DNA of 64,000 bases, taken from NCBI GenBank assembly GCA_035315345.1, contig DATFYA010000095.1, forward strand, positions 8,449 to 72,448. The letters are read 5' to 3'. This document shows, piece after piece, positions 1-64,000 of this stretch. Position numbers and translations under genes: made by a program. This DNA comes from Candidatus Methylomirabilota bacterium (GTDB taxonomy: Bacteria > Methylomirabilota > Methylomirabilia > Rokubacteriales > CSP1-6). The notes below the pieces were generated by a model. The model was not told the origin of the DNA, searched no databases, and saw only the letters and a program-made list of their open reading frames with translations. Numbering within the stretch: the stretch's first letter is position 1; every line of letters starts with the position of its first letter.

Positions 1-732
1 GCCGGTGTTCGGCGTGAGTCCGGCGTAGATGAAGACGCCGCTGGCCGGGATGGTGGCGTTCCGGCCGGTGCCGACGTCGGCGACCTGCACGCGCTCGACG
101 CCGTCGCCGCCCTCGATGGCGCGAACCACCGTGTTCCAGCGGAACGAGATCTTGCCCTCGCGGCGTCCGCGCTCCTGCAGGCTGGCGCACGCGCGCAGGG
201 TGTCGCGGCGGTGCACCACCGTGATCGACGAGGCGTACTGGGTCAGGTGCAGCGCCTCGTCCACCGCCGCGTCGCCTCCACCCACCACGACCACCGGCTT
301 CTGCATGAAGAAGGAGCCGTCGCACGAGGCGCAGTGGGAGAGGCCGCGGCCCACGAACGCCTCCTCGCCGGGAACACCGAGCGTGGTGAAGCGCGAGCCG
401 CTCGCCACGATCAGGGCGCGGCCGACGTGGGAGCCGCCGTCGGTGTCCACCTGCAGCAGGTCGTCTGCGCGGCGCACCGCGGTGACCTCGTTCATGGCGA
501 CCTGCAGGCCGGCCGCGGTGGCCTGCTCTTGCAGGGCGGGGCCCAGGGTGTAGCCGGCGACGCCTTGCGGGAAGCCCGGGAAGTTCGTGATGTGCTCGCA
601 GTTGAGCACCTGCCCGCCCGCGGTGAACTTCTCGATCAGGAGGGCGCGGCAGCGATCGCGGGCGGCGAAGAGGCCGGCGGTGTAACCGGCGGCGCCGCCG
701 CCCACGATCAGGACGTCGAAGACGTCCGCCAT
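1..732 (-). CDS. trxB: thioredoxin-disulfide reductase (5' end complete, 3' end cut by window edge)
   Basis: Not in the ORF track because it runs off the edge. Reverse-strand translation from the ATG at 732-730 gives MADVFDVLIVGGGAAGYTAGLFAARD (GxGxxG FAD fold). It continues with the redox-active motif GLSHCASCDGSFF and a second dinucleotide fold, KPVVVVGGGDAAVDEA. Confidence 0.85.
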   Translation of the reverse strand, partial: MADVFDVLIVGGGAAGYTAGLFAARDRCRALLIEKFTAGGQVLNCEHITNFPGFPQGVAGYTLGPALQEQATAAGLQVAMNEVTAVRRADDLLQVDTDGGSHVGRALIVASGSRFTTLGVPGEEAFVGRGLSHCASCDGSFFMQKPVVVVGGGDAAVDEALHLTQYASSITVVHRRDTLRACASLQERGRREGKISFRWNTVVRAIEGGDGVERVQVADVGTGRNATIPASGVFIYAGLTPNTG

Positions 733-742
733 GCGGCGGTCG

Positions 743-1249
743 CTAGGCGAGCTGCTTGAGCATCGTGTCGGCGTCGCTCACCTCGAACTTGCCGGGCGCC
801 TCGACGTTGAGCGCCTTCACCACCCCGTCGTCCACCAGCATCGAGTACCGCTGGGAGCGTACCCCCATGCCGCGGGCGGTGAGATCCATCTCGAGGCCCA
901 TCGCCTTGGTGAGCGCGGCGCTGCCGTCGGCCATCATGCGCACCTTGCCGCCGCTCTTCTGGTCCTTGGCCCACGCGCCCATGACGAAGGCGTCGTTGAC
1001 CGACACGCACCAGACCTCGTCGATGCCCTTGCCTCGGAGCTTGTCGATGTTGGTGACGTAGCTCGGCACGTGCTTGGCGGAGCAGGTGGGCGTGAAGGCC
1101 CCGGGCAGCCCGAACACCACGATCTTCTTGCCCTTGGTCAGATCCGACACCTGGAACGCGTTGGGGCCAACGGTGCAGCCCGGGGTCTCCTGCTCGATGA
1201 ACTCCGTGAGCGTGCCATCCGGCACGCGGTCACCGATCTTGATCGGCAT
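743..1249 (-). CDS. peroxiredoxin, Prx5/AhpC-TSA type
   Basis: ORF 743..1396(-). I place the start at the internal Met (MPIKIGDRVPDG), which is preceded by GGAGGAG. The motif VFGLPGAFTPTCSAKHVP is typical of Prx5-like peroxiredoxins. The gene sits next to trxB. Confidence 0.85.
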   Translation of the reverse strand: MPIKIGDRVPDGTLTEFIEQETPGCTVGPNAFQVSDLTKGKKIVVFGLPGAFTPTCSAKHVPSYVTNIDKLRGKGIDEVWCVSVNDAFVMGAWAKDQKSGGKVRMMADGSAALTKAMGLEMDLTARGMGVRSQRYSMLVDDGVVKALNVEAPGKFEVSDADTMLKQLA

Positions 1250-1565
1250 GGGTCTCCTCCCTCGAAAGCGGTTGTGCGACGTGATGGTTGCCCGCCGGCG
1301 ATTCAGCGAGCGGCGGCTAGGGTACCACAGCGCGGGCCGACCGCGCCCGGCCGAGCGGGAGGCCCGAAGAGGCCACACGGGCGCCGCCGTCTTCACGGTC
1401 GAATCTTCTCGGTAGAGTTGACTCGGGAGCTCTCCTCAGCAGACTCGCCGCGTCGTCGATCGTGCGAATTTGACTTCCTTCATTCGGCCGAACGCGCGGC
1501 ATGTCACTTGCTGCCCCATATCCCCGGTCATCATCCGCAGTGGGATGACTCCCAGGAAGATGCCC

Positions 1566-2429
1566 ATGAGCCCAGAGATTGTCCTCGACGTTACCCCCGG
1601 CGCCGCCGCGGTACCGCTGTCGGTGTTGAAGATTCGCGACGACGCGGCCACCGAGGCGCCCGATCACCTGGCGGTCGAAGAGCCATTGGAGATCCGGCTG
1701 GGCGGGATGGCGTTCACGGTCACGATGCGCACCCCCGGGCACGACGAGGATCTGGTCGCCGGGCTCCTGCACGCCGAGGGCGTCATTCGCTCGGCCGAGA
1801 GCATCGACGTCATCGGCCACTACCGCGGTCCGGACGGGAAGCCCGACGCCGGGAACGTGATCAACGTGATCCTGAAGGCCGATCTCCACGTCGCGCGCGA
1901 GCGCCTCCGGCGCAGCCTGGTCTCGTCGTCGGCGTGCGGCGTGTGTGGGAAGGTCTCGATCGAGGCGATCCGCACCGCCACCGCTCCGCTGGTCTCGACG
2001 GCCACGGTGGCCCCCGCGCTGTTCCCCCGGATCGCCGCGACCCTGGCCGCCGCGCAGCCGACCTTCCAGCGCACCGGTGGCCTTCACGCGGCGGCGCTGT
2101 TCGATCTCGAGGGCCGGCTGCTGGTCCTGCGCGAGGACGTGGGGCGGCACAACGCGGTCGACAAGGTCGTGGGACACATGCTGCGGACCGGGGACTTCCC
2201 GCTCGCAGACTGCATCCTCATGGTGAGCGGCCGGGCGAGCTTCGAGATCATGCAGAAGGCGTGGAGCGCGCGTATCCCCGTCGTCGCCGCGGTCTCGGCG
2301 CCCTCCAGCATGGCGGTGCAGTTGGCCCAGGCCGCCGGCATGACCCTGGTCGGGTTCCTCCGGGGCGGTGGCTTCAACGTCTATGCGGGAGCTCATCGAG
2401 TGACGACCGCGCTGCTGGAGCCGGCGTGA
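1566..2429 (+). CDS. fdhD: formate dehydrogenase accessory sulfurtransferase FdhD (copy 1)
   Basis: ORF 1470..2429(+). FdhD hallmarks: SSSACGVCGK, REDVGRHNAVDKVVG, MVSGRASFEIMQKA. The start is uncertain; the ATG at 1566 has AGGAAG 6 nt upstream, and 1545 or 1560 are also possible. Confidence 0.85.
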   Translation: MSPEIVLDVTPGAAAVPLSVLKIRDDAATEAPDHLAVEEPLEIRLGGMAFTVTMRTPGHDEDLVAGLLHAEGVIRSAESIDVIGHYRGPDGKPDAGNVINVILKADLHVARERLRRSLVSSSACGVCGKVSIEAIRTATAPLVSTATVAPALFPRIAATLAAAQPTFQRTGGLHAAALFDLEGRLLVLREDVGRHNAVDKVVGHMLRTGDFPLADCILMVSGRASFEIMQKAWSARIPVVAAVSAPSSMAVQLAQAAGMTLVGFLRGGGFNVYAGAHRVTTALLEPA

Positions 2430-2482
2430 TGACGACGCCCGGCCGGTCGGGCGCGCCGGACGCGCGCAAGGAGACGTCATCC

Positions 2483-5400
2483 ATGTTGCAAGTCACCCGT
2501 CGTGATTTTCTCAAGGTCGGCGCCGCCTCTGCCGGGGCCGCCGTCGGCGTCACCACCCTCGGCTTCGACACCGCGGCCGCCGTCGAGGTCAAGCAGACGT
2601 TCCGCATCGCGGGGGCCAAGGTCGCCCACTCGCTCTGCCCCTACTGCGCGGTGGGATGCTCGATGCTCGCCTACACCCGGACGGACGGCGCGGGCAAGAC
2701 CCGGATCGTGCAGATCGAAGGCGATCCGGACAGCCCGGTCAACGAAGGCCGCCTCTGTCCGAAGGGGGCGACGGCCATGCAGCTGGCGGTGAGCAGCCGC
2801 CGGGTGGAGAAGCCGCGCTACCGGGCGCCCGGGACCGATCACTGGCAGGAGATCAGCTGGGACCAGATGCTGGACCGCATGGCCCAGCGGATCAAGGAGT
2901 CGCGCGACGCGACGTTCGTGACCCAGGACGCCAGCGGCAACATCGTCAACCGCTGCGAGGGCATCGCCTTCGCGGGCGGCGCCGCCTTCAGCAGCGAAGA
3001 GGGCTACTTCGCGACCAAGATCATGCGCAGCCTCGGGACGGTCTTCATAGAACAGCAGGCCCGAGTCTGACACGGCCCCACGGTCGTCAGTCTGGCGGCC
3101 ACATTCGGGCGGGGCGCGATGACGAACCACTGGCGGGACATCAAGAACACCGACGTCATCCTCATCAACGGCGCCAATCCGGCGGAGGCGCATCCGGTGG
3201 GCTTCCAGTGGTTCATGAAGGCCAAGCTCGACCCCAAGCGCGGGATCGGGCAGGGCGGCGGGGCCAAGATCATCCATGTCGACCCTCGGTTCACCCGGAC
3301 GTCCGCGGTGGCCGACATGCACGCTCGGATCCGCACCGGCACCGACGTCGCCTTCTTCGGCGGGCTCATCAGCTACGTGCTGGAGAACAACCTCATCCAC
3401 CACGAGTACGTGCGCAACTACACCAACGCCTCCTTCATCGTGAAGGACGGGTACGGCTTCAACGACGGACTCTTCAGCGGCTACGATCCGGCCAAGCGGA
3501 TCTACGATACGTCGACCTGGGCCTACGAGGGCGACACCGGGGCGGCGTCCGGGCGCATGAAGCAGGAGATCGGCGCCCACGCCCACGGGCCCGTCCAGCC
3601 CGGGCAAGGCCCGGGGGGGACCGAAGGCGGTAAGGCTCAGGGCGGGGCGGGCGAGGGCGAGAAGGTCGGGGCGGGCGTGACCATCGCCAAGCGAGACATG
3701 CAGCTCGAGCACCCGCGCTCGGTGTTCCAGCTGATGCGCAAGCACTACGCGCGCTACACCCCCGAGGTCGTGTCCTCGGTCACCGGCATTCCCGCTGATC
3801 AGTTCCTCGAGATCGCCAAGATCGTCGGGGAGTGCGGACGGCCCGACAAGGTCATGACGATCGTGTACGCGGTCGGCCTGACGCAGCACACCACCGGCGG
3901 CCAGCTGATCCGCAGCGCGGCGGTGCTGCAGCTGCTCCTGGGCAACATGGGACGGCCGGGCGGGGGCATGAACGCCGAGCGCGGCCACGCCAACATCCAG
4001 GGCAACACCGACCACGCCATCTCCTGGGAGATCCTGCCCGGGTATCTGCGCATTCCCGCGCCCGGTCAGAAGAACCTCAACGACTACGTCTCGCAGAGCG
4101 CCCCGAAGAAGTTCGACGCCAACTCCTGGAACTTTTTCGGGACCAACTACCGCAACTTCATGGTGAGCCTGCTCAAGACGTGGTACGGCGACCACACCAA
4201 GCCCGAGAATGAGTACGCGTTCGACTTCATCCCCAAGCCGGCCACCAACTCGTCGTGGATCACCATCTACGACCAGGCGCTCAAGAAGAAGATGCAGGGC
4301 GTGATCCTGTCCGGCATGACCGCCACCAGCATCGGCCCGGACTCCAACCAGGTCATGCAGGCCCTCGCCAACCTCAAGTGGCTGGTGGTCATGGACGCGC
4401 TGCCCACCACCAGCTCGGAGTTCTGGCGGCGGCCGGGCGTGGATCCCAAGTCGATCCAGACCGAGGTCTTCATGGTGCCGTGCACCCACTGGATCGAGAA
4501 GGACGGCTCCTTCGTGAACAGCGGCCGCTGGTCGCAGTGGAAGGAGCAGGTGATCCCGCCGGAGGGCGAGGCCCGGCACGACCACTGGGTGATGGCCGAG
4601 CTCTTCGATCGGGTGAAGAAGCTCTACCAGCAGCAGGGCGGGAAGTTCCCCGACCCGCTGATGGCGCTGACCCTGGCGTACAAGGACCCGCTCAAGCCGG
4701 AGCTGGAAGAGCTCGCCAAGGAGATCAACGGCTACGACCTGACCACCGGCCAGCGCCTGGACACCTTCAGCAAGCTGAAGGACGACGGCACGACCACCGC
4801 GGGCGACTGGATCTACACGGGCTCGTATCCCGAGGCGGGCAATCTCGCCGCGCGCCGCGCCGGCATCCAGGACCCGGCCAAGAACGACCCGACCGGCATG
4901 GGCTTCTACCCGGGCTGGGCCTGGAGCTGGCCGCTCAACCGGCGCGTCATGTACAACCGCGCCTCGGCCGACCTCGACGGCAAGCCCTGGGACCCGACGC
5001 GGCCGGGCATCGTCTGGGATCCTTCGCAGCACAAGTGGACCGGCGATATCCCCGACTATCCGGCCACGATGGAGCCGCGCAGCCCGAAGGCGTGGGGGCC
5101 GTTCATCATGAACGGCGAGGGCGTGGGCCGGCTCTTCTCGGCCTCGATGCTCGACGGGCCGTTCCCCGAGCACTACGAGCCGATGGAATCGCCGATCCAG
5201 AACCCGCTGCACCCGAGCCAGTCGGAGTCGCCGGTGGCCTATCTCTACGACAAGGCGGCCGGACGCGAGAGCCGCTTCGGCACCGCCGCGGACTACCCGT
5301 ACATCGCGACGAGCTACCGCCTGACCGAGCACGAGCACTTCATCACCCAGCACGTGCCGTATCTGACCCAGCTCCAGCCCTACCCCTTCGTGGAGGTGCC

Positions 5401-5701
5401 CGATGAGCTGGCCCGCGAAAAGGGCATCGTGAGCGGCGACCGGGTACGGGTGTCGTCCAAGCGCGGCCGGCTCGAGGTCGCGGCCATCGTCACGAAGCGC
5501 CTGGGCGCGCTGACGGTGGGCGGCAAGAAGGTCTACCACATCGGTATCCCGATCCACTGGGGCTTCGTGGGCATCGCGGCGGATCGCGATCCGACCAAGG
5601 GGGCCAACTGGCTCGCCAACGCGCTGACCCCCTTCGTGGGCGACGCCAACTCGCGGACGCCGGAGTTCAAGGCGTTCCTGGTGAACATTGAAAAGATCTG
5701 A
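2483..5701 (+). CDS. fdnG: formate dehydrogenase (FdnG/FdoG-type) catalytic alpha subunit with selenocysteine (TGA 3068-3070 read as Sec) and a Tat signal
   Basis: ORFs 731..3070 and 3119..5701 are in the same frame and separated only by TGA. Read-through gives IEQQARV-U-HGPTVVSLAATFGRGAMTNHWRDIKN, matching the E. coli FdnG Sec context (QARVUHGPTVASLAPTFGRGAMTNHW). The N-terminus MLQVTRRDFLKVGAASAGA is a twin-arginine signal, and CPYCAVGCS is a 4Fe-4S motif. The C-terminus is PEFKAFLVNIEKI. AAGGAG lies upstream of the ATG at 2483. Confidence 0.9.
3071..3115 (+). promoter_or_regulatory. candidate bacterial SECIS hairpin downstream of the fdnG UGA
   Basis: GGUCGUC-AGUCU-GGCGGCC (3082-3100) forms a 7-bp stem (two G-U pairs) with a 5-nt apical loop about 19-23 nt after the UGA. 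It resembles the E. coli fdhF apical loop AGGUCU. An outer GCCCC/GGGGC pairing is possible. This was hand-folded only. Confidence 0.55.
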
Positions 5702-6488
5702 TCGCCTCGAGAGCGGGCCCGTCGCCGCTCCGCCGTGGGAGACGCGGCGGCGACGGGCCAGCGCGCTGCGCGACCGCTGGCCTCACGCGGAGGAGATGCT
5801 GCGCCTCTATATCGCGCTGCTCGACGTGCACGAGCTCGCCGCGCGCGCCGCGCTGACCGACCGGCCCGCACCCGACGGCCTGGCGGGCTACGTGGCCGAC
5901 CGGGTGATGCCGGCGGTCGTGGCCGCGACGGTGGCGGCGGGGCCGCCCGCGCTCGCTGGCGCGGTGCGGGGCGATCCTGGCCCGCGCGCCGCGGCGGTGG
6001 CCGCCTGGCTTGCCGGCGAGCGGCAGCCCGCGGTGGCGGAATACCTGGCGCGCGCCGCGAGCGCGCCGGTGCTGGAGAGCCTGGGCGACGCCGGGGCCCT
6101 GCCGCGTCCACGCCGGGAGGGGGGCTGCCCGCGCTGCGGCGGGCCACCGCAGCTGTCCTACCTGGCCGAGTCGGGCGAGCTTCTTCTCACCGCGCCGCGG
6201 CAGCTGATGTGCGCGCGTTGCGGCGGCTTCTGGGTCCACGAGCGTCTGAGCTGCGCGGGCTGCGGCGAGCGATCGTCCGCGGCGCGGTCGATCTTCTCCG
6301 ACGACGAGCGTCTGCCCGCCCTGTCGATCGAGGCCTGCGAGCGCTGCCGGCGCTACCTGATCATGGTCGATGGCCGGAAGGACCCCGGCGCGGTGCCGGT
6401 CGTGGACGAGTTGGCCGCGCTGCCGCTGGACCTGTACGCGCGCGAGCGCGGCTTCACCAAGATCGCGCCGAACCTGATGGGCATATAG
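5688..6488 (+). CDS. fdhE: formate dehydrogenase accessory protein FdhE
   Basis: ORF 5688..6488(+). It has four Cys pairs in the FdhE pattern: CPRCGG, CARCGG, CAGCGE, CERCRRYL. A TTG start overlaps the fdnG 3' end by 14 nt, and I found no alternative ATG upstream of the conserved N-terminal region. Confidence 0.75.
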   Translation: MKRSDRLESGPVAAPPWETRRRRASALRDRWPHAEEMLRLYIALLDVHELAARAALTDRPAPDGLAGYVADRVMPAVVAATVAAGPPALAGAVRGDPGPRAAAVAAWLAGERQPAVAEYLARAASAPVLESLGDAGALPRPRREGGCPRCGGPPQLSYLAESGELLLTAPRQLMCARCGGFWVHERLSCAGCGERSSAARSIFSDDERLPALSIEACERCRRYLIMVDGRKDPGAVPVVDELAALPLDLYARERGFTKIAPNLMGI

Positions 6489-6498
6489 GAGAGCAGAG

Positions 6499-7263
6499 AT
6501 GGCACGCACGGTCGGCTTCTTCACGGACACCACCCTCTGTATCGGCTGCAAGGCGTGCGAGGTGGCCTGCAAGGAGTGGAACCAGCTGCCGGGCCATCCG
6601 GCCACGTTCATGGACGGGTTCGACAACACCGGCCAGCTCGACGAGCAGAACTGGCGCCACGTGCAGTTCCTCGAGCGCGAGACGCCGAATGGCGGAGTGG
6701 CCTGGAGCATGATGAGCGACGTCTGCAAGCACTGCGCGCAGGCCAGCTGCATGGAGGTGTGTCCGACCCACGCGATCATCCGGACCGAGTTCGATACCGT
6801 GTTCATCCAGTCCGAGATCTGCAACGGCTGCCGCGACTGCATCGCGGCCTGCCCCTACCACGTCATCGGGTACAACGCGGACACCGGCCTGGCCCAGAAG
6901 TGCACGTTCTGCTACGGCCGGCTCCAGAACAACCTGGTTCCGGCCTGCGCCAAGGCGTGTCCCACCGAGTCGATCAAGTTCGGCGACCTGAGCGAGATGC
7001 GGCAGGTCGCGCGGGCCCGGCTCGAGCGCCTGCACGCCCAGGGCGTGTCGAACGCGCAGCTGTACGGCGAGACCGAATACGGCGGCCTGCACGCGCTGTT
7101 CCTGCTGACCGACAAGCCCGAGGCGTACCAGCTCCCGAACGCGGCCAACGCGGTGCTGCCGAGTCGCAACAACCTGAAGGGCTACCTGGGCTCGCTGGTG
7201 ACCGGCCTCGTCGCGGTGGTGGGAGCGGTCATCGCCTTCCGCCAACGCGGCCGGGAGGTGTAG
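6499..7263 (+). CDS. fdnH: formate dehydrogenase iron-sulfur beta subunit (4x4Fe-4S ferredoxin) with C-terminal TM helix
   Basis: ORF 6499..7263(+). Motifs: CIGCKACEVACKEWN, CKHCAQASCMEVCP, CNGCRDCIAACP, CTFCYGR...CAKACP. The hydrophobic tail is LGSLVTGLVAVVGAVIAF. AGGAGAG lies upstream. Confidence 0.85.
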   Translation: MARTVGFFTDTTLCIGCKACEVACKEWNQLPGHPATFMDGFDNTGQLDEQNWRHVQFLERETPNGGVAWSMMSDVCKHCAQASCMEVCPTHAIIRTEFDTVFIQSEICNGCRDCIAACPYHVIGYNADTGLAQKCTFCYGRLQNNLVPACAKACPTESIKFGDLSEMRQVARARLERLHAQGVSNAQLYGETEYGGLHALFLLTDKPEAYQLPNAANAVLPSRNNLKGYLGSLVTGLVAVVGAVIAFRQRGREV

Positions 7264-7265
7264 CC

Positions 7266-8141
7266 ATGGTCCAGCACTTCGTCGCGCCGCCGGAGTGGCA
7301 CTGGTACATCGTCTGGTACTTCTTCCTGGGTGGGCTGGCCGGGGGCGCCTACCTGATCGGCACGCTGCTGCGCCTGATGGGCGACGTCCGGGATCAACGG
7401 GTGGCGCGGCTGGCGTTCATGGTGGCGTTCGTCGCGATGGTGATCTGCCCGATCCTGCTCACGCTGGACCTGGGGCGTCCGAGCCGGTTCTGGCACATGC
7501 TCGTCGACGCCCGAACGGGGGGGCTGAGCTTGAAGTACTGGTCGCCGATGTCGGTGGGCGCCTGGGCCCTGTTCTTCTTCGGCCTCTTCGCCACGCTCTC
7601 GTTCATCGACGCGCTGGCCGGCAACGGCTGGCTGCGGCACCGGGCGGCCCGGAGCTTCGCCAATCTGATGACGGGCGCGCTGGGGGTCGTCGTCATGGCG
7701 CTCGGCTCGTTCTTCGGGCTCTTCGTGGCCGGCTACACCGGGGTCCTGCTCAGCGTCAGCAACCAGCCGGTGTGGAGCGACACGTGGGCGCTCGGGGGCC
7801 TCTTCCTGGCCTCCGGCCTCAGCACCGGTGCGGCCGCCCTGGCGATCGTGACCGGCCGGCGTGGCGAGGAGATCACCACGGAGGGCAAGCTGGCCCGGGT
7901 CGACCGGGTGTTCACGGTGCTCGAGCTGGTCTTGCTGGTCATCTTCTTCGCCACGCTCGGGACGCTCGCGGTCCAGCTGTTCGCACCTCGCTGGCTCGTG
8001 CTCTGGCTGCTGGTGGCCCTCGGTATCATCGTGCCGCTGGCGATGTCGCGTCGGGCGCGCCCCCCCGTGCTCGCCGCGTGGCTCGGGCTCATCGGCGCGT
8101 TCGCCCTCAGGATGGTCGTGGTCTTCGGCGCCCAGGCCTGA
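7266..8141 (+). CDS. NrfD/PsrC-family polytopic membrane (quinone-interacting) subunit
   Basis: Internal ATG at 7266 within ORF 6555..8141, 2 nt after the fdnH stop. The start is MVQHFVAPPEWHWYIVWYFFLGGLAGGAY, and there are about 8 predicted TM helices typical of NrfD/PsrC. It occupies the position where E. coli has the cytochrome b FdnI. Confidence 0.8.
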   Translation: MVQHFVAPPEWHWYIVWYFFLGGLAGGAYLIGTLLRLMGDVRDQRVARLAFMVAFVAMVICPILLTLDLGRPSRFWHMLVDARTGGLSLKYWSPMSVGAWALFFFGLFATLSFIDALAGNGWLRHRAARSFANLMTGALGVVVMALGSFFGLFVAGYTGVLLSVSNQPVWSDTWALGGLFLASGLSTGAAALAIVTGRRGEEITTEGKLARVDRVFTVLELVLLVIFFATLGTLAVQLFAPRWLVLWLLVALGIIVPLAMSRRARPPVLAAWLGLIGAFALRMVVVFGAQA

Positions 8142-8216
8142 CGTGTGGACAGGCCTGACGTGGTGTCAGGGGTGACGTGGTGTCAGGGGTGACATGGTGT
8201 CAGGGGTGACATGGTG
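8139..8216. repeat. 17-bp tandem repeat, about 4.6 units (TGACRTGGTGTCAGGGG)
   Basis: Units start at 8139 (degenerate), 8156, 8173, 8190 and 8207 (partial). Units 8156 and 8173 are identical, and 8190 differs by one base. The first unit's TGA is the nrfD-like stop, and the last unit's ATG (8211) is the next gene's start. Confidence 0.9.
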
Positions 8217-8873
8217 AAGATCGGCGTCCTGCTGCCGTCTCGATTCGCCGACGGCGCGGAGTACCTGGCCGACGCACGAGCCCTGGACGCGGCCGGCGTC
8301 GATTCCCTCTGGCTCCCCGATGACGGGCTCGACGCGTGGCTGATCCTGGCGAGCGTCGCCAGCGTGACCGGCGGCACGCGCCTGATGGTCCCGGTGTCCG
8401 ACGACGACATCGCCAGGCCGGAGGCCTTCGCCCGTCGGATCGGCACCCTCGACCGGCTGTCGCGCGGGCGAGTGCTCCTCACGGTGCCCGAGACCGGTCC
8501 CGCGCCGGTGGTAGAGGCCGCGATCGGCTGTGTCCGCCGGTGCGGGCCGCAGCCGGTGTTCCTTCGGTCGGCCGGGAACGGCCTCGCCATCGCCACGCGG
8601 CTGACCGACGGTCTGCTCGTGGCGGGCGAGGTTCCGGGAGCGAGCCGGGCGCAGATCGCGGCAGCGCGGACGCAGCGGCCCGACGACCCCTTCGAGATCT
8701 GGGCCCGGATCCCGAGGCCCGAGGGACGGGAAGACTGGCGCCGGCTCATTCACGCCGGGACGGAGGCCGGCGCCACCGGCGTGCTGGTGCCCGCGGACCC
8801 GCGGCTGCTCGATCTGCTGCGAAACGGGGACGAGGAGGACGACCGCTCCGATCTCGCGCTCGCCCAGGGCTGA
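8211..8873 (+). CDS. short LLM-class (luciferase-like) flavin/F420-dependent oxidoreductase-like protein
   Basis: ORF 8211..8873(+). MVKIGVLLPS...LDAAGVDSLWLPDD...LDRLSRGRVLL follows the LLM N-terminal pattern. At 220 aa the protein is shorter than usual for the family. Confidence 0.45.
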   Translation: MVKIGVLLPSRFADGAEYLADARALDAAGVDSLWLPDDGLDAWLILASVASVTGGTRLMVPVSDDDIARPEAFARRIGTLDRLSRGRVLLTVPETGPAPVVEAAIGCVRRCGPQPVFLRSAGNGLAIATRLTDGLLVAGEVPGASRAQIAAARTQRPDDPFEIWARIPRPEGREDWRRLIHAGTEAGATGVLVPADPRLLDLLRNGDEEDDRSDLALAQG

Positions 8874-8964
8874 CTCACCGCCAGCGCTCGCGGTCGCCGG
8901 TCGGTCTTCATATCGCGGTCGGACCCGCATCGACCGTCCTCTGATATATATAGGTCTCGTCCCG

Positions 8965-9825
8965 ATGACTCTCGAGCCCGAGATCCGCGCTCCGAACGGC
9001 GCCGCGGCGGTCAAGCACCCCATCGTCCGCGTGCGCGAGGACGACATCGCGCGTGCCGACGATCACGTGGCCGTCGAGGAGCCGCTCGAGATCCGTCTGG
9101 GCGGCCACAGCCTTGCCGTCACCATGCGTACGCCGGGCGACGACGAGGAGCTCGTCGCCGGCTTCCTTCATTCCGAGCGCGTCATCCGGAGCGCGGAGGA
9201 CCTCGACGTCCTGGCGCCCTATCGTGCCGACGGCGAGCCCAATGCCGGCAACGTGATCAACGTGCTGCTCAAGGGCAACATCGAGGCGGCCCGCGAGCGG
9301 CTGCGGCGCAACTTCGTGACCGCGTCCTCGTGCGGGCTGTGCGGGAAGGTCACGATCGAGGCCATCCAGGCCGATCTGCCCCCCGTCACCGCCGACCTCC
9401 GGCTCCCGGCGGCGATCTTCTCCGTCCTGGAGCGCGCCATGGGCCGGGCGCAGGCAACCTTCGAGCGCACCGGCGGCTTGCACGCCGCCGGGCTGTTCGA
9501 CGCCGACGGCCGGCTGCTCGTGCTGCGAGAAGACATCGGCCGGCACAACGCGGTCGACAAGGTCGTCGGGCACATGCTGCTGGCCCGCCGGCTGCCGCTC
9601 GACCGGCACCTCCTGATGGTGAGCGGGCGCGCCAGCTTCGAGATCATGCAGAAGGCGCTGACCGCGCGCATCCCGGTGGTGGCCGCGGTATCGGCGCCGT
9701 CCAGCATGGCGGTGGAGATGGCGATCGCCGCCGACATGACCCTGGTCGGCTTCGTCCGGGGCGGCGGCTTCAACGTCTACGCGGGCGCCGGCCGCATCGC
9801 GCTGGAGCGCGTTCTCGGCGCGTGA
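8965..9825 (+). CDS. fdhD: formate dehydrogenase accessory sulfurtransferase FdhD (copy 2)
   Basis: ORF 8965..9825(+). It aligns along its full length with copy 1: ASSCGLCGK, REDIGRHNAVDKVVG, MVSGRASFEIMQKA, GFVRGGGFNVYAG. An AT-rich TGATATATATAGG lies just upstream. Confidence 0.85.
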   Translation: MTLEPEIRAPNGAAAVKHPIVRVREDDIARADDHVAVEEPLEIRLGGHSLAVTMRTPGDDEELVAGFLHSERVIRSAEDLDVLAPYRADGEPNAGNVINVLLKGNIEAARERLRRNFVTASSCGLCGKVTIEAIQADLPPVTADLRLPAAIFSVLERAMGRAQATFERTGGLHAAGLFDADGRLLVLREDIGRHNAVDKVVGHMLLARRLPLDRHLLMVSGRASFEIMQKALTARIPVVAAVSAPSSMAVEMAIAADMTLVGFVRGGGFNVYAGAGRIALERVLGA

Positions 9826-10130
9826 GGGCCGAGCCTCGCCGCCGCTCCGGCCGACCCCGGCGGATCGAGATCTGTGGTTCACCCGCCACGAGGGCCGCTA
9901 CTACCTGGTGGCCGAGCACGGCCGGCGCCCGGTGGGTGCAGAACATCCTGGCCGATCCGGTGGTGCGGGTGCGCGTCGGCGCCCGTCGCTTCCAGGGCCG
10001 GGCGCGGGTGGTCGAGGGCGGCGGCGATTCCGGGCTGGTCCGGACCGTGCGACGGCGGTCCGAGGCCAAGTACGGCTGGGGCGCCGGGCTCGTGGTGGAG
10101 ATCGCCCCGCCCCGGCCGGCGCGCGCCTAG
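9822..10130 (+). pseudogene. remnant of a deazaflavin-dependent nitroreductase/quinone-reductase (DUF385-like) gene, 5'-truncated with two internal frame shifts
   Basis: The terminal frame reads SGRPRRIEI...WVQNILADPVVRVRVGARRFQGRARVV...KYGWGAGLVVEI. The expected middle segment LWFTRHEGRYYLVAEHGRR appears only in another frame. The shifts occur at about 9871-9874 (tgtg) and about 9927-9931. The usual N-terminal 30-40 aa are absent, and that region overlaps the fdhD copy 2 3' end. Confidence 0.45.
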
Positions 10131-12364
10131 GCCTGCGCGGTCACCCGGATCAACGCGCCGTCCGGCCGCGGCGCGGCGACCAGGCCGATCACGGCGGCGT
10201 CATCGCCGGCTTCGCGCAGGGCCCGGAGCAGCGCGTCGCACCGCTCGGCGGCCACGCCGAGCAGGAGGCCGCCCGAGGTCTGGGGATCGAACAGCAGGTC
10301 CAGCGCGGGCCGCCCGGCCGCCTCCGGCTCGACCCACATCGCGCGCCGGGCCGTCGCGTTCTCCGGGTGCGCGGTGCTGCGGATGCCGCGGCTCAGCAGC
10401 GAGACCGCACCCGGCAGCGCGCGGATCGCGTCGAGGTCGAGAACGGCCGCGGCCTTGCTCGCGCGGAGCATCTCGCCCAGATGCCCGGCGAGGCCGAAGC
10501 CGGTCACGTCGGTGGCGGCCGAGGGACGGAACGTACGAGCGGCACGGGCGGCGTGGGCGTTGGAGCGAAGCATCGAGGCATTCGCCGCCTCGACCCACTC
10601 GCCGCGCGCGAGCCCGCGCATGTCCGCCTGCAGCACGACGCCGGTTCCGAGCGGCTTGGTCAGGATCAGCCGATCCCCGGCGGCGAGTCCCCCGATGCGG
10701 AGGAGGGAGTCGGCCGCGCGCGCGAAGCCCCACACCGCAAAGCCGGCGACGAGCTCGGGGCCCGTGGTGGTGTGGCCGCCCACGAGCGTGACGCCGTCGG
10801 CATCGAGGCCGGCGCGGGCACCGGCCATCAGCTGGTAGAGCATCTCCTCCTGCGCCGCGGCCGTCTGACCGTCGGGCACGGTCACCTGGGCGAGCGCGAA
10901 GCGAGGCGCCACCCCCTTGGCCCAGAGATCGCTCACCGCGTTGACCGCGGCGACCCGGCCGACGAGATAGGGATCGTCGACGAACGCCCGGAAGCCGTCG
11001 ATGGTGGCCGCGACGATCTCGCCCCGCTCCGTCTCGACCGCCGCTGCGTCGTCGGGCTGGGCCAGTCCCAGGACGACGGCGGGATCGCTGGTGACGCCGA
11101 GGCGCTCCAGCACGCGGGCGAGCGGGGTCTCGCCGACCTTGGCCGCGCAGCCGCCGCAGAGCATGTCGCCCCCGGGCATGGGCGCGCGGGCGAAGTCGGC
11201 GGTCACGGCGTCGTCGGGGCCCAGCACCTGGAAGCGCCGCACGAAGCGCCGGTCGATCCAGTCCTTGAGGGCCCACACCGCCCGGCCCTCGAGCGTCAGG
11301 CCCCACTTCGTGCCGATCGCCGTCCCGTCGCCCAGGTTCAGCAGCGAGAGGAAATCGCGCTGGGGGCGGTAGGCGCGGAGCCGCCCGTCGCCGCGCGTCC
11401 GCGCCAGCAGGTTGTGCGCCAGGACCGGCCCTTCGCGGACGGCGTACACGCCGGCCTTCGCGAGAGCGGGCCCCGCCGTCCACGCGGCGCAGTCGCCGGC
11501 CGCGAAGACGTCGTCGCGGCTCACCGACTGCAGCGTCGGGCGAATCCGCGCGAATCCCCGATCGTCCGTCTCGATGCCGGAACCCGCGAAGAGCGGCAGC
11601 GCGGCGGCACCGGCGACCCATACGACGGCGTCGGCGGCCACCCGCTCGCCGCCGGCCAGGTACACCGCCTCGCCGTCGATCCGCGTGACCACCGCGCCGC
11701 AGCGGATCGTGATGGCGCGCCCGGCTGCCCCGCGCTCGACGCGGCGGGCCGCGCTCGCGGCGTAGCCGGGCAGCACGCGCGGGCCCGACTCGAGCAGCCG
11801 CACCTCGACGCGTGGGCCATCGGGGTGGCGCAGCCGCGCCGCCAGCGCGAAGGCGACCTCGACCCCGCCCGCGCCCGCCCCGACGACGGCCACGCGGAAG
11901 GGATCGCGGCTCCGCGCCGCGGCCAGCACGTCGTCGACGCGCCGGACGAAGCCTCCGATGGGGCGAGTGGGGATCGCGTGCTCGCGCACCCCGGGGACGT
12001 CGCGGCCGGCGACGGTCGAGCCGATGTCGAAGGACACCGTGTCGTAGGCAATCGGGGGACGGTCCCCCAGGAGGAGGCGACGCGCATCGGCGTCAACGCC
12101 GGTGGCCGCCGCGACGATGCATCGAGCGCCGGCGCGCCGCGCCAGCGGCCGCACGTCGATCTCGAGGTCTACGCTCGTGTACTGGCCGGCCACGAACCCG
12201 GGCACCATGCCGGAGTACACCGCGACCGGCCGATCGACCACCAGGGTGAGCCGGCAGCCCGCGACGGGTGCCATGGCCCAGCGCTCGAGGACCTGGATGT
12301 GGGCGTGGCCGCCGCCCACCAGCACGAGGTCGTGTCGGACGCTATCGGCGGACGGCGAGCGCAT
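10127..12364 (-). CDS. selD: fusion protein: N-terminal FAD/NAD(P) pyridine-nucleotide-disulfide oxidoreductase domain plus C-terminal selenide, water dikinase (Cys-type SelD)
   Basis: ORF 10127..12364(-), 745 aa. The N-terminal part has LVLVGGGHAHIQV and VAVVGAGAGGVEVA Rossmann motifs. The C-terminal part has the SelD motif MLCGGCAAKVG (Cys, not Sec), plus AIR-synthase-like DDAAV and GGHT motifs. Confidence 0.85.
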   Translation of the reverse strand: MRSPSADSVRHDLVLVGGGHAHIQVLERWAMAPVAGCRLTLVVDRPVAVYSGMVPGFVAGQYTSVDLEIDVRPLARRAGARCIVAAATGVDADARRLLLGDRPPIAYDTVSFDIGSTVAGRDVPGVREHAIPTRPIGGFVRRVDDVLAAARSRDPFRVAVVGAGAGGVEVAFALAARLRHPDGPRVEVRLLESGPRVLPGYAASAARRVERGAAGRAITIRCGAVVTRIDGEAVYLAGGERVAADAVVWVAGAAALPLFAGSGIETDDRGFARIRPTLQSVSRDDVFAAGDCAAWTAGPALAKAGVYAVREGPVLAHNLLARTRGDGRLRAYRPQRDFLSLLNLGDGTAIGTKWGLTLEGRAVWALKDWIDRRFVRRFQVLGPDDAVTADFARAPMPGGDMLCGGCAAKVGETPLARVLERLGVTSDPAVVLGLAQPDDAAAVETERGEIVAATIDGFRAFVDDPYLVGRVAAVNAVSDLWAKGVAPRFALAQVTVPDGQTAAAQEEMLYQLMAGARAGLDADGVTLVGGHTTTGPELVAGFAVWGFARAADSLLRIGGLAAGDRLILTKPLGTGVVLQADMRGLARGEWVEAANASMLRSNAHAARAARTFRPSAATDVTGFGLAGHLGEMLRASKAAAVLDLDAIRALPGAVSLLSRGIRSTAHPENATARRAMWVEPEAAGRPALDLLFDPQTSGGLLLGVAAERCDALLRALREAGDDAAVIGLVAAPRPDGALIRVTAQA

Positions 12365-12385
12365 GGCCCGTCCGCACCGGGACGG

Positions 12386-13831
12386 CTACGACAGGTCGAC
12401 CCAGACGGTCTTGACCTCGGTGTAGTTGTCGAGCCCCACCGACCCCATCTCGCGCCCGAAGCCCGACTCCTTGAAGCCGCCGAAAGGCAGCGCCGCGTCG
12501 AAGAGGTTGTAGGCGTTGACCCACACCGTGCCGGCCCGGATCGCCTTGGCCGCCCGGAGCGCCTTGCCCACGTCGCGCGTCCACACCGCGGCGGCCAGGC
12601 CGTACGAGGTGTGATTGCCCTGGGCGATGCCGTCCTCGACCGAGCGGAACGGGATCACCGAGAGGACCGGCCCGAAGATCTCCTCGCGGGCGATCTTCAT
12701 GTCGTTGGTGACGCCGTCGAAGATGGTGGGCTGCACGAAGTAGCCCTTGCCGGTGCCGACGTCGGCGCGGCCGCCGCCCGCGACCACACGCGCGCCCTCC
12801 TGCTTGCCGGATTCGATGTACGAGAGCACCGTCTCCATCTGGCTCTTCGAGACCACGGGGCCCATGCGGGTGGCCTTGTCCATCGGGTCGCCGACCTTCA
12901 GACCCTTGACCCGATCGGTCAGCTTGGACATGAACTGGTCGTGAATGGAGTCCTCGAGGAAGAGTCGCGAGCCGGCCGCGCACACCTCGCCCTTGTTGTA
13001 GAAGATGCCGGTGAGCGCCCCGCGTACCGCCGCCTCCATGTCCGCGTCGGCGAACACGATGTTGGGCGACTTGCCGCCCAGCTCGAGCGAGAGGCGCTTC
13101 AACGTGCCCGCCGCCTCCCGCATGATCTGCTTGCCCACCTCGGTGGATCCGGTGAAGGCGATCTTGTCGACGCGCGGGTCCCGCACCAGCGCCATGCCGA
13201 CCTTGCCCCCGGGGCCGGTCACCACGTTGAACACGCCCTCGGGCACGCCGGCCTCCTGGCAGATCTCGGCGAAGCGCAGCGCGGTGAGTGGCGTCTGCGA
13301 CGCGGGCTTGATCACCACCGTGTTGCCGGCGGCGAGCGCGGGGGCCAGCTTCCAGGAGGAGAGCAGGAAGGGGAAGTTCCAGGGCACGATGGCCCCGACC
13401 ACTCCGACCGGCTGGCGCAGCGTGAAGGTGAAGGCGTTGTCGCGAAGACCGAGCGTCTCGCCGTGGATCTTGGTGGCCCACCCCGCGTAGTAGCGGAACA
13501 CCTCGGCCGCGAACGGGATCTCGACCTTGGCCGAGTCGAACATGGTCTTGCCGGTGCAGAGGCTCTCGAGCCGCGCCATCTCGTCGAGGTTCTGCTGGAT
13601 CAGGTCGCCGAGGCGCCAGACGACCCGCCCGCGCTCGTGCGGCGTCATCTTGGGCCACGGGCCCTCGTCGAAGGCCTTGCGAGCCGCGGTCACCGCGAGA
13701 TCGATGTCGCGCTCGTCGCCTCGGCCGACGGTGCCCACCGGCTCCTCGGTGGCCGGGTTGATCGGCTGATAGGTCTCGCCCGACCGCGGCGCCTGCCACT
13801 TCCCCGCGACGAAGATCTCGCCTGCCTTCAT
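12386..13831 (-). CDS. NAD(P)+-dependent aldehyde dehydrogenase
   Basis: ORF 12386..13831(-). Motifs: VPWNFPF, FTGSTEVGK, the catalytic LELGGKSP and EVCAAGSR, and EEIFGPV. AGGGAGG lies upstream of the ATG. Confidence 0.9.
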   Translation of the reverse strand: MKAGEIFVAGKWQAPRSGETYQPINPATEEPVGTVGRGDERDIDLAVTAARKAFDEGPWPKMTPHERGRVVWRLGDLIQQNLDEMARLESLCTGKTMFDSAKVEIPFAAEVFRYYAGWATKIHGETLGLRDNAFTFTLRQPVGVVGAIVPWNFPFLLSSWKLAPALAAGNTVVIKPASQTPLTALRFAEICQEAGVPEGVFNVVTGPGGKVGMALVRDPRVDKIAFTGSTEVGKQIMREAAGTLKRLSLELGGKSPNIVFADADMEAAVRGALTGIFYNKGEVCAAGSRLFLEDSIHDQFMSKLTDRVKGLKVGDPMDKATRMGPVVSKSQMETVLSYIESGKQEGARVVAGGGRADVGTGKGYFVQPTIFDGVTNDMKIAREEIFGPVLSVIPFRSVEDGIAQGNHTSYGLAAAVWTRDVGKALRAAKAIRAGTVWVNAYNLFDAALPFGGFKESGFGREMGSVGLDNYTEVKTVWVDLS

Positions 13832-13959
13832 GACGAACCTCCCTGCTAAACCCGGAGGGGGCCTTCGCCCCTACTGGGCGCCGGCTCCTGGGACCGCGTC
13901 TGAGTTACGTTTGTTCGAGCGCGGGCTTCGCCCGCGCCCCCCTTATCCTGGGGGAGGTT

Positions 13960-13986
13960 CGGAGGGGGCCGTCGAGGCCCCCTCCG
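13960..13986 (-). terminator. GC-rich perfect hairpin (11-bp stem, 5-nt loop) just downstream of the coxL-like stop
   Basis: CGGAGGGGGCC-GTCGA-GGCCCCCTCCG. There is no U-tract. The 11-mer CGGAGGGGGCC recurs at 13852-13862. Confidence 0.45.
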
Positions 13987-13991
13987 ATGAC

Positions 13992-16301
13992 CTAGTGCTT
14001 GCCGTTGGCCAGGGCCAGCGCGATGCGCTCCGGGCTCAGCGGCAATTCGGTGATGCGGGCGCCGACCGCGTCGTTGACCGCGTTGGCGATGGCGGCGGGG
14101 GCGGGCACGATCGGCGGCTCGCCCACCCCGCGCGCGCCGAACGGTCCGGCGGGCGACGGCACCTCGACGATGATGGTCTCGAGATTCGGCAGATCGGCCG
14201 CGGTCAGCTTGCGATAGTCGAGCAGGCTCGGGTTGGTGAGCCGACCGCTGTCGTCGAACATGAGCCCCTCGGTCAGCGCGATGCCCAGGCTCTGCACCGC
14301 GCCGCCCTGCATCTGGCCCTCCACGCCGAGCGGGTTGATGGCTCGGCCCACGTCCTGCACGATCACGAAATCGTGGATGGTCACCTCGCCGGTGTCGGGA
14401 TCGACGTCCAGACGCGCGAGCTGCGCCGCGAATCCGGGCGCCTGCTGGCTGAACGCCGGGTTGGCCTTGCCGAGCACCGGCGGGGTCTTTGACATGTAAA
14501 GGTTGCCCTTCTTGCCGATGGTGGCGAGCGTGATGCCCTTGTCCGGCATGCCGCGCACCGTGACCTTGCCGTCCACGAGCTCCAGATCGTGGACCGAGGC
14601 CTCGAGCTCGGCGGCGGCGATCTCGAAGGTCTGCCGCCGCGCGTCCTCCGCGGCCTGCAGCACCGCGGCGCCGACGGTGTAGATCGTCTTGCTGCCCGCG
14701 CTCAGCCCGGTCATGGGCGCGGTGTCGGTGTCGCCGGTGGTGATGCGCACCAGGTCGGTGTCCACCCCGTAGGCGGAGGCCGCGATCTGAGCCAGCGAGA
14801 TGTTGGTGCCCGCGATGTCCACCTGGCCGGTGAGGACCGCGAGCGAGCCATCGGGATTCAAGCGCACGGTCGCGCCGGTCGGCTGCAGTCCGCCGAGCCA
14901 GCCGCCGAGGGCCAGGCCGACGCCGCGCCGCTTGCCGTTCTTGCCCGCGGCCACCCACTCCTTCCGCGACTTCCAGTGCGGATGCTCGGCGATCCGGCTC
15001 AGCACCTCGTGGGCCCCGTTGGACTGCCAGGGCTGCCCGTTCACCATCGGATCGCCCGGCTTGCTGAGGTGGCGTCGCCGGAACTCCACCGGATCGAGGC
15101 CGAGGTCGCGCGCGATCTGCTCCATGTGCGACTCGATCGCGAAGATGGTCTGCGGCGCCACCGGCGCCCGATAGGCGGCCACGCTCGGCTTGTGGGTCAG
15201 CACCTCGAAGCCGCGAATGTCGAACGACGGCCACCTGTACATGCTGCCGAGGAAGACCGCGCTGACCGCGAGCACCGCGCCCGAGTAGGCGCCGGAGTCG
15301 ATCACGGTCTCGGCGTCGATCGCCATGAGCGTGCCGTCGCGCTTGACTCCCGTCTTGAGCTTGATGATGACCTGCGGCGCGGGCATGCCCGCCTGCAATT
15401 CCTCGCGGCGGGTCATGACGTAGCGGACCGGCCGCTTGGTGACCTGCGCCAGCACCGCGGTGATCGGCTCGCAGAGGGCGCGGATCTTGCCGCCGAAGCC
15501 GCCGCCGCACTCCACCGGGATCACCCGGATCTGGTTCTCGGGGATCCCCAGGACGTCCGAGACCTCGGAGCGGGTGTTGAAGGAGCCCTGGGTGCTGGCC
15601 CACAGGGTGAGCAGCCCATTGCGGTCCCACTCGGCCAGCACCGCGTGCGGCTCCAGATAGCCCTGGTGCACCATCGGCACGCGGTAGGTCTTCTCCAGCA
15701 CGTGGTCGGACTCGGCGAAGCCCTTGGCGGGATCGCCGCGCTGCAGCCGCGCCTGCTGCGAGATGTTCACCGCCTTCGCGGGGGCCTCGCTCTTGGCGAT
15801 GGCCACCGCGGAGTGGGCGAGGGCCTCGCTGGTGTCGGCCTCGGTCCCCGCGTCGGCCACCGGGGGCGCGCCGGGCTGCATGGCCTTGAGCGGATCGATC
15901 GCGGCGGGCAGGACCTGGTACTCGACCTTGATGAGATCGAGCGCCTCCTCGGCGATGGCGAGCTCGTCGGCGGCCACCGCGGCCACCGGCTGGCCCATGA
16001 ACACCGCGCGATCGATCGCGAGCACCGCGTGGGCCCGCGTCGGCGCCTTCTTCTTGAGGTGCGGGATGTCCCTGGCAGTGAGCACCGCGCGCACGCCGGG
16101 CAGCGCCTTCGCCGCACTGGTGTCGATGGAAACGATCTTGGCGTGCGCGTGCGGGCTGCGCAGCAGCTTGGCGTGGAGCAGGCCCTTCGGCTGGATGTCG
16201 GCCACGTACTGGACCCGTCCGGTCACCTTCTCGGGGCCGTCCGGCCGCGGAATCGAGACTCCCACTCCCTTGACGTCGCGCGTGGTCTTCATCGTGCTCA
16301 T
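13992..16301 (-). CDS. xanthine dehydrogenase/aldehyde oxidase (CoxL-like) family molybdopterin-binding large subunit
   Basis: Internal Met (MSTMKTTRDVKGVGVSIPRPDGPEKVTG) of ORF 13992..16487(-). This is a typical large-subunit N-terminus. It overlaps the small-subunit stop by 4 nt. Confidence 0.85.
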   Translation of the reverse strand: MSTMKTTRDVKGVGVSIPRPDGPEKVTGRVQYVADIQPKGLLHAKLLRSPHAHAKIVSIDTSAAKALPGVRAVLTARDIPHLKKKAPTRAHAVLAIDRAVFMGQPVAAVAADELAIAEEALDLIKVEYQVLPAAIDPLKAMQPGAPPVADAGTEADTSEALAHSAVAIAKSEAPAKAVNISQQARLQRGDPAKGFAESDHVLEKTYRVPMVHQGYLEPHAVLAEWDRNGLLTLWASTQGSFNTRSEVSDVLGIPENQIRVIPVECGGGFGGKIRALCEPITAVLAQVTKRPVRYVMTRREELQAGMPAPQVIIKLKTGVKRDGTLMAIDAETVIDSGAYSGAVLAVSAVFLGSMYRWPSFDIRGFEVLTHKPSVAAYRAPVAPQTIFAIESHMEQIARDLGLDPVEFRRRHLSKPGDPMVNGQPWQSNGAHEVLSRIAEHPHWKSRKEWVAAGKNGKRRGVGLALGGWLGGLQPTGATVRLNPDGSLAVLTGQVDIAGTNISLAQIAASAYGVDTDLVRITTGDTDTAPMTGLSAGSKTIYTVGAAVLQAAEDARRQTFEIAAAELEASVHDLELVDGKVTVRGMPDKGITLATIGKKGNLYMSKTPPVLGKANPAFSQQAPGFAAQLARLDVDPDTGEVTIHDFVIVQDVGRAINPLGVEGQMQGGAVQSLGIALTEGLMFDDSGRLTNPSLLDYRKLTAADLPNLETIIVEVPSPAGPFGARGVGEPPIVPAPAAIANAVNDAVGARITELPLSPERIALALANGKH

Positions 16302-16789
16302 CGAGCGCTCCTCTTCGAGGCCATGGTGCCCGCCGCCTCGGTGATCGCCGCCACCATCTTGGTGTAGCCGGTGCACCGGCAGAGATTGCCCGCGATGCCG
16401 TAGCGGATCTCCTCTTCCGAGGGCCGCGGCTTCTCCTCGAGCAGCGCGGCCGCCGCCATCAGCACGCCCGGGATGCAGAACCCGCACTGGGGCACACCGT
16501 GACGGACGAAGGTATCCTGCAGCGGATGCAGGGTGGTGTCCGCGGCCGCGAGCCCCTCGATGGTGCGAACCTTCCGCCCCCGCACCTGCATCGCCAGCAT
16601 CAGGCAGCTCGCCACGACCTTGCCGTCCACGTGCACGGTGCAGGCGCCGCAGTCGCCGGTGCCGCAGCCTTCCTTGGGTCCGGTCAGGCCCACGTCCTCC
16701 CGGAGGGCGTCGAGCAGGGTGGTGTAGGGCTGGACCAGCACCTCGACCGGCTGGTCATTGATGGTGCAGCTCAGGACGTGTTTGGCCAC
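16298..16789 (-). CDS. (2Fe-2S)-binding small subunit (CoxS-like)
   Basis: GTG start 9 nt after GGAGG. Motifs: GCGTGDCGACTV, and CGFCIPG...CRCTGY. Confidence 0.85.
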   Translation of the reverse strand: MAKHVLSCTINDQPVEVLVQPYTTLLDALREDVGLTGPKEGCGTGDCGACTVHVDGKVVASCLMLAMQVRGRKVRTIEGLAAADTTLHPLQDTFVRHGVPQCGFCIPGVLMAAAALLEEKPRPSEEEIRYGIAGNLCRCTGYTKMVAAITEAAGTMASKRSAR

Positions 16790-16806
16790 GATGTGGAGCC
16801 TCCGGA

Positions 16807-17667
16807 TCAGGCGCTCGCGCGGGCGAGCGCGGTCGTGAGCGTGCGACGGGTGAGGACGCGGACCAGGTGCTTGCGGAACTCGACGGAGCCGCGCTGGTCG
16901 TTGATCGGCCGGGCCGCCTCGATCGCGAGCGTCGCGGCGCGCTCGATGGCCTCGGGCGTCACCGGCTGCCCTTCGAGCGACCGCTCGGCCGCGGTGGCGC
17001 GCACCGGGGTCGGGGCCACCGAGGCCAGCGCGATGCGCGCCTTGGTGCAGCGGCCGTCGGCCAGGGTGAGCTGCGAGGCCACGCCCACCACCGCGATGTC
17101 CAGCTCGCGCCGCGGCGTGTGGCGCAGGTACTGGCCGCCCGAGTGGGCGCCGGGCGGCGGCACGATCAGCTCGACCAGCAGCTCGTTGGGGGCCAGCACG
17201 GTCTGGCGCACGCCGGTGAAGAAGTCGGCGATCGGCACGCGCCGCTCGTCCTTCGGGCCCGCGATGACGGCCTCGGCCTCGAGCGCCACCAGCGGCGGGG
17301 CCATGTCGGCGGACGGCGCGGCGTTGCACAGGTTGCCGCCCACCGTGGCCAGGTTGCGGACCTGGAGCGACCCGACCAGGGCCGCGCTCTCCGCGATCGC
17401 CACATAGGGGCCGCGCAGCGCCGGGCTCACCTCCAGCTCGCGCGCGGTCGCGGCAGCGCCGATGCGCAGGCCGTTGCCGTTCTGGACCTGGCGAACCCGG
17501 GCGATGCCGGACAGGTCCACCACCACGGCGGGCTTCAGGACGCCGTTCTTCATCTGGGGCAGGAGATCGGTGCCTCCGGCCACCAGCTTGGCCTCGGCGC
17601 CTCGCTCGGCGAGGATCTTCAGACAGTCTTCGACGGTGTTCGGCAGAACGAGATCGAATCGTCGCAT
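16807..17667 (-). CDS. FAD-binding medium subunit (CoxM-like) of the molybdenum hydroxylase
   Basis: Internal Met MRRFDLVLPNTVEDCL of ORF 16807..17709(-). Motifs: LVAGGTDLLPQMK and ATVGGNLCNAAPSAD. Confidence 0.85.
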   Translation of the reverse strand: MRRFDLVLPNTVEDCLKILAERGAEAKLVAGGTDLLPQMKNGVLKPAVVVDLSGIARVRQVQNGNGLRIGAAATARELEVSPALRGPYVAIAESAALVGSLQVRNLATVGGNLCNAAPSADMAPPLVALEAEAVIAGPKDERRVPIADFFTGVRQTVLAPNELLVELIVPPPGAHSGGQYLRHTPRRELDIAVVGVASQLTLADGRCTKARIALASVAPTPVRATAAERSLEGQPVTPEAIERAATLAIEAARPINDQRGSVEFRKHLVRVLTRRTLTTALARASA

Positions 17668-17780
17668 GTTGTCTCCCGGGGGATCTGGCGCGCGCCCGTC
17701 ATGATACACCGCGGTGGCGATCGGACCAACGCGGAGTCTACTATGCGGCTTCGAGCATCGTCAAACGCGGAGCCGCTCCG

Positions 17781-17809
17781 TTGACGGCGCTCCCGCGGGT
17801 CGGTATGCT
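17781..17809 (+). promoter_or_regulatory. sigma70-like promoter candidate for tupAB
   Basis: TTGACG (17781-17786), a 17-nt spacer, then TATGCT (17804-17809), about 100 nt upstream of the tupA ATG. Confidence 0.4.
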
Positions 17810-17822
17810 CTCGCGTGCATCC

Positions 17823-17845
17823 GGCCATCGCGCATCGCGATGGCC
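17823..17845 (+). promoter_or_regulatory. perfect 23-bp palindrome in the tupA leader (operator or RNA hairpin)
   Basis: GGCCATCGCG-CAT-CGCGATGGCC. It begins 14 nt downstream of the putative -10 box. Confidence 0.5.
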
Positions 17846-17908
17846 GCTCTCTTCCGCCTGCGACGGCCGGTGCCTGCGCCGCGGAGACTCGTCATACGGA
17901 GGTTCGCC

Positions 17909-18754
17909 ATGATGATGGCTCGATCGCGCGCGGGACTCTGGCTGGCGCTCGCGCTGGCGCTGCCGTCGTCGCCGGCGCCCGCGCTCGCCCGGTCCAACGT
18001 CGTCATTCTCTCCACCACGACCAGCACCCAGGACTCGGGCCTGCTCGACGTGCTGGTGCCGATGTTCGAGAGGAAGACCGGCCTCACCGTGAAGACCATC
18101 TCGGTCGGCACCGGCCAGGCCCTCGCCCTGGCCGCCCGCGGGGAGGCCGACGTCACGCTGGCCCACGCCCCGTCGGTCGAGAAGAAGTACGTCGAGGAAG
18201 GCAAGATGTCCAACCGCCGCCTCGTCATGTACAACGACTTCGTGATCATCGGCCCGCCCGCCGATCCCGCGAAGATCCGGGGCGTGCCGAAGGCGGTGGA
18301 GGCGCTCAAGCGCATCGCGGAGAGCCAGTCGCGCTTCGTCTCGCGCGGCGACAAGTCCGGCACCCACGTGCTGGAGCACCGGTTGTGGAAGCAGGCGGGC
18401 GTCGAGCCGAAGGGGGCCTGGTACATCGAGTCGGGGCAGGGTATGGGACAGACCCTCGGCATCGCGAACGACCGCCGCGCCTACACCCTGACCGACCGCG
18501 GCACCTACCTCGCCTTCCAGAAGCGCGTGGACCTCCCGATCCTGGTCGAGAAGGACCGGCCGCTGCTGAACATCTACTCGGTGATGGAGGTCAATCCGGC
18601 CAACGGCCCGCGGGTCAATGCCGCGGGCGGCCGAGCGTTCGCCGAGTTCATCCTGGCGCCCGACACCCAGGCGGTCATCAAGACCTTCGGCGTCGACAAG
18701 TACGGCCAGCCCCTCTTCGTGCCGATCGCCGGCAAGAAGGACGAGGATCTCTAG
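17909..18754 (+). CDS. tupA: tungstate ABC transporter substrate-binding protein
   Basis: Internal ATG 6 nt after GGAGG, within ORF 17714..18754. The signal peptide is MMMARSRAGLWLALALALPSSPAPALA. It carries the TupA-type anion-binding motif VVILSTTTSTQDSGLLD. Confidence 0.8.
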   Translation: MMMARSRAGLWLALALALPSSPAPALARSNVVILSTTTSTQDSGLLDVLVPMFERKTGLTVKTISVGTGQALALAARGEADVTLAHAPSVEKKYVEEGKMSNRRLVMYNDFVIIGPPADPAKIRGVPKAVEALKRIAESQSRFVSRGDKSGTHVLEHRLWKQAGVEPKGAWYIESGQGMGQTLGIANDRRAYTLTDRGTYLAFQKRVDLPILVEKDRPLLNIYSVMEVNPANGPRVNAAGGRAFAEFILAPDTQAVIKTFGVDKYGQPLFVPIAGKKDEDL

Positions 18755-18772
18755 GTCGTCGCCGAGGGCGCG

Positions 18773-19468
18773 GTGAGCCTCTTCGGCGAGGGCCTCCTCG
18801 AAGCGCTCCGGCTGCTCGTCGCCGGCGACCCGGAGGTCTGGCAGATCGCCTGGCTGTCGCTGCAGATCTCCGCGACCGCCACGCTGCTGTCGCTGCTCAT
18901 CGGCGTGCCGATCGGCGCGCTGCTCGCGCTGTCACGCTTCCCCGGCCGCGCCCTCGCGGTGAGCCTGGTCAACACCGGCATGGGATTGCCGCCGGTGGTG
19001 GTCGGCCTCTTCGTGACGATCCTGCTCTGGCGCAACGGCGCGCTCGGCTTCCTCGAATTGCTCTACACGCCGGCCGCGATGATCGCCGGCCAGCTGGTCA
19101 TCGCGGCGCCGATCGTGACCGGCCTCACCCTGGCCGCGGTCCAGCAGGTGCCCGAGGCGTTCCGCCTGCAGATGCTGGGGCTCGGGGCCTCGCGGATCCA
19201 GATGATCTGGGTGCTGCTCAAGGAAGCGCGGCTGCCGATGCTGGCCGCGGTGATGGCCGGCTTCGGCGGCGTGATCTCCGAGGTCGGCGCCTCCATGATG
19301 CTCGGCGGCAACATCAAGGGCTCGACGCGCGTGCTGACCACCGCCACCGTGCTCGAGACCGGCAAGGGCAACTTCGACCTCGCCATCGCGCTGTCGGTGA
19401 TCCTGCTCGTGATCACCTTCCTGGTGAACTGGGCGCTCAGCTGGATCCAGCAGCGCCGCCGCGCCTAG
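18773..19468 (+). CDS. tupB: tungstate ABC transporter permease
   Basis: ORF 18773..19468(+), GTG start, about 5-6 TM helices. The EAA-like loop is LGASRIQMIWVLLKEARLP. It directly follows tupA, and no ATPase gene follows it. Confidence 0.75.
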   Translation: MSLFGEGLLEALRLLVAGDPEVWQIAWLSLQISATATLLSLLIGVPIGALLALSRFPGRALAVSLVNTGMGLPPVVVGLFVTILLWRNGALGFLELLYTPAAMIAGQLVIAAPIVTGLTLAAVQQVPEAFRLQMLGLGASRIQMIWVLLKEARLPMLAAVMAGFGGVISEVGASMMLGGNIKGSTRVLTTATVLETGKGNFDLAIALSVILLVITFLVNWALSWIQQRRRA

Positions 19469-19510
19469 CGGTCGCTCGTCGAAGCGCGAGACCGTCCGCC
19501 GCGCGCGCCT

Positions 19511-19915
19511 CTACCGGGGAGACGACAGCGGAATCGGGACGCAGTCCGACCCGCACGCCGAGGCCGCGGCCGACGGGGCGGGCCCGGGTCGGTGCAGGAC
19601 CGCGCGGGTGGGCGTGAGACGCAGCCGGCTGCCGTCGCCACCCGGGTCCGGAGTGGCCACCGCGTCGACGATGAGGCTGTAGTCGCCGTCGTGGCGAGCC
19701 GGGTAGAGCAGCGAGACCTGACCGCGTGCCCGCACATTGGACGCGGTGCGCGAGCCGACCACGGCGAGCAGCCCCTCGGAATGCGGCGTGACCTCGGCAG
19801 CCACGACGTGAGGCGCCCCCGCCTCGCCGACCGTGATGACGTAGGCGCCGGCTCCGCGCTCGCGCAGCGCAGTCTCCAGGCTGGCCGGGGTGACGGAGGT
19901 GCTCATGGGCGTCAT
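19511..19915 (-). CDS. pyridoxamine 5'-phosphate oxidase-like (flavin/F420-binding split-barrel) family protein
   Basis: ORF 19511..19942(-). AYVITVGEAGAPHVVAAEV...GDYSLIVDAVATP fits the PPOX-like fold pattern. The start is uncertain (19915 or 19906). Confidence 0.5.
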   Translation of the reverse strand: MTPMSTSVTPASLETALRERGAGAYVITVGEAGAPHVVAAEVTPHSEGLLAVVGSRTASNVRARGQVSLLYPARHDGDYSLIVDAVATPDPGGDGSRLRLTPTRAVLHRPGPAPSAAASACGSDCVPIPLSSPR

Positions 19916-19986
19916 GCGTAGCCTACCACCATCGGTTGACACCGTCAGGCGCGACTGGTACGGAAAGAGGCACGAGGTCCACGACG

Positions 19987-20724
19987 ATGCGAAGCTCGAT
20001 CCCTCGGCGCACGATTCGGCGATGGACGGCCGCGGCGGCCGCCCTCTCGCTCGCCCTCGGCCTCGGGGTCGGAGCGCGCGCCGTCGGCTTCGGGGGCGAG
20101 GCCGCGGTGCTGGTGCCGCCCCCCGCGGTCGACAATCCGCCGGTCGACAATGTATCGGGGGCCACTCAGGTCGCGGTCCTCGCGGGCGGGTGCTTCTGGG
20201 GCGTCCAGGGCGTCTATCAGCACGTGCGCGGGGTCCAGCAAGTGCTGTCCGGCTATGCCGGCGGCACGCGCGAGACGGCCGACTACGAGACGGTCAGCCG
20301 GGGCGCGAGCCGTCACGCCGAGTCGGTGGAGATTCGCTTCGATCCGAAGGAGGTCTCTTACGGCGAGATCCTCCAGATCTACTTCTCGGTGGTGCACGAT
20401 CCCACCCAGCTCGATCGCCAGGGGCCGGACGTCGGGCCGCAGTATCGGTCCAACATCTTCTATGCCGACGACACGCAGAAGCGCATCGCCCTGGCCTACA
20501 TCGCCCAGCTCGACCGCGCCAGGGTCTTCGGCCGGCGGATCGTCACGCGCGTGGATCCGCTCGGAGGATTCTATCCCGCGGAGGCGTACCACCAGGACTT
20601 CCTGATCCGCAATCCGACGTACCCCTACATCGTGGTCCACGACCTGCCGAAACTCGAGCACCTGAAGAAGACGTTCCCCGCCCGCTACCGCGAGCGGCCG
20701 ATCACCGCCGGGAAGTCCCGGTAG
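19987..20724 (+). CDS. msrA: peptide-methionine (S)-S-oxide reductase with N-terminal signal peptide
   Basis: Internal Met of ORF 19936..20724. MRSSIPRRTIRRWTAAAAALSLALGLGVGARA is a signal or Tat-like peptide. The catalytic motif is LAGGCFWGVQGVY, and GFYPAEAYHQDFL is also present. Confidence 0.85.
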   Translation: MRSSIPRRTIRRWTAAAAALSLALGLGVGARAVGFGGEAAVLVPPPAVDNPPVDNVSGATQVAVLAGGCFWGVQGVYQHVRGVQQVLSGYAGGTRETADYETVSRGASRHAESVEIRFDPKEVSYGEILQIYFSVVHDPTQLDRQGPDVGPQYRSNIFYADDTQKRIALAYIAQLDRARVFGRRIVTRVDPLGGFYPAEAYHQDFLIRNPTYPYIVVHDLPKLEHLKKTFPARYRERPITAGKSR

Positions 20725-20740
20725 CGCCCGGCGCGCGGCG

Positions 20741-21259
20741 TCAGCGCGTCGGACGATCGGAGGACGGGCTGCCGGCCCGCGCCCGGGATCTGGCCGCGCG
20801 CCGACCTCGAGCCGACCGCACCGCCGCCCGCGGGGCCCGCCCGCGGGCGGCCACCTCGTCCGGAGTCGGTCCGCTCGGCCCGAGCGCCTCGTCGATCCGA
20901 TCGCGCAGGGCGCGTAGGCGCTCCAGCAGGAGGTGACCGGTCTCGGTCAGCTCCATGCCCCGCGCGCTTCCGCGCCCGGGTCGATTGCGCACGATCGGAG
21001 TCCCGAGCGCGCGCTCGGCGCGCCGCAGGTAGCCCCAGGCGTGCCGGTACGACCAGCCGATCTCGCGGACGGTGCGGGCCAGGGAGCCGTGTTGCAGGAT
21101 CCCGCCCAGCAGATGGATGCCGCCGTCGCCCGCGAAGAAGTCGCCGGCCAGCTCGAGCCAGACCTTCGTCTTGACCTGGGCGGCGATTATGTTCTCGTGA
21201 GCATTTTGAAGTGCCGCAGCGCGCTGCGTAGCATTGGGCGGCGACGGTCGGGTGGCCAT
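20741..21259 (-). CDS. ModE N-terminal-domain-like winged-helix transcriptional regulator (no Mop domain)
   Basis: ORF 20741..21259(-). GSLARTVREIGWSYRHAWGYLRRAERALGTPIVRNRPGRGSARGMELTETG matches the ModE HTH segment pattern. The tail is Arg-rich and of low complexity. The gene is divergent from modA. Confidence 0.65.
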   Translation of the reverse strand: MATRPSPPNATQRAAALQNAHENIIAAQVKTKVWLELAGDFFAGDGGIHLLGGILQHGSLARTVREIGWSYRHAWGYLRRAERALGTPIVRNRPGRGSARGMELTETGHLLLERLRALRDRIDEALGPSGPTPDEVAARGRAPRAAVRSARGRRAARSRARAGSPSSDRPTR

Positions 21260-21310
21260 GACGGGCCTACAGTACCACGATCGAGCGCACGCTCAGGAGG
21301 CGACGCACGG

Positions 21311-22087
21311 ATGCGGTTCGTGAAGATGCTCGCGCTGGCTCTCGCGGCGCTCCTGCTCGGCGCGCCGGTCGTCCGCGCGCAGGAAGTGACGCTGTCGGTC
21401 GCGATCAGCCTGAAGGACGCCATCGTGGAGCTCGGCCGCGGATTCACCGCCGCGCATCCGGGCGTGGCGCTCCGGTACAACTTCGGCGCCTCCGGTGATC
21501 TGCAGAAGCAGATCGAGGCGGGCGCGCCGGTGGACGTGTTCCTCTCGGCGGCCCAGCGGCAGATGGACGAGCTGGAGAAGCAGAGCCTGATCGTGGCGAC
21601 GACTCGTCGCGCCTTCGCCCGCAACGTGCTCACGGTGGTGAAGCCGGCGGACTCGCGTCTGGACGTCGTCAAGGCTGTCGATCTCCTCGAAGCGCGGGTC
21701 GGCAAGATCGCGGTGGGCAATCCCAAGAGCGTGCCCGCCGGGCAATACGCGGAGGAGAGCTTGCAGAAGCTCGACCTCTGGGATCGCCTGCAGCCCAAGC
21801 TCGTGTTCGCGGAGAACGTCCGACAGGTGCTCGACTACGTCGCGCGCGGCGAGGTCGACGCCGGGTTCGTGTACACCACCGATGCGGCCACGCGCGCCCA
21901 GGGCGTCAAGGAGGCCTTCCGTCCGCTCGAAGACACCTACCGCCCGGTGATCTATCCGGGGGCGGTGGTGGCGGCCTCGAAGCAGCCGGCCCTCGGGGGG
22001 GCGTTTCTCGATCTGCTCGAGAGCCCCCGGGGCCGAACCGTGCTGGGCCGGTTCGGCTTCCAGCCGCCGCCGGCCGGTGCCCGCTGA
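21311..22087 (+). CDS. modA: molybdate ABC transporter substrate-binding protein
   Basis: ATG at 21311, 11 nt after AGGAGG. The signal peptide is MRFVKMLALALAALLLGAPVVRA. Motifs: YNFGASGDLQKQIEAGAPVDVFLSA and VGNPKSVPAGQYA. Confidence 0.85.
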   Translation: MRFVKMLALALAALLLGAPVVRAQEVTLSVAISLKDAIVELGRGFTAAHPGVALRYNFGASGDLQKQIEAGAPVDVFLSAAQRQMDELEKQSLIVATTRRAFARNVLTVVKPADSRLDVVKAVDLLEARVGKIAVGNPKSVPAGQYAEESLQKLDLWDRLQPKLVFAENVRQVLDYVARGEVDAGFVYTTDAATRAQGVKEAFRPLEDTYRPVIYPGAVVAASKQPALGGAFLDLLESPRGRTVLGRFGFQPPPAGAR

Positions 22088-22135
22088 GTCGGCCGGCCGC
22101 GGCCTGAACGTCGCCGGAGGACAAAGGAGGCCACC

Positions 22136-22345
22136 ATGCGCCTGAGCGCCCGCAACATCTTCAAGGGCAAGATCCTCGAAGTCACGAAGGGTACGACCAC
22201 CGCGCACGTCAAGATCGACGTCGGCGGCGGCACCGTGGTCTTCTCCTCGATCACGAACGAGGCGGTGGAATCGCTCGGGCTCAAGGTCGGGGATCCGGCC
22301 TACGCGGTCATCAAGGCCTCCGACGTCATGATCGGCAAGGACTGA
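22136..22345 (+). CDS. mop: stand-alone Mop/TOBE molybdate-binding protein (molbindin)
   Basis: 69-aa ORF. MRLSARNIFKGKILEVTKGTTTAHVKIDVGGG...AVIKASDVMIG is the classic Mop domain (SARN...KASDV). Confidence 0.85.
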   Translation: MRLSARNIFKGKILEVTKGTTTAHVKIDVGGGTVVFSSITNEAVESLGLKVGDPAYAVIKASDVMIGKD

Positions 22346-22397
22346 CGGTGCCCGCGGGCGCGGCCACGCTCGAGGCCGTCGGCTCAGGGCCCCCATC

Positions 22398-23063
22398 GTG
22401 AGCCCGGACAGCATCTCCGCCCTCCGGCTGTCGTTCCAGGTGGCGGTGGCGGCCACGGCGCTCAACGCGCTGGTCGGCATTCCCATCGCCTACGTGCTGG
22501 CCCGCCGGCGCTTCTGGGGCAAGAGCCTGGTGGATCTGCTGGTCACCCTGCCGCTGATCCTGCCGCCCACCGTGGTCGGCTACTACCTCATCGTCCTGCT
22601 CGGCCGCCGTGGGCTGCTCGGGCGCCCGCTCTACGAGCTGACCGGCTTCACGGTGGCCTTCACCTGGTACGCGGCGGTGATCGCGGCCACCGTGATGGCG
22701 CTGCCGCTCCTGGTGCGCACGGTGCGCGCCGCCATCGAGTCGGTGGACCGAGACCTCGAGCGCGCGGCCTACACGCTGGGCCGCTCCGAGCTGCGCACCG
22801 CGCTCGAGGTCACGCTGCCGCTGGCCCGCAACGGCATCCTGGCCGGCATGGTGCTGGCCTTCGCGCGCGCCCTCGGCGAGTTCGGTGCCACGCTGATGCT
22901 GGCCGGCAACATCCCCGGCAAGACCACCACCGTGCCGCTCTCGATCTACACCGCGGTGCAGACGGGAGAGAGCGGCGAGGCCGTCGCTCTGGTGGCGGCG
23001 CTCACCGCGCTGTCGTGCGTGGTGCTGATCGCGGCCAATCGGCTCGGGGCGCGGGCGACATGA
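22398..23063 (+). CDS. modB: molybdate ABC transporter permease
   Basis: ORF 22398..23063(+), GTG start. Motifs: LPLILPPTVVGYYL, and the EAA loop RAAYTLGRSELRTALEVTLPLA. Confidence 0.85.
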   Translation: MSPDSISALRLSFQVAVAATALNALVGIPIAYVLARRRFWGKSLVDLLVTLPLILPPTVVGYYLIVLLGRRGLLGRPLYELTGFTVAFTWYAAVIAATVMALPLLVRTVRAAIESVDRDLERAAYTLGRSELRTALEVTLPLARNGILAGMVLAFARALGEFGATLMLAGNIPGKTTTVPLSIYTAVQTGESGEAVALVAALTALSCVVLIAANRLGARAT

Positions 23064-24190
23064 CCAGCCGCCTCGAGGTGTCGATCCGCAAGTCGTTGCC
23101 CGGCTTCACCCTCGATGTCGAGTGGAGCGCGGGTGACGGTGTCGCCGCGCTCTTCGGTCCCTCGGGCGCGGGCAAGACGCTCACGCTCCAGTGCCTGGCC
23201 GGGCTGGTGCGTCCCGATGCGGGACGCATCGTGGTGGACGGCCAGGTGCTCTTCGACGCGGCCGCCGGCATCGACGTGCCGCCCCAGCGCCGACGCGTCG
23301 GCTACGTGTTCCAGGGCTACGCGCTCTTCCCGCATCTCACCGTGCGCGACAACGTCGGCTTCGGGCTCCGCGAGCGGAGCCGCGCGGATCGAACCCGGCG
23401 CGGGGACGAGGTGCTGGCCCGCCTCGGTCTCGACGCGCTGGCCGAGCGGTATCCGCGCGAGCTGTCGGGCGGCCAGCGCCAGCGGGTCGCGCTCGGGCGC
23501 GCCCTGGCCACCAATCCCGCCCTGCTCCTGCTCGACGAGCCGCTGTCGGCCCTCGACCTGCCGCTGCGCCAGGCCCTGCGCGACGAGCTGCGCGCCGTCC
23601 TCTCCGACTGGGGCATCGCCGCGGTGCTGGTCACCCACGATCTCGGCGAGGCCTACCGGCTGGGCGACCGCATCGTGGTGTACGAGGAGGGCCGCGTGAT
23701 CCAGGCGGCGCCGCGGGCCGAGCTGCTCTGGCGGCCGTCGTCGCGCGCCGTCGCCCGCATCATGGGCATCCGGAACCTGGTGCAGGGGGTCACGCTCAAG
23801 GCCACCGCCGACCGCATCCAGCTCCGCTGGCGCGGGCAGCTGCTCGAGGCGGTGAACTCGCCCATACGCTCCTACCTGCCCGCGCCGGACAGCCCACTCG
23901 CCTTCTACATCCGGCCCGAGTATGTCCGGCTGATCCGGAAGGACCGCGACCGGGTGGACGGCGCCCACCACATGAACCTCATGTCCGGCACCGTGGTGCG
24001 CGAGGTGGACCTGGGCACCGCGTGGACCCTCTTCCTTCGGCTCGACGAGCCGGGCGAGCCCGCGCAGGGCGACTACGATCTGGAGCTGGACGTGCCGCGG
24101 CTCGTGTACGAGATCCTCGAGATCGAGCGCGACCGGCACTGGCAGTTCTCGCTCCATCGGGGCGCGATCCACGTGCTGCCGTCGGCGTGA
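23060..24190 (+). CDS. modC: molybdate ABC transporter ATP-binding protein with C-terminal TOBE-like domain
   Basis: ATGA overlap with the modB stop. Motifs: Walker A GPSGAGKT, signature LSGGQRQRVALGRAL, Walker B LLLLDEP, and the ModC-like RRRVGYVFQGYALFPHLTV. Confidence 0.85.
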   Translation: MTSRLEVSIRKSLPGFTLDVEWSAGDGVAALFGPSGAGKTLTLQCLAGLVRPDAGRIVVDGQVLFDAAAGIDVPPQRRRVGYVFQGYALFPHLTVRDNVGFGLRERSRADRTRRGDEVLARLGLDALAERYPRELSGGQRQRVALGRALATNPALLLLDEPLSALDLPLRQALRDELRAVLSDWGIAAVLVTHDLGEAYRLGDRIVVYEEGRVIQAAPRAELLWRPSSRAVARIMGIRNLVQGVTLKATADRIQLRWRGQLLEAVNSPIRSYLPAPDSPLAFYIRPEYVRLIRKDRDRVDGAHHMNLMSGTVVREVDLGTAWTLFLRLDEPGEPAQGDYDLELDVPRLVYEILEIERDRHWQFSLHRGAIHVLPSA

Positions 24191-25308
24191 TGGCCGTCCC
24201 GGTCGTCGCGCTGCACGCCATCCGGGTGGTCCGCGGCGAGACGACCGTGCTGGACGTCCCCGACCTGGCGGTGGACGCGGGCCAGGTCCTCGCCGTGATC
24301 GGGCCCAACGGGGCCGGCAAGTCCACCCTGCTGCGCGTGATGGGGCTGCTGGAGACCGCGACGGCGGGCAGCGTGCGCTTCCAGGGCGAGCGGGTGAGCC
24401 CGGCCGACGGCCTGGCGCTCCGCCGGCGCATGGCCAGCGTCTTCCAGGAGCCGCTGCTCACCGACGCGACCGTGCGCGACAATGTCGCCCTGGGGCTTCG
24501 CTTCCGGGGCGTCGCCGCGGCCAGGACGGCGCCGCGGGTGGCCGAGTGGCTCGAGCTGCTGGAGATCGCGCACCTGGCCGACCGCCAGGCCCGCACGTTG
24601 TCCGGCGGAGAGGCCCAGCGCACCGCGCTGGCCCGGGCCCTGGTGCTCGAGCCCGAGCTGCTCCTCCTGGACGAGCCGTTCTCGGCGCTCGATCAGCCGA
24701 CGCGGGAGACGCTGATCGAGGACCTGGGCCGGATCCTGCGGCGCCGCCGGGCGACCGCGGTGCTGGTCACCCACGACCGGGGCGAGGCCCGGGCGCTCGG
24801 GGATCGGGTCGCGGTGATCCTCCGGGGGCGGCTCCTCCAGGTCGACCAGGCGGGCCAGGTGTTTCGCGCGCCGGTCTCCGAGGAGGTCGCGCGCTTCGTC
24901 GGCGTCGAGACCCTGGTGGAGTGTCGGGTCCGCGCGGTGACCGACGGGCTGGCCATCCTCGAGGCCGGCCCGCAGACCATCGAGGTCGCCCAGCCGGCCG
25001 AGGCGTGCGAGTGGGTTCGGCTCTGCGTTCGTCCGGAGGACGTCACGCTCTCGGCCCGCACCGGCGACGCGCCGTCGAGCGCGCGCAACCATCTCGCCGG
25101 GCACATCGTGCGCATGGCCGCGAGCGGACCCCATGTGCGCGTGACCATTGATTGCGGGTTTCCTCTCGTGGCGCTCGTGACGCAGCGCTCCGTCGACGAG
25201 CTGCGGCTCGCAACGGGCAGTCCGGTGACCGCGCACTTCAAGGCCACTGCGCCGCACCTGCTGCGCCACTCCCGAAGCCTTGACAGTCCGGAGAGCGGGG
25301 GAGTATAA
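24190..25308 (+). CDS. second ABC ATP-binding protein with C-terminal TOBE/Mop domain (candidate missing TupC)
   Basis: TGATG overlap with the modC stop. Motifs: GPNGAGKST, LSGGEAQRTALARAL, LLLLDEP. The C-terminus NHLAGHIVRM...VRVTIDCG...VTAHFKA is TOBE-like. Confidence 0.75.
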   Translation: MAVPVVALHAIRVVRGETTVLDVPDLAVDAGQVLAVIGPNGAGKSTLLRVMGLLETATAGSVRFQGERVSPADGLALRRRMASVFQEPLLTDATVRDNVALGLRFRGVAAARTAPRVAEWLELLEIAHLADRQARTLSGGEAQRTALARALVLEPELLLLDEPFSALDQPTRETLIEDLGRILRRRRATAVLVTHDRGEARALGDRVAVILRGRLLQVDQAGQVFRAPVSEEVARFVGVETLVECRVRAVTDGLAILEAGPQTIEVAQPAEACEWVRLCVRPEDVTLSARTGDAPSSARNHLAGHIVRMAASGPHVRVTIDCGFPLVALVTQRSVDELRLATGSPVTAHFKATAPHLLRHSRSLDSPESGGV

Positions 25309-25371
25309 CGCGGGTACATCGATCCGCAGCTGGGGCAGGGTCCTGAGCCAGCGCTTCGCAAGGAGGTCCGC

Positions 25372-25602
25372 ATGCCCGACGCCGAAGCTTTCATCGAGCG
25401 GCTCACCACGGAGAACCACGATTTCCGCAAGCTCCGCGAGGAGCACCAGCGCTACGAAAGAGAGCTGACCGACCTCAACGGTCGGGGCTTTCTCTCTCCC
25501 GAGCAGCAGTGGCGTGTGAGCGAGCTGAAGAAGCTCAAGCTCATCGCGAAGGATCGGATGGAGGTCCTCCTCCGACACGCGCGCGCCGCGACGCACGCCT
25601 GA
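25372..25602 (+). CDS. DUF465 (YdcH-like) small coiled-coil protein
   Basis: 76-aa ORF. HDFRKLREEHQRYERELTDL...LSPEQQWRVSELKKLKLIAKDRM is the DUF465 pattern. AAGGAGG lies upstream. Confidence 0.7.
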   Translation: MPDAEAFIERLTTENHDFRKLREEHQRYERELTDLNGRGFLSPEQQWRVSELKKLKLIAKDRMEVLLRHARAATHA

Positions 25603-25623
25603 GTCGGGTCCCGAACCCGGCCG

Positions 25624-26148
25624 ATGTCCACGCCGCGGAACGTGCAGGGCTTCCGCGGCCTGTCCCACCTGACTCCCGCCGGTGAGGCGCGCATGGTGGA
25701 CGTCTCCGCCAAGTCGGAGACGGTCCGCGAGGCGGCCGCCCGAGTGACCCTCCGGATGAGGCCGGCGACGCTCGGCGCCGTCCGCGCCGGCCAGCTCGCC
25801 AAGGGCGACGTCCTCGGAGTGGCCCGCACCGCGGGCATCATGGCGGCCAAGCGCACCCCCGATCTGATCCCGCTGTGCCATCCGCTGCGGATCACCGGCG
25901 TGGACGTGGAGTTCGTGCTCGACTCGCGCCGGTCCACGATCACCGTGCTCGCGCGCGTGCGCACGGTGGACAAGACCGGCGTGGAGATGGAGGCGCTGAC
26001 CGCGGCCGCGGTGGCCGGCCTCACCGTGTACGACATGGTGAAGGCGGTGGACCGGGGCGTGGTCCTCACCGACCTGTGCCTCGTGGAGAAGTCCGGCGGC
26101 AAGTCCGGCACCTGGAAGCGTCCTCGCTTCCCGCGGCGCCGCCCATGA
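25624..26148 (+). CDS. moaC: cyclic pyranopterin monophosphate synthase MoaC
   Basis: ORF 25624..26148(+). Motifs: MVDVSAK, AGIMAAKRTPDLIPLCHPL, KTGVEMEALTAAAVAGLTVYDM. Confidence 0.9.
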   Translation: MSTPRNVQGFRGLSHLTPAGEARMVDVSAKSETVREAAARVTLRMRPATLGAVRAGQLAKGDVLGVARTAGIMAAKRTPDLIPLCHPLRITGVDVEFVLDSRRSTITVLARVRTVDKTGVEMEALTAAAVAGLTVYDMVKAVDRGVVLTDLCLVEKSGGKSGTWKRPRFPRRRP

Positions 26149-27275
26149 CCACGACCGCGATCGTCTATTCCGACGAGTGGCGCCACTTCGACTACGGGCG
26201 CGAGCATCCGCTGCGCATGGAGCGGCTCGGGCTCACGTGGCGGCTCATGGAGGCCTACGGTCTCACCGCGCTGCCCCGCGCCAAGGTCTTCGCGCCCGAG
26301 GCGGCGCCGCTCGATCAGATCGCCCGCTTCCACAGCCGTGAGTACATCGAGATCCTCCGCGCGGTGAGCGCGGGCGACTGGGTGCCCCACGCCGCGCGCT
26401 ACGGTCTGGGCCCGGGCGACAACCCGATCTTCCCGGGGGTGTGGGAAGCGGCGCAGCTGGCGGCGGGCGGCTCCCTGCTGGCCGCGCAGCTCGTGGCCGG
26501 CGGCGAGGTGGACCGCGCGTTCCACTTCGCGGGCGGGCTCCACCACGCGATGCCCGGGCGTGCCTCGGGCTTCTGCTACGTCAACGACGCGGTGCTGGCG
26601 ATCATGCACCTGCGCGGACGCGGCCTGCGGGTGGCCTACGTGGACATCGACGCCCATCACGGAGACGGCGTGCAGTTCGCCTTCTACGACGACCCCCAGG
26701 TGCTGACGATCTCCACCCACGAGCGGGGCGATCGGCTCTTTCCCGGCACCGGCTTCGTGGTGGAGATGGGCGAGGGCGACGGCCTGGGCTATTCCGTCAA
26801 CGTGCCGCTCCAGCCGCTCACCGACGACTCGGTCTACCACGAGGCGTTCGAGGCGGTGGTGCCGCCGCTGGTGACCGCGTTCCGGCCGGACGCGCTGGTC
26901 ATCCAGCTCGGCATCGACTCGCACCGGACCGACCCGCTCACCCACCTGAGCCTCACCGTGCAGGGCTTCGACCGCGCGGTGCGCCGGCTGCTGCCGCTGG
27001 CTCCGCGCGTCGTCGCCCTCGGGGGCGGCGGCTACGACCTCGCCAACGTGGCCCGGGCCTGGACCGCGGCGTGGGCGGCCATGAACGACGTGGCGCTGCC
27101 GGACGCTCTGCCGCCCGAGAGTCACCCCGACATGCAGCGGCTCGGCCTTGCGCACATGACCCTGAGCGATCCCGTCGAGACGGTGCCGCCCGAGACGCAC
27201 CGCTGGACCGAGGACTACGCCCGGCGCCAGGTCGGCGAGATCCACGAGCGGATCTTTCCGCGGCACGGGCTGTAG
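26145..27275 (+). CDS. histone deacetylase-family / acetoin utilization AcuC-like deacetylase
   Basis: ATGA overlap with the moaC stop. Motifs: GGLHHAMPGRASGFCYVNDAV, YVDIDAHHGDGVQ, LGGGGY. Confidence 0.85.
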   Translation: MTTTAIVYSDEWRHFDYGREHPLRMERLGLTWRLMEAYGLTALPRAKVFAPEAAPLDQIARFHSREYIEILRAVSAGDWVPHAARYGLGPGDNPIFPGVWEAAQLAAGGSLLAAQLVAGGEVDRAFHFAGGLHHAMPGRASGFCYVNDAVLAIMHLRGRGLRVAYVDIDAHHGDGVQFAFYDDPQVLTISTHERGDRLFPGTGFVVEMGEGDGLGYSVNVPLQPLTDDSVYHEAFEAVVPPLVTAFRPDALVIQLGIDSHRTDPLTHLSLTVQGFDRAVRRLLPLAPRVVALGGGGYDLANVARAWTAAWAAMNDVALPDALPPESHPDMQRLGLAHMTLSDPVETVPPETHRWTEDYARRQVGEIHERIFPRHGL

Positions 27276-27286
27276 GCCGGTCCCGC

Positions 27287-28732
27287 GTGGAGGCCACCTC
27301 GAGCGATCCGCAGCCGGCGACGGCAGACCCGGCGACCCCGGTGGCCGTCGCGGGCACCGCTCCGATCCGGGTGCCGCTGAAGGTCAAGCTCAGCCTGCTG
27401 ATCACCGCGCTGGTCGTGCTCACGGTGGCCCTCGTCGGTCTCTTCCTGCTTCGCCAGCAGCAGCAGAGCCTGACCGCGGAGATGACCAAGCGCGGCCTCA
27501 CCATGGCCGAGAACTTCGCGGCGGGGGCCAAGACGCCGCTGCTCACCGGCGACGACCTGACCCTCGGCGTCCTCGTCACCGACGCCATGAAGGATCCCGA
27601 CGTGGCCTACGTGATCGTGGCCGATCACGACGGCAAGGTCCTCGCCCACTCCGACCCGCGGGCCGCGGTGAAGACCGCGGTGGAGCGTCCCAAGGGACTG
27701 CGGCCGCTGAAGGACCGGCTGCTGGTGCAGTCCTACAAGGCCCCGCAGGGCCGCATCATCGACTTCGCGGTCCCCCTCGTCTACAGCAGCGTGCCGGTCG
27801 GCGCGCTCTACCTCGGCTTCAGCGAGGAGGCCATCCACGCGGCGCTGGCCAGCGCCCGCAACCAGGCGCTGCTCATCACGCTGCTGATGGTGCTGGCCGG
27901 CCTGGGCGGGGCGGTCGGCCTCGCCGCGCTGCTCTCGCGCCCGATCTTCCGCCTGGTGCGCGCCACCGGCGCGATCGCGGCGGGCAACTTCAACATCTCG
28001 CTGCCGGTGGCGTCGCGCGACGAGCTGGGCGCGCTCACCGAGTCCTTCAACCACATGGCGCGGAGCCTGCGCGAGAAGGAGATGATCAAGCGCGCCTTCA
28101 CCCGCTACGTGGCGCGCGAAGTGGTCGAGGAGATCCTGAAGAACCCGGAGAAGCTGGCCCTGACCGGGGAGCGCCGGGAGGTCACCGTGCTCTTCTGCGA
28201 CGTGCGCGGCTTCACCCCGATGTCGGAGCGCATGAATCCCGAGGAGGTCGTGCTGTTGCTCAACGACTTCTACAACCTGATGATCGAGACCACCTTCAAG
28301 CACGACGGCACCCTGGACAAGTTCCTCGGCGACGCGGTGATGGCGGTCTTCGGCGCCCCCATGGCGCATCCCGACCACTCCGAGCGCGCCATTCGCACCG
28401 CGCTCGCCATGCAGGAGGGCATCGGCGGGCTGAACGAGCGCCGCGCCCGCGAGGGCAAGGAGCCGATCACGGTGGGCATCGGGGTCAGCGCGGGCGAGGC
28501 GGTGGCCGGCACGGTGGGCACCGAGGACCGGATGGAGTACACGGTCATCGGCGACAGCGTCAACCTGGCCGCGCGGCTGGAGTCCAGCGCCAAGCCCGGC
28601 CAGATCCTGATCAGCCATCGCACCTACGAGCGCGTGCACGACCTGGTGGAGACGCGGCCGCTCGGGCGCATCCGCGTGAAGGGCAAGGAGGAGGAGGTCG
28701 AGGTCCACGAGGTGCTCGGCCTGCTTCCCTAG
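27287..28732 (+). CDS. membrane-bound adenylate/guanylate cyclase with periplasmic sensor and HAMP domains
   Basis: GTG start within ORF 26441..28732. It has two TM helices flanking a domain of about 160 aa. The HAMP domain reads RPIFRLVRATGAIAAGNFN...DELGALTESFNHMARSL. The class III cyclase core includes VTVLFCDVRGFT, KFLGDAVMAVFGAP and YTVIGDSVNLAARLE. Confidence 0.85.
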   Translation: MEATSSDPQPATADPATPVAVAGTAPIRVPLKVKLSLLITALVVLTVALVGLFLLRQQQQSLTAEMTKRGLTMAENFAAGAKTPLLTGDDLTLGVLVTDAMKDPDVAYVIVADHDGKVLAHSDPRAAVKTAVERPKGLRPLKDRLLVQSYKAPQGRIIDFAVPLVYSSVPVGALYLGFSEEAIHAALASARNQALLITLLMVLAGLGGAVGLAALLSRPIFRLVRATGAIAAGNFNISLPVASRDELGALTESFNHMARSLREKEMIKRAFTRYVAREVVEEILKNPEKLALTGERREVTVLFCDVRGFTPMSERMNPEEVVLLLNDFYNLMIETTFKHDGTLDKFLGDAVMAVFGAPMAHPDHSERAIRTALAMQEGIGGLNERRAREGKEPITVGIGVSAGEAVAGTVGTEDRMEYTVIGDSVNLAARLESSAKPGQILISHRTYERVHDLVETRPLGRIRVKGKEEEVEVHEVLGLLP

Positions 28733-28775
28733 TTTGATCCCGTTATTCGCCTCGGTCGTTTAGGATAGTGAGGCG

Positions 28776-29831
28776 ATGAATCGGACCGCTCGCGCGCGCG
28801 CGCTGGCCCTCGGGGGTACCGCGCTCCTCCTCTCGGCCTGCGCCTCGATGGGGCCCTCGACGGACCCGGCGGCCCCGACCGCCACCCCCGCGGCCCGGCC
28901 CGCGCCCGCGCAATCCGCGCCGCGGCCCGCCGCGTACCAGTCCGACGATTTCGTCGTCACCTTCGCCCAGGCGGGAGACACTCCCGAGACGCTCGCCGCG
29001 CGCTACCTGGGCGGCGCCGACCGGGCGTGGATGATCGAGGACTACACCGGGATGCGTGCCTTCGCCCCCGGCCAGGAAGTCGTGATCCCGCGCAAGCCGT
29101 GGAACCTCTCCGGGGTGACGCCGGGCGGCTACCAGATCGTGCCGATCCTCACCTACCACAACCTCGCCGAGCAGGCGAAGGGCCGGCTGGTGCTGGCGGC
29201 CTCGAGCTTCCGCGAGCAGATGCGGTATCTCAAGACCAACGGCTACCGCGTGGTGAGCCTCGCCGATTTCATCGAGTTCACTCGCCTCAACCGTCAGCTG
29301 CCGCAACGGGCGGTGGTGCTGACCTTCGACGACGGCTACCGCGCGTTCAAGGACTACGCCTATCCGGTGTTGAAGGAGCTGGGGTTCACCGCCACCCTCT
29401 TCGTCTACACGGACTGGGTCGGGGCCGGGCGCGCGGCGCTGTCGTGGAGCGACCTGCGCGAATTGTCCGCCGACGGCTTCGACGTCCAGGCCCACACCAA
29501 GACCCACGCCGACCTGCGCCGCGCCACCGGCGAGACCGAGGTGCAGTACGCGCGCCGCATGCAGGCCGAGCTGGAGCAGCCGCAGGAGCTGTTCAGCAAG
29601 AACCTCGGCCACCGCAGCCAGATCCTGGCCTATCCCTACGGCCGCTGGGAGGAGGGCCTGCTGCCCAAGGTGACGGAGCACGGCTACATCGCGGCCTTCT
29701 CGGTGCGCCGGCAGGGCAACGCCTCCTTCGTGCGGCCGCTGACCGGGCACCGCAGCCAGATCTATTCCGAGATGACCCTGGACGACTTCGTGCGCAACCT
29801 CAACGTTTTCCAGGAGGAGAATCTGCGGTGA
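28776..29831 (+). CDS. lipoprotein polysaccharide deacetylase (NodB-fold) with LysM-like segment
   Basis: ORF 28776..29831(+). The lipobox is LLLSAC. The NodB motif is VLTFDDGYRAF, and AHTKTHADL is also present. Confidence 0.75.
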   Translation: MNRTARARALALGGTALLLSACASMGPSTDPAAPTATPAARPAPAQSAPRPAAYQSDDFVVTFAQAGDTPETLAARYLGGADRAWMIEDYTGMRAFAPGQEVVIPRKPWNLSGVTPGGYQIVPILTYHNLAEQAKGRLVLAASSFREQMRYLKTNGYRVVSLADFIEFTRLNRQLPQRAVVLTFDDGYRAFKDYAYPVLKELGFTATLFVYTDWVGAGRAALSWSDLRELSADGFDVQAHTKTHADLRRATGETEVQYARRMQAELEQPQELFSKNLGHRSQILAYPYGRWEEGLLPKVTEHGYIAAFSVRRQGNASFVRPLTGHRSQIYSEMTLDDFVRNLNVFQEENLR

Positions 29832-31012
29832 CGCGGGCGCGCGGGCTCTCGCTGCTCGCCGCGATGCTCGCCCTCGGCGGCTGCGCGACCGCCGGCGGTG
29901 GCACCCGCCCCGCGCCGAGCGCCAAGGCGCCGGCCGCGGCCTCCGCGCCGGTCGCCGCCGACCCGATCGCGGTCCGCCATCGCCAGCAGGCCGAGGCGCT
30001 CGAGCGGGACGGGCAGCTCCGCCGCGCCGCCGAGGAATGGAAGATCGTGCTCACGATCACCCCGGGCGACGCGAAGGCACGCGAGAGTCTGCGCGTGCTG
30101 CAGACGAAGATCGAGCAGCAGGTGGGCGAGCGCGTCGACGAGGGGCGCAAGGCACTCGCCCGCGGCGTGCAGGTGGAGGCGCGGCGCAAGTTCCTCGCCG
30201 CGCTCGCGCTCGATCCGGGCAACCGGGGCGCGTTCGATCTCCTGCAGAGCAACACCCGGGAGGTGGAGTTCATCACCCACACCGTCCGGGCCGGGGACAC
30301 CCTGAGCGCGCTGGCCCAGCGCTACTATGGGGACCGCTCGCGCTCCGAGGTGATCTGGGAGACCAACCAGCTGCCGCCGAACCCGCGCCTCGCCCCCGGC
30401 AGCACGCTCAAGATCCCCGAGATCCCGGGCGTGCCGTTCGTGCACGCCGAGGCGCGCAAGCCGCCGCCGGTGGTGGCGGCAGTGCCGACCCCGGACATGC
30501 CGCGCTCGGCGCCGGTCGCGCCGGCCGCGCCCGCTCCCGCCCCTCCGGCGAAGGAGGAGCTCGCGCCCGAGGTCAATCCTCTGCTGGCCGAGGCGCGCGA
30601 GGCGCTCGAGCGCAGCGACTACCCCGACGCGCTGGGCACGGTGGACAAGTACCTGGCCGGCAAGCCGGGGGATCGCGACGGCATCGCGCTGAGGAAGCAG
30701 GCGCTCTACGGCCAGGCCAAGAGCCAGATGGAGGCCAAGCAGTATCCGGAGTCCATCCAGAGCCTGACCATGCTGACGCGCATGCAGCCGGACTACGAGG
30801 ACGCGCCGGCCCTGCTCAAGCAGGCCCGTACGCGTACCATCGAACAGCACTACACGCAGGGCGTGCGGTTCTATCGGGAGGAAAAGCTGAAGGAGGCGAT
30901 CGCGGAGTGGCGTGTGGTGCTCGAGATGGATCCCAACCACGCGAACGCTCGCCGCAACATCGACCAGGCGGAGAAGCTCCTGAAGGGGCTCGAGCAACGC
31001 ATGAAGAAATAG
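29828..31012 (+). CDS. lipoprotein with TPR-like repeats and a central LysM domain
   Basis: GTGA overlap with the previous stop. The lipobox is MLALGGC. The LysM segment is HTVRAGDTLSALAQRYYGD...WETNQL...LAPGSTLKIP. TPR-like helices flank it. Confidence 0.7.
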   Translation: MTRARGLSLLAAMLALGGCATAGGGTRPAPSAKAPAAASAPVAADPIAVRHRQQAEALERDGQLRRAAEEWKIVLTITPGDAKARESLRVLQTKIEQQVGERVDEGRKALARGVQVEARRKFLAALALDPGNRGAFDLLQSNTREVEFITHTVRAGDTLSALAQRYYGDRSRSEVIWETNQLPPNPRLAPGSTLKIPEIPGVPFVHAEARKPPPVVAAVPTPDMPRSAPVAPAAPAPAPPAKEELAPEVNPLLAEAREALERSDYPDALGTVDKYLAGKPGDRDGIALRKQALYGQAKSQMEAKQYPESIQSLTMLTRMQPDYEDAPALLKQARTRTIEQHYTQGVRFYREEKLKEAIAEWRVVLEMDPNHANARRNIDQAEKLLKGLEQRMKK

Positions 31013-31023
31013 GAGACCAATCG

Positions 31024-31605
31024 ATGAATCGACACCTGAGGTCACTGGCCACGGTTATTCCGATCCTCTCGCTCACCCTGTTGCTCGCGGGCTGCCCGAA
31101 GCGGCCCCAGATGACGCAGGCCAGCGCGCCCCCGCCGGTGCCGCCGCCGGCCGCCGCCCCGCCGGCGCCCGCGCCGCCGCCGCCCGCTCCGGCCCCGGCC
31201 CCGACGCCGCCGCCGGTGGCCGCGCCGACCCCGCCGCCCCCGGCCCCGCCGAAGGAGTACCGGGCCAACGACGCGCTGAAGCAGATCTTCTTCGCCTTCG
31301 ACAAGGCGGAGATCCGTCCCGCCGACGCCAAGGTGCTGGACGCCGGCGCGGCCTATCTCAAGGCCAATCCCAACCAGCTCGTGCTGATCGAGGGGCACTG
31401 CGACGAGCGCGGCACCGCCGAATACAACCTGGCCCTCGGCGAGCGGCGGGCCAAGTCGGCGATGAATTACCTGATCGCCAACGGCATCGAGGCCAGCCGC
31501 ATCACCACGATCTCCTACGGCAAGGAGCGGCCGGTCTGCACCGAGCACAAGGAGTCGTGCTGGTCGAAGAACCGCAATGATACGTTCCTGACCAAGGAGC
31601 GGTGA
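31024..31605 (+). CDS. pal: peptidoglycan-associated lipoprotein (OmpA-family) with Pro/Ala-rich linker
   Basis: Internal ATG of ORF 30037..31605. The lipobox is LLLAGC. Motifs: FFAFDKAEIRP, IEGHCDERGTAEYNLALGERRA. Confidence 0.85.
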   Translation: MNRHLRSLATVIPILSLTLLLAGCPKRPQMTQASAPPPVPPPAAAPPAPAPPPPAPAPAPTPPPVAAPTPPPPAPPKEYRANDALKQIFFAFDKAEIRPADAKVLDAGAAYLKANPNQLVLIEGHCDERGTAEYNLALGERRAKSAMNYLIANGIEASRITTISYGKERPVCTEHKESCWSKNRNDTFLTKER

Positions 31606-31643
31606 GCATCGGGACTCTCACGACCTGACCGGGTGACCGGGGA

Positions 31644-32468
31644 ATGGCCGTGCCCGCCCACGACCTGATCATCGACCTGGCGATCCGCTACGGATTCCAG
31701 GTGCTGGGGGCGATCGTGATCCTCTGCGCGGGGTTCGTCCTCGCGTGGTGGATCGGCGGGCTGGTGGAGCGGCCGCTCCGGCGCATGGCGCTGGAGCCGC
31801 CGCTGCTCCGGCTCATCGTGCGGGTCGTGAGAGTCGTCGTCCTGCTGTTCGCGCTGGTCATCGCGCTCGACAAGTTCGGCTTCCAGATCGCCCCCCTGGT
31901 CGCCGGGATCGGAGTCGCCGGTCTCGGCGTCGGCATCGCCCTGCAGGGCGTGCTCGGCAACGTGATCGCCGGCCTCACCATCATCTTCACCAAGCCGTTC
32001 CGGGTCGGCGAGCACATCGAGATCGTGGGCATGAAGGGCGACGTGGCCACCATCGAGCTGTTCTCGACCACGCTGCTGCACCCTGACCGGTCGCGCATCA
32101 TCATCCCGAACCGCAAGATCGTGGGCGAGATCCTCCACAACTTCGGCACGGTCCGACAGATTCACCTGACCGTGAGCGTGCCACACGGCTCCGATCTCGA
32201 CGCGGTGCTGGCGCTGGTGCGCGACGTGGTCAGCGCCAACCCGCGGGTGCTGCCGCAGCCGGCGCCGGTGATCGGCGTCGGGCAGATCGAGGTCGCCGGG
32301 ATCCGGATCGGCATCCACCCGTGGGTTCAGGTGCCGGACGTGGTGATCGCCGAGGGCGAGGTGTACCGGGCGCTGATCGAGCGCTTCGGATCGGCCGGCA
32401 TCGCGGCGCCCGTTCCCCTCCACGAAGTCAAATTGGTCAATTCGGGCGGGATCAAAGACAGTTCTTGA
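31644..32468 (+). CDS. MscS-family mechanosensitive ion channel
   Basis: ORF 31644..32468(+). It has three TM helices followed by GVLGNVIAGLTIIFTKPFRVGEHIEI. Confidence 0.85.
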   Translation: MAVPAHDLIIDLAIRYGFQVLGAIVILCAGFVLAWWIGGLVERPLRRMALEPPLLRLIVRVVRVVVLLFALVIALDKFGFQIAPLVAGIGVAGLGVGIALQGVLGNVIAGLTIIFTKPFRVGEHIEIVGMKGDVATIELFSTTLLHPDRSRIIIPNRKIVGEILHNFGTVRQIHLTVSVPHGSDLDAVLALVRDVVSANPRVLPQPAPVIGVGQIEVAGIRIGIHPWVQVPDVVIAEGEVYRALIERFGSAGIAAPVPLHEVKLVNSGGIKDSS

Positions 32469-32498
32469 CATAGCCGGTCGGGATAGTACTATTCGACC

Positions 32499-32702
32499 GT
32501 GGCCGCCTTAGCCCCTCCCGTTGTCGACGCCCCCGTCGCGATCCGTTGTCAGGTCTGCGCCACCAAGATCGTCGTGCCCGGACCGGACGCGGTCGTCGTG
32601 AAGAACGCGATCGTGCGCGTCGACCGCGCCTCGGGACGGGTCACCGCGAAGTGTCCACGCTGTAAAGCCTGGGTGGAGATTCCGTTCCGGTATTTCGGAT
32701 GA
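32499..32702 (+). CDS. small zinc-ribbon protein (CxxC...CxxC), hypothetical
   Basis: 67-aa ORF, GTG start, with CQVC and CPRC pairs. Confidence 0.4.
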   Translation: MAALAPPVVDAPVAIRCQVCATKIVVPGPDAVVVKNAIVRVDRASGRVTAKCPRCKAWVEIPFRYFG

Positions 32703-32739
32703 GGCAACCCTAGAAGGCACAAGTCGCAGCACCGAGACA

Positions 32740-32784
32740 GAAAGCCGAGTGAGGGTCGCGAGCCGGCGATCCTCCTCGGCTTTC
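32740..32784 (+). other. long, nearly perfect RNA/DNA hairpin (about 19 bp) in the intergenic region upstream of the 1-Cys peroxiredoxin
   Basis: GAAAGCCGAG-U-GAGG-GUCGC-GAGCCG-GCGAU-CCUC-CUCGGCUUUC, hand-folded. No U-tract follows. Confidence 0.5.
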
Positions 32785-32860
32785 GTGCTTCGAGGAGACG
32801 AGCGTGAAACGGGCTTGAGCGCGAGCATCCACAGAAACCCACCACCAAGGAGACACCACG

Positions 32861-33514
32861 ATGACGCTACGACTCGGTGATACCGCTCCCGACTTCCAGG
32901 CCGAGAGCACCATCGGCCCGATCCGCTTCCACGAGTGGGCCGGCGACAGCTGGACCGTCCTGTTCTCGCACCCGCGCGATTTCACCCCGGTGTGCACCAC
33001 CGAGCTGGGCTACGTCGCGCGGCTGGCGCCCGAGTTCGCCCGGCGCGGGGTGAAGGCGATCGGGCTCTCGATCGATCCGGTCGCCTCGCATCAGGGATGG
33101 CTGGCCGACATCAAGGAGACGCAAGGGCAGGCGGTGAACTTCCCGATCATCGCCGACCCCGATCGGAAGGTGGCGAACCTGTACGGCATGATCCATCCCG
33201 CTCACGACGAGGTCTACACGGTCCGCACCGTGTTCGTGATCGACCCGAAGAAGACGCTGCGCCTCTTCCTCACCTATCCCCAGACCACCGGGCGGAACTT
33301 CGACGAGATCGTCCGGGTGATCGACTCGCTGCAGCTCACCGACGCCCATCGGGTGGCGACGCCGGTGAACTGGAAGCCGGGCGAGGATGTGATCATCGTG
33401 CCCGCCGTCTCGGACGACGAGGCCCGGGGCAAGTTCCCGGGAGGCTGGCGCGCGCTCAAGCCGTATCTGCGGCTCACCCGCCAGCCCGGCGCGGGCGAGC
33501 CGACGACGCGGTGA
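32861..33514 (+). CDS. 1-Cys peroxiredoxin (Prx6 type)
   Basis: ORF 32861..33514(+). Motifs: LGDTAPDF, WTVLFSHPRDFTPVCTTELG, TVRTVFVIDP. AAGGAG lies upstream. Confidence 0.9.
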   Translation: MTLRLGDTAPDFQAESTIGPIRFHEWAGDSWTVLFSHPRDFTPVCTTELGYVARLAPEFARRGVKAIGLSIDPVASHQGWLADIKETQGQAVNFPIIADPDRKVANLYGMIHPAHDEVYTVRTVFVIDPKKTLRLFLTYPQTTGRNFDEIVRVIDSLQLTDAHRVATPVNWKPGEDVIIVPAVSDDEARGKFPGGWRALKPYLRLTRQPGAGEPTTR

Positions 33515-33535
33515 GCGCGGGCTACTACCAAGGTC

Positions 33536-33910
33536 TCAGGGAGACTGAGTCTCGGCGACCCAATCGACGGAGACGACGGTGACCCGGTAGGTGGCCGCGC
33601 CGGCCGCCATGCTCACGCAGAAGAGCCCGGCGCTCCTCGACGAGATCTGGCCGAGCACGTCGCCGTCCCGGCGCCGGGTCACCTCGCCACGCTCATCGAG
33701 ACCCTCGACGCGGACGCGGACTCGCCGCGCGGCCATCTGCTGGTCGTTGAACACACGTCCGCACACCGTCTGCAGCCCCTGCGCGGGCGGATCCACGTCC
33801 CAGCGGAGCCGCAGAGAGCTGGCATCCACCGCGTCCTGGGCCGGGCTCCCCGATGGAAGCAAAGCCAGCCAGCCCACGACAGCCACGTACCCCATCCGTC
33901 GCATCGTCAT
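33536..33910 (-). CDS. hypothetical secreted protein
   Basis: ORF 33536..33910(-). The signal peptide is MRRMGYVAVVGWLALLPSGSPAQD. High GC3 is consistent with coding. I recognised no family. Confidence 0.5.
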   Translation of the reverse strand: MTMRRMGYVAVVGWLALLPSGSPAQDAVDASSLRLRWDVDPPAQGLQTVCGRVFNDQQMAARRVRVRVEGLDERGEVTRRRDGDVLGQISSRSAGLFCVSMAAGAATYRVTVVSVDWVAETQSP

Positions 33911-34063
33911 GCGTCACTCCCGCGTCGCACCACGTGATCGAGCCGCTGCCGCCCCATCGGACATCGTATCGCGCCACCGGGCCATCATGACCGAGACTAT
34001 CTGCGGTTTTCAAAGTTTGACAGGCCGGGTCGCCGGTGCCTACCCTCGTGACCGGAGGGTGCC

Positions 34064-34360
34064 ATGAGGATCGCATTGCTGGCGGTGCTGACGGTCCTGC
34101 TGAGCGCCGGAGCGGTCCCGGCTCAGAACACGCCGGGATCGATCGATCTCGAGTACAAGCCGCGCACCCCGCCCGTCCGGCCGGTGCCGACGAAGAAGCT
34201 CGAGGAGGACACGGCGCAGGCGATCCGGGAGATCGATCGGCGCCGGAGCGATGAGACGTTGCGCAACGCGCAACCCACCCCGATGCGCAAGCCGAACGTC
34301 GACCCCGATCTCACCGGGGGCATCCAGACTCGCGGGCTCAGCGACACCCTGCGCCGCTAG
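34064..34360 (+). CDS. hypothetical small secreted protein
   Basis: ORF 34064..34360(+). The signal peptide is MRIALLAVLTVLLSAGAVPAQ. GGAGGG lies upstream. Confidence 0.5.
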   Translation: MRIALLAVLTVLLSAGAVPAQNTPGSIDLEYKPRTPPVRPVPTKKLEEDTAQAIREIDRRRSDETLRNAQPTPMRKPNVDPDLTGGIQTRGLSDTLRR

Positions 34361-37300
34361 CGGCGCTTCCGCGACGCCGCCCGTACTCGGCGGCTCCGCG
34401 GCTCCTCGGGAATGGGCACGCCGTCGCGATACTCCACGTGGTGGCCGAGGACCGCGGGCACGCGCGGGCCCGGCGTGATGACGCCCACCAGGTTCAGCGG
34501 GTCGACCGCGGACACCCGCACGGTCTGCTCGCCCCCCTGCTCCCGCCGCAGCGCCCGCAGCGACTCGAGCGCCTCGGGGGCGGCGAACTGCTCGCCGACG
34601 AATCCGCCCACGATGCGGCCGCCGCGCAGATCGCCGCGCATCTCGAGACGTCGGTACACGCGAAGCAGGTCGCGCCACGCGGGCAGCCCCGGCTCCCGCT
34701 GCAGCAGATCGCGGAAGACCACGCCGTAGCGTCGGACGTACTGGCGGGCGCGGGCCTCCACGAGGTCGTCGGCGGACGGCGCGGCGGGCGGCACGAGGCG
34801 GGCCCAGCGCCCGGTACCCGGCGACGGCCGGGGGGCGGCCGGCCGGCCGGGACGTGGCCGCCGGTGCTTCTCGGAGTGCATCAAGCTCCGCAGCCCGGCG
34901 AAGCCGTCTCCGGTGACGAGCCCGGCGGTCACCAGCTCGCACAGCGCCTCCTCCACCTCGATCCGAAGCCGTCGCACGCCGGCTGCGATGTCGTCGACGA
35001 ACGAGGCGCCCCGGAGCGTGAGATAGGCCAGCACGTCGTGGGCAGGACCGGAGGGCCGGGCCGAGGCCTCCGCCGCGCCGTCCGATTCGGGACGCGCGTC
35101 GAGCAGCCATCCGAGGTCGCGACGCAGCAGGAGCGCCATCGGCACCGTGGGCGAGAGCCGCCGGCCGGCGTGGCGCGTGCTCTCGCGCAGACCGAGTCGA
35201 CCCCAGGTGACCTCCCCCGACAGGCACAGCTCGTCGAGCCAGCCCGGCTGGTAGCCGGCCACGCGCGCGGGGAGCACGTCGCGCTCCCAGGCGCCCGCGG
35301 CGATCTCGAAGCCCTGCAGCCGCTCGGTGACCCGCAGCAGGCCGTCGCGTCCGTGCTGCTGCGTGCCGGGCTTCACGTGCTGCCAGGCCAGCAGGAACCG
35401 GATCAGCACCGCCGCCGATACCGGCTCGATCAGGCGGCGCAGCCCCTCGAGGGTGCGCCGGTGAATCCGCGCGAGGAGCCGCCGATCGCACCATTCCACT
35501 GCGTCGGCGGCGAGGCCCTCGGGCGTGAAGCGGCCGCGCAGCACGCCGCCTTCGGCCTCGACGGCGACGAGCGCGGCGTCCACCTCGCCGGGCGCCACCG
35601 CGAGCGTGGCCGCGAGCGCGGCCGGGGTGGTCGGGCCCACCAGGCCCAGGTGCGCGCGCACGAGCTCCACCAGCGCGCCCTCGCGATCCGACCACGTGGG
35701 CGGCCGGCGCGCGGGCGGCTCGGTCACGTCCGGCTCGAAGCGGGCGCCGGGCCAGACGGCGGCGGCCAGCGAGCGGCGCTCCGCCGCGACCCAGCCGACC
35801 CGCGGGCCCTCGCGCAGTCGCGCGGCGCGCCCGGCCGCGATCAGCTCGTCGAGATAGCCGGTCCAGGCCTCGGCCATGTGCTCGGGGAGCAGGCCCACGT
35901 CGAGCAGCAGGTCGTGCAGCTCGTCGGCGTTGCGCAGATCCGGCCACGCCTCCTCGACCACCGCCGCGATCGCGGCGGGATCGAGCCGTCCGACGTCGTC
36001 GGCCACCGCCGCGGGCAGGCCGCGCCGCAGGGTCACCGCGCGGGCGCGCCGCTCCTCGAGCGGGGCATCGTCGAGATAGGCGTAGGGATTCGCGTTCAGG
36101 ATCTCGTGAGCGAAGACGGACGGCTCCGGCGTCTCCCGCACCACGCGCCGGATCTGGCCGTCGTGGAGCGCGGTGAGCACGGCGCGGAGGCCGTCGATGT
36201 CCATGGCCTCGGTCAGGCAATCCCGCAGGGTCTCGCGGACCAGCGGGTGGTCCGGTACCTCGACGGGCCCGCCGTCCATGTTGTCCTGGCAGGCGGCCTG
36301 GGCCGGGAACACCGCGACCAGGAGATCCTCGGCGCGCATCCGCTGGAGATACGGCGGCACCTTGCGGCCGCCCTGCCAGCGGAGCAGCGCCAGCGAGCGG
36401 GTGGCGTTCCAGCGCCAGCGGGTGGCGAACATCGGCGCCTGCAGGGCGGCCTGGATCAGCAGCTCGTCGAGCCCGGGCGGGTGCAGCATCTCGAAGACCG
36501 CGTCGAGCGGAAAGCTGTGCTGCGGGCCCAGCGAGAGCAGCACGCCGTCGTCGGTGGCCGCGGCCTGCAGCTCGAAGTTGAACGAGTGACAGAGCCGCTT
36601 GCGCAGCGCCATGCCCCAGGCGCGGTTGACGCGGCCGCCGAAGGGGGCGTGGATCACCATCTGCATGCCACCGGCCTCGTCGAAGAAGCGCTCCACCACC
36701 ACCGTCTCCCGCGTGGGCACCGCGCCCAGGGCCGCCTGCGCGGCCGCGATGTAGTCGCGGGCCAGCGTGGCGCCGCGGCGGTCGAGGCCGGTCTCCTGCT
36801 CGAGCCACGCGACGGCCGCCTCCGGCTCGTGCAGCCGGTCGGCCACGCCCTGGCGCACCGCCGCGAGCTCGGTGGACAGCTCCGGCGTGCGCGCCGGCCC
36901 CTCGCCCAGCCAGAACGGAATGGTGGACGGCGCACCGCCCGCGTCCTCCACGCGCACCTTCCCGCTCTCGATCCGCCGGATGCGCCATGAGGTGTTGCCG
37001 AGCAGGATGACGTCGCCCGCCATCGACTCGATCGCGAAGTCCTCGTCGAGCGAGCCGATCGTGGTCTCGTCCGGCTCCAGCACCACGTCGTAGTTCGCGT
37101 TGTCCGGAATCGCGCCCCCCGACGTGATGGCGGCCAGCCGGGAGCCGCGGCGCGCCTTCAGGCGCCGCCCCACCGCATCGCGGTGCAGCCGCGCCGCCGC
37201 GCGCCCGCGCCGGGTGGCGATGCCGTCGGCCAGCACGTCCACCACCTGGTCGAAGTCGTGCCTGGTGAGATCGGCGTACGGCGCGGCGCGCCGGCACAGC

Positions 37301-38676
37301 GCGAACAGCCGGTCCTCGTCCTGCTCCTCGCTCGCGCAGATGGCCACGATCTGCTGGGCGAGGACGTCGAGCGGCGCGGCGCGCAGCGCGAGCCGATCGA
37401 TCTCGCCGCGGCGCGCCGCGCGGGCCAGCGCCGCGCACTCGACCAGCTGGTCGCGGGTGAGCGGGAAGAGGCGGCCCTTGGGGGTGGCGAGCAGGGCGTG
37501 GCCGGAGCGGCCCACCCGCTGCAGCGCGGTCGCGATCGAGCGCGGCGAGCCGATCAGGCACGTGAGGTCCACGGTGCCCACGTCGATGCCCAGCTCGAGC
37601 GACGCGGTGGCCACCACCAGCGACAGCTCGCCCGATTTCAACCGCTGCTCGGCGTCGAAGCGGCGCTGCCGGCTCAGGCTGCTGTGATGCGCGGCCACCC
37701 GCTCGGCGCCCAGGCGCTCGGCCAGGTGACGGGTGACGCGCTCGACCAGACGGCGAGTGTTGACGAACACCAGGGTGGAGCGGTGCTCGCGGGCCAGGGT
37801 GGCCACGCGGTCGTAGATCTCCTCCCACTGCTCGTTGGTGCAGACCGCGCCCAGCTCGTCGCCGATCATCTCCACCGCCAGGTCCATGTCGCGCCGCTGG
37901 CCGACGTTGACGATCTCGGGCCGCGGCCGGTCGCCCCCGACGAGGAGCCGCGCCGCGGTCTCGATCGGGCGGACGGTGGCCGAGAGTCCGATGCGCTGCA
38001 GGCGGGCGCCGCCGCCCGTCCGCACCAGCTCCTCGAGCCGCTCCAGCGAGAGCGCGAGATGCGCGCCGCGCTTGTCGCCGGCCACCGCGTGGATCTCGTC
38101 CACGATGACGGTGCGCACCTGGGACAGCCAGCGTCGGCTGGACTCCGCGGTGAGAAGGATGAAGAGCGACTCGGGCGTGGTCACCAGCACGTGCGGTGGG
38201 CGGCGGCCGACCTGTCGCCGCTCGTGCGCGGGCGTATCGCCCGTCCGCACCGCGGTGCGGATCTCGGGCGCGGGCAGCCCCGCCGCCACCGCGGCGTCGG
38301 CCAGCTCGCGCAGCGGCTCCTCCAGGTTGCGCCGCACGTCGTTGGAGAGCGCCTTGAGCGGCGAGACGTAGAGGATCGCGGTGCGCTCCTCGAGCCGACC
38401 CTCCACCGCCTCGCGGAAGAGCTGGTCGAGACAGGCCAGGAACGCGGCGAGCGTCTTGCCCGAGCCGGTGGGCGCGGTCAGCAGGACGTCGTGGCCGGCG
38501 GCGATGAGCGGCCAGGCCTGGGCCTGGACCGGTGTGGGCTCGGTGTAGCGCTGACGGAACCACTGGTCGACGACGGGATGGAACACCAGCTCAGTATAGG
38601 CGCCTGCATCGACGGCGCAAGCGCGCGCGGGGCGGATTGACTCGGCCGACTCGTCTCCGTAGCCTTGTCGGGTCAT
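34357..38676 (-). CDS. lhr: Lhr-family large ATP-dependent DEAD/DEAH-box helicase
   Basis: ORF 34357..38676(-), 1439 aa. Motifs: TPVQAQAWP, Walker A APTGSGKTLAAF, DEIH, SATV, and the helicase C region LELGIDVG...QRVGRSGH, plus a long Lhr-type C-terminal extension. The start is uncertain; an alternative GTG lies at 38586. Confidence 0.85.
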   Translation of the reverse strand: MTRQGYGDESAESIRPARACAVDAGAYTELVFHPVVDQWFRQRYTEPTPVQAQAWPLIAAGHDVLLTAPTGSGKTLAAFLACLDQLFREAVEGRLEERTAILYVSPLKALSNDVRRNLEEPLRELADAAVAAGLPAPEIRTAVRTGDTPAHERRQVGRRPPHVLVTTPESLFILLTAESSRRWLSQVRTVIVDEIHAVAGDKRGAHLALSLERLEELVRTGGGARLQRIGLSATVRPIETAARLLVGGDRPRPEIVNVGQRRDMDLAVEMIGDELGAVCTNEQWEEIYDRVATLAREHRSTLVFVNTRRLVERVTRHLAERLGAERVAAHHSSLSRQRRFDAEQRLKSGELSLVVATASLELGIDVGTVDLTCLIGSPRSIATALQRVGRSGHALLATPKGRLFPLTRDQLVECAALARAARRGEIDRLALRAAPLDVLAQQIVAICASEEQDEDRLFALCRRAAPYADLTRHDFDQVVDVLADGIATRRGRAAARLHRDAVGRRLKARRGSRLAAITSGGAIPDNANYDVVLEPDETTIGSLDEDFAIESMAGDVILLGNTSWRIRRIESGKVRVEDAGGAPSTIPFWLGEGPARTPELSTELAAVRQGVADRLHEPEAAVAWLEQETGLDRRGATLARDYIAAAQAALGAVPTRETVVVERFFDEAGGMQMVIHAPFGGRVNRAWGMALRKRLCHSFNFELQAAATDDGVLLSLGPQHSFPLDAVFEMLHPPGLDELLIQAALQAPMFATRWRWNATRSLALLRWQGGRKVPPYLQRMRAEDLLVAVFPAQAACQDNMDGGPVEVPDHPLVRETLRDCLTEAMDIDGLRAVLTALHDGQIRRVVRETPEPSVFAHEILNANPYAYLDDAPLEERRARAVTLRRGLPAAVADDVGRLDPAAIAAVVEEAWPDLRNADELHDLLLDVGLLPEHMAEAWTGYLDELIAAGRAARLREGPRVGWVAAERRSLAAAVWPGARFEPDVTEPPARRPPTWSDREGALVELVRAHLGLVGPTTPAALAATLAVAPGEVDAALVAVEAEGGVLRGRFTPEGLAADAVEWCDRRLLARIHRRTLEGLRRLIEPVSAAVLIRFLLAWQHVKPGTQQHGRDGLLRVTERLQGFEIAAGAWERDVLPARVAGYQPGWLDELCLSGEVTWGRLGLRESTRHAGRRLSPTVPMALLLRRDLGWLLDARPESDGAAEASARPSGPAHDVLAYLTLRGASFVDDIAAGVRRLRIEVEEALCELVTAGLVTGDGFAGLRSLMHSEKHRRPRPGRPAAPRPSPGTGRWARLVPPAAPSADDLVEARARQYVRRYGVVFRDLLQREPGLPAWRDLLRVYRRLEMRGDLRGGRIVGGFVGEQFAAPEALESLRALRREQGGEQTVRVSAVDPLNLVGVITPGPRVPAVLGHHVEYRDGVPIPEEPRSRRVRAASRKRR

Positions 38677-39925
38677 GAGCGAGCGGCAGGAGACCGTGAT
38701 CGTCGGCGGCGGGCAGGCCGGCCTCGCGATGAGCCATCAGCTGAGCCGGCTCCGACGGCCGCACGTCGTCCTCGAGCGCGGCCGGGTGGCCGAGCGCTGG
38801 CGCAGCGAGCGCTGGGACTCGCTGATGTTCCAGTTTCCCAACTGGAGCATGCGCCTGCCCGGCCAGCCATACGACGGCGGCGATCCCGAGGGCTTCGCCT
38901 CCCGCGACGAGGTGATCGCGTTCATCGAGCGCTATCGCGACGCCATCCGGGCGCCGGTGCGAACCGGCGTCGGCGCGACCGCGCTGCGGCCGGCGGCCGC
39001 CGGCGAACTGCTTCATCTCGAGACGACCGACGGGCCCATCGAGGCCGACAACGTGGTGATCGCAACCGGCCCGTACCAGGAGCCGATCGTGCCCGCGACG
39101 AGCCGGGCCCTGCCGAGCCGGGTGCGCCAGGTGCACTCGAGCGGCTATCGCAATCCGGGTCAGCTGCCGGCCGGTGCGGTGCTGGTGGTCGGCTCCGGTG
39201 CATCCGGCTGCCAGATCGTCGAGGACCTGCTGGCCGCGGGACGGCGCGTGTATCTCTCGGTGGGGCGTCATCGCCGCTTTCCTCGCCGCTACCGCGGGCG
39301 CGACATGTTCTGGTGGATGGAGCGGCTCGGCGCGCTCGACCAGCCGATCGATGAGCGGCCGGAGGCGCGCGAGCGGCCGAATCCGCTCGTCACCGGCGTC
39401 GGCGGCGGCCACGACATCGATCTGCGGCGCTATCGCGCCGACGGCGTCGTGCTGCTCGGGCATCTCTCCGAAATCACCGGCTCGCGTCTGCGCCTGGCCG
39501 ACGACGTGGAGGCGCTGCTGGCCGCCGGCGACGAGAGCGTCGCCGCGTTCGCCCGCACCGTCGACGCGTACATCGAGCGGTCCGGCATCGAGGCTCCGGC
39601 CGAGCCGACCGCAGCGCCTCCCGCGTCGTCGGCGATGCCGCCGATCCGTGAGCTGGATCTCGAGGAGGCCGGCATCACCGCGGTGATCTGGGCCACCGGG
39701 TTCCGCCGCGACTTCGGGTGGATCCGGCTGCCCATCCTCGACGACCGGGGCGAGCCGGTGCATCGCCGTGGCGTCACGCGCTGCCCGGGCGTCTACTTCC
39801 TCGGCCTGCCGTGGCTCCACACGCTGCGGTCGTCGGTGCTGTGCGGCGTCGGAGACGACGCGGCCCACCTGGCCGAGCACATCGCCTCGCGCGTGACCGT
39901 GCCGGCGGCGGCAAGGAGAGCGTGA
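38675..39925 (+). CDS. FAD/NAD(P)-binding flavin-containing monooxygenase-like oxidoreductase
   Basis: ORF 38675..39925(+). Motifs: VIVGGGQAGLAMSHQL and VLVVGSGASGCQIVEDL. Confidence 0.75.
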   Translation: MSERQETVIVGGGQAGLAMSHQLSRLRRPHVVLERGRVAERWRSERWDSLMFQFPNWSMRLPGQPYDGGDPEGFASRDEVIAFIERYRDAIRAPVRTGVGATALRPAAAGELLHLETTDGPIEADNVVIATGPYQEPIVPATSRALPSRVRQVHSSGYRNPGQLPAGAVLVVGSGASGCQIVEDLLAAGRRVYLSVGRHRRFPRRYRGRDMFWWMERLGALDQPIDERPEARERPNPLVTGVGGGHDIDLRRYRADGVVLLGHLSEITGSRLRLADDVEALLAAGDESVAAFARTVDAYIERSGIEAPAEPTAAPPASSAMPPIRELDLEEAGITAVIWATGFRRDFGWIRLPILDDRGEPVHRRGVTRCPGVYFLGLPWLHTLRSSVLCGVGDDAAHLAEHIASRVTVPAAARRA

Positions 39926-41019
39926 TGGCCATCGAGTTCGTCGGGATGATCGGGGTGCGGCCCGAGGGGGCCGACGGCGCCGCGGTGCACGTCATCGGCG
40001 GGGCCATCGACATGGTCTGGATCCGCGACTTCTCACGCACCCACGAGGACGCCGGCTTCGACAAGGTACTGGTCGGCTACACGTCCACCGCGGCCGACGG
40101 CTTCCTGATCTCGAGCTACGCGGCGGCCCACACCGAGCGGCTCGGGTACCTGATCGCGCACCGGCCCGGCTTCGTGGCCCCGACCCTGGCCGCACGCAAG
40201 GCGGCCACGCTCGACCAGCTGTCCGGCGGGCGGGTCGCGCTCCACATCATCACCGGCGGCAGCGACGCGGATCAGGCGCGCGACGGCGACTTCGTGGAGC
40301 ACGACACCCGCTATCGGCGCACCGACGAGTACCTGGAGCTGATGCGCCGGATGTGGACCGAGGAGCGCCCGTTCGACCACGCCGGCGAGTTCTACCGCGT
40401 CACCGGCGCGTACTCGGACGTCAAGCCGCGCCAGCAGCCGCGCATCCCGCTCTACTTCGGCGGGGCCTCCGAGGCCGCGCACCGGATCGGCGTGCGCCAC
40501 TGCGACGTCTACATGCTCTGGGGCGAGCCGCTCGCCGCGATCCGCGAGCGCATCGCCACCCTCCGCGCCTTTGCGCTGCGCCAGGGCCGCGACCCGGGCG
40601 AGCTGCGCTTCAGCGTCTCGCTCCGGCCGATCATCGCCGCGACCGAGGCCCAGGCGTGGGCCAAGGCCCGCGCGATCCTGGAGCAGGTGCGGGCCAAGCA
40701 GGGCGACCGGACGCTGCCGCTACCCGAGGCGATCGGGGCGCGGCGGCTGGTGGACTTCGCCCAGCAGGCCGAGGTGCACGACAAGCGGCTCTGGACGCCG
40801 ATCGCGGCCGCGGTGGGCGGCGCGGGCAACACCACTGCGCTGGTCGGCACGCCCGAGCAGGTCGCCGAATCGCTGCTCGACTACTACGATCTGGGCGTCA
40901 CCACGCTGCTGATCCGCGGCTTCGACCCGTTGCACGACGCCGCCGACTATGGCCGCGCGCTGATCCCGCTGGTGCGTGCCGAGGCGGCCCGCCGGGATCG
41001 CGATCGGCCGGCGGCGTGA
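39925..41019 (+). CDS. LLM-class flavin-dependent monooxygenase (alkanesulfonate/dimethylsulfone monooxygenase-like)
   Basis: The ATG overlaps the previous TGA, with AAGGAGAG upstream. Motifs: LDQLSGGRVALHIITGG, YRRTDEYLELMRRMW, LVGTPEQVAESLLDY. Confidence 0.75.
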   Translation: MAIEFVGMIGVRPEGADGAAVHVIGGAIDMVWIRDFSRTHEDAGFDKVLVGYTSTAADGFLISSYAAAHTERLGYLIAHRPGFVAPTLAARKAATLDQLSGGRVALHIITGGSDADQARDGDFVEHDTRYRRTDEYLELMRRMWTEERPFDHAGEFYRVTGAYSDVKPRQQPRIPLYFGGASEAAHRIGVRHCDVYMLWGEPLAAIRERIATLRAFALRQGRDPGELRFSVSLRPIIAATEAQAWAKARAILEQVRAKQGDRTLPLPEAIGARRLVDFAQQAEVHDKRLWTPIAAAVGGAGNTTALVGTPEQVAESLLDYYDLGVTTLLIRGFDPLHDAADYGRALIPLVRAEAARRDRDRPAA

Positions 41020-41585
41020 ACCTGCTCGCGGTCGTCGGCGCGGTCACGCCGCCCGGGCGGCTCGACGCGGCGGTGCGATTCGCGGCGGAGACCGCCGCCG
41101 CGAGGCCGGGCGTCACCGCGTCGGTGCTGAGCCTCGGGGAGCACCGCATCTCGTTCGCGGACGGGCGGCCCCTCGAGCGCTTCACCGATGACACCGCGCG
41201 CGTGGTCGGCGCGCTCGTCGCGGCCGACGCCGTGCTGCTGGCGAGCCCGGTCTATCGCGGCTCGCTCACCGGCGCGCTCAAGAACCTGCTCGACCTGACC
41301 CCGGTGGAGGCACTGCGCGCCAAGCCGGTGGGCATCGTCGCGATGGGAGCCACCGCGCATCACTACCTGGGAGTCGACTGGCACATGCGCGCGGTGCTCG
41401 CGTGGTTCGGCGCGCTGGTGGTGCCGACGAGCGTGTATCTCGAGTCGCGGCACTTCCGCGACGGCAAGCTGGGGGATTCGGCGAGCCGCGGCGCGCTCGC
41501 CGATCTGGTCGGCGCCCTCGTCGCGTTGGCGGCGGTCCCGCGGGATCAGGCGGGCCCGCCGCCGCTAGCCGCAGGACACGGCTAG
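41016..41585 (+). CDS. NADPH-dependent FMN reductase (SsuE/MsuE-like)
   Basis: GTGA overlap with the previous stop. Motifs: AVLLASPVYRGSLTGALKNLLDL and GIVAMGATAHH. Confidence 0.7.
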   Translation: MNLLAVVGAVTPPGRLDAAVRFAAETAAARPGVTASVLSLGEHRISFADGRPLERFTDDTARVVGALVAADAVLLASPVYRGSLTGALKNLLDLTPVEALRAKPVGIVAMGATAHHYLGVDWHMRAVLAWFGALVVPTSVYLESRHFRDGKLGDSASRGALADLVGALVALAAVPRDQAGPPPLAAGHG

Positions 41586-41604
41586 CGGTCAGCGGGTCAC
41601 GCGC

Positions 41605-42291
41605 CTAGCGCTGCCTGCGCAAACGCCACGCGAGGCCGGCAAGCCCCGAGCCGAGCAGGATCAGGGTGGCGGGCTCGGGAACGGCAGTGGGCGGTCCGAA
41701 CGGACCGTTCCCGCCGACCGTGAAGGCATAATAATTTTCGAACGTGTCGGTCCAGGATATCGAGCTGAACGTGCCGCTGAACTGAATCACGCCGTTGCCT
41801 TCGTTGCCCGAGACCACATTGCCCAACACCGTGATCGGGGCGCCGCCGAACTGGGTGTTGGGACCGCCAGCCTGAAATGTCGGTGTCGCATCGAACGTGA
41901 ACGACGCCGGGATGTTCGGAGCGCCGAGGCTCCAGATCGCGAAGACGGGATTCTGCACGGGCGACGCGAAGGTGATCGTGTTGGGTCCCGTGAAGGTTCC
42001 CTGTAGCTGGATCTCGTCACCCACCACGCTCGGCGAAGTCGTGACGGTGCCGCCGATGAATGAGGTGTCGGGCGACCAGCTCGTGCTGACCCCGTTGAGA
42101 ACACTGCCCCTGACTTCGCCCGTGTAGGACACACCCACACCGTTGAGCGACCCAGAGGCAGAGCCGGAGTTCGACAAACTGGCGGTGGCGCTTTCCCAAT
42201 CGGTCCAGATTGTGGCGGCTTGCGCGTCGACGACGGCGAGACCGAGCAGCATGCCCAGCGCGGATGCGATGAGGAGCGTTCGACGGATCAT
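41605..42291 (-). CDS. PEP-CTERM sorting-domain secreted protein
   Basis: Internal Met MIRRTLLIASALGMLLGLAVV, 5 nt after GGAGG. The C-terminus VPEPATLILLGSGLAGLAWRLRRQR shows the PEP motif, a TM helix and a basic tail. The gene is visibly less GC-rich than its flanks. Confidence 0.8.
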   Translation of the reverse strand: MIRRTLLIASALGMLLGLAVVDAQAATIWTDWESATASLSNSGSASGSLNGVGVSYTGEVRGSVLNGVSTSWSPDTSFIGGTVTTSPSVVGDEIQLQGTFTGPNTITFASPVQNPVFAIWSLGAPNIPASFTFDATPTFQAGGPNTQFGGAPITVLGNVVSGNEGNGVIQFSGTFSSISWTDTFENYYAFTVGGNGPFGPPTAVPEPATLILLGSGLAGLAWRLRRQR

Positions 42292-42382
42292 GGAATCCTC
42301 CAGTGGAGCTGACGGCTTCGAGACAAACAATCTACTGCGATCGTCCGAGGCGGACAAGGAATAGTTGTGCTTACGCGGCCGC

Positions 42383-42934
42383 TCAGCGAGGCGTCGCGAC
42401 GAGGGCGCGGATCAGGTCCCGCGCCGACGCGCTGCTCCAATCCTTGGCACCCACCATTCGACCGACCAGGCGCCCCTCGCGGTCCACAAGGTACGCAGTC
42501 GGCGGGCCCCACACTCCGTAAAGTTTTCCCGTGACGTCGCCCGAGGCGTCCAGCAGCACCGGCGCGGTATACCCGCGCTCCACCGCGGTGCGCTTCACCA
42601 GGTCGGCGCTCTCACGGAAGGAGATCAGCAGCACTTCCAGGCCCTGCGCCTTGAACTCCTGGTACAGCCGGTTGACGGAAGGTAACTCCTCCCGACAGTC
42701 CGGTCACCAGGTTGCCCAGAAAAAGAGCAGGAGCGCCTTTCCCTTCTGGTCGTTCAGGCTCACGGTGCGGCCGTCGAGGCCGGGCAGGGTGAAGGCTGGG
42801 GCGGGTTTGGGCGGCTGGTAGCTCTGCACGCCCATTTTTTCCCAGGCCGCCGGCGCGGTGGCGGATTGCGCCACCGCGGCCGCGGCCCAGAGCGCCACCG
42901 CGAGCAGGCTGGCCGCGGCGGAGTGGACGATCAT
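42383..42934 (-). CDS. TlpA/ResA-like thioredoxin-fold thiol-disulfide oxidoreductase with predicted selenocysteine (TGA at 42706-42704) in a UxxC redox motif; signal peptide
   Basis: ORFs 42704..42934(-) and 42383..42634(-) are in the same frame. Read-through gives KGKALLLFFWATW-U-PDC-REELPSVNRLYQEFKAQGLEVLLISF, so the TGA occupies the first Cys of the WCxxC motif. The N-terminal signal is MIVHSAAASLLAVALWAAAAVAQS. The ATG overlaps the upstream gene's TGA (TGATG). Confidence 0.7.
42676..42694 (-). promoter_or_regulatory. candidate SECIS hairpin for the TlpA-like UGA
   Basis: CGGGAGG-AGUUA-CCUUCCG (7 bp including one G-U, 5-nt loop), beginning 9 nt after the UGA. Hand-folded. Confidence 0.4.
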
Positions 42935-43473
42935 CAGACTTTCGCGTCCTTGAGCGCCTGCAGCACTTCCGCGGGATCCAGCAGGTCGAGCGGATTGGCC
43001 TCGACCTTGGTCCAGCGAACCACCCCGTTCTTGTCGATCACGAAATAGGCGCGCTTGGCGTACCGGAAGATCGGGCTCTTCTCGTCGGTGACCAGGGCGT
43101 CGTAGGCCGGCAGCATCGTGCGCCGGAAATCGGACAGCAACGTGTAGGAGACCTTGTTCTGCTTCTGCCAGGCTTCCAGGGTTGCGACATGATCGGCACT
43201 CACGCCCACGACCTGGGCGCCCGCGGCCTCGAACTGGGGCATGGCCCCCTCGAAGCCGAGCAATTCCTTGGTTCAGGTGCCGGTGAACGCCTGGATGAAG
43301 GTGAAGATGACGACGGGACCCTTGGCGGTCAGGTCAGACAGCTTGACCTGCTTGCCTCCGGGTGCCGCCAGGGTGAAGTCGGGCGCTTTCTGGCCGACTT
43401 CCAGGGCGGCGACCGGGACGACGAGGACGGCCAGCAGCAGGGCCGTGGCCAGGAACGGGACGGCTCGACGCAT
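42934..43473 (-). CDS. AhpC/TSA-family peroxiredoxin with predicted selenocysteine (TGA at 43275-43273) as peroxidatic residue; signal peptide
   Basis: ORFs 43273..43941(-) and 42934..43263(-) are in the same frame. Read-through gives GPVVIFTFIQAFTGT-U-TKELLGFEG, so the TGA sits at the peroxidatic Cys of the P/FxxxTxxC Prx motif. I place the start at MRRAVPFLATALLLAVLVVPVAALEVGQKAPDF, a signal peptide, with AAGGAGAG upstream. The protein has no other Cys. Confidence 0.7.
43225..43257 (-). promoter_or_regulatory. candidate SECIS hairpin for the peroxiredoxin UGA
   Basis: GGCUUCGA-GGGG-GCCAUG-CCCC-(AGU bulge)-UCGAGGCC, that is 8 bp plus 4 bp with a 6-nt loop, starting 15 nt after the UGA. Hand-folded. 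Confidence 0.45.
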
Positions 43474-43560
43474 TGCGCTCTCCTTTCCGCAGTGAGGGGT
43501 GACGCCCACACAACGACCGGGGTCCGCCCCAAGTTTCCGGGCCGCGGCATAATACCGTCC

Positions 43561-44409
43561 ATGCCCGATCTGCGCGCGGCCGACCTCACCGATGGTATCG
43601 CGCACGCCGGCATGGCGTGGACAATCCATCGCGAGCGGGTGCTGCTCGCCGGCTGGGGCCGGGCCATCCTGCTGCAGATCGCGCATCCGATGGTGGCGCA
43701 GGGCGTCGCCTACCACAGCGTGTTCACGACGGAGCCCTGGGGCTGGCTGAGGCGCCTCGATCGCACCCTGCGCTCCATGCTCGCGCTGACCTTCGGCTCC
43801 GACGCGCAGGCGGCGGCCGCGGCCGCGCGGATCAACGCCATCCACGACCGCGTGCACGGGCGCCTCGGCGAGGCCGCGGGCGGCAAGCCGGCCGGTGCCG
43901 GCTACGATGCGCACGATCCGGCCCTGCTCACCTGGGTGCACGCGACCCTGCTCGACTCGTTCCTGCTCGCGTACCGGCGCTTCGTGGCGCCGATCGATCG
44001 CCTGGAGGGCGACCGCTACTGCGCCGACGCCGCCGGGATCGAGCCGCTGCTCGGGATCCCGGCCGGCCGGCTGCCGCGCACCGAGGCCCAGCTGCAGGAA
44101 TACCTGGAGAGGACGCTCGCCTCGGGAGCGATCGAGGTCACCGAGACCGCCCGGCGGCTGTCGCGAGAGGTCCTGGCGCCGCCCGTACCCAGCGTGCTGC
44201 GGCCCGCGCTCCGGCTGGCCGCCCTGCCGGCGGTGGGGTTGTTGCCCCCGGCCATTCGAGCCGCGTACGGGCTGCCCTGGAGCCGGGGTCAGGCGCGCGC
44301 GCTGGACGTCCTGGCGGCCATCGCGCGCCGGACGCTGCCCCTGACTCCGGCCGCGCTGCGCTACTGGCCCGATGCCCGGCGCGCCGAGCGACGGCTCAGG
44401 CGGCGATGA
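43561..44409 (+). CDS. MpaB-family oxygenase (DUF2236)
   Basis: Internal ATG at 43561 of ORF 43189..44409. Motifs: LLAGWGRAILLQIAHPMVAQGV, INAIHDRVHG, LLTWVHATL. Confidence 0.7.
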   Translation: MPDLRAADLTDGIAHAGMAWTIHRERVLLAGWGRAILLQIAHPMVAQGVAYHSVFTTEPWGWLRRLDRTLRSMLALTFGSDAQAAAAAARINAIHDRVHGRLGEAAGGKPAGAGYDAHDPALLTWVHATLLDSFLLAYRRFVAPIDRLEGDRYCADAAGIEPLLGIPAGRLPRTEAQLQEYLERTLASGAIEVTETARRLSREVLAPPVPSVLRPALRLAALPAVGLLPPAIRAAYGLPWSRGQARALDVLAAIARRTLPLTPAALRYWPDARRAERRLRRR

Positions 44410-44864
44410 GCGACGTCACGCTCGCGCGGGAATCGCCGCGCCAGGCCGATGTGGGGCGCCTGCTGGCGGCCCTCGATGCGTATCAGAGCGCGCTCTACCC
44501 GGCCGAGAGCAATCACTTCCTCGACGTCGACGCCCTCGCCGCGCCGGCCGTCCGGTTCTTCGTGGCCCGGCGTGACGGCGCTGCCCTGGGCTGCGCCGCC
44601 CTGCGGATCGATCCGGAGAGATATGGCGAGCTGAAGCGGATGTACGTGACGCCGGAGGCCCGGGGCATGAGCCTGGGGCGGCGGCTGCTGGAGCGCGTGG
44701 AGGCGGAAGCGCGGAGAGAGGGCCTCGAGTGCCTACGCCTCGAGACCGGCATTCACCAGCCGGAGGCGCTCGGGCTCTATCGCTCGGCCGGCTACCGCGA
44801 GCGCGAGCCCTTCGGCGACTACGCGCCGGATCCGCTCAGCGTCTTCATGGAGAAGCGCCTCTGA
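44406..44864 (+). CDS. GNAT-family N-acetyltransferase
   Basis: ATGA overlap with the previous stop. Motifs: GELKRMYVTPEARGMSLGRRLLERVEAEAR and LYRSAGY. Confidence 0.8.
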   Translation: MSDVTLARESPRQADVGRLLAALDAYQSALYPAESNHFLDVDALAAPAVRFFVARRDGAALGCAALRIDPERYGELKRMYVTPEARGMSLGRRLLERVEAEARREGLECLRLETGIHQPEALGLYRSAGYREREPFGDYAPDPLSVFMEKRL

Positions 44865-45175
44865 CGCCCCCAGAGCACGCCGAGTACCGCCACGGTGCCG
44901 CCCAGTCCCACCGCCGTCACGACTGCGGCGCGACGGAGCATGTCCCAGCTCCGGCTGACATTGACCATCACGTGGGCCGGGACGGCGTCGAGGTCGGCGC
45001 GAATGCGCCACTTCGCGAACGCCAGCGGGTCGTCGGGATGCCAGAAGCCGCCGTCCCCGTCGGCGATGCACAGATGCAGCTCACAGCTCTCGGGCGTCGC
45101 GCACCGCTCGGCCCTCCAGCCGCGGCCGCCTCCGCGAAGACCACCATGGTGCAGGGTCAGGCACTCAGCAGCCAT
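44819..45175 (-). CDS. hypothetical Cys-containing protein with C-terminal TM helix
   Basis: Internal Met MAAECLTLHHGG of ORF 44819..45265(-). High GC3 is consistent with coding. CATPESCELHLC and a tail helix AAVVTAVGLGGTVAVLGVLWG are present. It overlaps the GNAT 3' end by 46 nt in convergent orientation. I recognised no family. Confidence 0.35.
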   Translation of the reverse strand: MAAECLTLHHGGLRGGGRGWRAERCATPESCELHLCIADGDGGFWHPDDPLAFAKWRIRADLDAVPAHVMVNVSRSWDMLRRAAVVTAVGLGGTVAVLGVLWGRQRRFSMKTLSGSGA

Positions 45176-45579
45176 ATTGCCCCCAGTCCGACGAGTACCG
45201 CCGTCCTGATCAGTCCCGCGAGTCCTACGTGGCCGACGCATGACTTCGTCATGTTTGCCTTTCACCCCTGTGACGCTCGAGCGATCCGCATCGTTTCAAC
45301 CCGTGAGTCTGGACCCGGGAGCGGAGGCGGGCCCCCTCGCTCAGAACCGGTGTGTGACGAGGGATTCGGCGCTTCGTCAACCCGCGCTCCGCTCCGGGCG
45401 ATTTCCAACGAGAGCAAAACGCGGGCCACGCGGCAAAGTCGCTCGAAATGCCGATCAGAGCGTCCTACGCTGCCATGCGTTAAGAAGCGGCGTGGCCAGG
45501 ATTAGGGAAGCAATTTCCCTCTGCAGGTAGGACGGTGGCAGCGGCGCCCTCGGCAAATCACTGTGTTACAGTTACGCGC

Positions 45580-46215
45580 ATGCGGGGGATCCTGATCACC
45601 TTCGAAGGTGTGGAAGGCTCGGGGAAATCCACGCAGTGCACCCGGCTCGCGCGGTATCTGTCCAGTCGGTGGCTCGAAGTTGCCCAGACCAGTGAGCCGG
45701 ACGGCACCGCGCTCGGTCTGCGCATCCGCACGCTGTTCGAGGAGGGCCCGACACCGACGCCGCTCACCCAGGCGTTTCTGTTCATGGCCGCTCGCCAGGA
45801 GCACGTCACGCGGATCATCGCGCCCGCGCTCGCGCGGGGCGCGGTGGTGCTCTCCGACCGGTACGCCGACGCCACCGTGGCCTACCAGGGCTACGGACAG
45901 GGGCTGGACGTCCAGACCATCCGTGAGCTGAACGTGCTCGCCACCGGCGGCCTCGTTCCCGACCTGACGCTGGTGCTGGATCTGGACCCGGCCATCGGCA
46001 TGCAGCGCATCCGGGGCCGCACGCTCGACGCGTTCGAGAAGATGGACCTCGCCTTCCATCGGCGCGTGCGCGAGGGGTACCTCGAGATCGCGCGGGGCGA
46101 CAAGCGCCGGGTGGCGGTGCTCGACGCCGCGCAGGAGGCCGACGCGCTGCACGCCGAGGTGGTGCGGGTCGTGGACGATCATCTGAGCCGTCGCGGAGGT
46201 GCCGGTGGCGCTTGA
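45580..46215 (+). CDS. tmk: dTMP (thymidylate) kinase
   Basis: Internal Met MRGILITFEGVEGSGKSTQ (P-loop). Also DRYADATVAYQGYG. Confidence 0.9.
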   Translation: MRGILITFEGVEGSGKSTQCTRLARYLSSRWLEVAQTSEPDGTALGLRIRTLFEEGPTPTPLTQAFLFMAARQEHVTRIIAPALARGAVVLSDRYADATVAYQGYGQGLDVQTIRELNVLATGGLVPDLTLVLDLDPAIGMQRIRGRTLDAFEKMDLAFHRRVREGYLEIARGDKRRVAVLDAAQEADALHAEVVRVVDDHLSRRGGAGGA

Positions 46216-47107
46216 GGGGATCCGTGACCAGCCCGAGGCGGTGACGCTGCTGCGCCGCGCGCTCGCCACGTCGCGGGTCGCGCACGCGTACGCCTTCGTG
46301 GGGCCGGAGGGCTCGGGCCGGAAGGCCACGGCGCTGGCCTTCGCGTCGGCACTGGTAGCCCCGCCGGGCAGCGCCGCCGCGCAGCGGGCCGAGCGCGGCG
46401 GCCAACCGCCCCGCCGTCATCCCGACATCCACGTGCTCGGCGCGACGCCGCCCGCGGGTAACCCCAAGGGAGCGCCGGCGCTGCGGATCGAAACGGTCCG
46501 CGAGCTGGAGCGGCTGGCTGCGCTCAAGCCGCTGGAGGCGAACATCAAGGTCTTCGTGGTGGATGACGCCGAGAAGATGACCGCGGCGACGCCCCAGGCG
46601 TTCCTGAAGACGCTCGAGGAGCCGCCGGCCCGGACCGTGATCATCCTGATCCTCTCACAGCTCCGCGCGCTGCCGCCGACCGTGCTGTCGCGCTGCCAGG
46701 TCGTGCGCTTCCATCCGCGTCTCACCGAGGGCATGCCCGCGCTGCTGCCCGACGTGCGCACCGACGCGCATACCCGGAGCCTGCGGCTCCTCGTCGAGGC
46801 GCGGGAGCAGGGCGTCGAGGCCGTCCTCCGCCTCGGGGAGCAGATCGGGCGCGACCGGCAGGCCGCGGAGACGTTCGTCGAGGCGTGCTGGCTCTGGCAC
46901 CGCGATCTGCTGTGCGGCCTCGCGGGCGCCCCCGCGCGCCTGATGATCCGGAGCGAGGCGCAGGCGGCGGGGCGCGAGCGGTCGCTGGAGCGGCTGACCG
47001 AGGCGCTGCGCGATTGCCGCGAGGCCTGGCTGGCCATCCAGGGCAATGTTTCCCCGCGCCTCACGGTCGAGGTGTTGCTGGGGCGGCTGACCGGACTGGC
47101 CGCGTGA
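46199..47107 (+). CDS. holB: DNA polymerase III delta-prime subunit
   Basis: ORF 46199..47107(+). Motifs: HAYAFVGPEGSGRK, FVVDDAEKMTAATPQAFLKTLEEPP, LSRCQVVRF. It overlaps the tmk 3' end by 17 nt. Confidence 0.85.
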   Translation: MPVALEGIRDQPEAVTLLRRALATSRVAHAYAFVGPEGSGRKATALAFASALVAPPGSAAAQRAERGGQPPRRHPDIHVLGATPPAGNPKGAPALRIETVRELERLAALKPLEANIKVFVVDDAEKMTAATPQAFLKTLEEPPARTVIILILSQLRALPPTVLSRCQVVRFHPRLTEGMPALLPDVRTDAHTRSLRLLVEAREQGVEAVLRLGEQIGRDRQAAETFVEACWLWHRDLLCGLAGAPARLMIRSEAQAAGRERSLERLTEALRDCREAWLAIQGNVSPRLTVEVLLGRLTGLAA

Positions 47108-47110
47108 GGC

Positions 47111-47168
47111 CATGAGCGAGACCCCCATGAGTGAGATTCCCCATGAGCGAGACCCAATGAGCGATTCG
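47111..47168 (+). repeat. imperfect tandem repeat of about 15 nt (CATGAGCGAGACCCC), about 3.7 units, each carrying an ATG
   Basis: ATGs at 47112, 47127 and 47157 are in frame; the one at 47143 is out of frame. Unit lengths of 15, 16 and 14 nt sum to 45. Confidence 0.8.
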
Positions 47169-48047
47169 ATCGAGCCGACCGTCACGACGGAGCCGGTGGT
47201 GGACGAGGCGCCTCGCTACCTCGTCGGGGTGCGGCTGCGCGAGCCGGTGCTGGCCGAGGACTACCAGACCACCGAGACGGATCTGCACGTCGGCGACTTC
47301 GTGGTGGTGGAGACGGGCGGCGGCACCACCGTGGGAGAGGTGCGCCGTCCCCGACGCGACATCCCCGAGTTCAAGCGGGGCCGCATGTACCGTCGCGTCG
47401 TCCGCCGCGCCACCTCCGGCGAGGAGACCGACTGGCGCGAGCGGCGCGCCCGAGAGGTCAGAGGCGTCGAGGCCGCGCAGCGGCTGGCCCGCGGCCGATC
47501 CCTCGCCATGAAGATCGTGGACGTGGAGATCGAGCCCTCGCGCCGCCGGGTGGTGGTGTTCTTCAACTCCGAGGAGCGCGTGGATTTCCGCGACCTCGTG
47601 CGCGACCTGGCCCGCGAGTTCCACGCCCGCATCGAGATGCGCCAGATCGGCGCGCGCGACACCACCAAGCTGCTCGACGGGATCGGGCCGTGCGGCCGTC
47701 AGCTGTGCTGCTCGTCGCACCTGCGCAAGTTCGACCCGATCTCGGTGAAGATGGCCAAGGCGCAGGACATGCCGCTGACCGACAGCCGGCTGCTCGGCAA
47801 CTGCGGCCGGCTCAAGTGTTGCCTGCTCTACGAGTTCTCGACCTACGAGGAGCTGCGCTCGCGGCTGCCGCGGGTCAACAGCGCCTGCTCGGCCGATTGC
47901 GGCGGAGGCGGCTGCATGACCGGCAAGGTGCGCTCGCTCCGAGTCCTGAAGCAGTCGGTGATCGTCGGGTTCCCGGACGGCACCGAGGCCGAGGTCCCGC
48001 TCGCCCAGCTCACCTGGGAGGGCCGCGACCACATCAAGCCGGCCTGA
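47112..48047 (+). CDS. PSP1-domain protein (YaaT/RicT-like)
   Basis: ORF 47112..48047(+). Motifs: RIEMRQIGARDTTKLLDGIGPCGRQLCCSSHLRKF and GNCGRLKCCLLYE. The true start is ambiguous among 47112, 47127 and 47157. Confidence 0.85.
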   Translation: MSETPMSEIPHERDPMSDSIEPTVTTEPVVDEAPRYLVGVRLREPVLAEDYQTTETDLHVGDFVVVETGGGTTVGEVRRPRRDIPEFKRGRMYRRVVRRATSGEETDWRERRAREVRGVEAAQRLARGRSLAMKIVDVEIEPSRRRVVVFFNSEERVDFRDLVRDLAREFHARIEMRQIGARDTTKLLDGIGPCGRQLCCSSHLRKFDPISVKMAKAQDMPLTDSRLLGNCGRLKCCLLYEFSTYEELRSRLPRVNSACSADCGGGGCMTGKVRSLRVLKQSVIVGFPDGTEAEVPLAQLTWEGRDHIKPA

Positions 48048-48066
48048 GGGGCCGGCCACCCCGGGC

Positions 48067-49980
48067 ATGGGCACCTTCTACCTCACCACTCCGATCTACT
48101 ACGTCAACGCGCGGCCGCATCTGGGTCACGCGTGCACCACCATCATGGCCGACGCGATGTGCCGCTATCACCGGCTCGCGGGCGACCGCGTCTATTTCCT
48201 CACCGGCACCGACGAGCATGGTGAGCGGATCGCGCAGGTGGCGGCCAAGGCCGGGAAGACGCCGCAGGCCTACGCGGACGAGATCGCGGCCGTGTTCGAG
48301 GAAACCTGGCGCCGCCTCGGCATCACCAACGACGATTTCATCCGCACCACCGAGCCGCGGCACCAGAAGGTCGTGCAGGAGGTCCTGCAGCGGCTCTTCG
48401 ACGCGGGGGAGATCTACTTCGGCGAGTACGGCGGCTGGTACTGCTACGGGTGCGAGCGCTTCTACACCGAGAAGGAGATCGTGGACGGCAAGTGCCCCGA
48501 TCACCAGACCGCGCTGACCTTCATCAAGGAGAAGAACTACTTCTTCAAGATGTCGAAGCACCAGGACTGGCTGATCAAGCATCTCGAGGAGCACCCGGAC
48601 TTCATCCAGCCCGAGCGGTACCGCAACGAGGTGCTGGGCTTCCTCCGCGAGCCGCTCCAGGATCTGTCGATCAGCCGGCCGAAGTCGCGCGTGGTGTGGG
48701 GTATCCCGCTGCCCTTCGACGACCAGTACGTGACCTACGTCTGGTTCGATGCGCTGCTCAATTACTACTCGGCGGTCGCGGAGCCGCCACAGGAGAAGAC
48801 GCGCGGGCTCTGGGCGCACGTCGAGCACCTGATCGGCAAGGACATCCTGAAGCCCCACGGGGTGTACTGGCCCACCATGCTGAAGGCGGCCGGTATCCCG
48901 CTCTATCGGCACCTCCACGTCCACGGCTACTGGTCGCTGGGCGGCAGCAAGATGTCGAAGTCCATCGGCAACGTGGTGGAGGCCTTCCAGCTCACCGACA
49001 AGTATGGCCACGACGCGTTCCGCTACTTCCTGCTTCGCGAGATGAGCTTCGGGCTCGACGCCAGCTTCAGCGAGGAGGCGCTGGTCGAGCGGCTGAACGC
49101 GGACCTGGCCAACGACCTGGGCAACCTGGTGAGCCGGGCGACCACGCTGATCGCCGCCGCCGGCCCCATCGGGCGGGTGACCGCGCCGCTCGAGGCCGCG
49201 GACCGGGAGATCGTGGAGGCCGCGGCCGCGGCGCGGGTGGCGGTCGAGCAGGCGATGCGCGACTTCGCATTCCAGAAGGCGCTGGCCGGCCTCTGGGCGT
49301 TCATCGGCACCGTGAACCGCTACGTGGACGGCAGCGCGCCCTGGGCCCTGGCCAAGGACCCGGCCCGACGACCCCGCCTCGAGCGCGTCCTGTGCACGCT
49401 TGCCGACTCGCTCGGGTTCCTCGGCATCTTGCTGGATCCCTTCCTGCCGGACGCGGCGCGGAAGATCCGCGAGGGCCTCGGCCGCGGCGAGGTGCCGGTG
49501 CTGGCGGACGCGGTGGTGGGGCGGCTGGGCGCGGTGCCGCGGGTGAGCCGGGTGTCCGGCTTGTTTCCGCGCGTCGATACGAAAGCCCCTCGGTCCGGCA
49601 CCCCTCAGGGCGAGGGGAGAGGGCAGGCCGAGGGGAGCGGCAGTGAGGGGAGCGGCGGCAAGATCCCGATCGCCGACTTCCAGAAGGTCGAGCTACGCGT
49701 CGCCGAAGTGCTGGCCGCCGAGCGCCTGCCGAAGTCGAAGAAGCTGCTCAACCTCACGATCCAGGTGGGGGACGAGACCCGCACGCTGGTCGCCGGCGTG
49801 GCCGAGCACTACGAGCCGGCGAGCCTCGTCGGCCGGAAAGTGGTGATCGTCGCCAATCTTCAGCCGGCCACCCTGATGGGCGTCGAGTCCAACGGCATGG
49901 TCCTGGCCGCCTCGCACGAGGGCACGGTGTCGCTCCTCACCCTCGACAAGGACGTGCCCTCGGGCTCGCGCGTGAAGTAG
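48067..49980 (+). CDS. metG: methionine--tRNA ligase with C-terminal tRNA-binding (Trbp111/EMAPII-like) domain
   Basis: ORF 48067..49980(+). Motifs: TTPIYYVNARPHLGHA (HIGH-type), KMSKSIGNV (KMSKS). The C-terminus is DFQKVELRVAEVLAAERLPKSKKLLNL. Confidence 0.95.
   Translation: MGTFYLTTPIYYVNARPHLGHACTTIMADAMCRYHRLAGDRVYFLTGTDEHGERIAQVAAKAGKTPQAYADEIAAVFEETWRRLGITNDDFIRTTEPRHQKVVQEVLQRLFDAGEIYFGEYGGWYCYGCERFYTEKEIVDGKCPDHQTALTFIKEKNYFFKMSKHQDWLIKHLEEHPDFIQPERYRNEVLGFLREPLQDLSISRPKSRVVWGIPLPFDDQYVTYVWFDALLNYYSAVAEPPQEKTRGLWAHVEHLIGKDILKPHGVYWPTMLKAAGIPLYRHLHVHGYWSLGGSKMSKSIGNVVEAFQLTDKYGHDAFRYFLLREMSFGLDASFSEEALVERLNADLANDLGNLVSRATTLIAAAGPIGRVTAPLEAADREIVEAAAAARVAVEQAMRDFAFQKALAGLWAFIGTVNRYVDGSAPWALAKDPARRPRLERVLCTLADSLGFLGILLDPFLPDAARKIREGLGRGEVPVLADAVVGRLGAVPRVSRVSGLFPRVDTKAPRSGTPQGEGRGQAEGSGSEGSGGKIPIADFQKVELRVAEVLAAERLPKSKKLLNLTIQVGDETRTLVAGVAEHYEPASLVGRKVVIVANLQPATLMGVESNGMVLAASHEGTVSLLTLDKDVPSGSRVK
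49601..49656 (+). repeat. GC-rich REP-like element copy lying in frame in the metG inter-domain linker
   Basis: CCCCTCAGGGCGAGGGGAGAGGGCAGGCCGAGGGGAGCGGCAGTGAGGGGAGCGG resembles the intergenic element at 61051-61095 (CCCCTCAGGGGAGAGGGCAGGGTGAGGGGTGGCGG). It encodes PQGEGRGQAEGSGSEGSG. Confidence 0.5.
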
Positions 49981-49995
49981 CGGCCGCAGCCGCGC

Positions 49996-50562
49996 TCAGC
50001 CGATCCGCGAGTTCCGCTCGCGGCGCGGCCTGACCCACACCTCCTGGGCGGCCAGCTGCACCGCGATCCCGAACAAGGTGTGGGCCAGCACGTTGACGGC
50101 CTGGGCGGGAGCGGTCGCTTCCCAGCTCTTCCGACCGCGACGGTGGCGGGGCAGCAGGCCGACGAGCCCGATCGCCCAGAGCGCCAGCCCGAAGCCCACC
50201 CCGGGAAGCAGGCTGCCGCGTTCGCGCTTGGCCAGCACCGGCCCGGCCAGCGCGCCCCACCCCGCGCCGTAGGCCAGGTGCAGCGCCTGATGAGACACGT
50301 GACGGCGGGCGTTGTCCTCCGCCGAGGCGGAATCCGGATCGCCCAGCAGCCATTCTTCGATGAACTCCGGCACCATCTCGTCGATCAGCCCGATCCGTCG
50401 CGCGTAGAGACGGAGCACGCTCATGGCGGCGGCCCCGTAGAGCCCACCGACCGCTCCCGCGGCGAGCGCGGTGAGTGAGGGCCGGCTGCGAGACGAGGCC
50501 CACGGCGCGCGCGCGAGATCCCCGAGCTGTTCGGTCGACGGCACGAGCTGGCTGGTCGTCAT
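49996..50562 (-). CDS. hypothetical integral membrane protein
   Basis: Internal Met MTTSQLV, 6 nt after GGGGAGG, within ORF 49996..50628(-). There are about 4 hydrophobic helices. Confidence 0.55.
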   Translation of the reverse strand: MTTSQLVPSTEQLGDLARAPWASSRSRPSLTALAAGAVGGLYGAAAMSVLRLYARRIGLIDEMVPEFIEEWLLGDPDSASAEDNARRHVSHQALHLAYGAGWGALAGPVLAKRERGSLLPGVGFGLALWAIGLVGLLPRHRRGRKSWEATAPAQAVNVLAHTLFGIAVQLAAQEVWVRPRRERNSRIG

Positions 50563-50737
50563 CGAGTCCTCCCCGCGTTCGGTAGCGTCGCACCTCGTAG
50601 CGTTGTGCCTTGATGAGGAGCAAGGCACGTGCCTCGCCGGTCTCCTCCACCCTTCAACGATTCCGCGGAGCGCGGAGCGGAACGTCCGCTCCGCCCGGTC
50701 GTTTCGACCGGCCCGATGTGCGCGACGCGCCGCGCGA

Positions 50738-51019
50738 TCAGCGCAGCTGTGGTCGCGCCGGATCGGACAGATCGAGCGCGTCCCAGCGGACCCGCCTCAG
50801 CGCCGCGCGCTGGGTGCCGCGGAGCGTGTGCCATCGCAGGCGGAGCCCCGTCGGAGACAGCCGCTGCCTCCAGCCGACCGGCCCCAGGAGGAAGTGCGTC
50901 ACGATCCAGTCGCGGCCGTCGCGTGCGACCCGCATGTCCTCGATGCGTCCAACGCGCCGTCCCGCGGCGTCGCGCACCACCCGGCCCAGCAACAGATCGA
51001 CTCGGATCTCGCGTCTCAT
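50738..51019 (-). CDS. PRC-barrel-like small protein
   Basis: Internal Met MRREIRVDLLLGRVVRDAAGRRVGRIEDMRVARDG of ORF 50738..51394(-). It fits the PRC-barrel pattern (L.G..V.D..G..vG.v.D). Confidence 0.45.
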   Translation of the reverse strand: MRREIRVDLLLGRVVRDAAGRRVGRIEDMRVARDGRDWIVTHFLLGPVGWRQRLSPTGLRLRWHTLRGTQRAALRRVRWDALDLSDPARPQLR

Positions 51020-51024
51020 CGCGG

Positions 51025-51381
51025 TCAGCTGCCCGGGATGCGCTCGACCACCTTGTGGCGAAGCCATCGCTCCCATACCTGCGCGGGCCACGCGGCCTGG
51101 TCGTCGCGGAGCTTGAGGCGCTTGCCGAACGTCCGGATGGCGGAGAGCGGGATGCGGCACACGCGGCCGCGCGAGGGGCTGAATCGCCGCGCCAGGGCGC
51201 GCGTCCACCGTTCCAGGCGCGGATGGATGCGACGGGCGAACGTGGCCCCGCCGATCTCGACCCAGACCAGCCGCAGCGGGCGGCCGTCGGTGTACGAGGC
51301 GATCACACCGTCGACCCGGCCCATCGGCTCGCCGTCCGCGCCGATCAGGGGCATGTCGAGCAGGTCGCGCCGGATGTCCAT
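51025..51381 (-). CDS. PRC-barrel-like small protein
   Basis: Internal Met MDIRRDLLDMPLIGADGEPMGRVDGVIASY of ORF 51025..51471(-). Its ATG overlaps the NRAMP stop (TGATG). Confidence 0.45.
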   Translation of the reverse strand: MDIRRDLLDMPLIGADGEPMGRVDGVIASYTDGRPLRLVWVEIGGATFARRIHPRLERWTRALARRFSPSRGRVCRIPLSAIRTFGKRLKLRDDQAAWPAQVWERWLRHKVVERIPGS

Positions 51382-52589
51382 CAGCCGCCCGCAATGGCCA
51401 GCGGGATGGATACGACCGCCAGCGCGAGCGAGACCGCGACGATGACCACCGCGAAGCCGTTGGCCAGCCACCCGTTGGCGTGGCGACCGAGGTAGCGGCG
51501 ATCGTTCATCAGCAGCAGCAGCGGCGAGAGCGCCAGGGGCAAGACCGCCGCGGTGAGCGCCATGGCCAGATTCGTCAGCTGGAGCGCGTCCACGCCGGCC
51601 AGCGTGAAGCAGACGCCGACCGCGACCAGCGCGGTGTACGTGAGCACGAAGCGCGAGGCCTCGCGCGGCCGAAGGTTCTCACCCCATCTCCAGTTGTAGC
51701 CCTGGGCGAGCAGGTAGGTGATGGCCAGGGTGATCTCGAGCGCGGCGCCCAGACAGCCGATCCAGAGCGAGGCGACGAAGAGCCAGAATCCGGTGCGCCC
51801 GAACACGCGCGACAGCACCAGCGGCAACGCCGCGTAGTCTTCGATCCGCATGTCGGGCATCACCATCGCGGCGACCACCAGGACCGCGCCGGCGAGGACC
51901 CCGCCGAACAGCATGCCGACCGCGGCCACGATCCGGTTGGCGCTCAGCTCCGCGATCGTCCATTCGTCTTCGATGGCCCCGGACGAGTAGAAGTAGAAGA
52001 GATACGGCGTGAGGGTGGCGCCGAGAATGCTCACCGCGAGGAACCAGTAGCGGCCGTCGGGCTCGGCGGGCAGCGACGGCAGCAGCCCGGCCGCCATGGC
52101 CGGTCCCGGCGGATCGACACGGAAGGCCGCCACGAGGAACGACAGGGTCACCAGCCCGAGCCCGGCCACCCCGTACTCGATGACGCCGAACTTGCCCTTC
52201 CAGAGGATCAGCCAGACCAGGAAGGCGATGGGCAGGCCCCAGAGGCGGAACGACACGCCGGTGGCCAGCTCGGTGGCGATCGCGAGGCCGGTCAGCTCGG
52301 CGCCCAGGACCAGCACGCTCGTGACGCCCACGCCGAGCACGACCAGCCCGAACACCCGAGCGCCGAAACGCTCGCGGAGGGCGTCGCCGAGCGTGCGCTG
52401 GCTCACCGCGGAGAACCGCCCGGCCATCTCGGTGAGGCTGATCGCGCAGAGCGTCCCGAGCGCCACCACCCAGAGGAGCCGGAAGCCGAACTCGGCGCCC
52501 GCCTGCATGGCGGTCACGATGGAGCCGATCTCCAGGAACCCGCCGACGCTCGTCAGGATGCCGAGGGCGACGTGCAGGAGACGCTTCAC
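51381..52589 (-). CDS. NRAMP-family divalent metal cation transporter
   Basis: GTG start (GTGA overlap with the ctaE stop) within ORF 51381..53141(-). The protein has about 11 TM helices. Motifs: GGFLEIGSIVTAMQAGAEFGFRLLW, and ILGATLTPYLFYFYSSG. Confidence 0.75.
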   Translation of the reverse strand: MKRLLHVALGILTSVGGFLEIGSIVTAMQAGAEFGFRLLWVVALGTLCAISLTEMAGRFSAVSQRTLGDALRERFGARVFGLVVLGVGVTSVLVLGAELTGLAIATELATGVSFRLWGLPIAFLVWLILWKGKFGVIEYGVAGLGLVTLSFLVAAFRVDPPGPAMAAGLLPSLPAEPDGRYWFLAVSILGATLTPYLFYFYSSGAIEDEWTIAELSANRIVAAVGMLFGGVLAGAVLVVAAMVMPDMRIEDYAALPLVLSRVFGRTGFWLFVASLWIGCLGAALEITLAITYLLAQGYNWRWGENLRPREASRFVLTYTALVAVGVCFTLAGVDALQLTNLAMALTAAVLPLALSPLLLLMNDRRYLGRHANGWLANGFAVVIVAVSLALAVVSIPLAIAGG

Positions 52590-53221
52590 GGCCGCGGCAG
52601 CCAGTACACAAGGAGATAGAGCGGCAGCCAGGCCGCCACCACGAAGTACGAGTAGATCGCGCTGACCGTGATGCTCACGAAGTGCTTGGGCTCCATGGCG
52701 CCGAAGAAGACGAGCGCGCACAGGAGCAGATCTTCCAGCGCGGCGGCGATCAGGTGGCTGGCATGGGCGCCCAGGATCGTCCACACGATCGAGCCGTAGG
52801 CGTTGGTGTGCCACCACACGTTCGCGTGGGCGAACTCCACCCCCCTCAACGCGATGCTCACCAGGGTGAGCATCGTGGCCACCGCCAGATACCAACCGAC
52901 CGCGCGCCGGTTCCGGCGCCGGGCCGCGCGATGCAGGCCGAATGTGGGGATCAGGCTCGCCACGAGGACCATGGCGTTGGCCGTCGCGGCGCCGAGGGCC
53001 GGCGGCCGGATCCCGGCGGGCGGCCAGAGCGGCGCCAGGCGTCGGAGGTAGAGATAGACGGTGGCGAGCAGGAGCAGCACCGTGCCCTCGATGACCATCA
53101 CGCTCCACATGCCCCACCAGATCGGGGTGGCGTGCCCCCACGCGGTGCGGGGCAGGGCGCGGGCATCGACGCCGACCCGCGCGTCGTCGGCGTCGGCGTG
53201 GATCAGAGATGTCGTGTCCAT
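52586..53221 (-). CDS. ctaE: heme-copper oxidase subunit III (short, about 5 TM)
   Basis: Internal Met MDTTSLIH of ORF 52586..55036(-). Motifs: WWGMWSVMVIEGTVL, GVEFAH, ILGAHASHLIAAAL. Confidence 0.75.
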   Translation of the reverse strand: MDTTSLIHADADDARVGVDARALPRTAWGHATPIWWGMWSVMVIEGTVLLLLATVYLYLRRLAPLWPPAGIRPPALGAATANAMVLVASLIPTFGLHRAARRRNRRAVGWYLAVATMLTLVSIALRGVEFAHANVWWHTNAYGSIVWTILGAHASHLIAAALEDLLLCALVFFGAMEPKHFVSITVSAIYSYFVVAAWLPLYLLVYWLPRP

Positions 53222-55050
53222 GGCCAGAACCACACGGTGAGCGCGGCGAAGCAGCACGGCGTTCCCCACACGATCGCCCACGGGGTGAACACGACGCCGA
53301 CCAGCGTGGCGGCGGTGGCCACGCCGAGCAGCAGCGGCGAGATCGCGGGCCCGTCCAGCGTCGTCCGGTGCGACGGCCGCGCCGCGCCCGCGGAGGTGAC
53401 CAGCAGCTCGCGCTGATCGCATCGCAGCCCCTCCACGACCGGAGCCGGCGGGCTCCAGCGCGGGTAGGCCGACGTCACGCACGGCAGCGGGGCGTGATTG
53501 AACGCGGGCGGTGGAGAGGCGGTGCCCCATTCCAGGCTGTCCGCGCCCCACGGATCGGGGCCGGCGAGGCGGCCGCGGCGCAGGCCCCAGGCGACCGCGG
53601 CGCCGTAGACCAGCAGGCCGGCGGCGAGGAGGAAGGCTCCGGCGGTGGCGGTCAGGTTGAGGGTGGCCCAGCCGGTCTCGGCGGCGTAGGTGGAGACCCG
53701 GCGCGGCATGCCCTGCACACCCAGGACGTGCATCGGGAAGAACGTCACGTGGAAGCCCAGGACGAGCAGCGCCACGCTGGCGCGGCCGGCCGGCTCCGGC
53801 ATCCGCCGCCCGCTCATCTTCGGCAGCCAGTACCAGAGCGCGCCGAGCAAGGGGAAGAGCGCGCCGCCGATGAGGACGTAGTGCAGGTGCGCCACGACGA
53901 AGAACGTGTCGTGCAGCTGGAGATCGATCGGGACGGAGGCGAGGACCACGCCGGTGAGGCCGCCCAGCACGAAGGTCAGGAAGAACGCGATCACGAAGAG
54001 GAACGGCGTCCGAAATACGGGCCGCCCCGCCCACATGGTGGCGAGCCAGCAGAAGATCTGGAGGCCGGTGGGGATCGCGATGGTCATGCTCGCGGCCATG
54101 AAGAAGACGCCCTGCGCGTGCGAGAGACCGGCCGCGAACATGTGATGTGCCCAGAGCGTGAAGCCGATGGCGCCGGTGGCGATGAGCGAGGCCACGATCG
54201 TACGGTAGCCGACGATCGACCGGCGCGTGAAGGTGACGACCAGCTGAGATACGAAGCCGAGGGCGGGCACGAAGATGATGTAGACCTCGGGATGCCCGAA
54301 GAACCAGAACAGGTGCTGCCACAGGATGACGTCGCCGCCCAGGTCCAGGGTAAAGAAGTGAGTCGAGACCAGCCGGTCCATCGCGAGCAGGCTGCTCGCC
54401 ACCATGATGGCGGGCATCGCGAGGATCACCATCACCGACATCACGAGCATCGACCACACCACGATCGGCATGCGCCCGAGCGACATGCCGGGCGCGCGCA
54501 GCTTCAGCGCGGTGACCGCGATCTCCACCGCGGCGACCAGGGCGGCCAGCTCGGTGAAGGTGATCGTCTGCGCCCAGATGTCGACGCCCTTCTCGGGCGC
54601 GAACCGCAGGGACGCGAGCGGCACGTAGCTGAACCAGCCCGCCTGCGGGGCGGTCCGCAGCAACAGGCTCGCGAACAGGAAGCAGCCGCCGAACAGGAAC
54701 GTGTAGTAGCCGAACAGGTTCAGGCGCGGAAAGGCCACGTTCCGGGTGCCGATCATCAGCGGCACCAGGTAGAGCCCCATGCCCTGCATCACCGGCACCG
54801 CGAACAGGAACATCATGGCGGTGCCGTGCATGGTGAAGACGGCGTTGTAGGTCGCGGGACCGAGCAGCCGGTTGTTCGGCACCGCGAGCTGCAGCCGCAC
54901 CAGGAGCGCGAGGACGCCGGCCAGGACGAAGAAGCCCAGCGCGGTGAGGATGTAACGGATGGCGATCCGCTTGTGGTCGACCTCGGTGAGCCATCCGATG
55001 AGGCCCGGCCGGCTGCCCCAGCTGCGGTGGAGCCACTCGGTCTCCGTCAT
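53203..55050 (-). CDS. ctaD: cytochrome c oxidase subunit I (A-type) with about 100-aa C-terminal two-helix extension
   Basis: Internal Met MTETEWLH (ATGA overlap with the ctaC stop). Motifs: YNAVFTMHGTAMMF, WFFGHPEVYIIFVPALG, HHMF, VVAHLHYVLIGG. Confidence 0.9.
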   Translation of the reverse strand: MTETEWLHRSWGSRPGLIGWLTEVDHKRIAIRYILTALGFFVLAGVLALLVRLQLAVPNNRLLGPATYNAVFTMHGTAMMFLFAVPVMQGMGLYLVPLMIGTRNVAFPRLNLFGYYTFLFGGCFLFASLLLRTAPQAGWFSYVPLASLRFAPEKGVDIWAQTITFTELAALVAAVEIAVTALKLRAPGMSLGRMPIVVWSMLVMSVMVILAMPAIMVASSLLAMDRLVSTHFFTLDLGGDVILWQHLFWFFGHPEVYIIFVPALGFVSQLVVTFTRRSIVGYRTIVASLIATGAIGFTLWAHHMFAAGLSHAQGVFFMAASMTIAIPTGLQIFCWLATMWAGRPVFRTPFLFVIAFFLTFVLGGLTGVVLASVPIDLQLHDTFFVVAHLHYVLIGGALFPLLGALWYWLPKMSGRRMPEPAGRASVALLVLGFHVTFFPMHVLGVQGMPRRVSTYAAETGWATLNLTATAGAFLLAAGLLVYGAAVAWGLRRGRLAGPDPWGADSLEWGTASPPPAFNHAPLPCVTSAYPRWSPPAPVVEGLRCDQRELLVTSAGAARPSHRTTLDGPAISPLLLGVATAATLVGVVFTPWAIVWGTPCCFAALTVWFWPWTRHL

Positions 55051-56099
55051 CGGAGGCTCTCGAGGTAGGCGACCAGGTGCTCGAGCGCGGGCCCGGACAC
55101 GCCGGCCGCCGGCATCAGTGTGCCCGGCTTGCTGTGCTGCGGTGCCGCCAGCCACTCGGCGAGGTGCGCGGGCGTGTTGGTCAGCGTGCCCGCGGCCAGC
55201 GTGCCCCGGCTCGCCAGGTGGGTCAGGTCGGGCCCCAAGGTGGCCACCGCCGCGGTGCCCCGGATCGCGTGGCAGCCGACGCACGCCGAGGCCATGAACA
55301 GATCGTGTCCGTCCTGCTCCTCCGGCGAGCCCGGGTGCGCGCCGGGTGACGCCTGGGCGCGCAGCCAGGCGTCGAAGGCGTCGGGCGGATCGACGTACAC
55401 CGGGAAGCGCATGCGCGCGTGTTCCAGTCCGCAGAACTCCGCGCAGACACCGATGAGCCTGCCCGCACGGCGCGGCGTGATCTGGATCCGGCCAGGATGG
55501 CCGGGCACCAGGTCCGCCTTGCCCCCGAGCGCGGGAACCCAGAAGCTGTGGATCACGTCGGCGGACCGCAGGTCGAGGAGCGTCGTGCGGTTCTGCGGAA
55601 GACGCAGCTCGTTGGCGGTGACGACCGGCTCTGCGCCGGCTCGAGCCCGGTAGCGAAACTCCCACCACCAGAGATGTCCAACGACGTCGATGCTGAGCGC
55701 CGCGGGGCGCGCGGCCGGGTGTCCGGGTCCCAGGCTGAGCCAGAGGAGGCCGGCCAGGATGACCGCGGTCGCGACGCCGCTCACCATGACCGCGCGGAAC
55801 GGCCGGCGGTCATCGGCGGCCGCAACGACGTCGCCCGGTGGCGGGCCCTGAAGCGGGCTCAGCACCGCTCGTCGCTTCAGCAGGATTGCCAGCAGCGCCA
55901 GGCTGACCGCGGCGAACACCGCAAGGGTCACGACGAAGAACACGCCGGTGAGCCAAGCCAGCGCGCTCGCCTCGGTGGAGAAGGACCGGAGAACGGAGTG
56001 CCCGCCGCAGCCGGAGAGACACACCGCGGCCGCCGCGGCCCCGCCGGCCGCTCGGGCGCGGCTCCCGACCGTGCGAAGCAGGGAAAGCCTACCCGGCAA
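55047..56099 (-). CDS. ctaC: cytochrome c oxidase subunit II fused to a C-terminal mono-heme cytochrome c
   Basis: ORF 55047..56099(-). CuA motifs are VIHSFWVP and CAEFCGLEHARM. The heme c site is CVGCH with a distal Met (GTLMP). The TTG start is uncertain. Confidence 0.85.
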   Translation of the reverse strand: MPGRLSLLRTVGSRARAAGGAAAAAVCLSGCGGHSVLRSFSTEASALAWLTGVFFVVTLAVFAAVSLALLAILLKRRAVLSPLQGPPPGDVVAAADDRRPFRAVMVSGVATAVILAGLLWLSLGPGHPAARPAALSIDVVGHLWWWEFRYRARAGAEPVVTANELRLPQNRTTLLDLRSADVIHSFWVPALGGKADLVPGHPGRIQITPRRAGRLIGVCAEFCGLEHARMRFPVYVDPPDAFDAWLRAQASPGAHPGSPEEQDGHDLFMASACVGCHAIRGTAAVATLGPDLTHLASRGTLAAGTLTNTPAHLAEWLAAPQHSKPGTLMPAAGVSGPALEHLVAYLESLR

Positions 56100-56102
56100 T
56101 TT

Positions 56103-56864
56103 CTACTCGTCCCGCCCGGAGCCCGGCTCGGCCTTCTTGCGATGCTGTGCCGCGAGAAGCGAGGCCGGCGTGATGCTGGCCACTGCAGTCTGCACCTTGT
56201 TCTTCCAGCCGCTCACCACGTCGCGCTCGCCGCTCATCATCGCGTCGAAGCCGATCTTCGCGACGTCCGCGGGATCGTCCTTCTCCTCACGGCCCACCTT
56301 CGTGTCCAGCATGCCGGCGCGGGCGAAGAACCGGGTGTCGGTCGCGCCCGGCATCAGGCACGTGACGGTGATGCCCGAATCCGCGATCTCGTCGATGAAC
56401 GCCTTCGTGCCGTTGTAGACCGCCGAGAAGGAGCCCGGGATGAAGCCGGCGATCGATCCGGTGATCAGGATCCGGCCCGACCGCCGAGCGACCATGTCGC
56501 GGCCCACGAGCTGGATCAGGCGCAGCGTGCCGGTGATGTTGGTGTCGATGACGTGCCGGGCCGCTGCGAAGTCCTGCTCGAGGAACGCGCCCCCGAGGCC
56601 GTGCCCGGCGTTGGCCAGTAAAGCGGCGACCGGTCGGCCGGCGATCGCCCCCCAGAGCGCGTCGCCGCCCGCCTCGGTCGCCAGATCTGCCTCGACGGTC
56701 TCCACCTCCGCATTCATTCCGCGCAGCTCCTGGGCCGCCCGATGGATGTCCGGCTCGTCGGCCGCGATCAGCAGATCGAAGCCGTGGCGGACACTGCAGC
56801 GCGCCAGCTCGTAGCCGATGCCACTGGAAGCCCCGGTCACCACCGCCAGCTGATGTGGGTTCAT
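56103..56864 (-). CDS. SDR-family oxidoreductase
   Basis: Internal Met MNPHQLAVVTGASSGIGYELA, preceded by GAGGAGAG. The catalytic motif is YNGTK. Confidence 0.8.
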   Translation of the reverse strand: MNPHQLAVVTGASSGIGYELARCSVRHGFDLLIAADEPDIHRAAQELRGMNAEVETVEADLATEAGGDALWGAIAGRPVAALLANAGHGLGGAFLEQDFAAARHVIDTNITGTLRLIQLVGRDMVARRSGRILITGSIAGFIPGSFSAVYNGTKAFIDEIADSGITVTCLMPGATDTRFFARAGMLDTKVGREEKDDPADVAKIGFDAMMSGERDVVSGWKNKVQTAVASITPASLLAAQHRKKAEPGSGRDE

Positions 56865-57143
56865 CGACTCTCCTCTCGCTCGATGAGAGCAGCAAGGCAT
56901 GTGCCGCGCAGCGCCGCCAGACATGGCCGGTCATCGGACGACGGGGCGAAGAGATGACGCGGTAACCATTGCCGGCGGGCGGGCGTTCGATCGCGTACGC
57001 GCGGCGTTTCCCGGTGGCACCGGGGTTGCTGCTCTGCACTGGGAGGTGGCCCCCGAGGTATCCGACGATGTAGCCTATGGCTCCATGATTCCCTCACCTC
57101 GTGGCGGCGGGCCGGTGGCGCGCCCGGCCGCTCCCCGCCGGTA

Positions 57144-57899
57144 GTGCGCGCCGTCCTCGGGGAGACCTTCCGCCTCCTCGGCCGCCACCTGTACCTGTTC
57201 ACGCTGCTGTCGCTGACCGTCTGGCTGCCGGTGCACGTGCTGCTGAACTATCTCGAGTTCTTCGAGCCCGGCGAGGATGCAGTCGGCCGCGCGCTGCGCA
57301 TCGTGCTGACCGCCCAGGTGGTGCTCGATCCCTTCGTGGTGAGCGCGATGCTGTCGGCGCTCGCGCGCATCAAGCAGGGCGTGCCCGCCGGCTACTGGCA
57401 GGTGCTGGCCGAGGGATTCGGCGCGTGGCCCCGTCTCATGCTGGTCCGGTTCATGATCCTGTGGGTCCTGCTGCTGCCGTCGCTGGGCTGGCTCGCGGTC
57501 TACGGAGCCGCGCCGGCGATCCAGCTGATGGGCGGGCTCGTGCTGCTGGCGGTGTCGGTGGCCATCGTGCTGCTGCTGGTGCGGTTCGCGGTGGTCGATT
57601 CGGCGGTGGTGCTGGGCGGCGGCTCGCCGATCACGGTGTGGCGCCAGGCCGCCGAGCTGACCGCCGGCCAGCGGTGGACCATCTTCGGAACGGCCACCGT
57701 CATCTTCGCGCTGATCTTCGGGCTCGCGGTGGTCGGCGGCCAGCTGGTCCGGATGGTGCCCGGCGCCAATCACTTCGTGGTGCGGGTCCTCTTCGACTGC
57801 GCGCTCGCGGTCGGTCAGTCCCTCTTCACGATCGCGCTCTTCCTCTTCTACTGGCGAAGGCAGGGGATCCCGGCGCCGACCGAGCCCGTGGCCACGTGA
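57144..57899 (+). CDS. hypothetical polytopic membrane protein
   Basis: ORF 57144..57899(+), GTG start, about 6 TM helices. I recognised no family with confidence. Confidence 0.55.
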   Translation: MRAVLGETFRLLGRHLYLFTLLSLTVWLPVHVLLNYLEFFEPGEDAVGRALRIVLTAQVVLDPFVVSAMLSALARIKQGVPAGYWQVLAEGFGAWPRLMLVRFMILWVLLLPSLGWLAVYGAAPAIQLMGGLVLLAVSVAIVLLLVRFAVVDSAVVLGGGSPITVWRQAAELTAGQRWTIFGTATVIFALIFGLAVVGGQLVRMVPGANHFVVRVLFDCALAVGQSLFTIALFLFYWRRQGIPAPTEPVAT

Positions 57900-58915
57900 C
57901 CGAGCCCGACCGGACGCCCACCCCGCGGCTGCCGGTCGTGGGCTGGCTCGGCGGCTGGCCGATCTCGATCGCTTCGCTGGCGCTCGGCGTGGCCGCGCTG
58001 TTCGTCTTCCGCCGCGGCCTGCCCCACGTGGCCTGGATCGTGGGCTACCTGCTGCTGCTCTGGCTGCTCTTCGTGCTGATCACCCAGCTGCGCGCGCCGC
58101 TGCTCGAGCGCGGCCGGCGCCTGGTGCTGACCGCCGCCGACTACACGATCCAGACCCTGTACCACAACCTGCTGCTCTTCGTGCTGCCGGCCTACTACGC
58201 GGCGGCCACGCTCGACTCGCCCAACGCGATATTCCCGGCGATGGTGGCGGCGGGGGCGGTGGTCACCGCGGTCGACCCGCTGTACCGGCGGCTGGTCGAG
58301 CCGCGGCGCTGGCTGAACCACGCGCTGCTCGGGTTCTCGTTCTTCGCCGCGCTCAACGTGGCGCTGCCGCTGGTGGGCGTGCGCCCCATCCTGGCGCTGG
58401 AGGGCAGCGCGGTGCTGTCCGCGCTGGCCCTGGCGCCCGCGTTCCGCCGCGAGGGCCGATTCGGCTGGCTCCGCGCCCACGCGACGGCGGTCGCCGCCGC
58501 CGTCGTGGCGATCTTCCTGATCTGGTTTGCGCGGGGCCTCGTGCCGCCGGCCCCGCTGTTCCTGGCCCGCGCGGTGGTCGCGCGCGATGTCGCCGATCTC
58601 GAGCCGGTCGATCCCGCCGAGGACCACGTGCTCGCGTCGTCCACCGTGCTGGACTGGGGCCAGCTCGCCGCCTACACCGCGGTGTACGCGCCGGCCGGCG
58701 TCCGGCAGGTGATCCGTCACGTGTGGTGGCGAGACCGGACGATGCTCGCGCAGGTCCCGCTGCCGACGCCGGTGCAGGGCGGGCGCCGGCACGGCTTCCG
58801 CACCTACTCGCGCTACACCGATCTCAAGCCGCCGGTCACGGGCCACTACCGCGTGGATGTGCTCACCGCGTCGGGCCAGCTGATCGGCCGTCTGCGCTTC
58901 ACCGTCACTCCGTGA
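57896..58915 (+). CDS. integral membrane protein with C-terminal DUF2914-like domain
   Basis: GTGA overlap with the previous stop. It has an N-terminal multi-TM region. The C-terminus is VRQVIRHVWWRDRT...GGRRHGFRTYSRY...GHYRVDVLTASGQLIGRLRFTV. Confidence 0.55.
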   Translation: MTEPDRTPTPRLPVVGWLGGWPISIASLALGVAALFVFRRGLPHVAWIVGYLLLLWLLFVLITQLRAPLLERGRRLVLTAADYTIQTLYHNLLLFVLPAYYAAATLDSPNAIFPAMVAAGAVVTAVDPLYRRLVEPRRWLNHALLGFSFFAALNVALPLVGVRPILALEGSAVLSALALAPAFRREGRFGWLRAHATAVAAAVVAIFLIWFARGLVPPAPLFLARAVVARDVADLEPVDPAEDHVLASSTVLDWGQLAAYTAVYAPAGVRQVIRHVWWRDRTMLAQVPLPTPVQGGRRHGFRTYSRYTDLKPPVTGHYRVDVLTASGQLIGRLRFTVTP

Positions 58916-58925
58916 GGACCCCACG

Positions 58926-60239
58926 ATGGACAGCATCTGGATCGAGATCGTTCTGATCGGCGTGTCGATCCTGGCCAACGCCTTCTTCGCCGGGTCGGAG
59001 ATCGCGCTGGTGTCGGCGCGTCCGAGCCGGCTGAGCCAGCTCAAGAGCGAGGGCGTCGCGGGCGCCGCGGAGGCGGCGGAGCTGAAGCGCGATCCCGACC
59101 GCTTCCTCGCCACCATCCAGGTCGCGATCACGGTGGTCGGCACGCTGGCCTCCGCGGTCGGCGGCGCCGCCGCGGTGGAGGCGCTGACGCCCCGGCTGCA
59201 GGGCAGCGGGCTGCCCGGGGCCGAGAGCTGGGGCGGGCCGGTCTCCCTGGGCATCGTGGTTCTGCTCATCTCGTTCGTGTCGCTGGTGATCGGCGAGCTG
59301 ACCCCGAAGGCGCTCGCGCTGCGCAACCCGGAGCGCTGGGCCGCGATGGTGGCGGTGCCCATCGGCCGGCTGGTGCGGGTGTTGTCCGGACCGAGCCGGA
59401 TGCTCACGTGGGCCACGCGGCTGATCCTGACCGGGCTCGGCCTGCGGGATGCGCCCATCGCCCCCGTCGTCTCCGAGGAGGAGGTGAAGTACCTCGTGCG
59501 CGAGGGCACGGTGCAGGGCGTGTTCGAGCCGGGCGAGCGCGATCTGGTCAATCGCGTCTTCCAGTTCACCGACACCCCGGTGCGCCTGGTGATGGTGCCG
59601 CGGCCCAACATCCTCGGCCTGGACGTCGCGACACCGTCGGACCAGATCCTCAAGCGCGCGGCCGAGATGGGGCATACCCGCCTGCCGGTCTTCCGCGGCT
59701 CCATCGAGGGCACGATCGGGGTGGTCGTGATCAAGGACCTGTTCCGCTGCGCGGCGCTGGGCGAGCCGGTGATCCTCGACCGGCTCATGCACCCGCCGCT
59801 GTTCGTGCCCGAGAGCGCGCCGGTCAGCGAGGTGCTCCGTCAGTTCCAGCGCCACCGGCTGCAGCTCGGTCTGGTGGTGGACGAGTACGGGCAGGTGGGC
59901 GGGCTCGTGACCACCGAGGACCTGCTCGAGGAGATCGTGGGCGAGATCCGGGACGAGCGCGAGAGTCCCCGCCTGTCGTCGGTGTCCCGGCTGCCCGACG
60001 GCTCGCTCATGATCGACGGGACCGCGGCGATCCGGGACCTGCGGGAGCAGGTGGGCCTGCCCCTCGAAGAGTCGACCGACTACCAGACGATCGCGGGGTT
60101 CCTCCTGCAGCGTCTGGGGGTGGTGCCGCGGCCCGGGACGACGACGGAGGCCGGCGGCCATCGCTGGACGATCGTGGAGATGGACGGCCCGCGGATCATG
60201 AAGGTGAGAGCCGAGGCGGTGAAGCCGCCGAGCCCATGA
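58926..60239 (+). CDS. CNNM/TlyC-family protein (DUF21-CBS pair-CorC_HlyC)
   Basis: ORF 58926..60239(+). Motifs: FFAGSEIALVS, GELTPKALA, and the CBS region VVDEYGQVGGLVTTEDLLEEIVGEI. Confidence 0.85.
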   Translation: MDSIWIEIVLIGVSILANAFFAGSEIALVSARPSRLSQLKSEGVAGAAEAAELKRDPDRFLATIQVAITVVGTLASAVGGAAAVEALTPRLQGSGLPGAESWGGPVSLGIVVLLISFVSLVIGELTPKALALRNPERWAAMVAVPIGRLVRVLSGPSRMLTWATRLILTGLGLRDAPIAPVVSEEEVKYLVREGTVQGVFEPGERDLVNRVFQFTDTPVRLVMVPRPNILGLDVATPSDQILKRAAEMGHTRLPVFRGSIEGTIGVVVIKDLFRCAALGEPVILDRLMHPPLFVPESAPVSEVLRQFQRHRLQLGLVVDEYGQVGGLVTTEDLLEEIVGEIRDERESPRLSSVSRLPDGSLMIDGTAAIRDLREQVGLPLEESTDYQTIAGFLLQRLGVVPRPGTTTEAGGHRWTIVEMDGPRIMKVRAEAVKPPSP

Positions 60240-61012
60240 GCGTGTCCCTGATCGATACCCACGCCCACCTGCACTTTCCCGAGCTGCTCGCCGACCTCGA
60301 CGGCGTGCTCGAGCGGGCGCGTGCCGCCGGCGTCACTGCGATGGTCACCATCGGCACCGACCGCGAGACGAATCCGGCCGCGGTGGCGCTGGCCGAGCGT
60401 CTGGGCTCCATCTACGCCACGGTCGGCATCCATCCGCACGACGCGGCCGAGGCCACCGAGGCCGACTTCGAGGCGATGGAGCGGCTGGCGCGCGAGTCGA
60501 CCAAGGTCGTGGCGCTCGGGGAGATGGGCCTCGATTTCTTCCGCAATCTCTCGCCCCGCGACGTGCAGGAGACCGTGTGGCGGCGTCAGCTCGGCATGGC
60601 GCGCCGCCTCGGCAAGCCGGTGGTCATCCACTGCCGCGACGCGCATCCGGAAGCGCTCGCGATCCTCGCCGACGAGCGCGTGGGCGAGGTGGGCGGGGTC
60701 ATGCACTGCTTCTCGGCCGACGTGGAGGTCGCCGGCCGCTGTCTCGACCTGGGCCTGCACATCTCGCTGGCCGGCCCGGTGACCTACAAGAACGCGAGAG
60801 CCCTGCCCGACGTCGCCCGCTTCGTGCCGGCCGACCGGCTGGTGCTGGAGACCGACTGCCCGTTCCTGCCGCCGCATCCCCATCGCGGCCAGCGCAACGA
60901 GCCCGCGTGGGTGGCCATCACCGCCGCGCGGGTCGCCGAGCTGCGCGGGGTCACGCTCGACGCTCTCGGCGAGACCACCAGCGGCAACGCCCGCCGCCTC
61001 TTCCGCCTCTGA
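60236..61012 (+). CDS. tatD: TatD-family metal-dependent hydrolase/DNase
   Basis: ATGA overlap with the previous stop. Motifs: LIDTHAHL, GEMGLDF, VVIHCRDA, MHCFS, LETDCPFL. Confidence 0.9.
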   Translation: MSVSLIDTHAHLHFPELLADLDGVLERARAAGVTAMVTIGTDRETNPAAVALAERLGSIYATVGIHPHDAAEATEADFEAMERLARESTKVVALGEMGLDFFRNLSPRDVQETVWRRQLGMARRLGKPVVIHCRDAHPEALAILADERVGEVGGVMHCFSADVEVAGRCLDLGLHISLAGPVTYKNARALPDVARFVPADRLVLETDCPFLPPHPHRGQRNEPAWVAITAARVAELRGVTLDALGETTSGNARRLFRL

Positions 61013-61050
61013 CGATTCACCCTCTCCCCCAGGGTCCGGCGAACGATTCC

Positions 61051-61073
61051 CCCTCTCCCCTCAGGGGAGAGGG
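61051..61073. repeat. REP-like perfect palindrome (10-bp stem, 3-nt loop) between convergent genes; possible bidirectional terminator
   Basis: CCCTCTCCCC-TCA-GGGGAGAGGG. A second CCCTCTCCCC lies at 61021-61030. G-rich GGGCAGGGTGAGGGGTGGCGGGG follows. Confidence 0.7.
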
Positions 61074-61112
61074 CAGGGTGAGGGGTGGCGGGGCTGAGGG
61101 CGGGCTAAGCCT

Positions 61113-61397
61113 CTACGCCCGCCGCTTCAGCACCGCGCGCGCCCGCGGCAGATCCGCGGCCGCCACCAGCAGCACCACCTCGGCCTGATGCCCCACGCTG
61201 AAGGGATACACCGACGGGGCCAGGCGGCTCTGCAGCACCACGTGGATTCCTTCGCTCTCGAGCAGGCCGCGGACCACGAGAGCTTCGGCCTGGTCGCGGC
61301 AGCGCCGCGCCTCCACCAGGCCCGCGGTGGGCGCGGTCTTCGGCGGCGGCGTGGGGAAGCGGATGATCTTGGCGCGGCGCGCGGTCATGGCGCTCAT
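61113..61397 (-). CDS. DUF2007-like small protein (putative signal-transducing, PII-like fold)
   Basis: C-terminal 94 aa of ORF 61113..61700(-), starting at MSAMTARRAK. EALVVRGLLESEGIHVVL...VLLVAAADLPRARAVL fits the family pattern. ATGA overlap with the MFS stop. Confidence 0.5.
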   Translation of the reverse strand: MSAMTARRAKIIRFPTPPPKTAPTAGLVEARRCRDQAEALVVRGLLESEGIHVVLQSRLAPSVYPFSVGHQAEVVLLVAAADLPRARAVLKRRA

Positions 61398-62584
61398 GCT
61401 AGCATGCCGCGCCGCCGACGCAGCCGCAGACGCCAGAAGCAGGCGAGCGCGGTGACGCCGGCCAGGGCGATGGCGGTGGTCATCGGCCGCGCGGTTCCGT
61501 CGTCGAAGCGGGCGACCGCCACGCTGTAGAGCGCCGAGCCGGTCATCTGAAGGAAGCTGGCCACCGCGGCGGCGAGGCCGGCCATGCGCGGGAACGGCCC
61601 GATGGCGCCGGCGATGCCGTTGGGCAGCGTGAGGCCCAGGCCGATGGCGAAGACGTACATCGGCGCGACGATCGCCGCGACCGACAGGATCCCGCTCCAC
61701 GCCAGCGCGGCGAGCACCACGCCGGCCCCGGCGCCCAGGCCGGTGCCGCAGAAGATCGTGCGATCGAGGCCGAGCTGGGTCCCGAAGCGGCTCGACAGGA
61801 AGGTGCCGGTCATGATCCCGAGCGCGACGGCGCCGAAGCAGAACCCGAAGACGCTCGGCGAGACGCCGAGCACGCCGATCAGCACGAACGGAGAGCCCGA
61901 GATGAACGCGAACTGGCCGCCGAACATCAGCGCGTTCACCAGCACGTAGGCGAGGTAGGCCCGGTCGGAGAGCAGGCGGGCGACGTTGCGGCCCATCGCG
62001 CCCGGCTGCAGCGCGGAGGGATCGCGCCGCACGTTGGTCTCGTGGACGCCCGCCGCCATCAGGGCCACGAAGAACGTGCCCGCGCCGGCGAGCACGAGGA
62101 AGACCGCGCGCCAGCCGAAGGTCTGGTGCACGTAGCCGCCGAGCACGGGAGCCAGCATGGGATTCAGCGACTGGACCATCGCCATGTAGGAGAAGACGCG
62201 CGCCGCGCGCTCGGGCCCGTGCAGATCGCGGATGACCGCGCGGGCGACCACCGGCCCGGCCCCGCCGCCGAGCGCCTGGAGCACGCGCGCGCCGATCAGC
62301 ACGCCGATGGAGGAGGCCAGCGCGCAGGCGAGCCCGGCCGCCGCGTAGAGGGCCAGGCCGGCGATGAGCACCCAGCGCCGCCCGAAGCGGTCCGACAGCG
62401 GGCCGTAGACGAGCTGCGACGCCGCGAAAGCCATCAGGAAGAGCGTGACCGTGAGCTGCACCGTCGCGGGCGGGGCGGCGAAGGCGGTGGCGATCGCGGG
62501 CAGCGAGGGCAGGAACATGTCGATGGACAGAGCGCCCAGCCCGACCACCGCGGTCAGCAGCACCTCGACGCGCACCCAGGTCAT
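61394..62584 (-). CDS. MFS transporter, Bcr/CflA-type drug resistance subfamily
   Basis: Internal Met MTWVRVEVLL of ORF 61394..62638(-). It has 12 TM helices. Motifs: IDMFLPSLPAIA and GPLSDRFGRR. Confidence 0.8.
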   Translation of the reverse strand: MTWVRVEVLLTAVVGLGALSIDMFLPSLPAIATAFAAPPATVQLTVTLFLMAFAASQLVYGPLSDRFGRRWVLIAGLALYAAAGLACALASSIGVLIGARVLQALGGGAGPVVARAVIRDLHGPERAARVFSYMAMVQSLNPMLAPVLGGYVHQTFGWRAVFLVLAGAGTFFVALMAAGVHETNVRRDPSALQPGAMGRNVARLLSDRAYLAYVLVNALMFGGQFAFISGSPFVLIGVLGVSPSVFGFCFGAVALGIMTGTFLSSRFGTQLGLDRTIFCGTGLGAGAGVVLAALAWSGILSVAAIVAPMYVFAIGLGLTLPNGIAGAIGPFPRMAGLAAAVASFLQMTGSALYSVAVARFDDGTARPMTTAIALAGVTALACFWRLRLRRRRGMLA

Positions 62585-62718
62585 ATATCCCAGCCCTGGC
62601 CGAAACGATAGACTAGGTCGCCGCTGACGACCGGCCACGACACCAAGGAGTCATGGGGCGGGTGACCGCCTTCCGGCGCCGCGGTAGAATGACGCCGGAC
62701 ACCACGGAGGCGGATGAC

Positions 62719-64000
62719 ATGGACAAGTACGAGTACTTCAGCGGGATCCCGGAGGTGGGCATCGTCCCGCGGGCGCCGCACGTGGGCCCCCTCCTCCAGC
62801 ACGTCTACGAGCAGGAGCACGGCCGCGGCGGCTTCGCGGGCAAGGTCACCCACACCTATCATCTCTATCCGCCCAACAACTGGCTGCCCGGCGAGACCGG
62901 CACGCTCGCCGGCTTCGCGCCGCTGTGGGAGTCGGCGATGCAGCCGGTGGGCGGCGTGCACCACGCCCTCGGTGTGGCGCGGCCGCCCGAGGCGCGCGAC
63001 GTCTATCGCGGCATGGCGCGCCTGGTCGCCAACGCCACCGTGGCCATGAACGTGACCGCGCCCACCGCGCCGATGGACTATCTCTTCGAGCATCACTCGG
63101 CCACGCTCGTGTTCTTCGTCCACCAGGGCCACGGCACGCTCGAGACGCTCTTCGGTCCCATCGCGTACGGGCCGGGCGACTTCCTGGTGGTGCCCAAGGG
63201 CATTCCGCATCGCTTCGAGACTGGCGCCGGCCCGCACTACTACTGGATGTACGAGAGCTTCACCGGCGATCCGGAGAAGTCGGAGGCCGCGACCACCGGG
63301 CGGTTCATCACCCACAGCCGGAGCGACTACCGCTATCCCCGCTCGCTCGATACCCGCAACGAGGCGGGCCGCTTCGAGGTCATCTCCAAGGTCGGCTCGG
63401 TCTACACCCGTCGCGTGCACCCCACCCATCCCTTCGACGTGGTGGGCTGGCGCGGCGACTACCTGCCGTACCGCTTCGCGGTGGAGGACGTGCGGCCCCT
63501 CACCGCGGACCGCTCGCACGTTCCCCCGTCGGGGCACACCGTCTTCACGCTGCCCGGCTGCTACCTCTGCGTCTTCACGGTGCGGTCGGTGGAGAAGGAA
63601 GGGATGTGGCTGCCGTTCTTCCACCGCAACCTCGACTACTGCGAGACGATCGGCTACCACTTCGGCGACTTCTTCAGCCGCGGCGGCGTGATCCGCGCGG
63701 GCATGGTCACCGTGCACCCGGTCGGCCTGCCGCACGGGCCGCAGCCCTCGGCGCTCCGCGCCTTCATGGACGGGCACCGGCCGCCGCTCCACAACGAGGT
63801 CGGCGTGATGGCCGACTTCGTCAACCCGGTGCAGATCTCGGAGTACGCGCTGGGACTCTCGCAGCCCGACTACATGGCGAGCTGGGACGGCTACACCACC
63901 GACTCGCGTTTCGTCCACCGTCCCGATCGCCTGGCCGAGGTGCGCGCCCTCGCGGACCGTCTCGCCGACGCGCGCGACGAGCTGCGCCCGCGCTCCGACG
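62719..64000 (+). CDS. homogentisate 1,2-dioxygenase-family (cupin) protein, 3' end beyond window
   Basis: Not in the ORF track because there is no stop inside the window. ATG at 62719, 7 nt after GGAGG. Translation gives MDKYEYFSGIPEVG...FLVVPKGIPHRFE...FFHRNLDYCETIGYHFG...VHPVGLPHGPQP. High GC3 is consistent with coding. Confidence 0.6.
   Translation, partial: MDKYEYFSGIPEVGIVPRAPHVGPLLQHVYEQEHGRGGFAGKVTHTYHLYPPNNWLPGETGTLAGFAPLWESAMQPVGGVHHALGVARPPEARDVYRGMARLVANATVAMNVTAPTAPMDYLFEHHSATLVFFVHQGHGTLETLFGPIAYGPGDFLVVPKGIPHRFETGAGPHYYWMYESFTGDPEKSEAATTGRFITHSRSDYRYPRSLDTRNEAGRFEVISKVGSVYTRRVHPTHPFDVVGWRGDYLPYRFAVEDVRPLTADRSHVPPSGHTVFTLPGCYLCVFTVRSVEKEGMWLPFFHRNLDYCETIGYHFGDFFSRGGVIRAGMVTVHPVGLPHGPQPSALRAFMDGHRPPLHNEVGVMADFVNPVQISEYALGLSQPDYMASWDGYTTDSRFVHRPDRLAEVRALADRLADARDELRPRSD

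Follow-up and report, generated by a model that had tools for sequence, protein, structure and literature searches.

Does a pair of adjacent genes, each cut by an in-frame TGA, encode two exported selenoproteins that work together, or two broken genes? The question is raised by a minus-strand locus in the 64-kb stretch of DNA that was analysed as a whole, hereafter the window. The original prediction held that four minus-strand fragments in the list of open reading frames are in fact two genes, here called A and B, whose parts lie in the same frame and are separated only by TGA. The ORF list and the translations agree with this. In gene A the TGA is codon 67, in the context FIQAFTGT-U-TKELLGFEG, and in gene B it is codon 77, in the context LLFFWATW-U-PDCREELP, where U denotes selenocysteine (Sec); both frames are otherwise uninterrupted. 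The features discussed below are collected in Table 1.

Table 1. Features of the A+B locus and selenium-related genes in the window
Feature	Position	Strand	Details	Basis
Gene A, exported BCP/PrxQ-like peroxiredoxin (predicted)	42934..43473	-	179 codons including Sec-67	translation, Pfam, structures, orthologs
Shine-Dalgarno-like AAGGAG	43480..43485	-	6 nt 5' of the gene A ATG	sequence
Predicted signal peptide of A	43405..43473	-	MRRAVPFLATALLLAVLVVPVAA, cut before LEVGQKAPDF	heuristic
UGA of A, Sec-67	43273..43275	-	peroxidatic position (TxxU)	alignment and orthologs
SECIS-like hairpin of A	43224..43258	-	starts 14-15 nt after the UGA	folding and pair counts
Stop codon of A	42936..42934	-	TGA	sequence
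Stop of A overlapping start of B	42932..42936	-	TGATG	sequence; orthologs
Gene B, exported TlpA/ResA-like thiol:disulfide oxidoreductase (predicted)	42383..42934	-	183 codons including Sec-77, motif W-U-P-D-C	
Predicted signal peptide or N-terminal anchor of B	42869..42934	-	MIVHSAAASLLAVALWAAAAVA, cut before QS	heuristic
UGA of B, Sec-77	42704..42706	-	first (nucleophilic) CxxC position	alignment and orthologs
SECIS-like hairpin of B	42673..42697	-	UG-U-CGGGAGG / AGUUA / CCUUCCG-U-CA; core 42694..42676, 9 nt after the UGA	
Ndh-like/SelD fusion (selenophosphate synthetase)	10127..12364	-	Cys form, GGCAAK	tblastn against E. coli SelD, 7.6e-44
Tat-signal formate dehydrogenase alpha subunit with Sec	2483..5701	+	TGA at 3068..3070, ARV-U-HGP	tblastn against FdhF

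Conservation of the in-frame TGA codons

The comparison set consisted of 80 related genome loci, almost all from Rokubacteria/Methylomirabilota. The catalytic codon of A was TGA in all 80 of these independent assemblies. In 74 of the 80 loci B lay directly 3' of A with its own TGA, which was thus found at this codon in 74/74 loci having B. In tblastn alignments spanning the codons, the protein sequences flanking the TGA on either side were 60-94% identical; the search gave 394 genomic hits, and the pair was kept in approximately 75 Rokubacteria/Methylomirabilota genomes. A sub-clade of Sec-containing A proteins with the motif FIAAFTPTU (L072, L074, L075, L077 and L078) had no B adjoining. Within the window, a composition-based scan of the whole 64 kb identified no in-frame TGAs with coding-like flanks other than the three of A, B and the formate dehydrogenase gene. 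The conservation of both codons and of their flanks rules out pseudogenes, assembly errors and chance. The original prediction had judged a coincidence of two TGAs at neighbouring catalytic codons very unlikely, and had named disrupted orthologs or faulty assembly as grounds for abandoning it; instead, both TGAs and both of their flanks are conserved across about 75 orthologous loci.

Homologs carrying Cys in place of Sec exist for both proteins, at the TxxU position of A (P0008, P0013, P0019, P0028, P0033, P0040, P0041, P0044 and P0055) and at the first CxxC position of B (P0121-P0123, P0126-P0133 and P0135-P0138). The operon itself occurs as Cys-A/Sec-B (L082 and L089) and as Sec-A/Cys-B (L085, L087 and L088), and one locus (L091) has a Cys-form A followed by a plain thioredoxin gene instead. 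As Sec/Sec, Cys/Sec and Sec/Cys variants all occur in nature, the operon lends itself to clean comparisons of the benefit of Sec over Cys.

A reading in which the TGAs are not Sec codons at all would make them nonsense codons in pseudogenes, assembly errors, or codons that the whole lineage has reassigned to Trp or Gly. It has in its favour that gene callers split both genes and that some JGI calls place W or G at the codon. Those W and G calls, however, run through the true stop as well, and are therefore artefacts of genetic codes 4 or 25. UGA also terminates gene A in the normal way, overlapping the start of B there, and often terminates B as well, which implies the standard code. Moreover, the alternative residue in orthologs is Cys, the universal presence of TGA is accompanied by purifying selection on both sides, and the hairpins downstream of the codons are conserved and covarying, as described below. 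We consider this reading effectively refuted.

Hairpins downstream of the UGA codons

Stem-loops had been predicted to start 9-15 nt after each UGA, with their conservation in orthologs as a check. Both were found, and both are conserved with compensatory changes. The SECIS-type hairpin is clear for B; for A, where covariation and the contrast between Sec and Cys forms speak for it, it is less canonical.

The B hairpin (-11.5 kcal/mol, z = -3.1) was recovered by RNAalifold and carries a loop G and U at +21 and +22, counted from the U of UGA. Pairs 15:29, 16:28 (GU 44 / AU 15 / GC 14) and 17:27 covary, and 87.7% of cells are paired. Synonymous codon identity within the gene is highest at this hairpin (0.91; mean, 0.59), which uses the rare TTR-Leu and CCT-Pro codons, where the Cys-form ortholog L088 has CTG and CCG instead. 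Two of the three Cys-form B orthologs (L085 and L088) have lost it.

The A hairpin consists of a lower stem of approximately 9 bp, an AG bulge, an upper stem of 4 bp and the apical loop CCAUG, and its core has a folding energy of -18.5 kcal/mol (z = -2.1). Its structure was set by hand and then tested by pair counts and controls; RNAalifold, applied to 74 A sequences, did not return it. With this hand-specified structure, 80.2% of cells are paired, against at most 51.8% when the partners are slid, and 48 double changes were counted, against 21±3.3 in shuffles. Covariation is seen at pairs 18:52 (CG 48 / GC 16), 19:51 (GC 68 / AU 3) and 29:39 (CG 42 / GC 14). The apical loop is located at approximately +32 to +36; a loop of the G23/U24 type, as present in B and in the formate dehydrogenase gene, is missing from A. 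The 75 nt following the A codon have a mean folding energy of -37.5 kcal/mol in Sec forms, compared with -19 to -28.5 kcal/mol in five of the six Cys forms. A short tetraloop hairpin closer to the UGA of A, CUCG-GCUU-CGAG, was rejected, being not conserved among orthologs.

When the whole 60-72 nt after each UGA were folded, the energy was not significant relative to shuffles in this sequence of 71% G+C; only the core hairpins were significant. Searches of Rfam gave no credible match to SECIS or to any other RNA family, either in the window at the gathering threshold or at the locus at E<=10. With one hairpin E. coli-like in its spacing and the other much farther from its UGA, the locus would provide paired examples of recoding signals for the same SelB.

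A conserved in-frame UGA, Cys homologs and a downstream stem-loop, three of the standard comparative features of selenoproteins, are all present here. The original observation, a TGA at the catalytic codon of both genes, is confirmed far beyond what would be expected by chance, and A and B are most probably genuine selenoproteins.

Selenium genes in the window

The original prediction had pointed to SelD and a Sec-containing formate dehydrogenase in the same window, and both were found. The SelD is fused to an Ndh-like domain, matching Pfam Pyr_redox_2, AIRS and AIRS_C. The formate dehydrogenase matches Molybdop_Fe4S4, Molybdopterin and Molydop_binding, and its TGA is followed by a hairpin with the loop AGUCU, in which G23/U24 are present. 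ARAGORN detected no tRNA genes, and hence no tRNA-Sec, within the 64-kb window, and neither selA nor selB was seen in its scanned ORFs. A Methylomirabilota genome has been predicted to hold 63 selenoprotein genes (reviewed in PMC13188914). The window also contains a gene for cytochrome oxidase subunit I.

Protein A

Protein A matches the Pfam family AhpC/TSA (PF00578; 3.7e-32, residues 26-154), and the match runs across the TGA. Its closest solved structures are the archaeal BCPs 2ywn and 2cx3 (approximately 1e-24), and U is aligned with the peroxidatic Cys of both, in agreement with the predicted position at the catalytic Cys. These matches are sufficient to establish the thioredoxin-fold AhpC/TSA domain of A. 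Thr at -3 (the TxxC position) is found in 73 of 79 orthologs, and the UTKE context is conserved as in BCPs. The catalytic Arg lies in AKRAYFVID, which aligns with AKRAVFVID of 2ywn and 2cx3, and this residue, R141, is invariant in the ortholog alignment. The claim that this peroxiredoxin has no other Cys or resolving residue extends to the family: the mature part is free of Cys in 78 of 79 orthologs.

The Pro of the peroxiredoxin signature PxxxTxxC is absent from A and from all its relatives, Cys-form ones included. In the alignment, the Pro of FYPAAFTQVC in 2ywn faces a gap in FIQAFTGTU, and the orthologs have conserved Ile at -7 and Gln at -6. Peroxidase activity is therefore not assured, and A might be a peroxiredoxin-fold selenoenzyme acting on another oxidant or substrate, such as a protein sulfenate or selenenate, a methionine sulfoxide-like compound, or a selenium or chalcogen compound, with B still serving as its reductant. 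Such a reading draws on the loss of this active-site Pro throughout the subfamily and on the scores of A against the curated NCBIfam peroxiredoxin models, every one of which falls far under the cut-off. It is at odds with the BCP-like conservation of Thr, UTKE and Arg, and with the fact that the best structural relatives of A are bona fide BCP peroxidases; we regard it as very unlikely. Protein A is most likely a BCP/PrxQ-type '1-Sec' peroxiredoxin-like enzyme, lacking a resolving Cys.

Sec-type signal peptides had been proposed for both proteins, and signal-peptide-like N-termini are indeed conserved in both, as judged heuristically by eye and from hydrophobicity. In A, all orthologs keep a basic N-terminus and a hydrophobic core (12-residue Kyte-Doolittle maximum of 2.0-3.3), with an AxA-type motif immediately before the conserved LEVGQKAPDF. 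In B, the N-terminus of every ortholog is hydrophobic and leads into an Ala-rich AxA-type motif.

Protein B

The AhpC/TSA match of protein B (6.1e-28) likewise runs across its TGA, and the Pfam families Redoxin and Thioredoxin_8 match as well. The closest solved structure is a Cys-form Geobacter protein, 3kcm (1e-29), and ResA structures were also matched. In these alignments, WATW-U-PDC lies against WATWCPPC and WGTWCPHC, which places U at the first Cys of the WCPPC/WCPHC motif in 3kcm and ResA, as had been predicted, and the cis-Pro loop GPPTAYLVD lies against their P(E/T)TF loop. Exactly one Cys, the one within UxxC, was found in 70 of 71 orthologs. Scores against the NCBIfam models were below every cut-off (ResA, 96.8 against 170; TlpA, 77.9 against 230; DsbE, 56.1 against 123), and B is therefore a relative and not an equivalog of these named members. 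From its sequence, B is most likely a thioredoxin-fold protein of the TlpA/ResA type, carrying U-x-x-C, that would act as a reductase.

Annotation of the pair

It had been foreseen that ordinary annotation would miss the pair. In NCBI, gene A of the window is a 109-aa 'redoxin domain-containing protein', and hundreds of database homologs are C-terminal fragments of 100-112 aa, that is, genes cut at the TGA. Ordinary annotation thus offers four fragments, or 'redoxin' and 'peroxiredoxin' stubs of 100-110 aa. Rokubacteria/Methylomirabilota are a widespread phylum of soil and groundwater, and a corrected annotation changes the oxidative-stress equipment inferred for their uncultured members.

Gene overlap and proposed function

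The predicted TGATG overlap of the two genes is present, and an in-frame start overlapping the stop of A (TGATG or ATGA/GTGA/TTGA) is retained in 73 of 74 loci. By neighbour clustering, the genes around A+B vary among the 80 loci and are unrelated housekeeping genes; the pair is therefore a self-contained cassette. No conserved partner gene such as CcdA, DsbD or ScsB was found among the cassette neighbours in the 80 loci or among approximately 40 window ORFs scanned with Pfam, and a promoter and terminator scan of positions 41500-43800 found nothing.

In Caulobacter crescentus, the peroxiredoxin PprX, an exported protein of the PrxQ type, is reduced with electrons from ScsB by TlpA, which is likewise exported (PMC3322552). 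Taking this precedent together with the recoding signatures, conservation, gene coupling and Sec/Cys interchange observed here, and with the predicted export signals, we propose that A and B probably form an operon of two genes encoding selenoproteins that are both exported to the cell envelope, with A as a peroxidase that is recycled by B. The pair may thus constitute an envelope relay for peroxide reduction, a selenium version of the TlpA→PprX pathway. Peroxide as the substrate, B as the reductant of A, and an electron donor upstream of B would all follow from this analogy and from the anatomy of the two proteins.

In the proposed mechanism, each UGA would be read as Sec by means of its hairpin, which starts 9 nt after the codon in B and 14-15 nt after it in A. 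The selenolate of A would reduce peroxide and be converted to A-SeOH, which would be attacked by the selenolate of B to give an A-Se-Se-B intermediate. The Cys of B would then resolve this intermediate, so that A is freed in its reduced state and a selenenylsulfide forms within B, and a membrane electron shuttle, for which the CcdA/DsbD/ScsB type is a candidate, would re-reduce B. Since the start of B overlaps the stop of A, ribosomes would reach B mainly after reading through the UGA of A, and such coupling would tie the synthesis of B to that of A and to the selenium supply. The Cys-free mature part of A and the single UxxC Cys of B were counted in favour of the pairing, as was the plain thioredoxin gene that takes the place of B behind the Cys-form A of L091.

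An exported A-B pair could also operate differently. Peroxide-driven oxidation of protein thiols is exemplified by PRDX4 with PDI, and TlpA, ResA and CcmG are involved in the reduction of targets in cytochrome c or Cu-centre assembly. By analogy, A might use peroxide to oxidise B, which would then oxidise or isomerise protein thiols of the envelope; or B might mainly reduce other envelope targets such as those of cytochrome c or Cu-centre assembly, with A as only one client. The first chemical steps would be the same as in the peroxide relay, the surroundings of the cassette showed no donor gene of the CcdA/DsbD/ScsB type, the closest named relatives of B (ResA, TlpA, StoA and DsbE) are maturation reductants, and the cytochrome oxidase subunit I gene of the window would fit such a role. 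However, A and B overlap strictly one to one in 73/74 loci, which favours a dedicated pair over a general reductant, as does the lack of any other redox residue in A. Donor genes, moreover, need no linkage: Caulobacter TlpA was identified through a genome-wide search for exported thioredoxin-like proteins and not by linkage to pprX or scsB (PMC3322552). We therefore consider an oxidising pair or a reductant with other main clients rather unlikely.

The peroxide relay might be taken a step further. Tentatively, and as a possibility that we hold with less than even confidence, A and B could form a dedicated all-selenium relay in which the 1-Sec protein A is recycled through an obligatory intermolecular diselenide with its U-x-x-C partner; the stop/start overlap would act as a selenium gate, so that the reductase would be made only once Sec had been inserted into the peroxidase, and either residue would toggle between Sec and Cys independently in evolution. 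If true, nature would here provide two selenoenzymes that react with one another outside the cytoplasm, via a diselenide intermediate, and the reasons for Sec retention could be studied in a single pathway that exists in Sec/Sec, Sec/Cys and Cys/Sec form.

Comparison with known systems

Both protein families have been predicted as selenoproteins by comparative genomics since 2004-2008. PrxU of Eubacterium acidaminophilum is an experimental Prx selenoprotein, and Prx-like 1 was first predicted in Geobacter. As the original prediction had stated, selenoprotein families of both kinds are on record, with Prx (TxxU) and Prx-like (UxxC) both listed (PMC13188914, PMC2398784). Known multi-selenoprotein operons include grdA-grdB, prdB-prdC, frhA-frhD-hdrA, Prx/SelW-like, Prx-like/AhpD-like, SAO and Tso (PMC13188914), and A+B resemble these as neighbouring selenoprotein genes that presumably belong to one pathway. 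The combination of Prx (TxxU) with TlpA-like (UxxC) is absent from that list, and we found no description of a coupled, exported Sec/Sec Prx–TlpA operon in the literature. On Rokubacteria selenoproteins, nothing was found in the literature beyond one line in a 2026 review (PMC13188914), and the A and B families are not mentioned in deep-Sep or BSepDB. The families of A and B are thus long known as predicted selenoproteins, and the coupled exported operon appears to be undescribed.

Like the Prx selenoprotein family (PF00578, TxxU), A has the AhpC/TSA fold, a peroxidatic Sec in T-x-x-U and Cys-form homologs. It differs in belonging to a BCP/PrxQ-like branch, in its predicted signal peptide, in lacking the active-site Pro and any Cys, and in its coupling to a Sec reductase; against the PrxU model it scores 37.5 bits, with a cut-off of 270. 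Protein B resembles the Prx-like thiol:disulfide oxidoreductase or Prx-like 1 family (PF00578, UxxC) in its PF00578/Redoxin-type thioredoxin fold with U-x-x-C, a likeness of fold and motif. It differs from that family in being invariably located behind a Prx gene, and from the curated WAxxUGC family in its score (57.6 bits, with a cut-off of 300).

AhpE of Mycobacterium tuberculosis (1xvw, 5id2) is similar to A in its one-residue mechanism without a resolving Cys, with homology at approximately 1e-12 to 1e-13. Unlike A, it is cytoplasmic and Cys-using, and has no dedicated adjacent reductase gene. The ScsB → TlpA → PprX pathway of Caulobacter shares with A+B the combination of an exported PrxQ/BCP-type peroxiredoxin with an exported TlpA-type protein, which is here predicted from sequence. 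That pathway has ScsB as its donor, whereas no ScsB, DsbD or CcdA was found in the scanned window ORFs or among the cassette neighbours. Caulobacter TlpA and PprX both use Cys, and PprX has a resolving Cys; A and B, in contrast, both use Sec, A has no resolving residue, and the two genes overlap.

Reading frames and family assignment

Reading and translation of the minus strand between 42200 and 43700 gave two contiguous frames, each with a TGA as its sole break: gene A, coding for a BCP/PrxQ-like peroxiredoxin, and gene B, coding for a TlpA/ResA-like oxidoreductase. A mechanical ORF list yields the same four fragments as in the original prediction, and read-through restores the family architectures proposed there: with the in-frame TGA rendered as Cys, the Pfam AhpC/TSA profile matches A (3.7e-32) and B (6.1e-28) across the TGA. 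The predicted location of U at the catalytic Cys agrees with alignments to solved structures: the peroxidatic Cys of two archaeal BCPs, 2ywn and 2cx3 (…AFTQVCTKE…), lies opposite the U of A, and the U of B is matched by the initial Cys of WCPPC/WCPHC (Geobacter protein 3kcm, ResA). A simple scan of the 64 kb for in-frame TGAs with coding-like composition on both sides returned three, in A, B and the formate dehydrogenase (FDH) gene.

The peroxiredoxin had been described as devoid of other Cys residues, and mature A is indeed Cys-free in 78/79 orthologs; exactly one Cys, within UxxC, is present in 70/71 B orthologs. The signal-peptide-like N-termini predicted for both proteins recur in every ortholog as a brief basic segment, a hydrophobic core and a motif of AxA type, which in A directly precedes the first conserved Prx-domain residues (LEVGQKAPDF). 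Both proteins are very probably exported.

Features of the A–B gene pair and of the selenium-related genes in the window
Feature	Position	Strand	Description
Gene A start	ATG 43473	-	AAGGAG 6 nt upstream
Gene A Sec codon	43275..43273	-	TGA, codon 67, FIQAFTGT-U-TKELLGFEG
A hairpin	43258..43224	-	longer hairpin, begins 14-15 nt 3' of UGA
Gene A stop	42936..42934	-	TGA
Gene B start	ATG 42934	-	A common to stop of gene A (TGATG)
Gene B Sec codon	42706..42704	-	TGA, codon 77, FFWATW-U-PDCREELP
B hairpin	42694..42676	-	CGGGAGG-AGUUA-CCUUCCG, begins 9 nt 3' of UGA
Gene B stop	42385..42383	-	end of translated frame
SelD fusion	10127..12364	-	selenophosphate synthetase with N-terminal pyridine-nucleotide-disulfide oxidoreductase (Ndh-like) domain
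FDH cluster	1470-7260	+	FdhD, alpha subunit, FdhE-like protein, 4Fe-4S subunit
FDH alpha subunit Sec codon	3068-3070	+	TGA at canonical ARV-U-HGP position; Tat signal

Conservation of the TGA codons and of the gene pair

Relatives of A were sought in one genome per prokaryotic species, which gave 394 stretches. The best 80 were fetched (fetched loci have L-numbers); nearly all are from Rokubacteria/Methylomirabilota MAGs, with protein identities of 60-94%. Among these best 80 of 394, the TGA at the A codon was present in every locus, and a B homolog lay immediately 3' of A in 74, all 74 with TGA at the first CxxC position, which upholds the argument that the TGAs at the catalytic Cys codons are not due to chance. 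The TGATG overlap noted earlier is present at the window locus, and the stop of A overlaps an in-frame start of B in 73/74 loci, as TGATG or ATGA/GTGA/TTGA. Neighbourhoods beyond the pair differ (thymidylate kinase/holB, ABC transporters, methionine synthase-like genes, histidine kinases), so that the conserved unit is a two-gene cassette. The six loci without B comprise one contig edge and five members of a distinct sub-clade (L072, L074, L075, L077 and L078; motif FIAAFTPTU / FVAAFTNTU), in which A ends in TAA, TAG or TGA with no overlapping start.

Several further observations concern individual loci. In the window, a gene for a PEP-CTERM-anchored secreted protein (41605-42291, minus strand) follows the cassette by ~90 nt on the same strand and is not conserved elsewhere. 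Cassette contigs also occur in unrelated MAGs, namely Nitrosotalea / Nitrosocosmicus (L002, L048), Verrucomicrobiia (L004, L058) and Acidobacteriota (L015, L065), and L010, L012 and L014 are likewise binned into non-Rokubacteria MAGs. The cassettes in archaeal and other unrelated MAGs are 71-85% identical to Rokubacteria proteins; they likely reflect mis-binning, with horizontal transfer as the alternative. MAG MFD04850.bin.2.156 holds two copies: in L020 (4708-4745), one nucleotide of the gene B hairpin is deleted (CCTCCATC vs CCTCCCATC), with a frameshift as the consequence, and the overlapping start of L024 does not share the frame of B. These defects represent either decaying paralogs or long-read indel errors. 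In L028, a second, more distantly related TlpA-like gene (6783-7184, minus strand; 41% identity to B) is encoded on the strand opposite to the cassette, ~2 kb away from it. TGA occupies its CxxC position in the alignment, and this gene, too, probably codes for a UxxC selenoprotein.

Interchange of Sec and Cys

True Cys-form homologs of both A and B are known at ~50-60% identity, and in the DNA around them the two genes again overlap as in the cassette, in mixed forms, with Sec-B after Cys-A (L082, L089) or Cys-B after Sec-A (L085, L087, L088). A further Cys-A locus (L084) ends at the contig end, with its downstream part cut off, and in L091 an ordinary thioredoxin gene follows Cys-A in place of B. 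Such mixtures within one operon layout are a classical signature of functional Sec codons and imply that the A–B partnership is older than the Sec state of either gene. Both UGAs almost certainly encode Sec. Nonsense mutations, assembly errors and code reassignment were excluded as the source of the TGAs; UGA also terminates A, and often B, in the ordinary way.

RNA elements downstream of the UGA codons

The stem-loop predicted after the B UGA at 42676-42694 was found there. Its core has a folding energy of -11.5 kcal/mol (z = -3.1), it was recovered by RNAalifold from 73 distinct sequences, and it shows compensatory changes across orthologs at pairs 15:29, 16:28 (GU 44 / AU 15 / GC 14) and 17:27, with 87.7% of cells paired vs at most 58.7% with slid partners. 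The loop AGUUR is nearly invariant, and its G and U lie at +21 and +22 (counted from the U of UGA), close to G23/U24 of E. coli fdhF; the hairpin of the window's FDH gene has the loop AGUCU with G and U at exactly 23 and 24, as in fdhF. Synonymous codon identity in B peaks at codons 81-87 (REELPSV; 0.91 vs a gene mean of 0.59), and the TTR-Leu and CCT-Pro codons of the hairpin are unusual for a 71% G+C genome. The Cys-form gene of L088 encodes the same residues through CTG and CCG and has lost the hairpin, as has that of L085; its retention in L087 may reflect a recent switch.

The stem-loop placed at 43225-43257 after the A UGA was likewise located. It was not returned by RNAalifold, and its statistics were computed on a specified structure: 80.2% of cells are paired vs at most 51.8% with slid partners, and double changes number 48 vs 21±3.3 after shuffling (0/500 shuffles as high), with covarying pairs 18:52 (CG 48 / GC 16), 19:51 (GC 68 / AU 3) and 29:39 (CG 42 / GC 14). 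For the 75 nt 3' of the A codon, the folding energy averages -37.5 kcal/mol among Sec forms and is -19 to -28.5 kcal/mol in 5/6 Cys forms. The A element is less canonical, as its apical loop (CCMUG, about +32 to +36) is more remote from the UGA than the loops of B and FDH and lacks their GU. Rfam gave no match to either hairpin. Just 3' of the A hairpin, GCGCCCAGGUCGUGGGCGU (43202-43220, minus strand) hardly varies in nucleotide sequence among all Sec-form orthologs. Preferred codons are used there for the conserved AQVVGV motif, and the stretch is able to form a 7-bp hairpin with the loop GGUCG, so that its near-invariance could reflect codon bias or a second RNA element.

Selenium trait and other redox genes of the window

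The window encodes both SelD and a Sec-FDH, as originally reported. SelD is a Cys form (GGCAAK) of an Ndh-like/SelD fusion type already in the literature (PMC2398784), and a second FdhD-like gene (8965-9822) adjoins it. No tRNA gene lies within the 64-kb window, and selA and selB were not seen among its scanned ORFs. Sec decoding is expected in Methylomirabilota, since a 2026 review cites a MAG of this phylum with 63 predicted selenoprotein genes (PMC13188914). Three further redox-defence proteins encoded in the window are Cys forms: a Redoxin-family protein with a ~50-aa N-terminal extension (746-1396, minus strand), a 1-Cys-Prx-type peroxiredoxin (32861-33511, plus strand) and an MsrA with a ~80-aa N-terminal extension (19936-20721, plus strand), which may be exported.

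Public annotation of the genes

The expectation that ordinary annotation would mis-record these genes was justified. Close homologs in protein databases are mostly stubs of 102-112 aa (A) and 100-101 aa (B), cut at the TGA, and NCBI lists the window's A, on a 92-kb contig, as a 'redoxin domain-containing protein' of 109 aa. Some 'full-length' JGI calls place W or G where Sec is expected and run past the real stop, which shows that TGA was miscalled under code 4 or 25. Such calling of short contigs makes false 'full-length' proteins from selenoprotein genes; the database homologs P0002-P0007, P0009-P0011, P0124 and P0125 are miscalls of this kind, all metagenome calls, mostly from JGI. In the called protein P0134 (573-bp contig), the C-terminal portion of a B-like gene is linked to the N-terminal portion of a second one, up to the TGA of the latter; the explanation is a tandem or fused B-B arrangement, or else a chimeric assembly.

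Proposed function and relation to known systems

By analogy with the Caulobacter pathway described below, we propose that A would reduce a peroxide through its selenolate, and that the selenolate of B would attack the selenenic acid so formed; the diselenide that arises would be resolved by the Cys of B, and oxidized B would then be re-reduced by a membrane shuttle. B is probably the redox partner of A; the alternatives of an oxidative relay driven by peroxide, or of a wider role for B, appear unlikely. For the substrate of A we lean towards a peroxide. In A, the Thr at -3, the surrounding UTKE and the KRAYFVID Arg are retained, and the PxxxTxxC Pro is missing, as it also is in the Cys-form relatives of A; the missing Pro speaks for a non-peroxide substrate, a reading to which we give very little credence. 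The stop/start overlap suggests that synthesis of B may depend on read-through of the A UGA.

Selenoprotein families of both kinds, Prx (TxxU) and the 'Prx-like thiol:disulfide oxidoreductase' (UxxC, PF00578), have long been predicted (PMC13188914, PMC2398784), and we file A and B each under one already known. Against curated NCBIfam models, including PrxU, Prx-SUH, WAxxUGC, ResA and TlpA, both scored below cut-off. The pair of Prx and TlpA-like selenoproteins is absent from published selenoprotein operon lists (PMC13188914, PMC2398784), and a targeted literature search found no description of it. The cassette is useful for annotation and for Sec biochemistry. Its closest characterised counterpart is the Caulobacter envelope pathway ScsB → TlpA → PprX, where TlpA acts as the reductant of a PrxQ-type peroxiredoxin, both being exported (PMC3322552), and we regard the conserved, overlapping, exported Sec/Sec cassette as an addition to TlpA-Prx envelope relays and to multi-selenoprotein operons.
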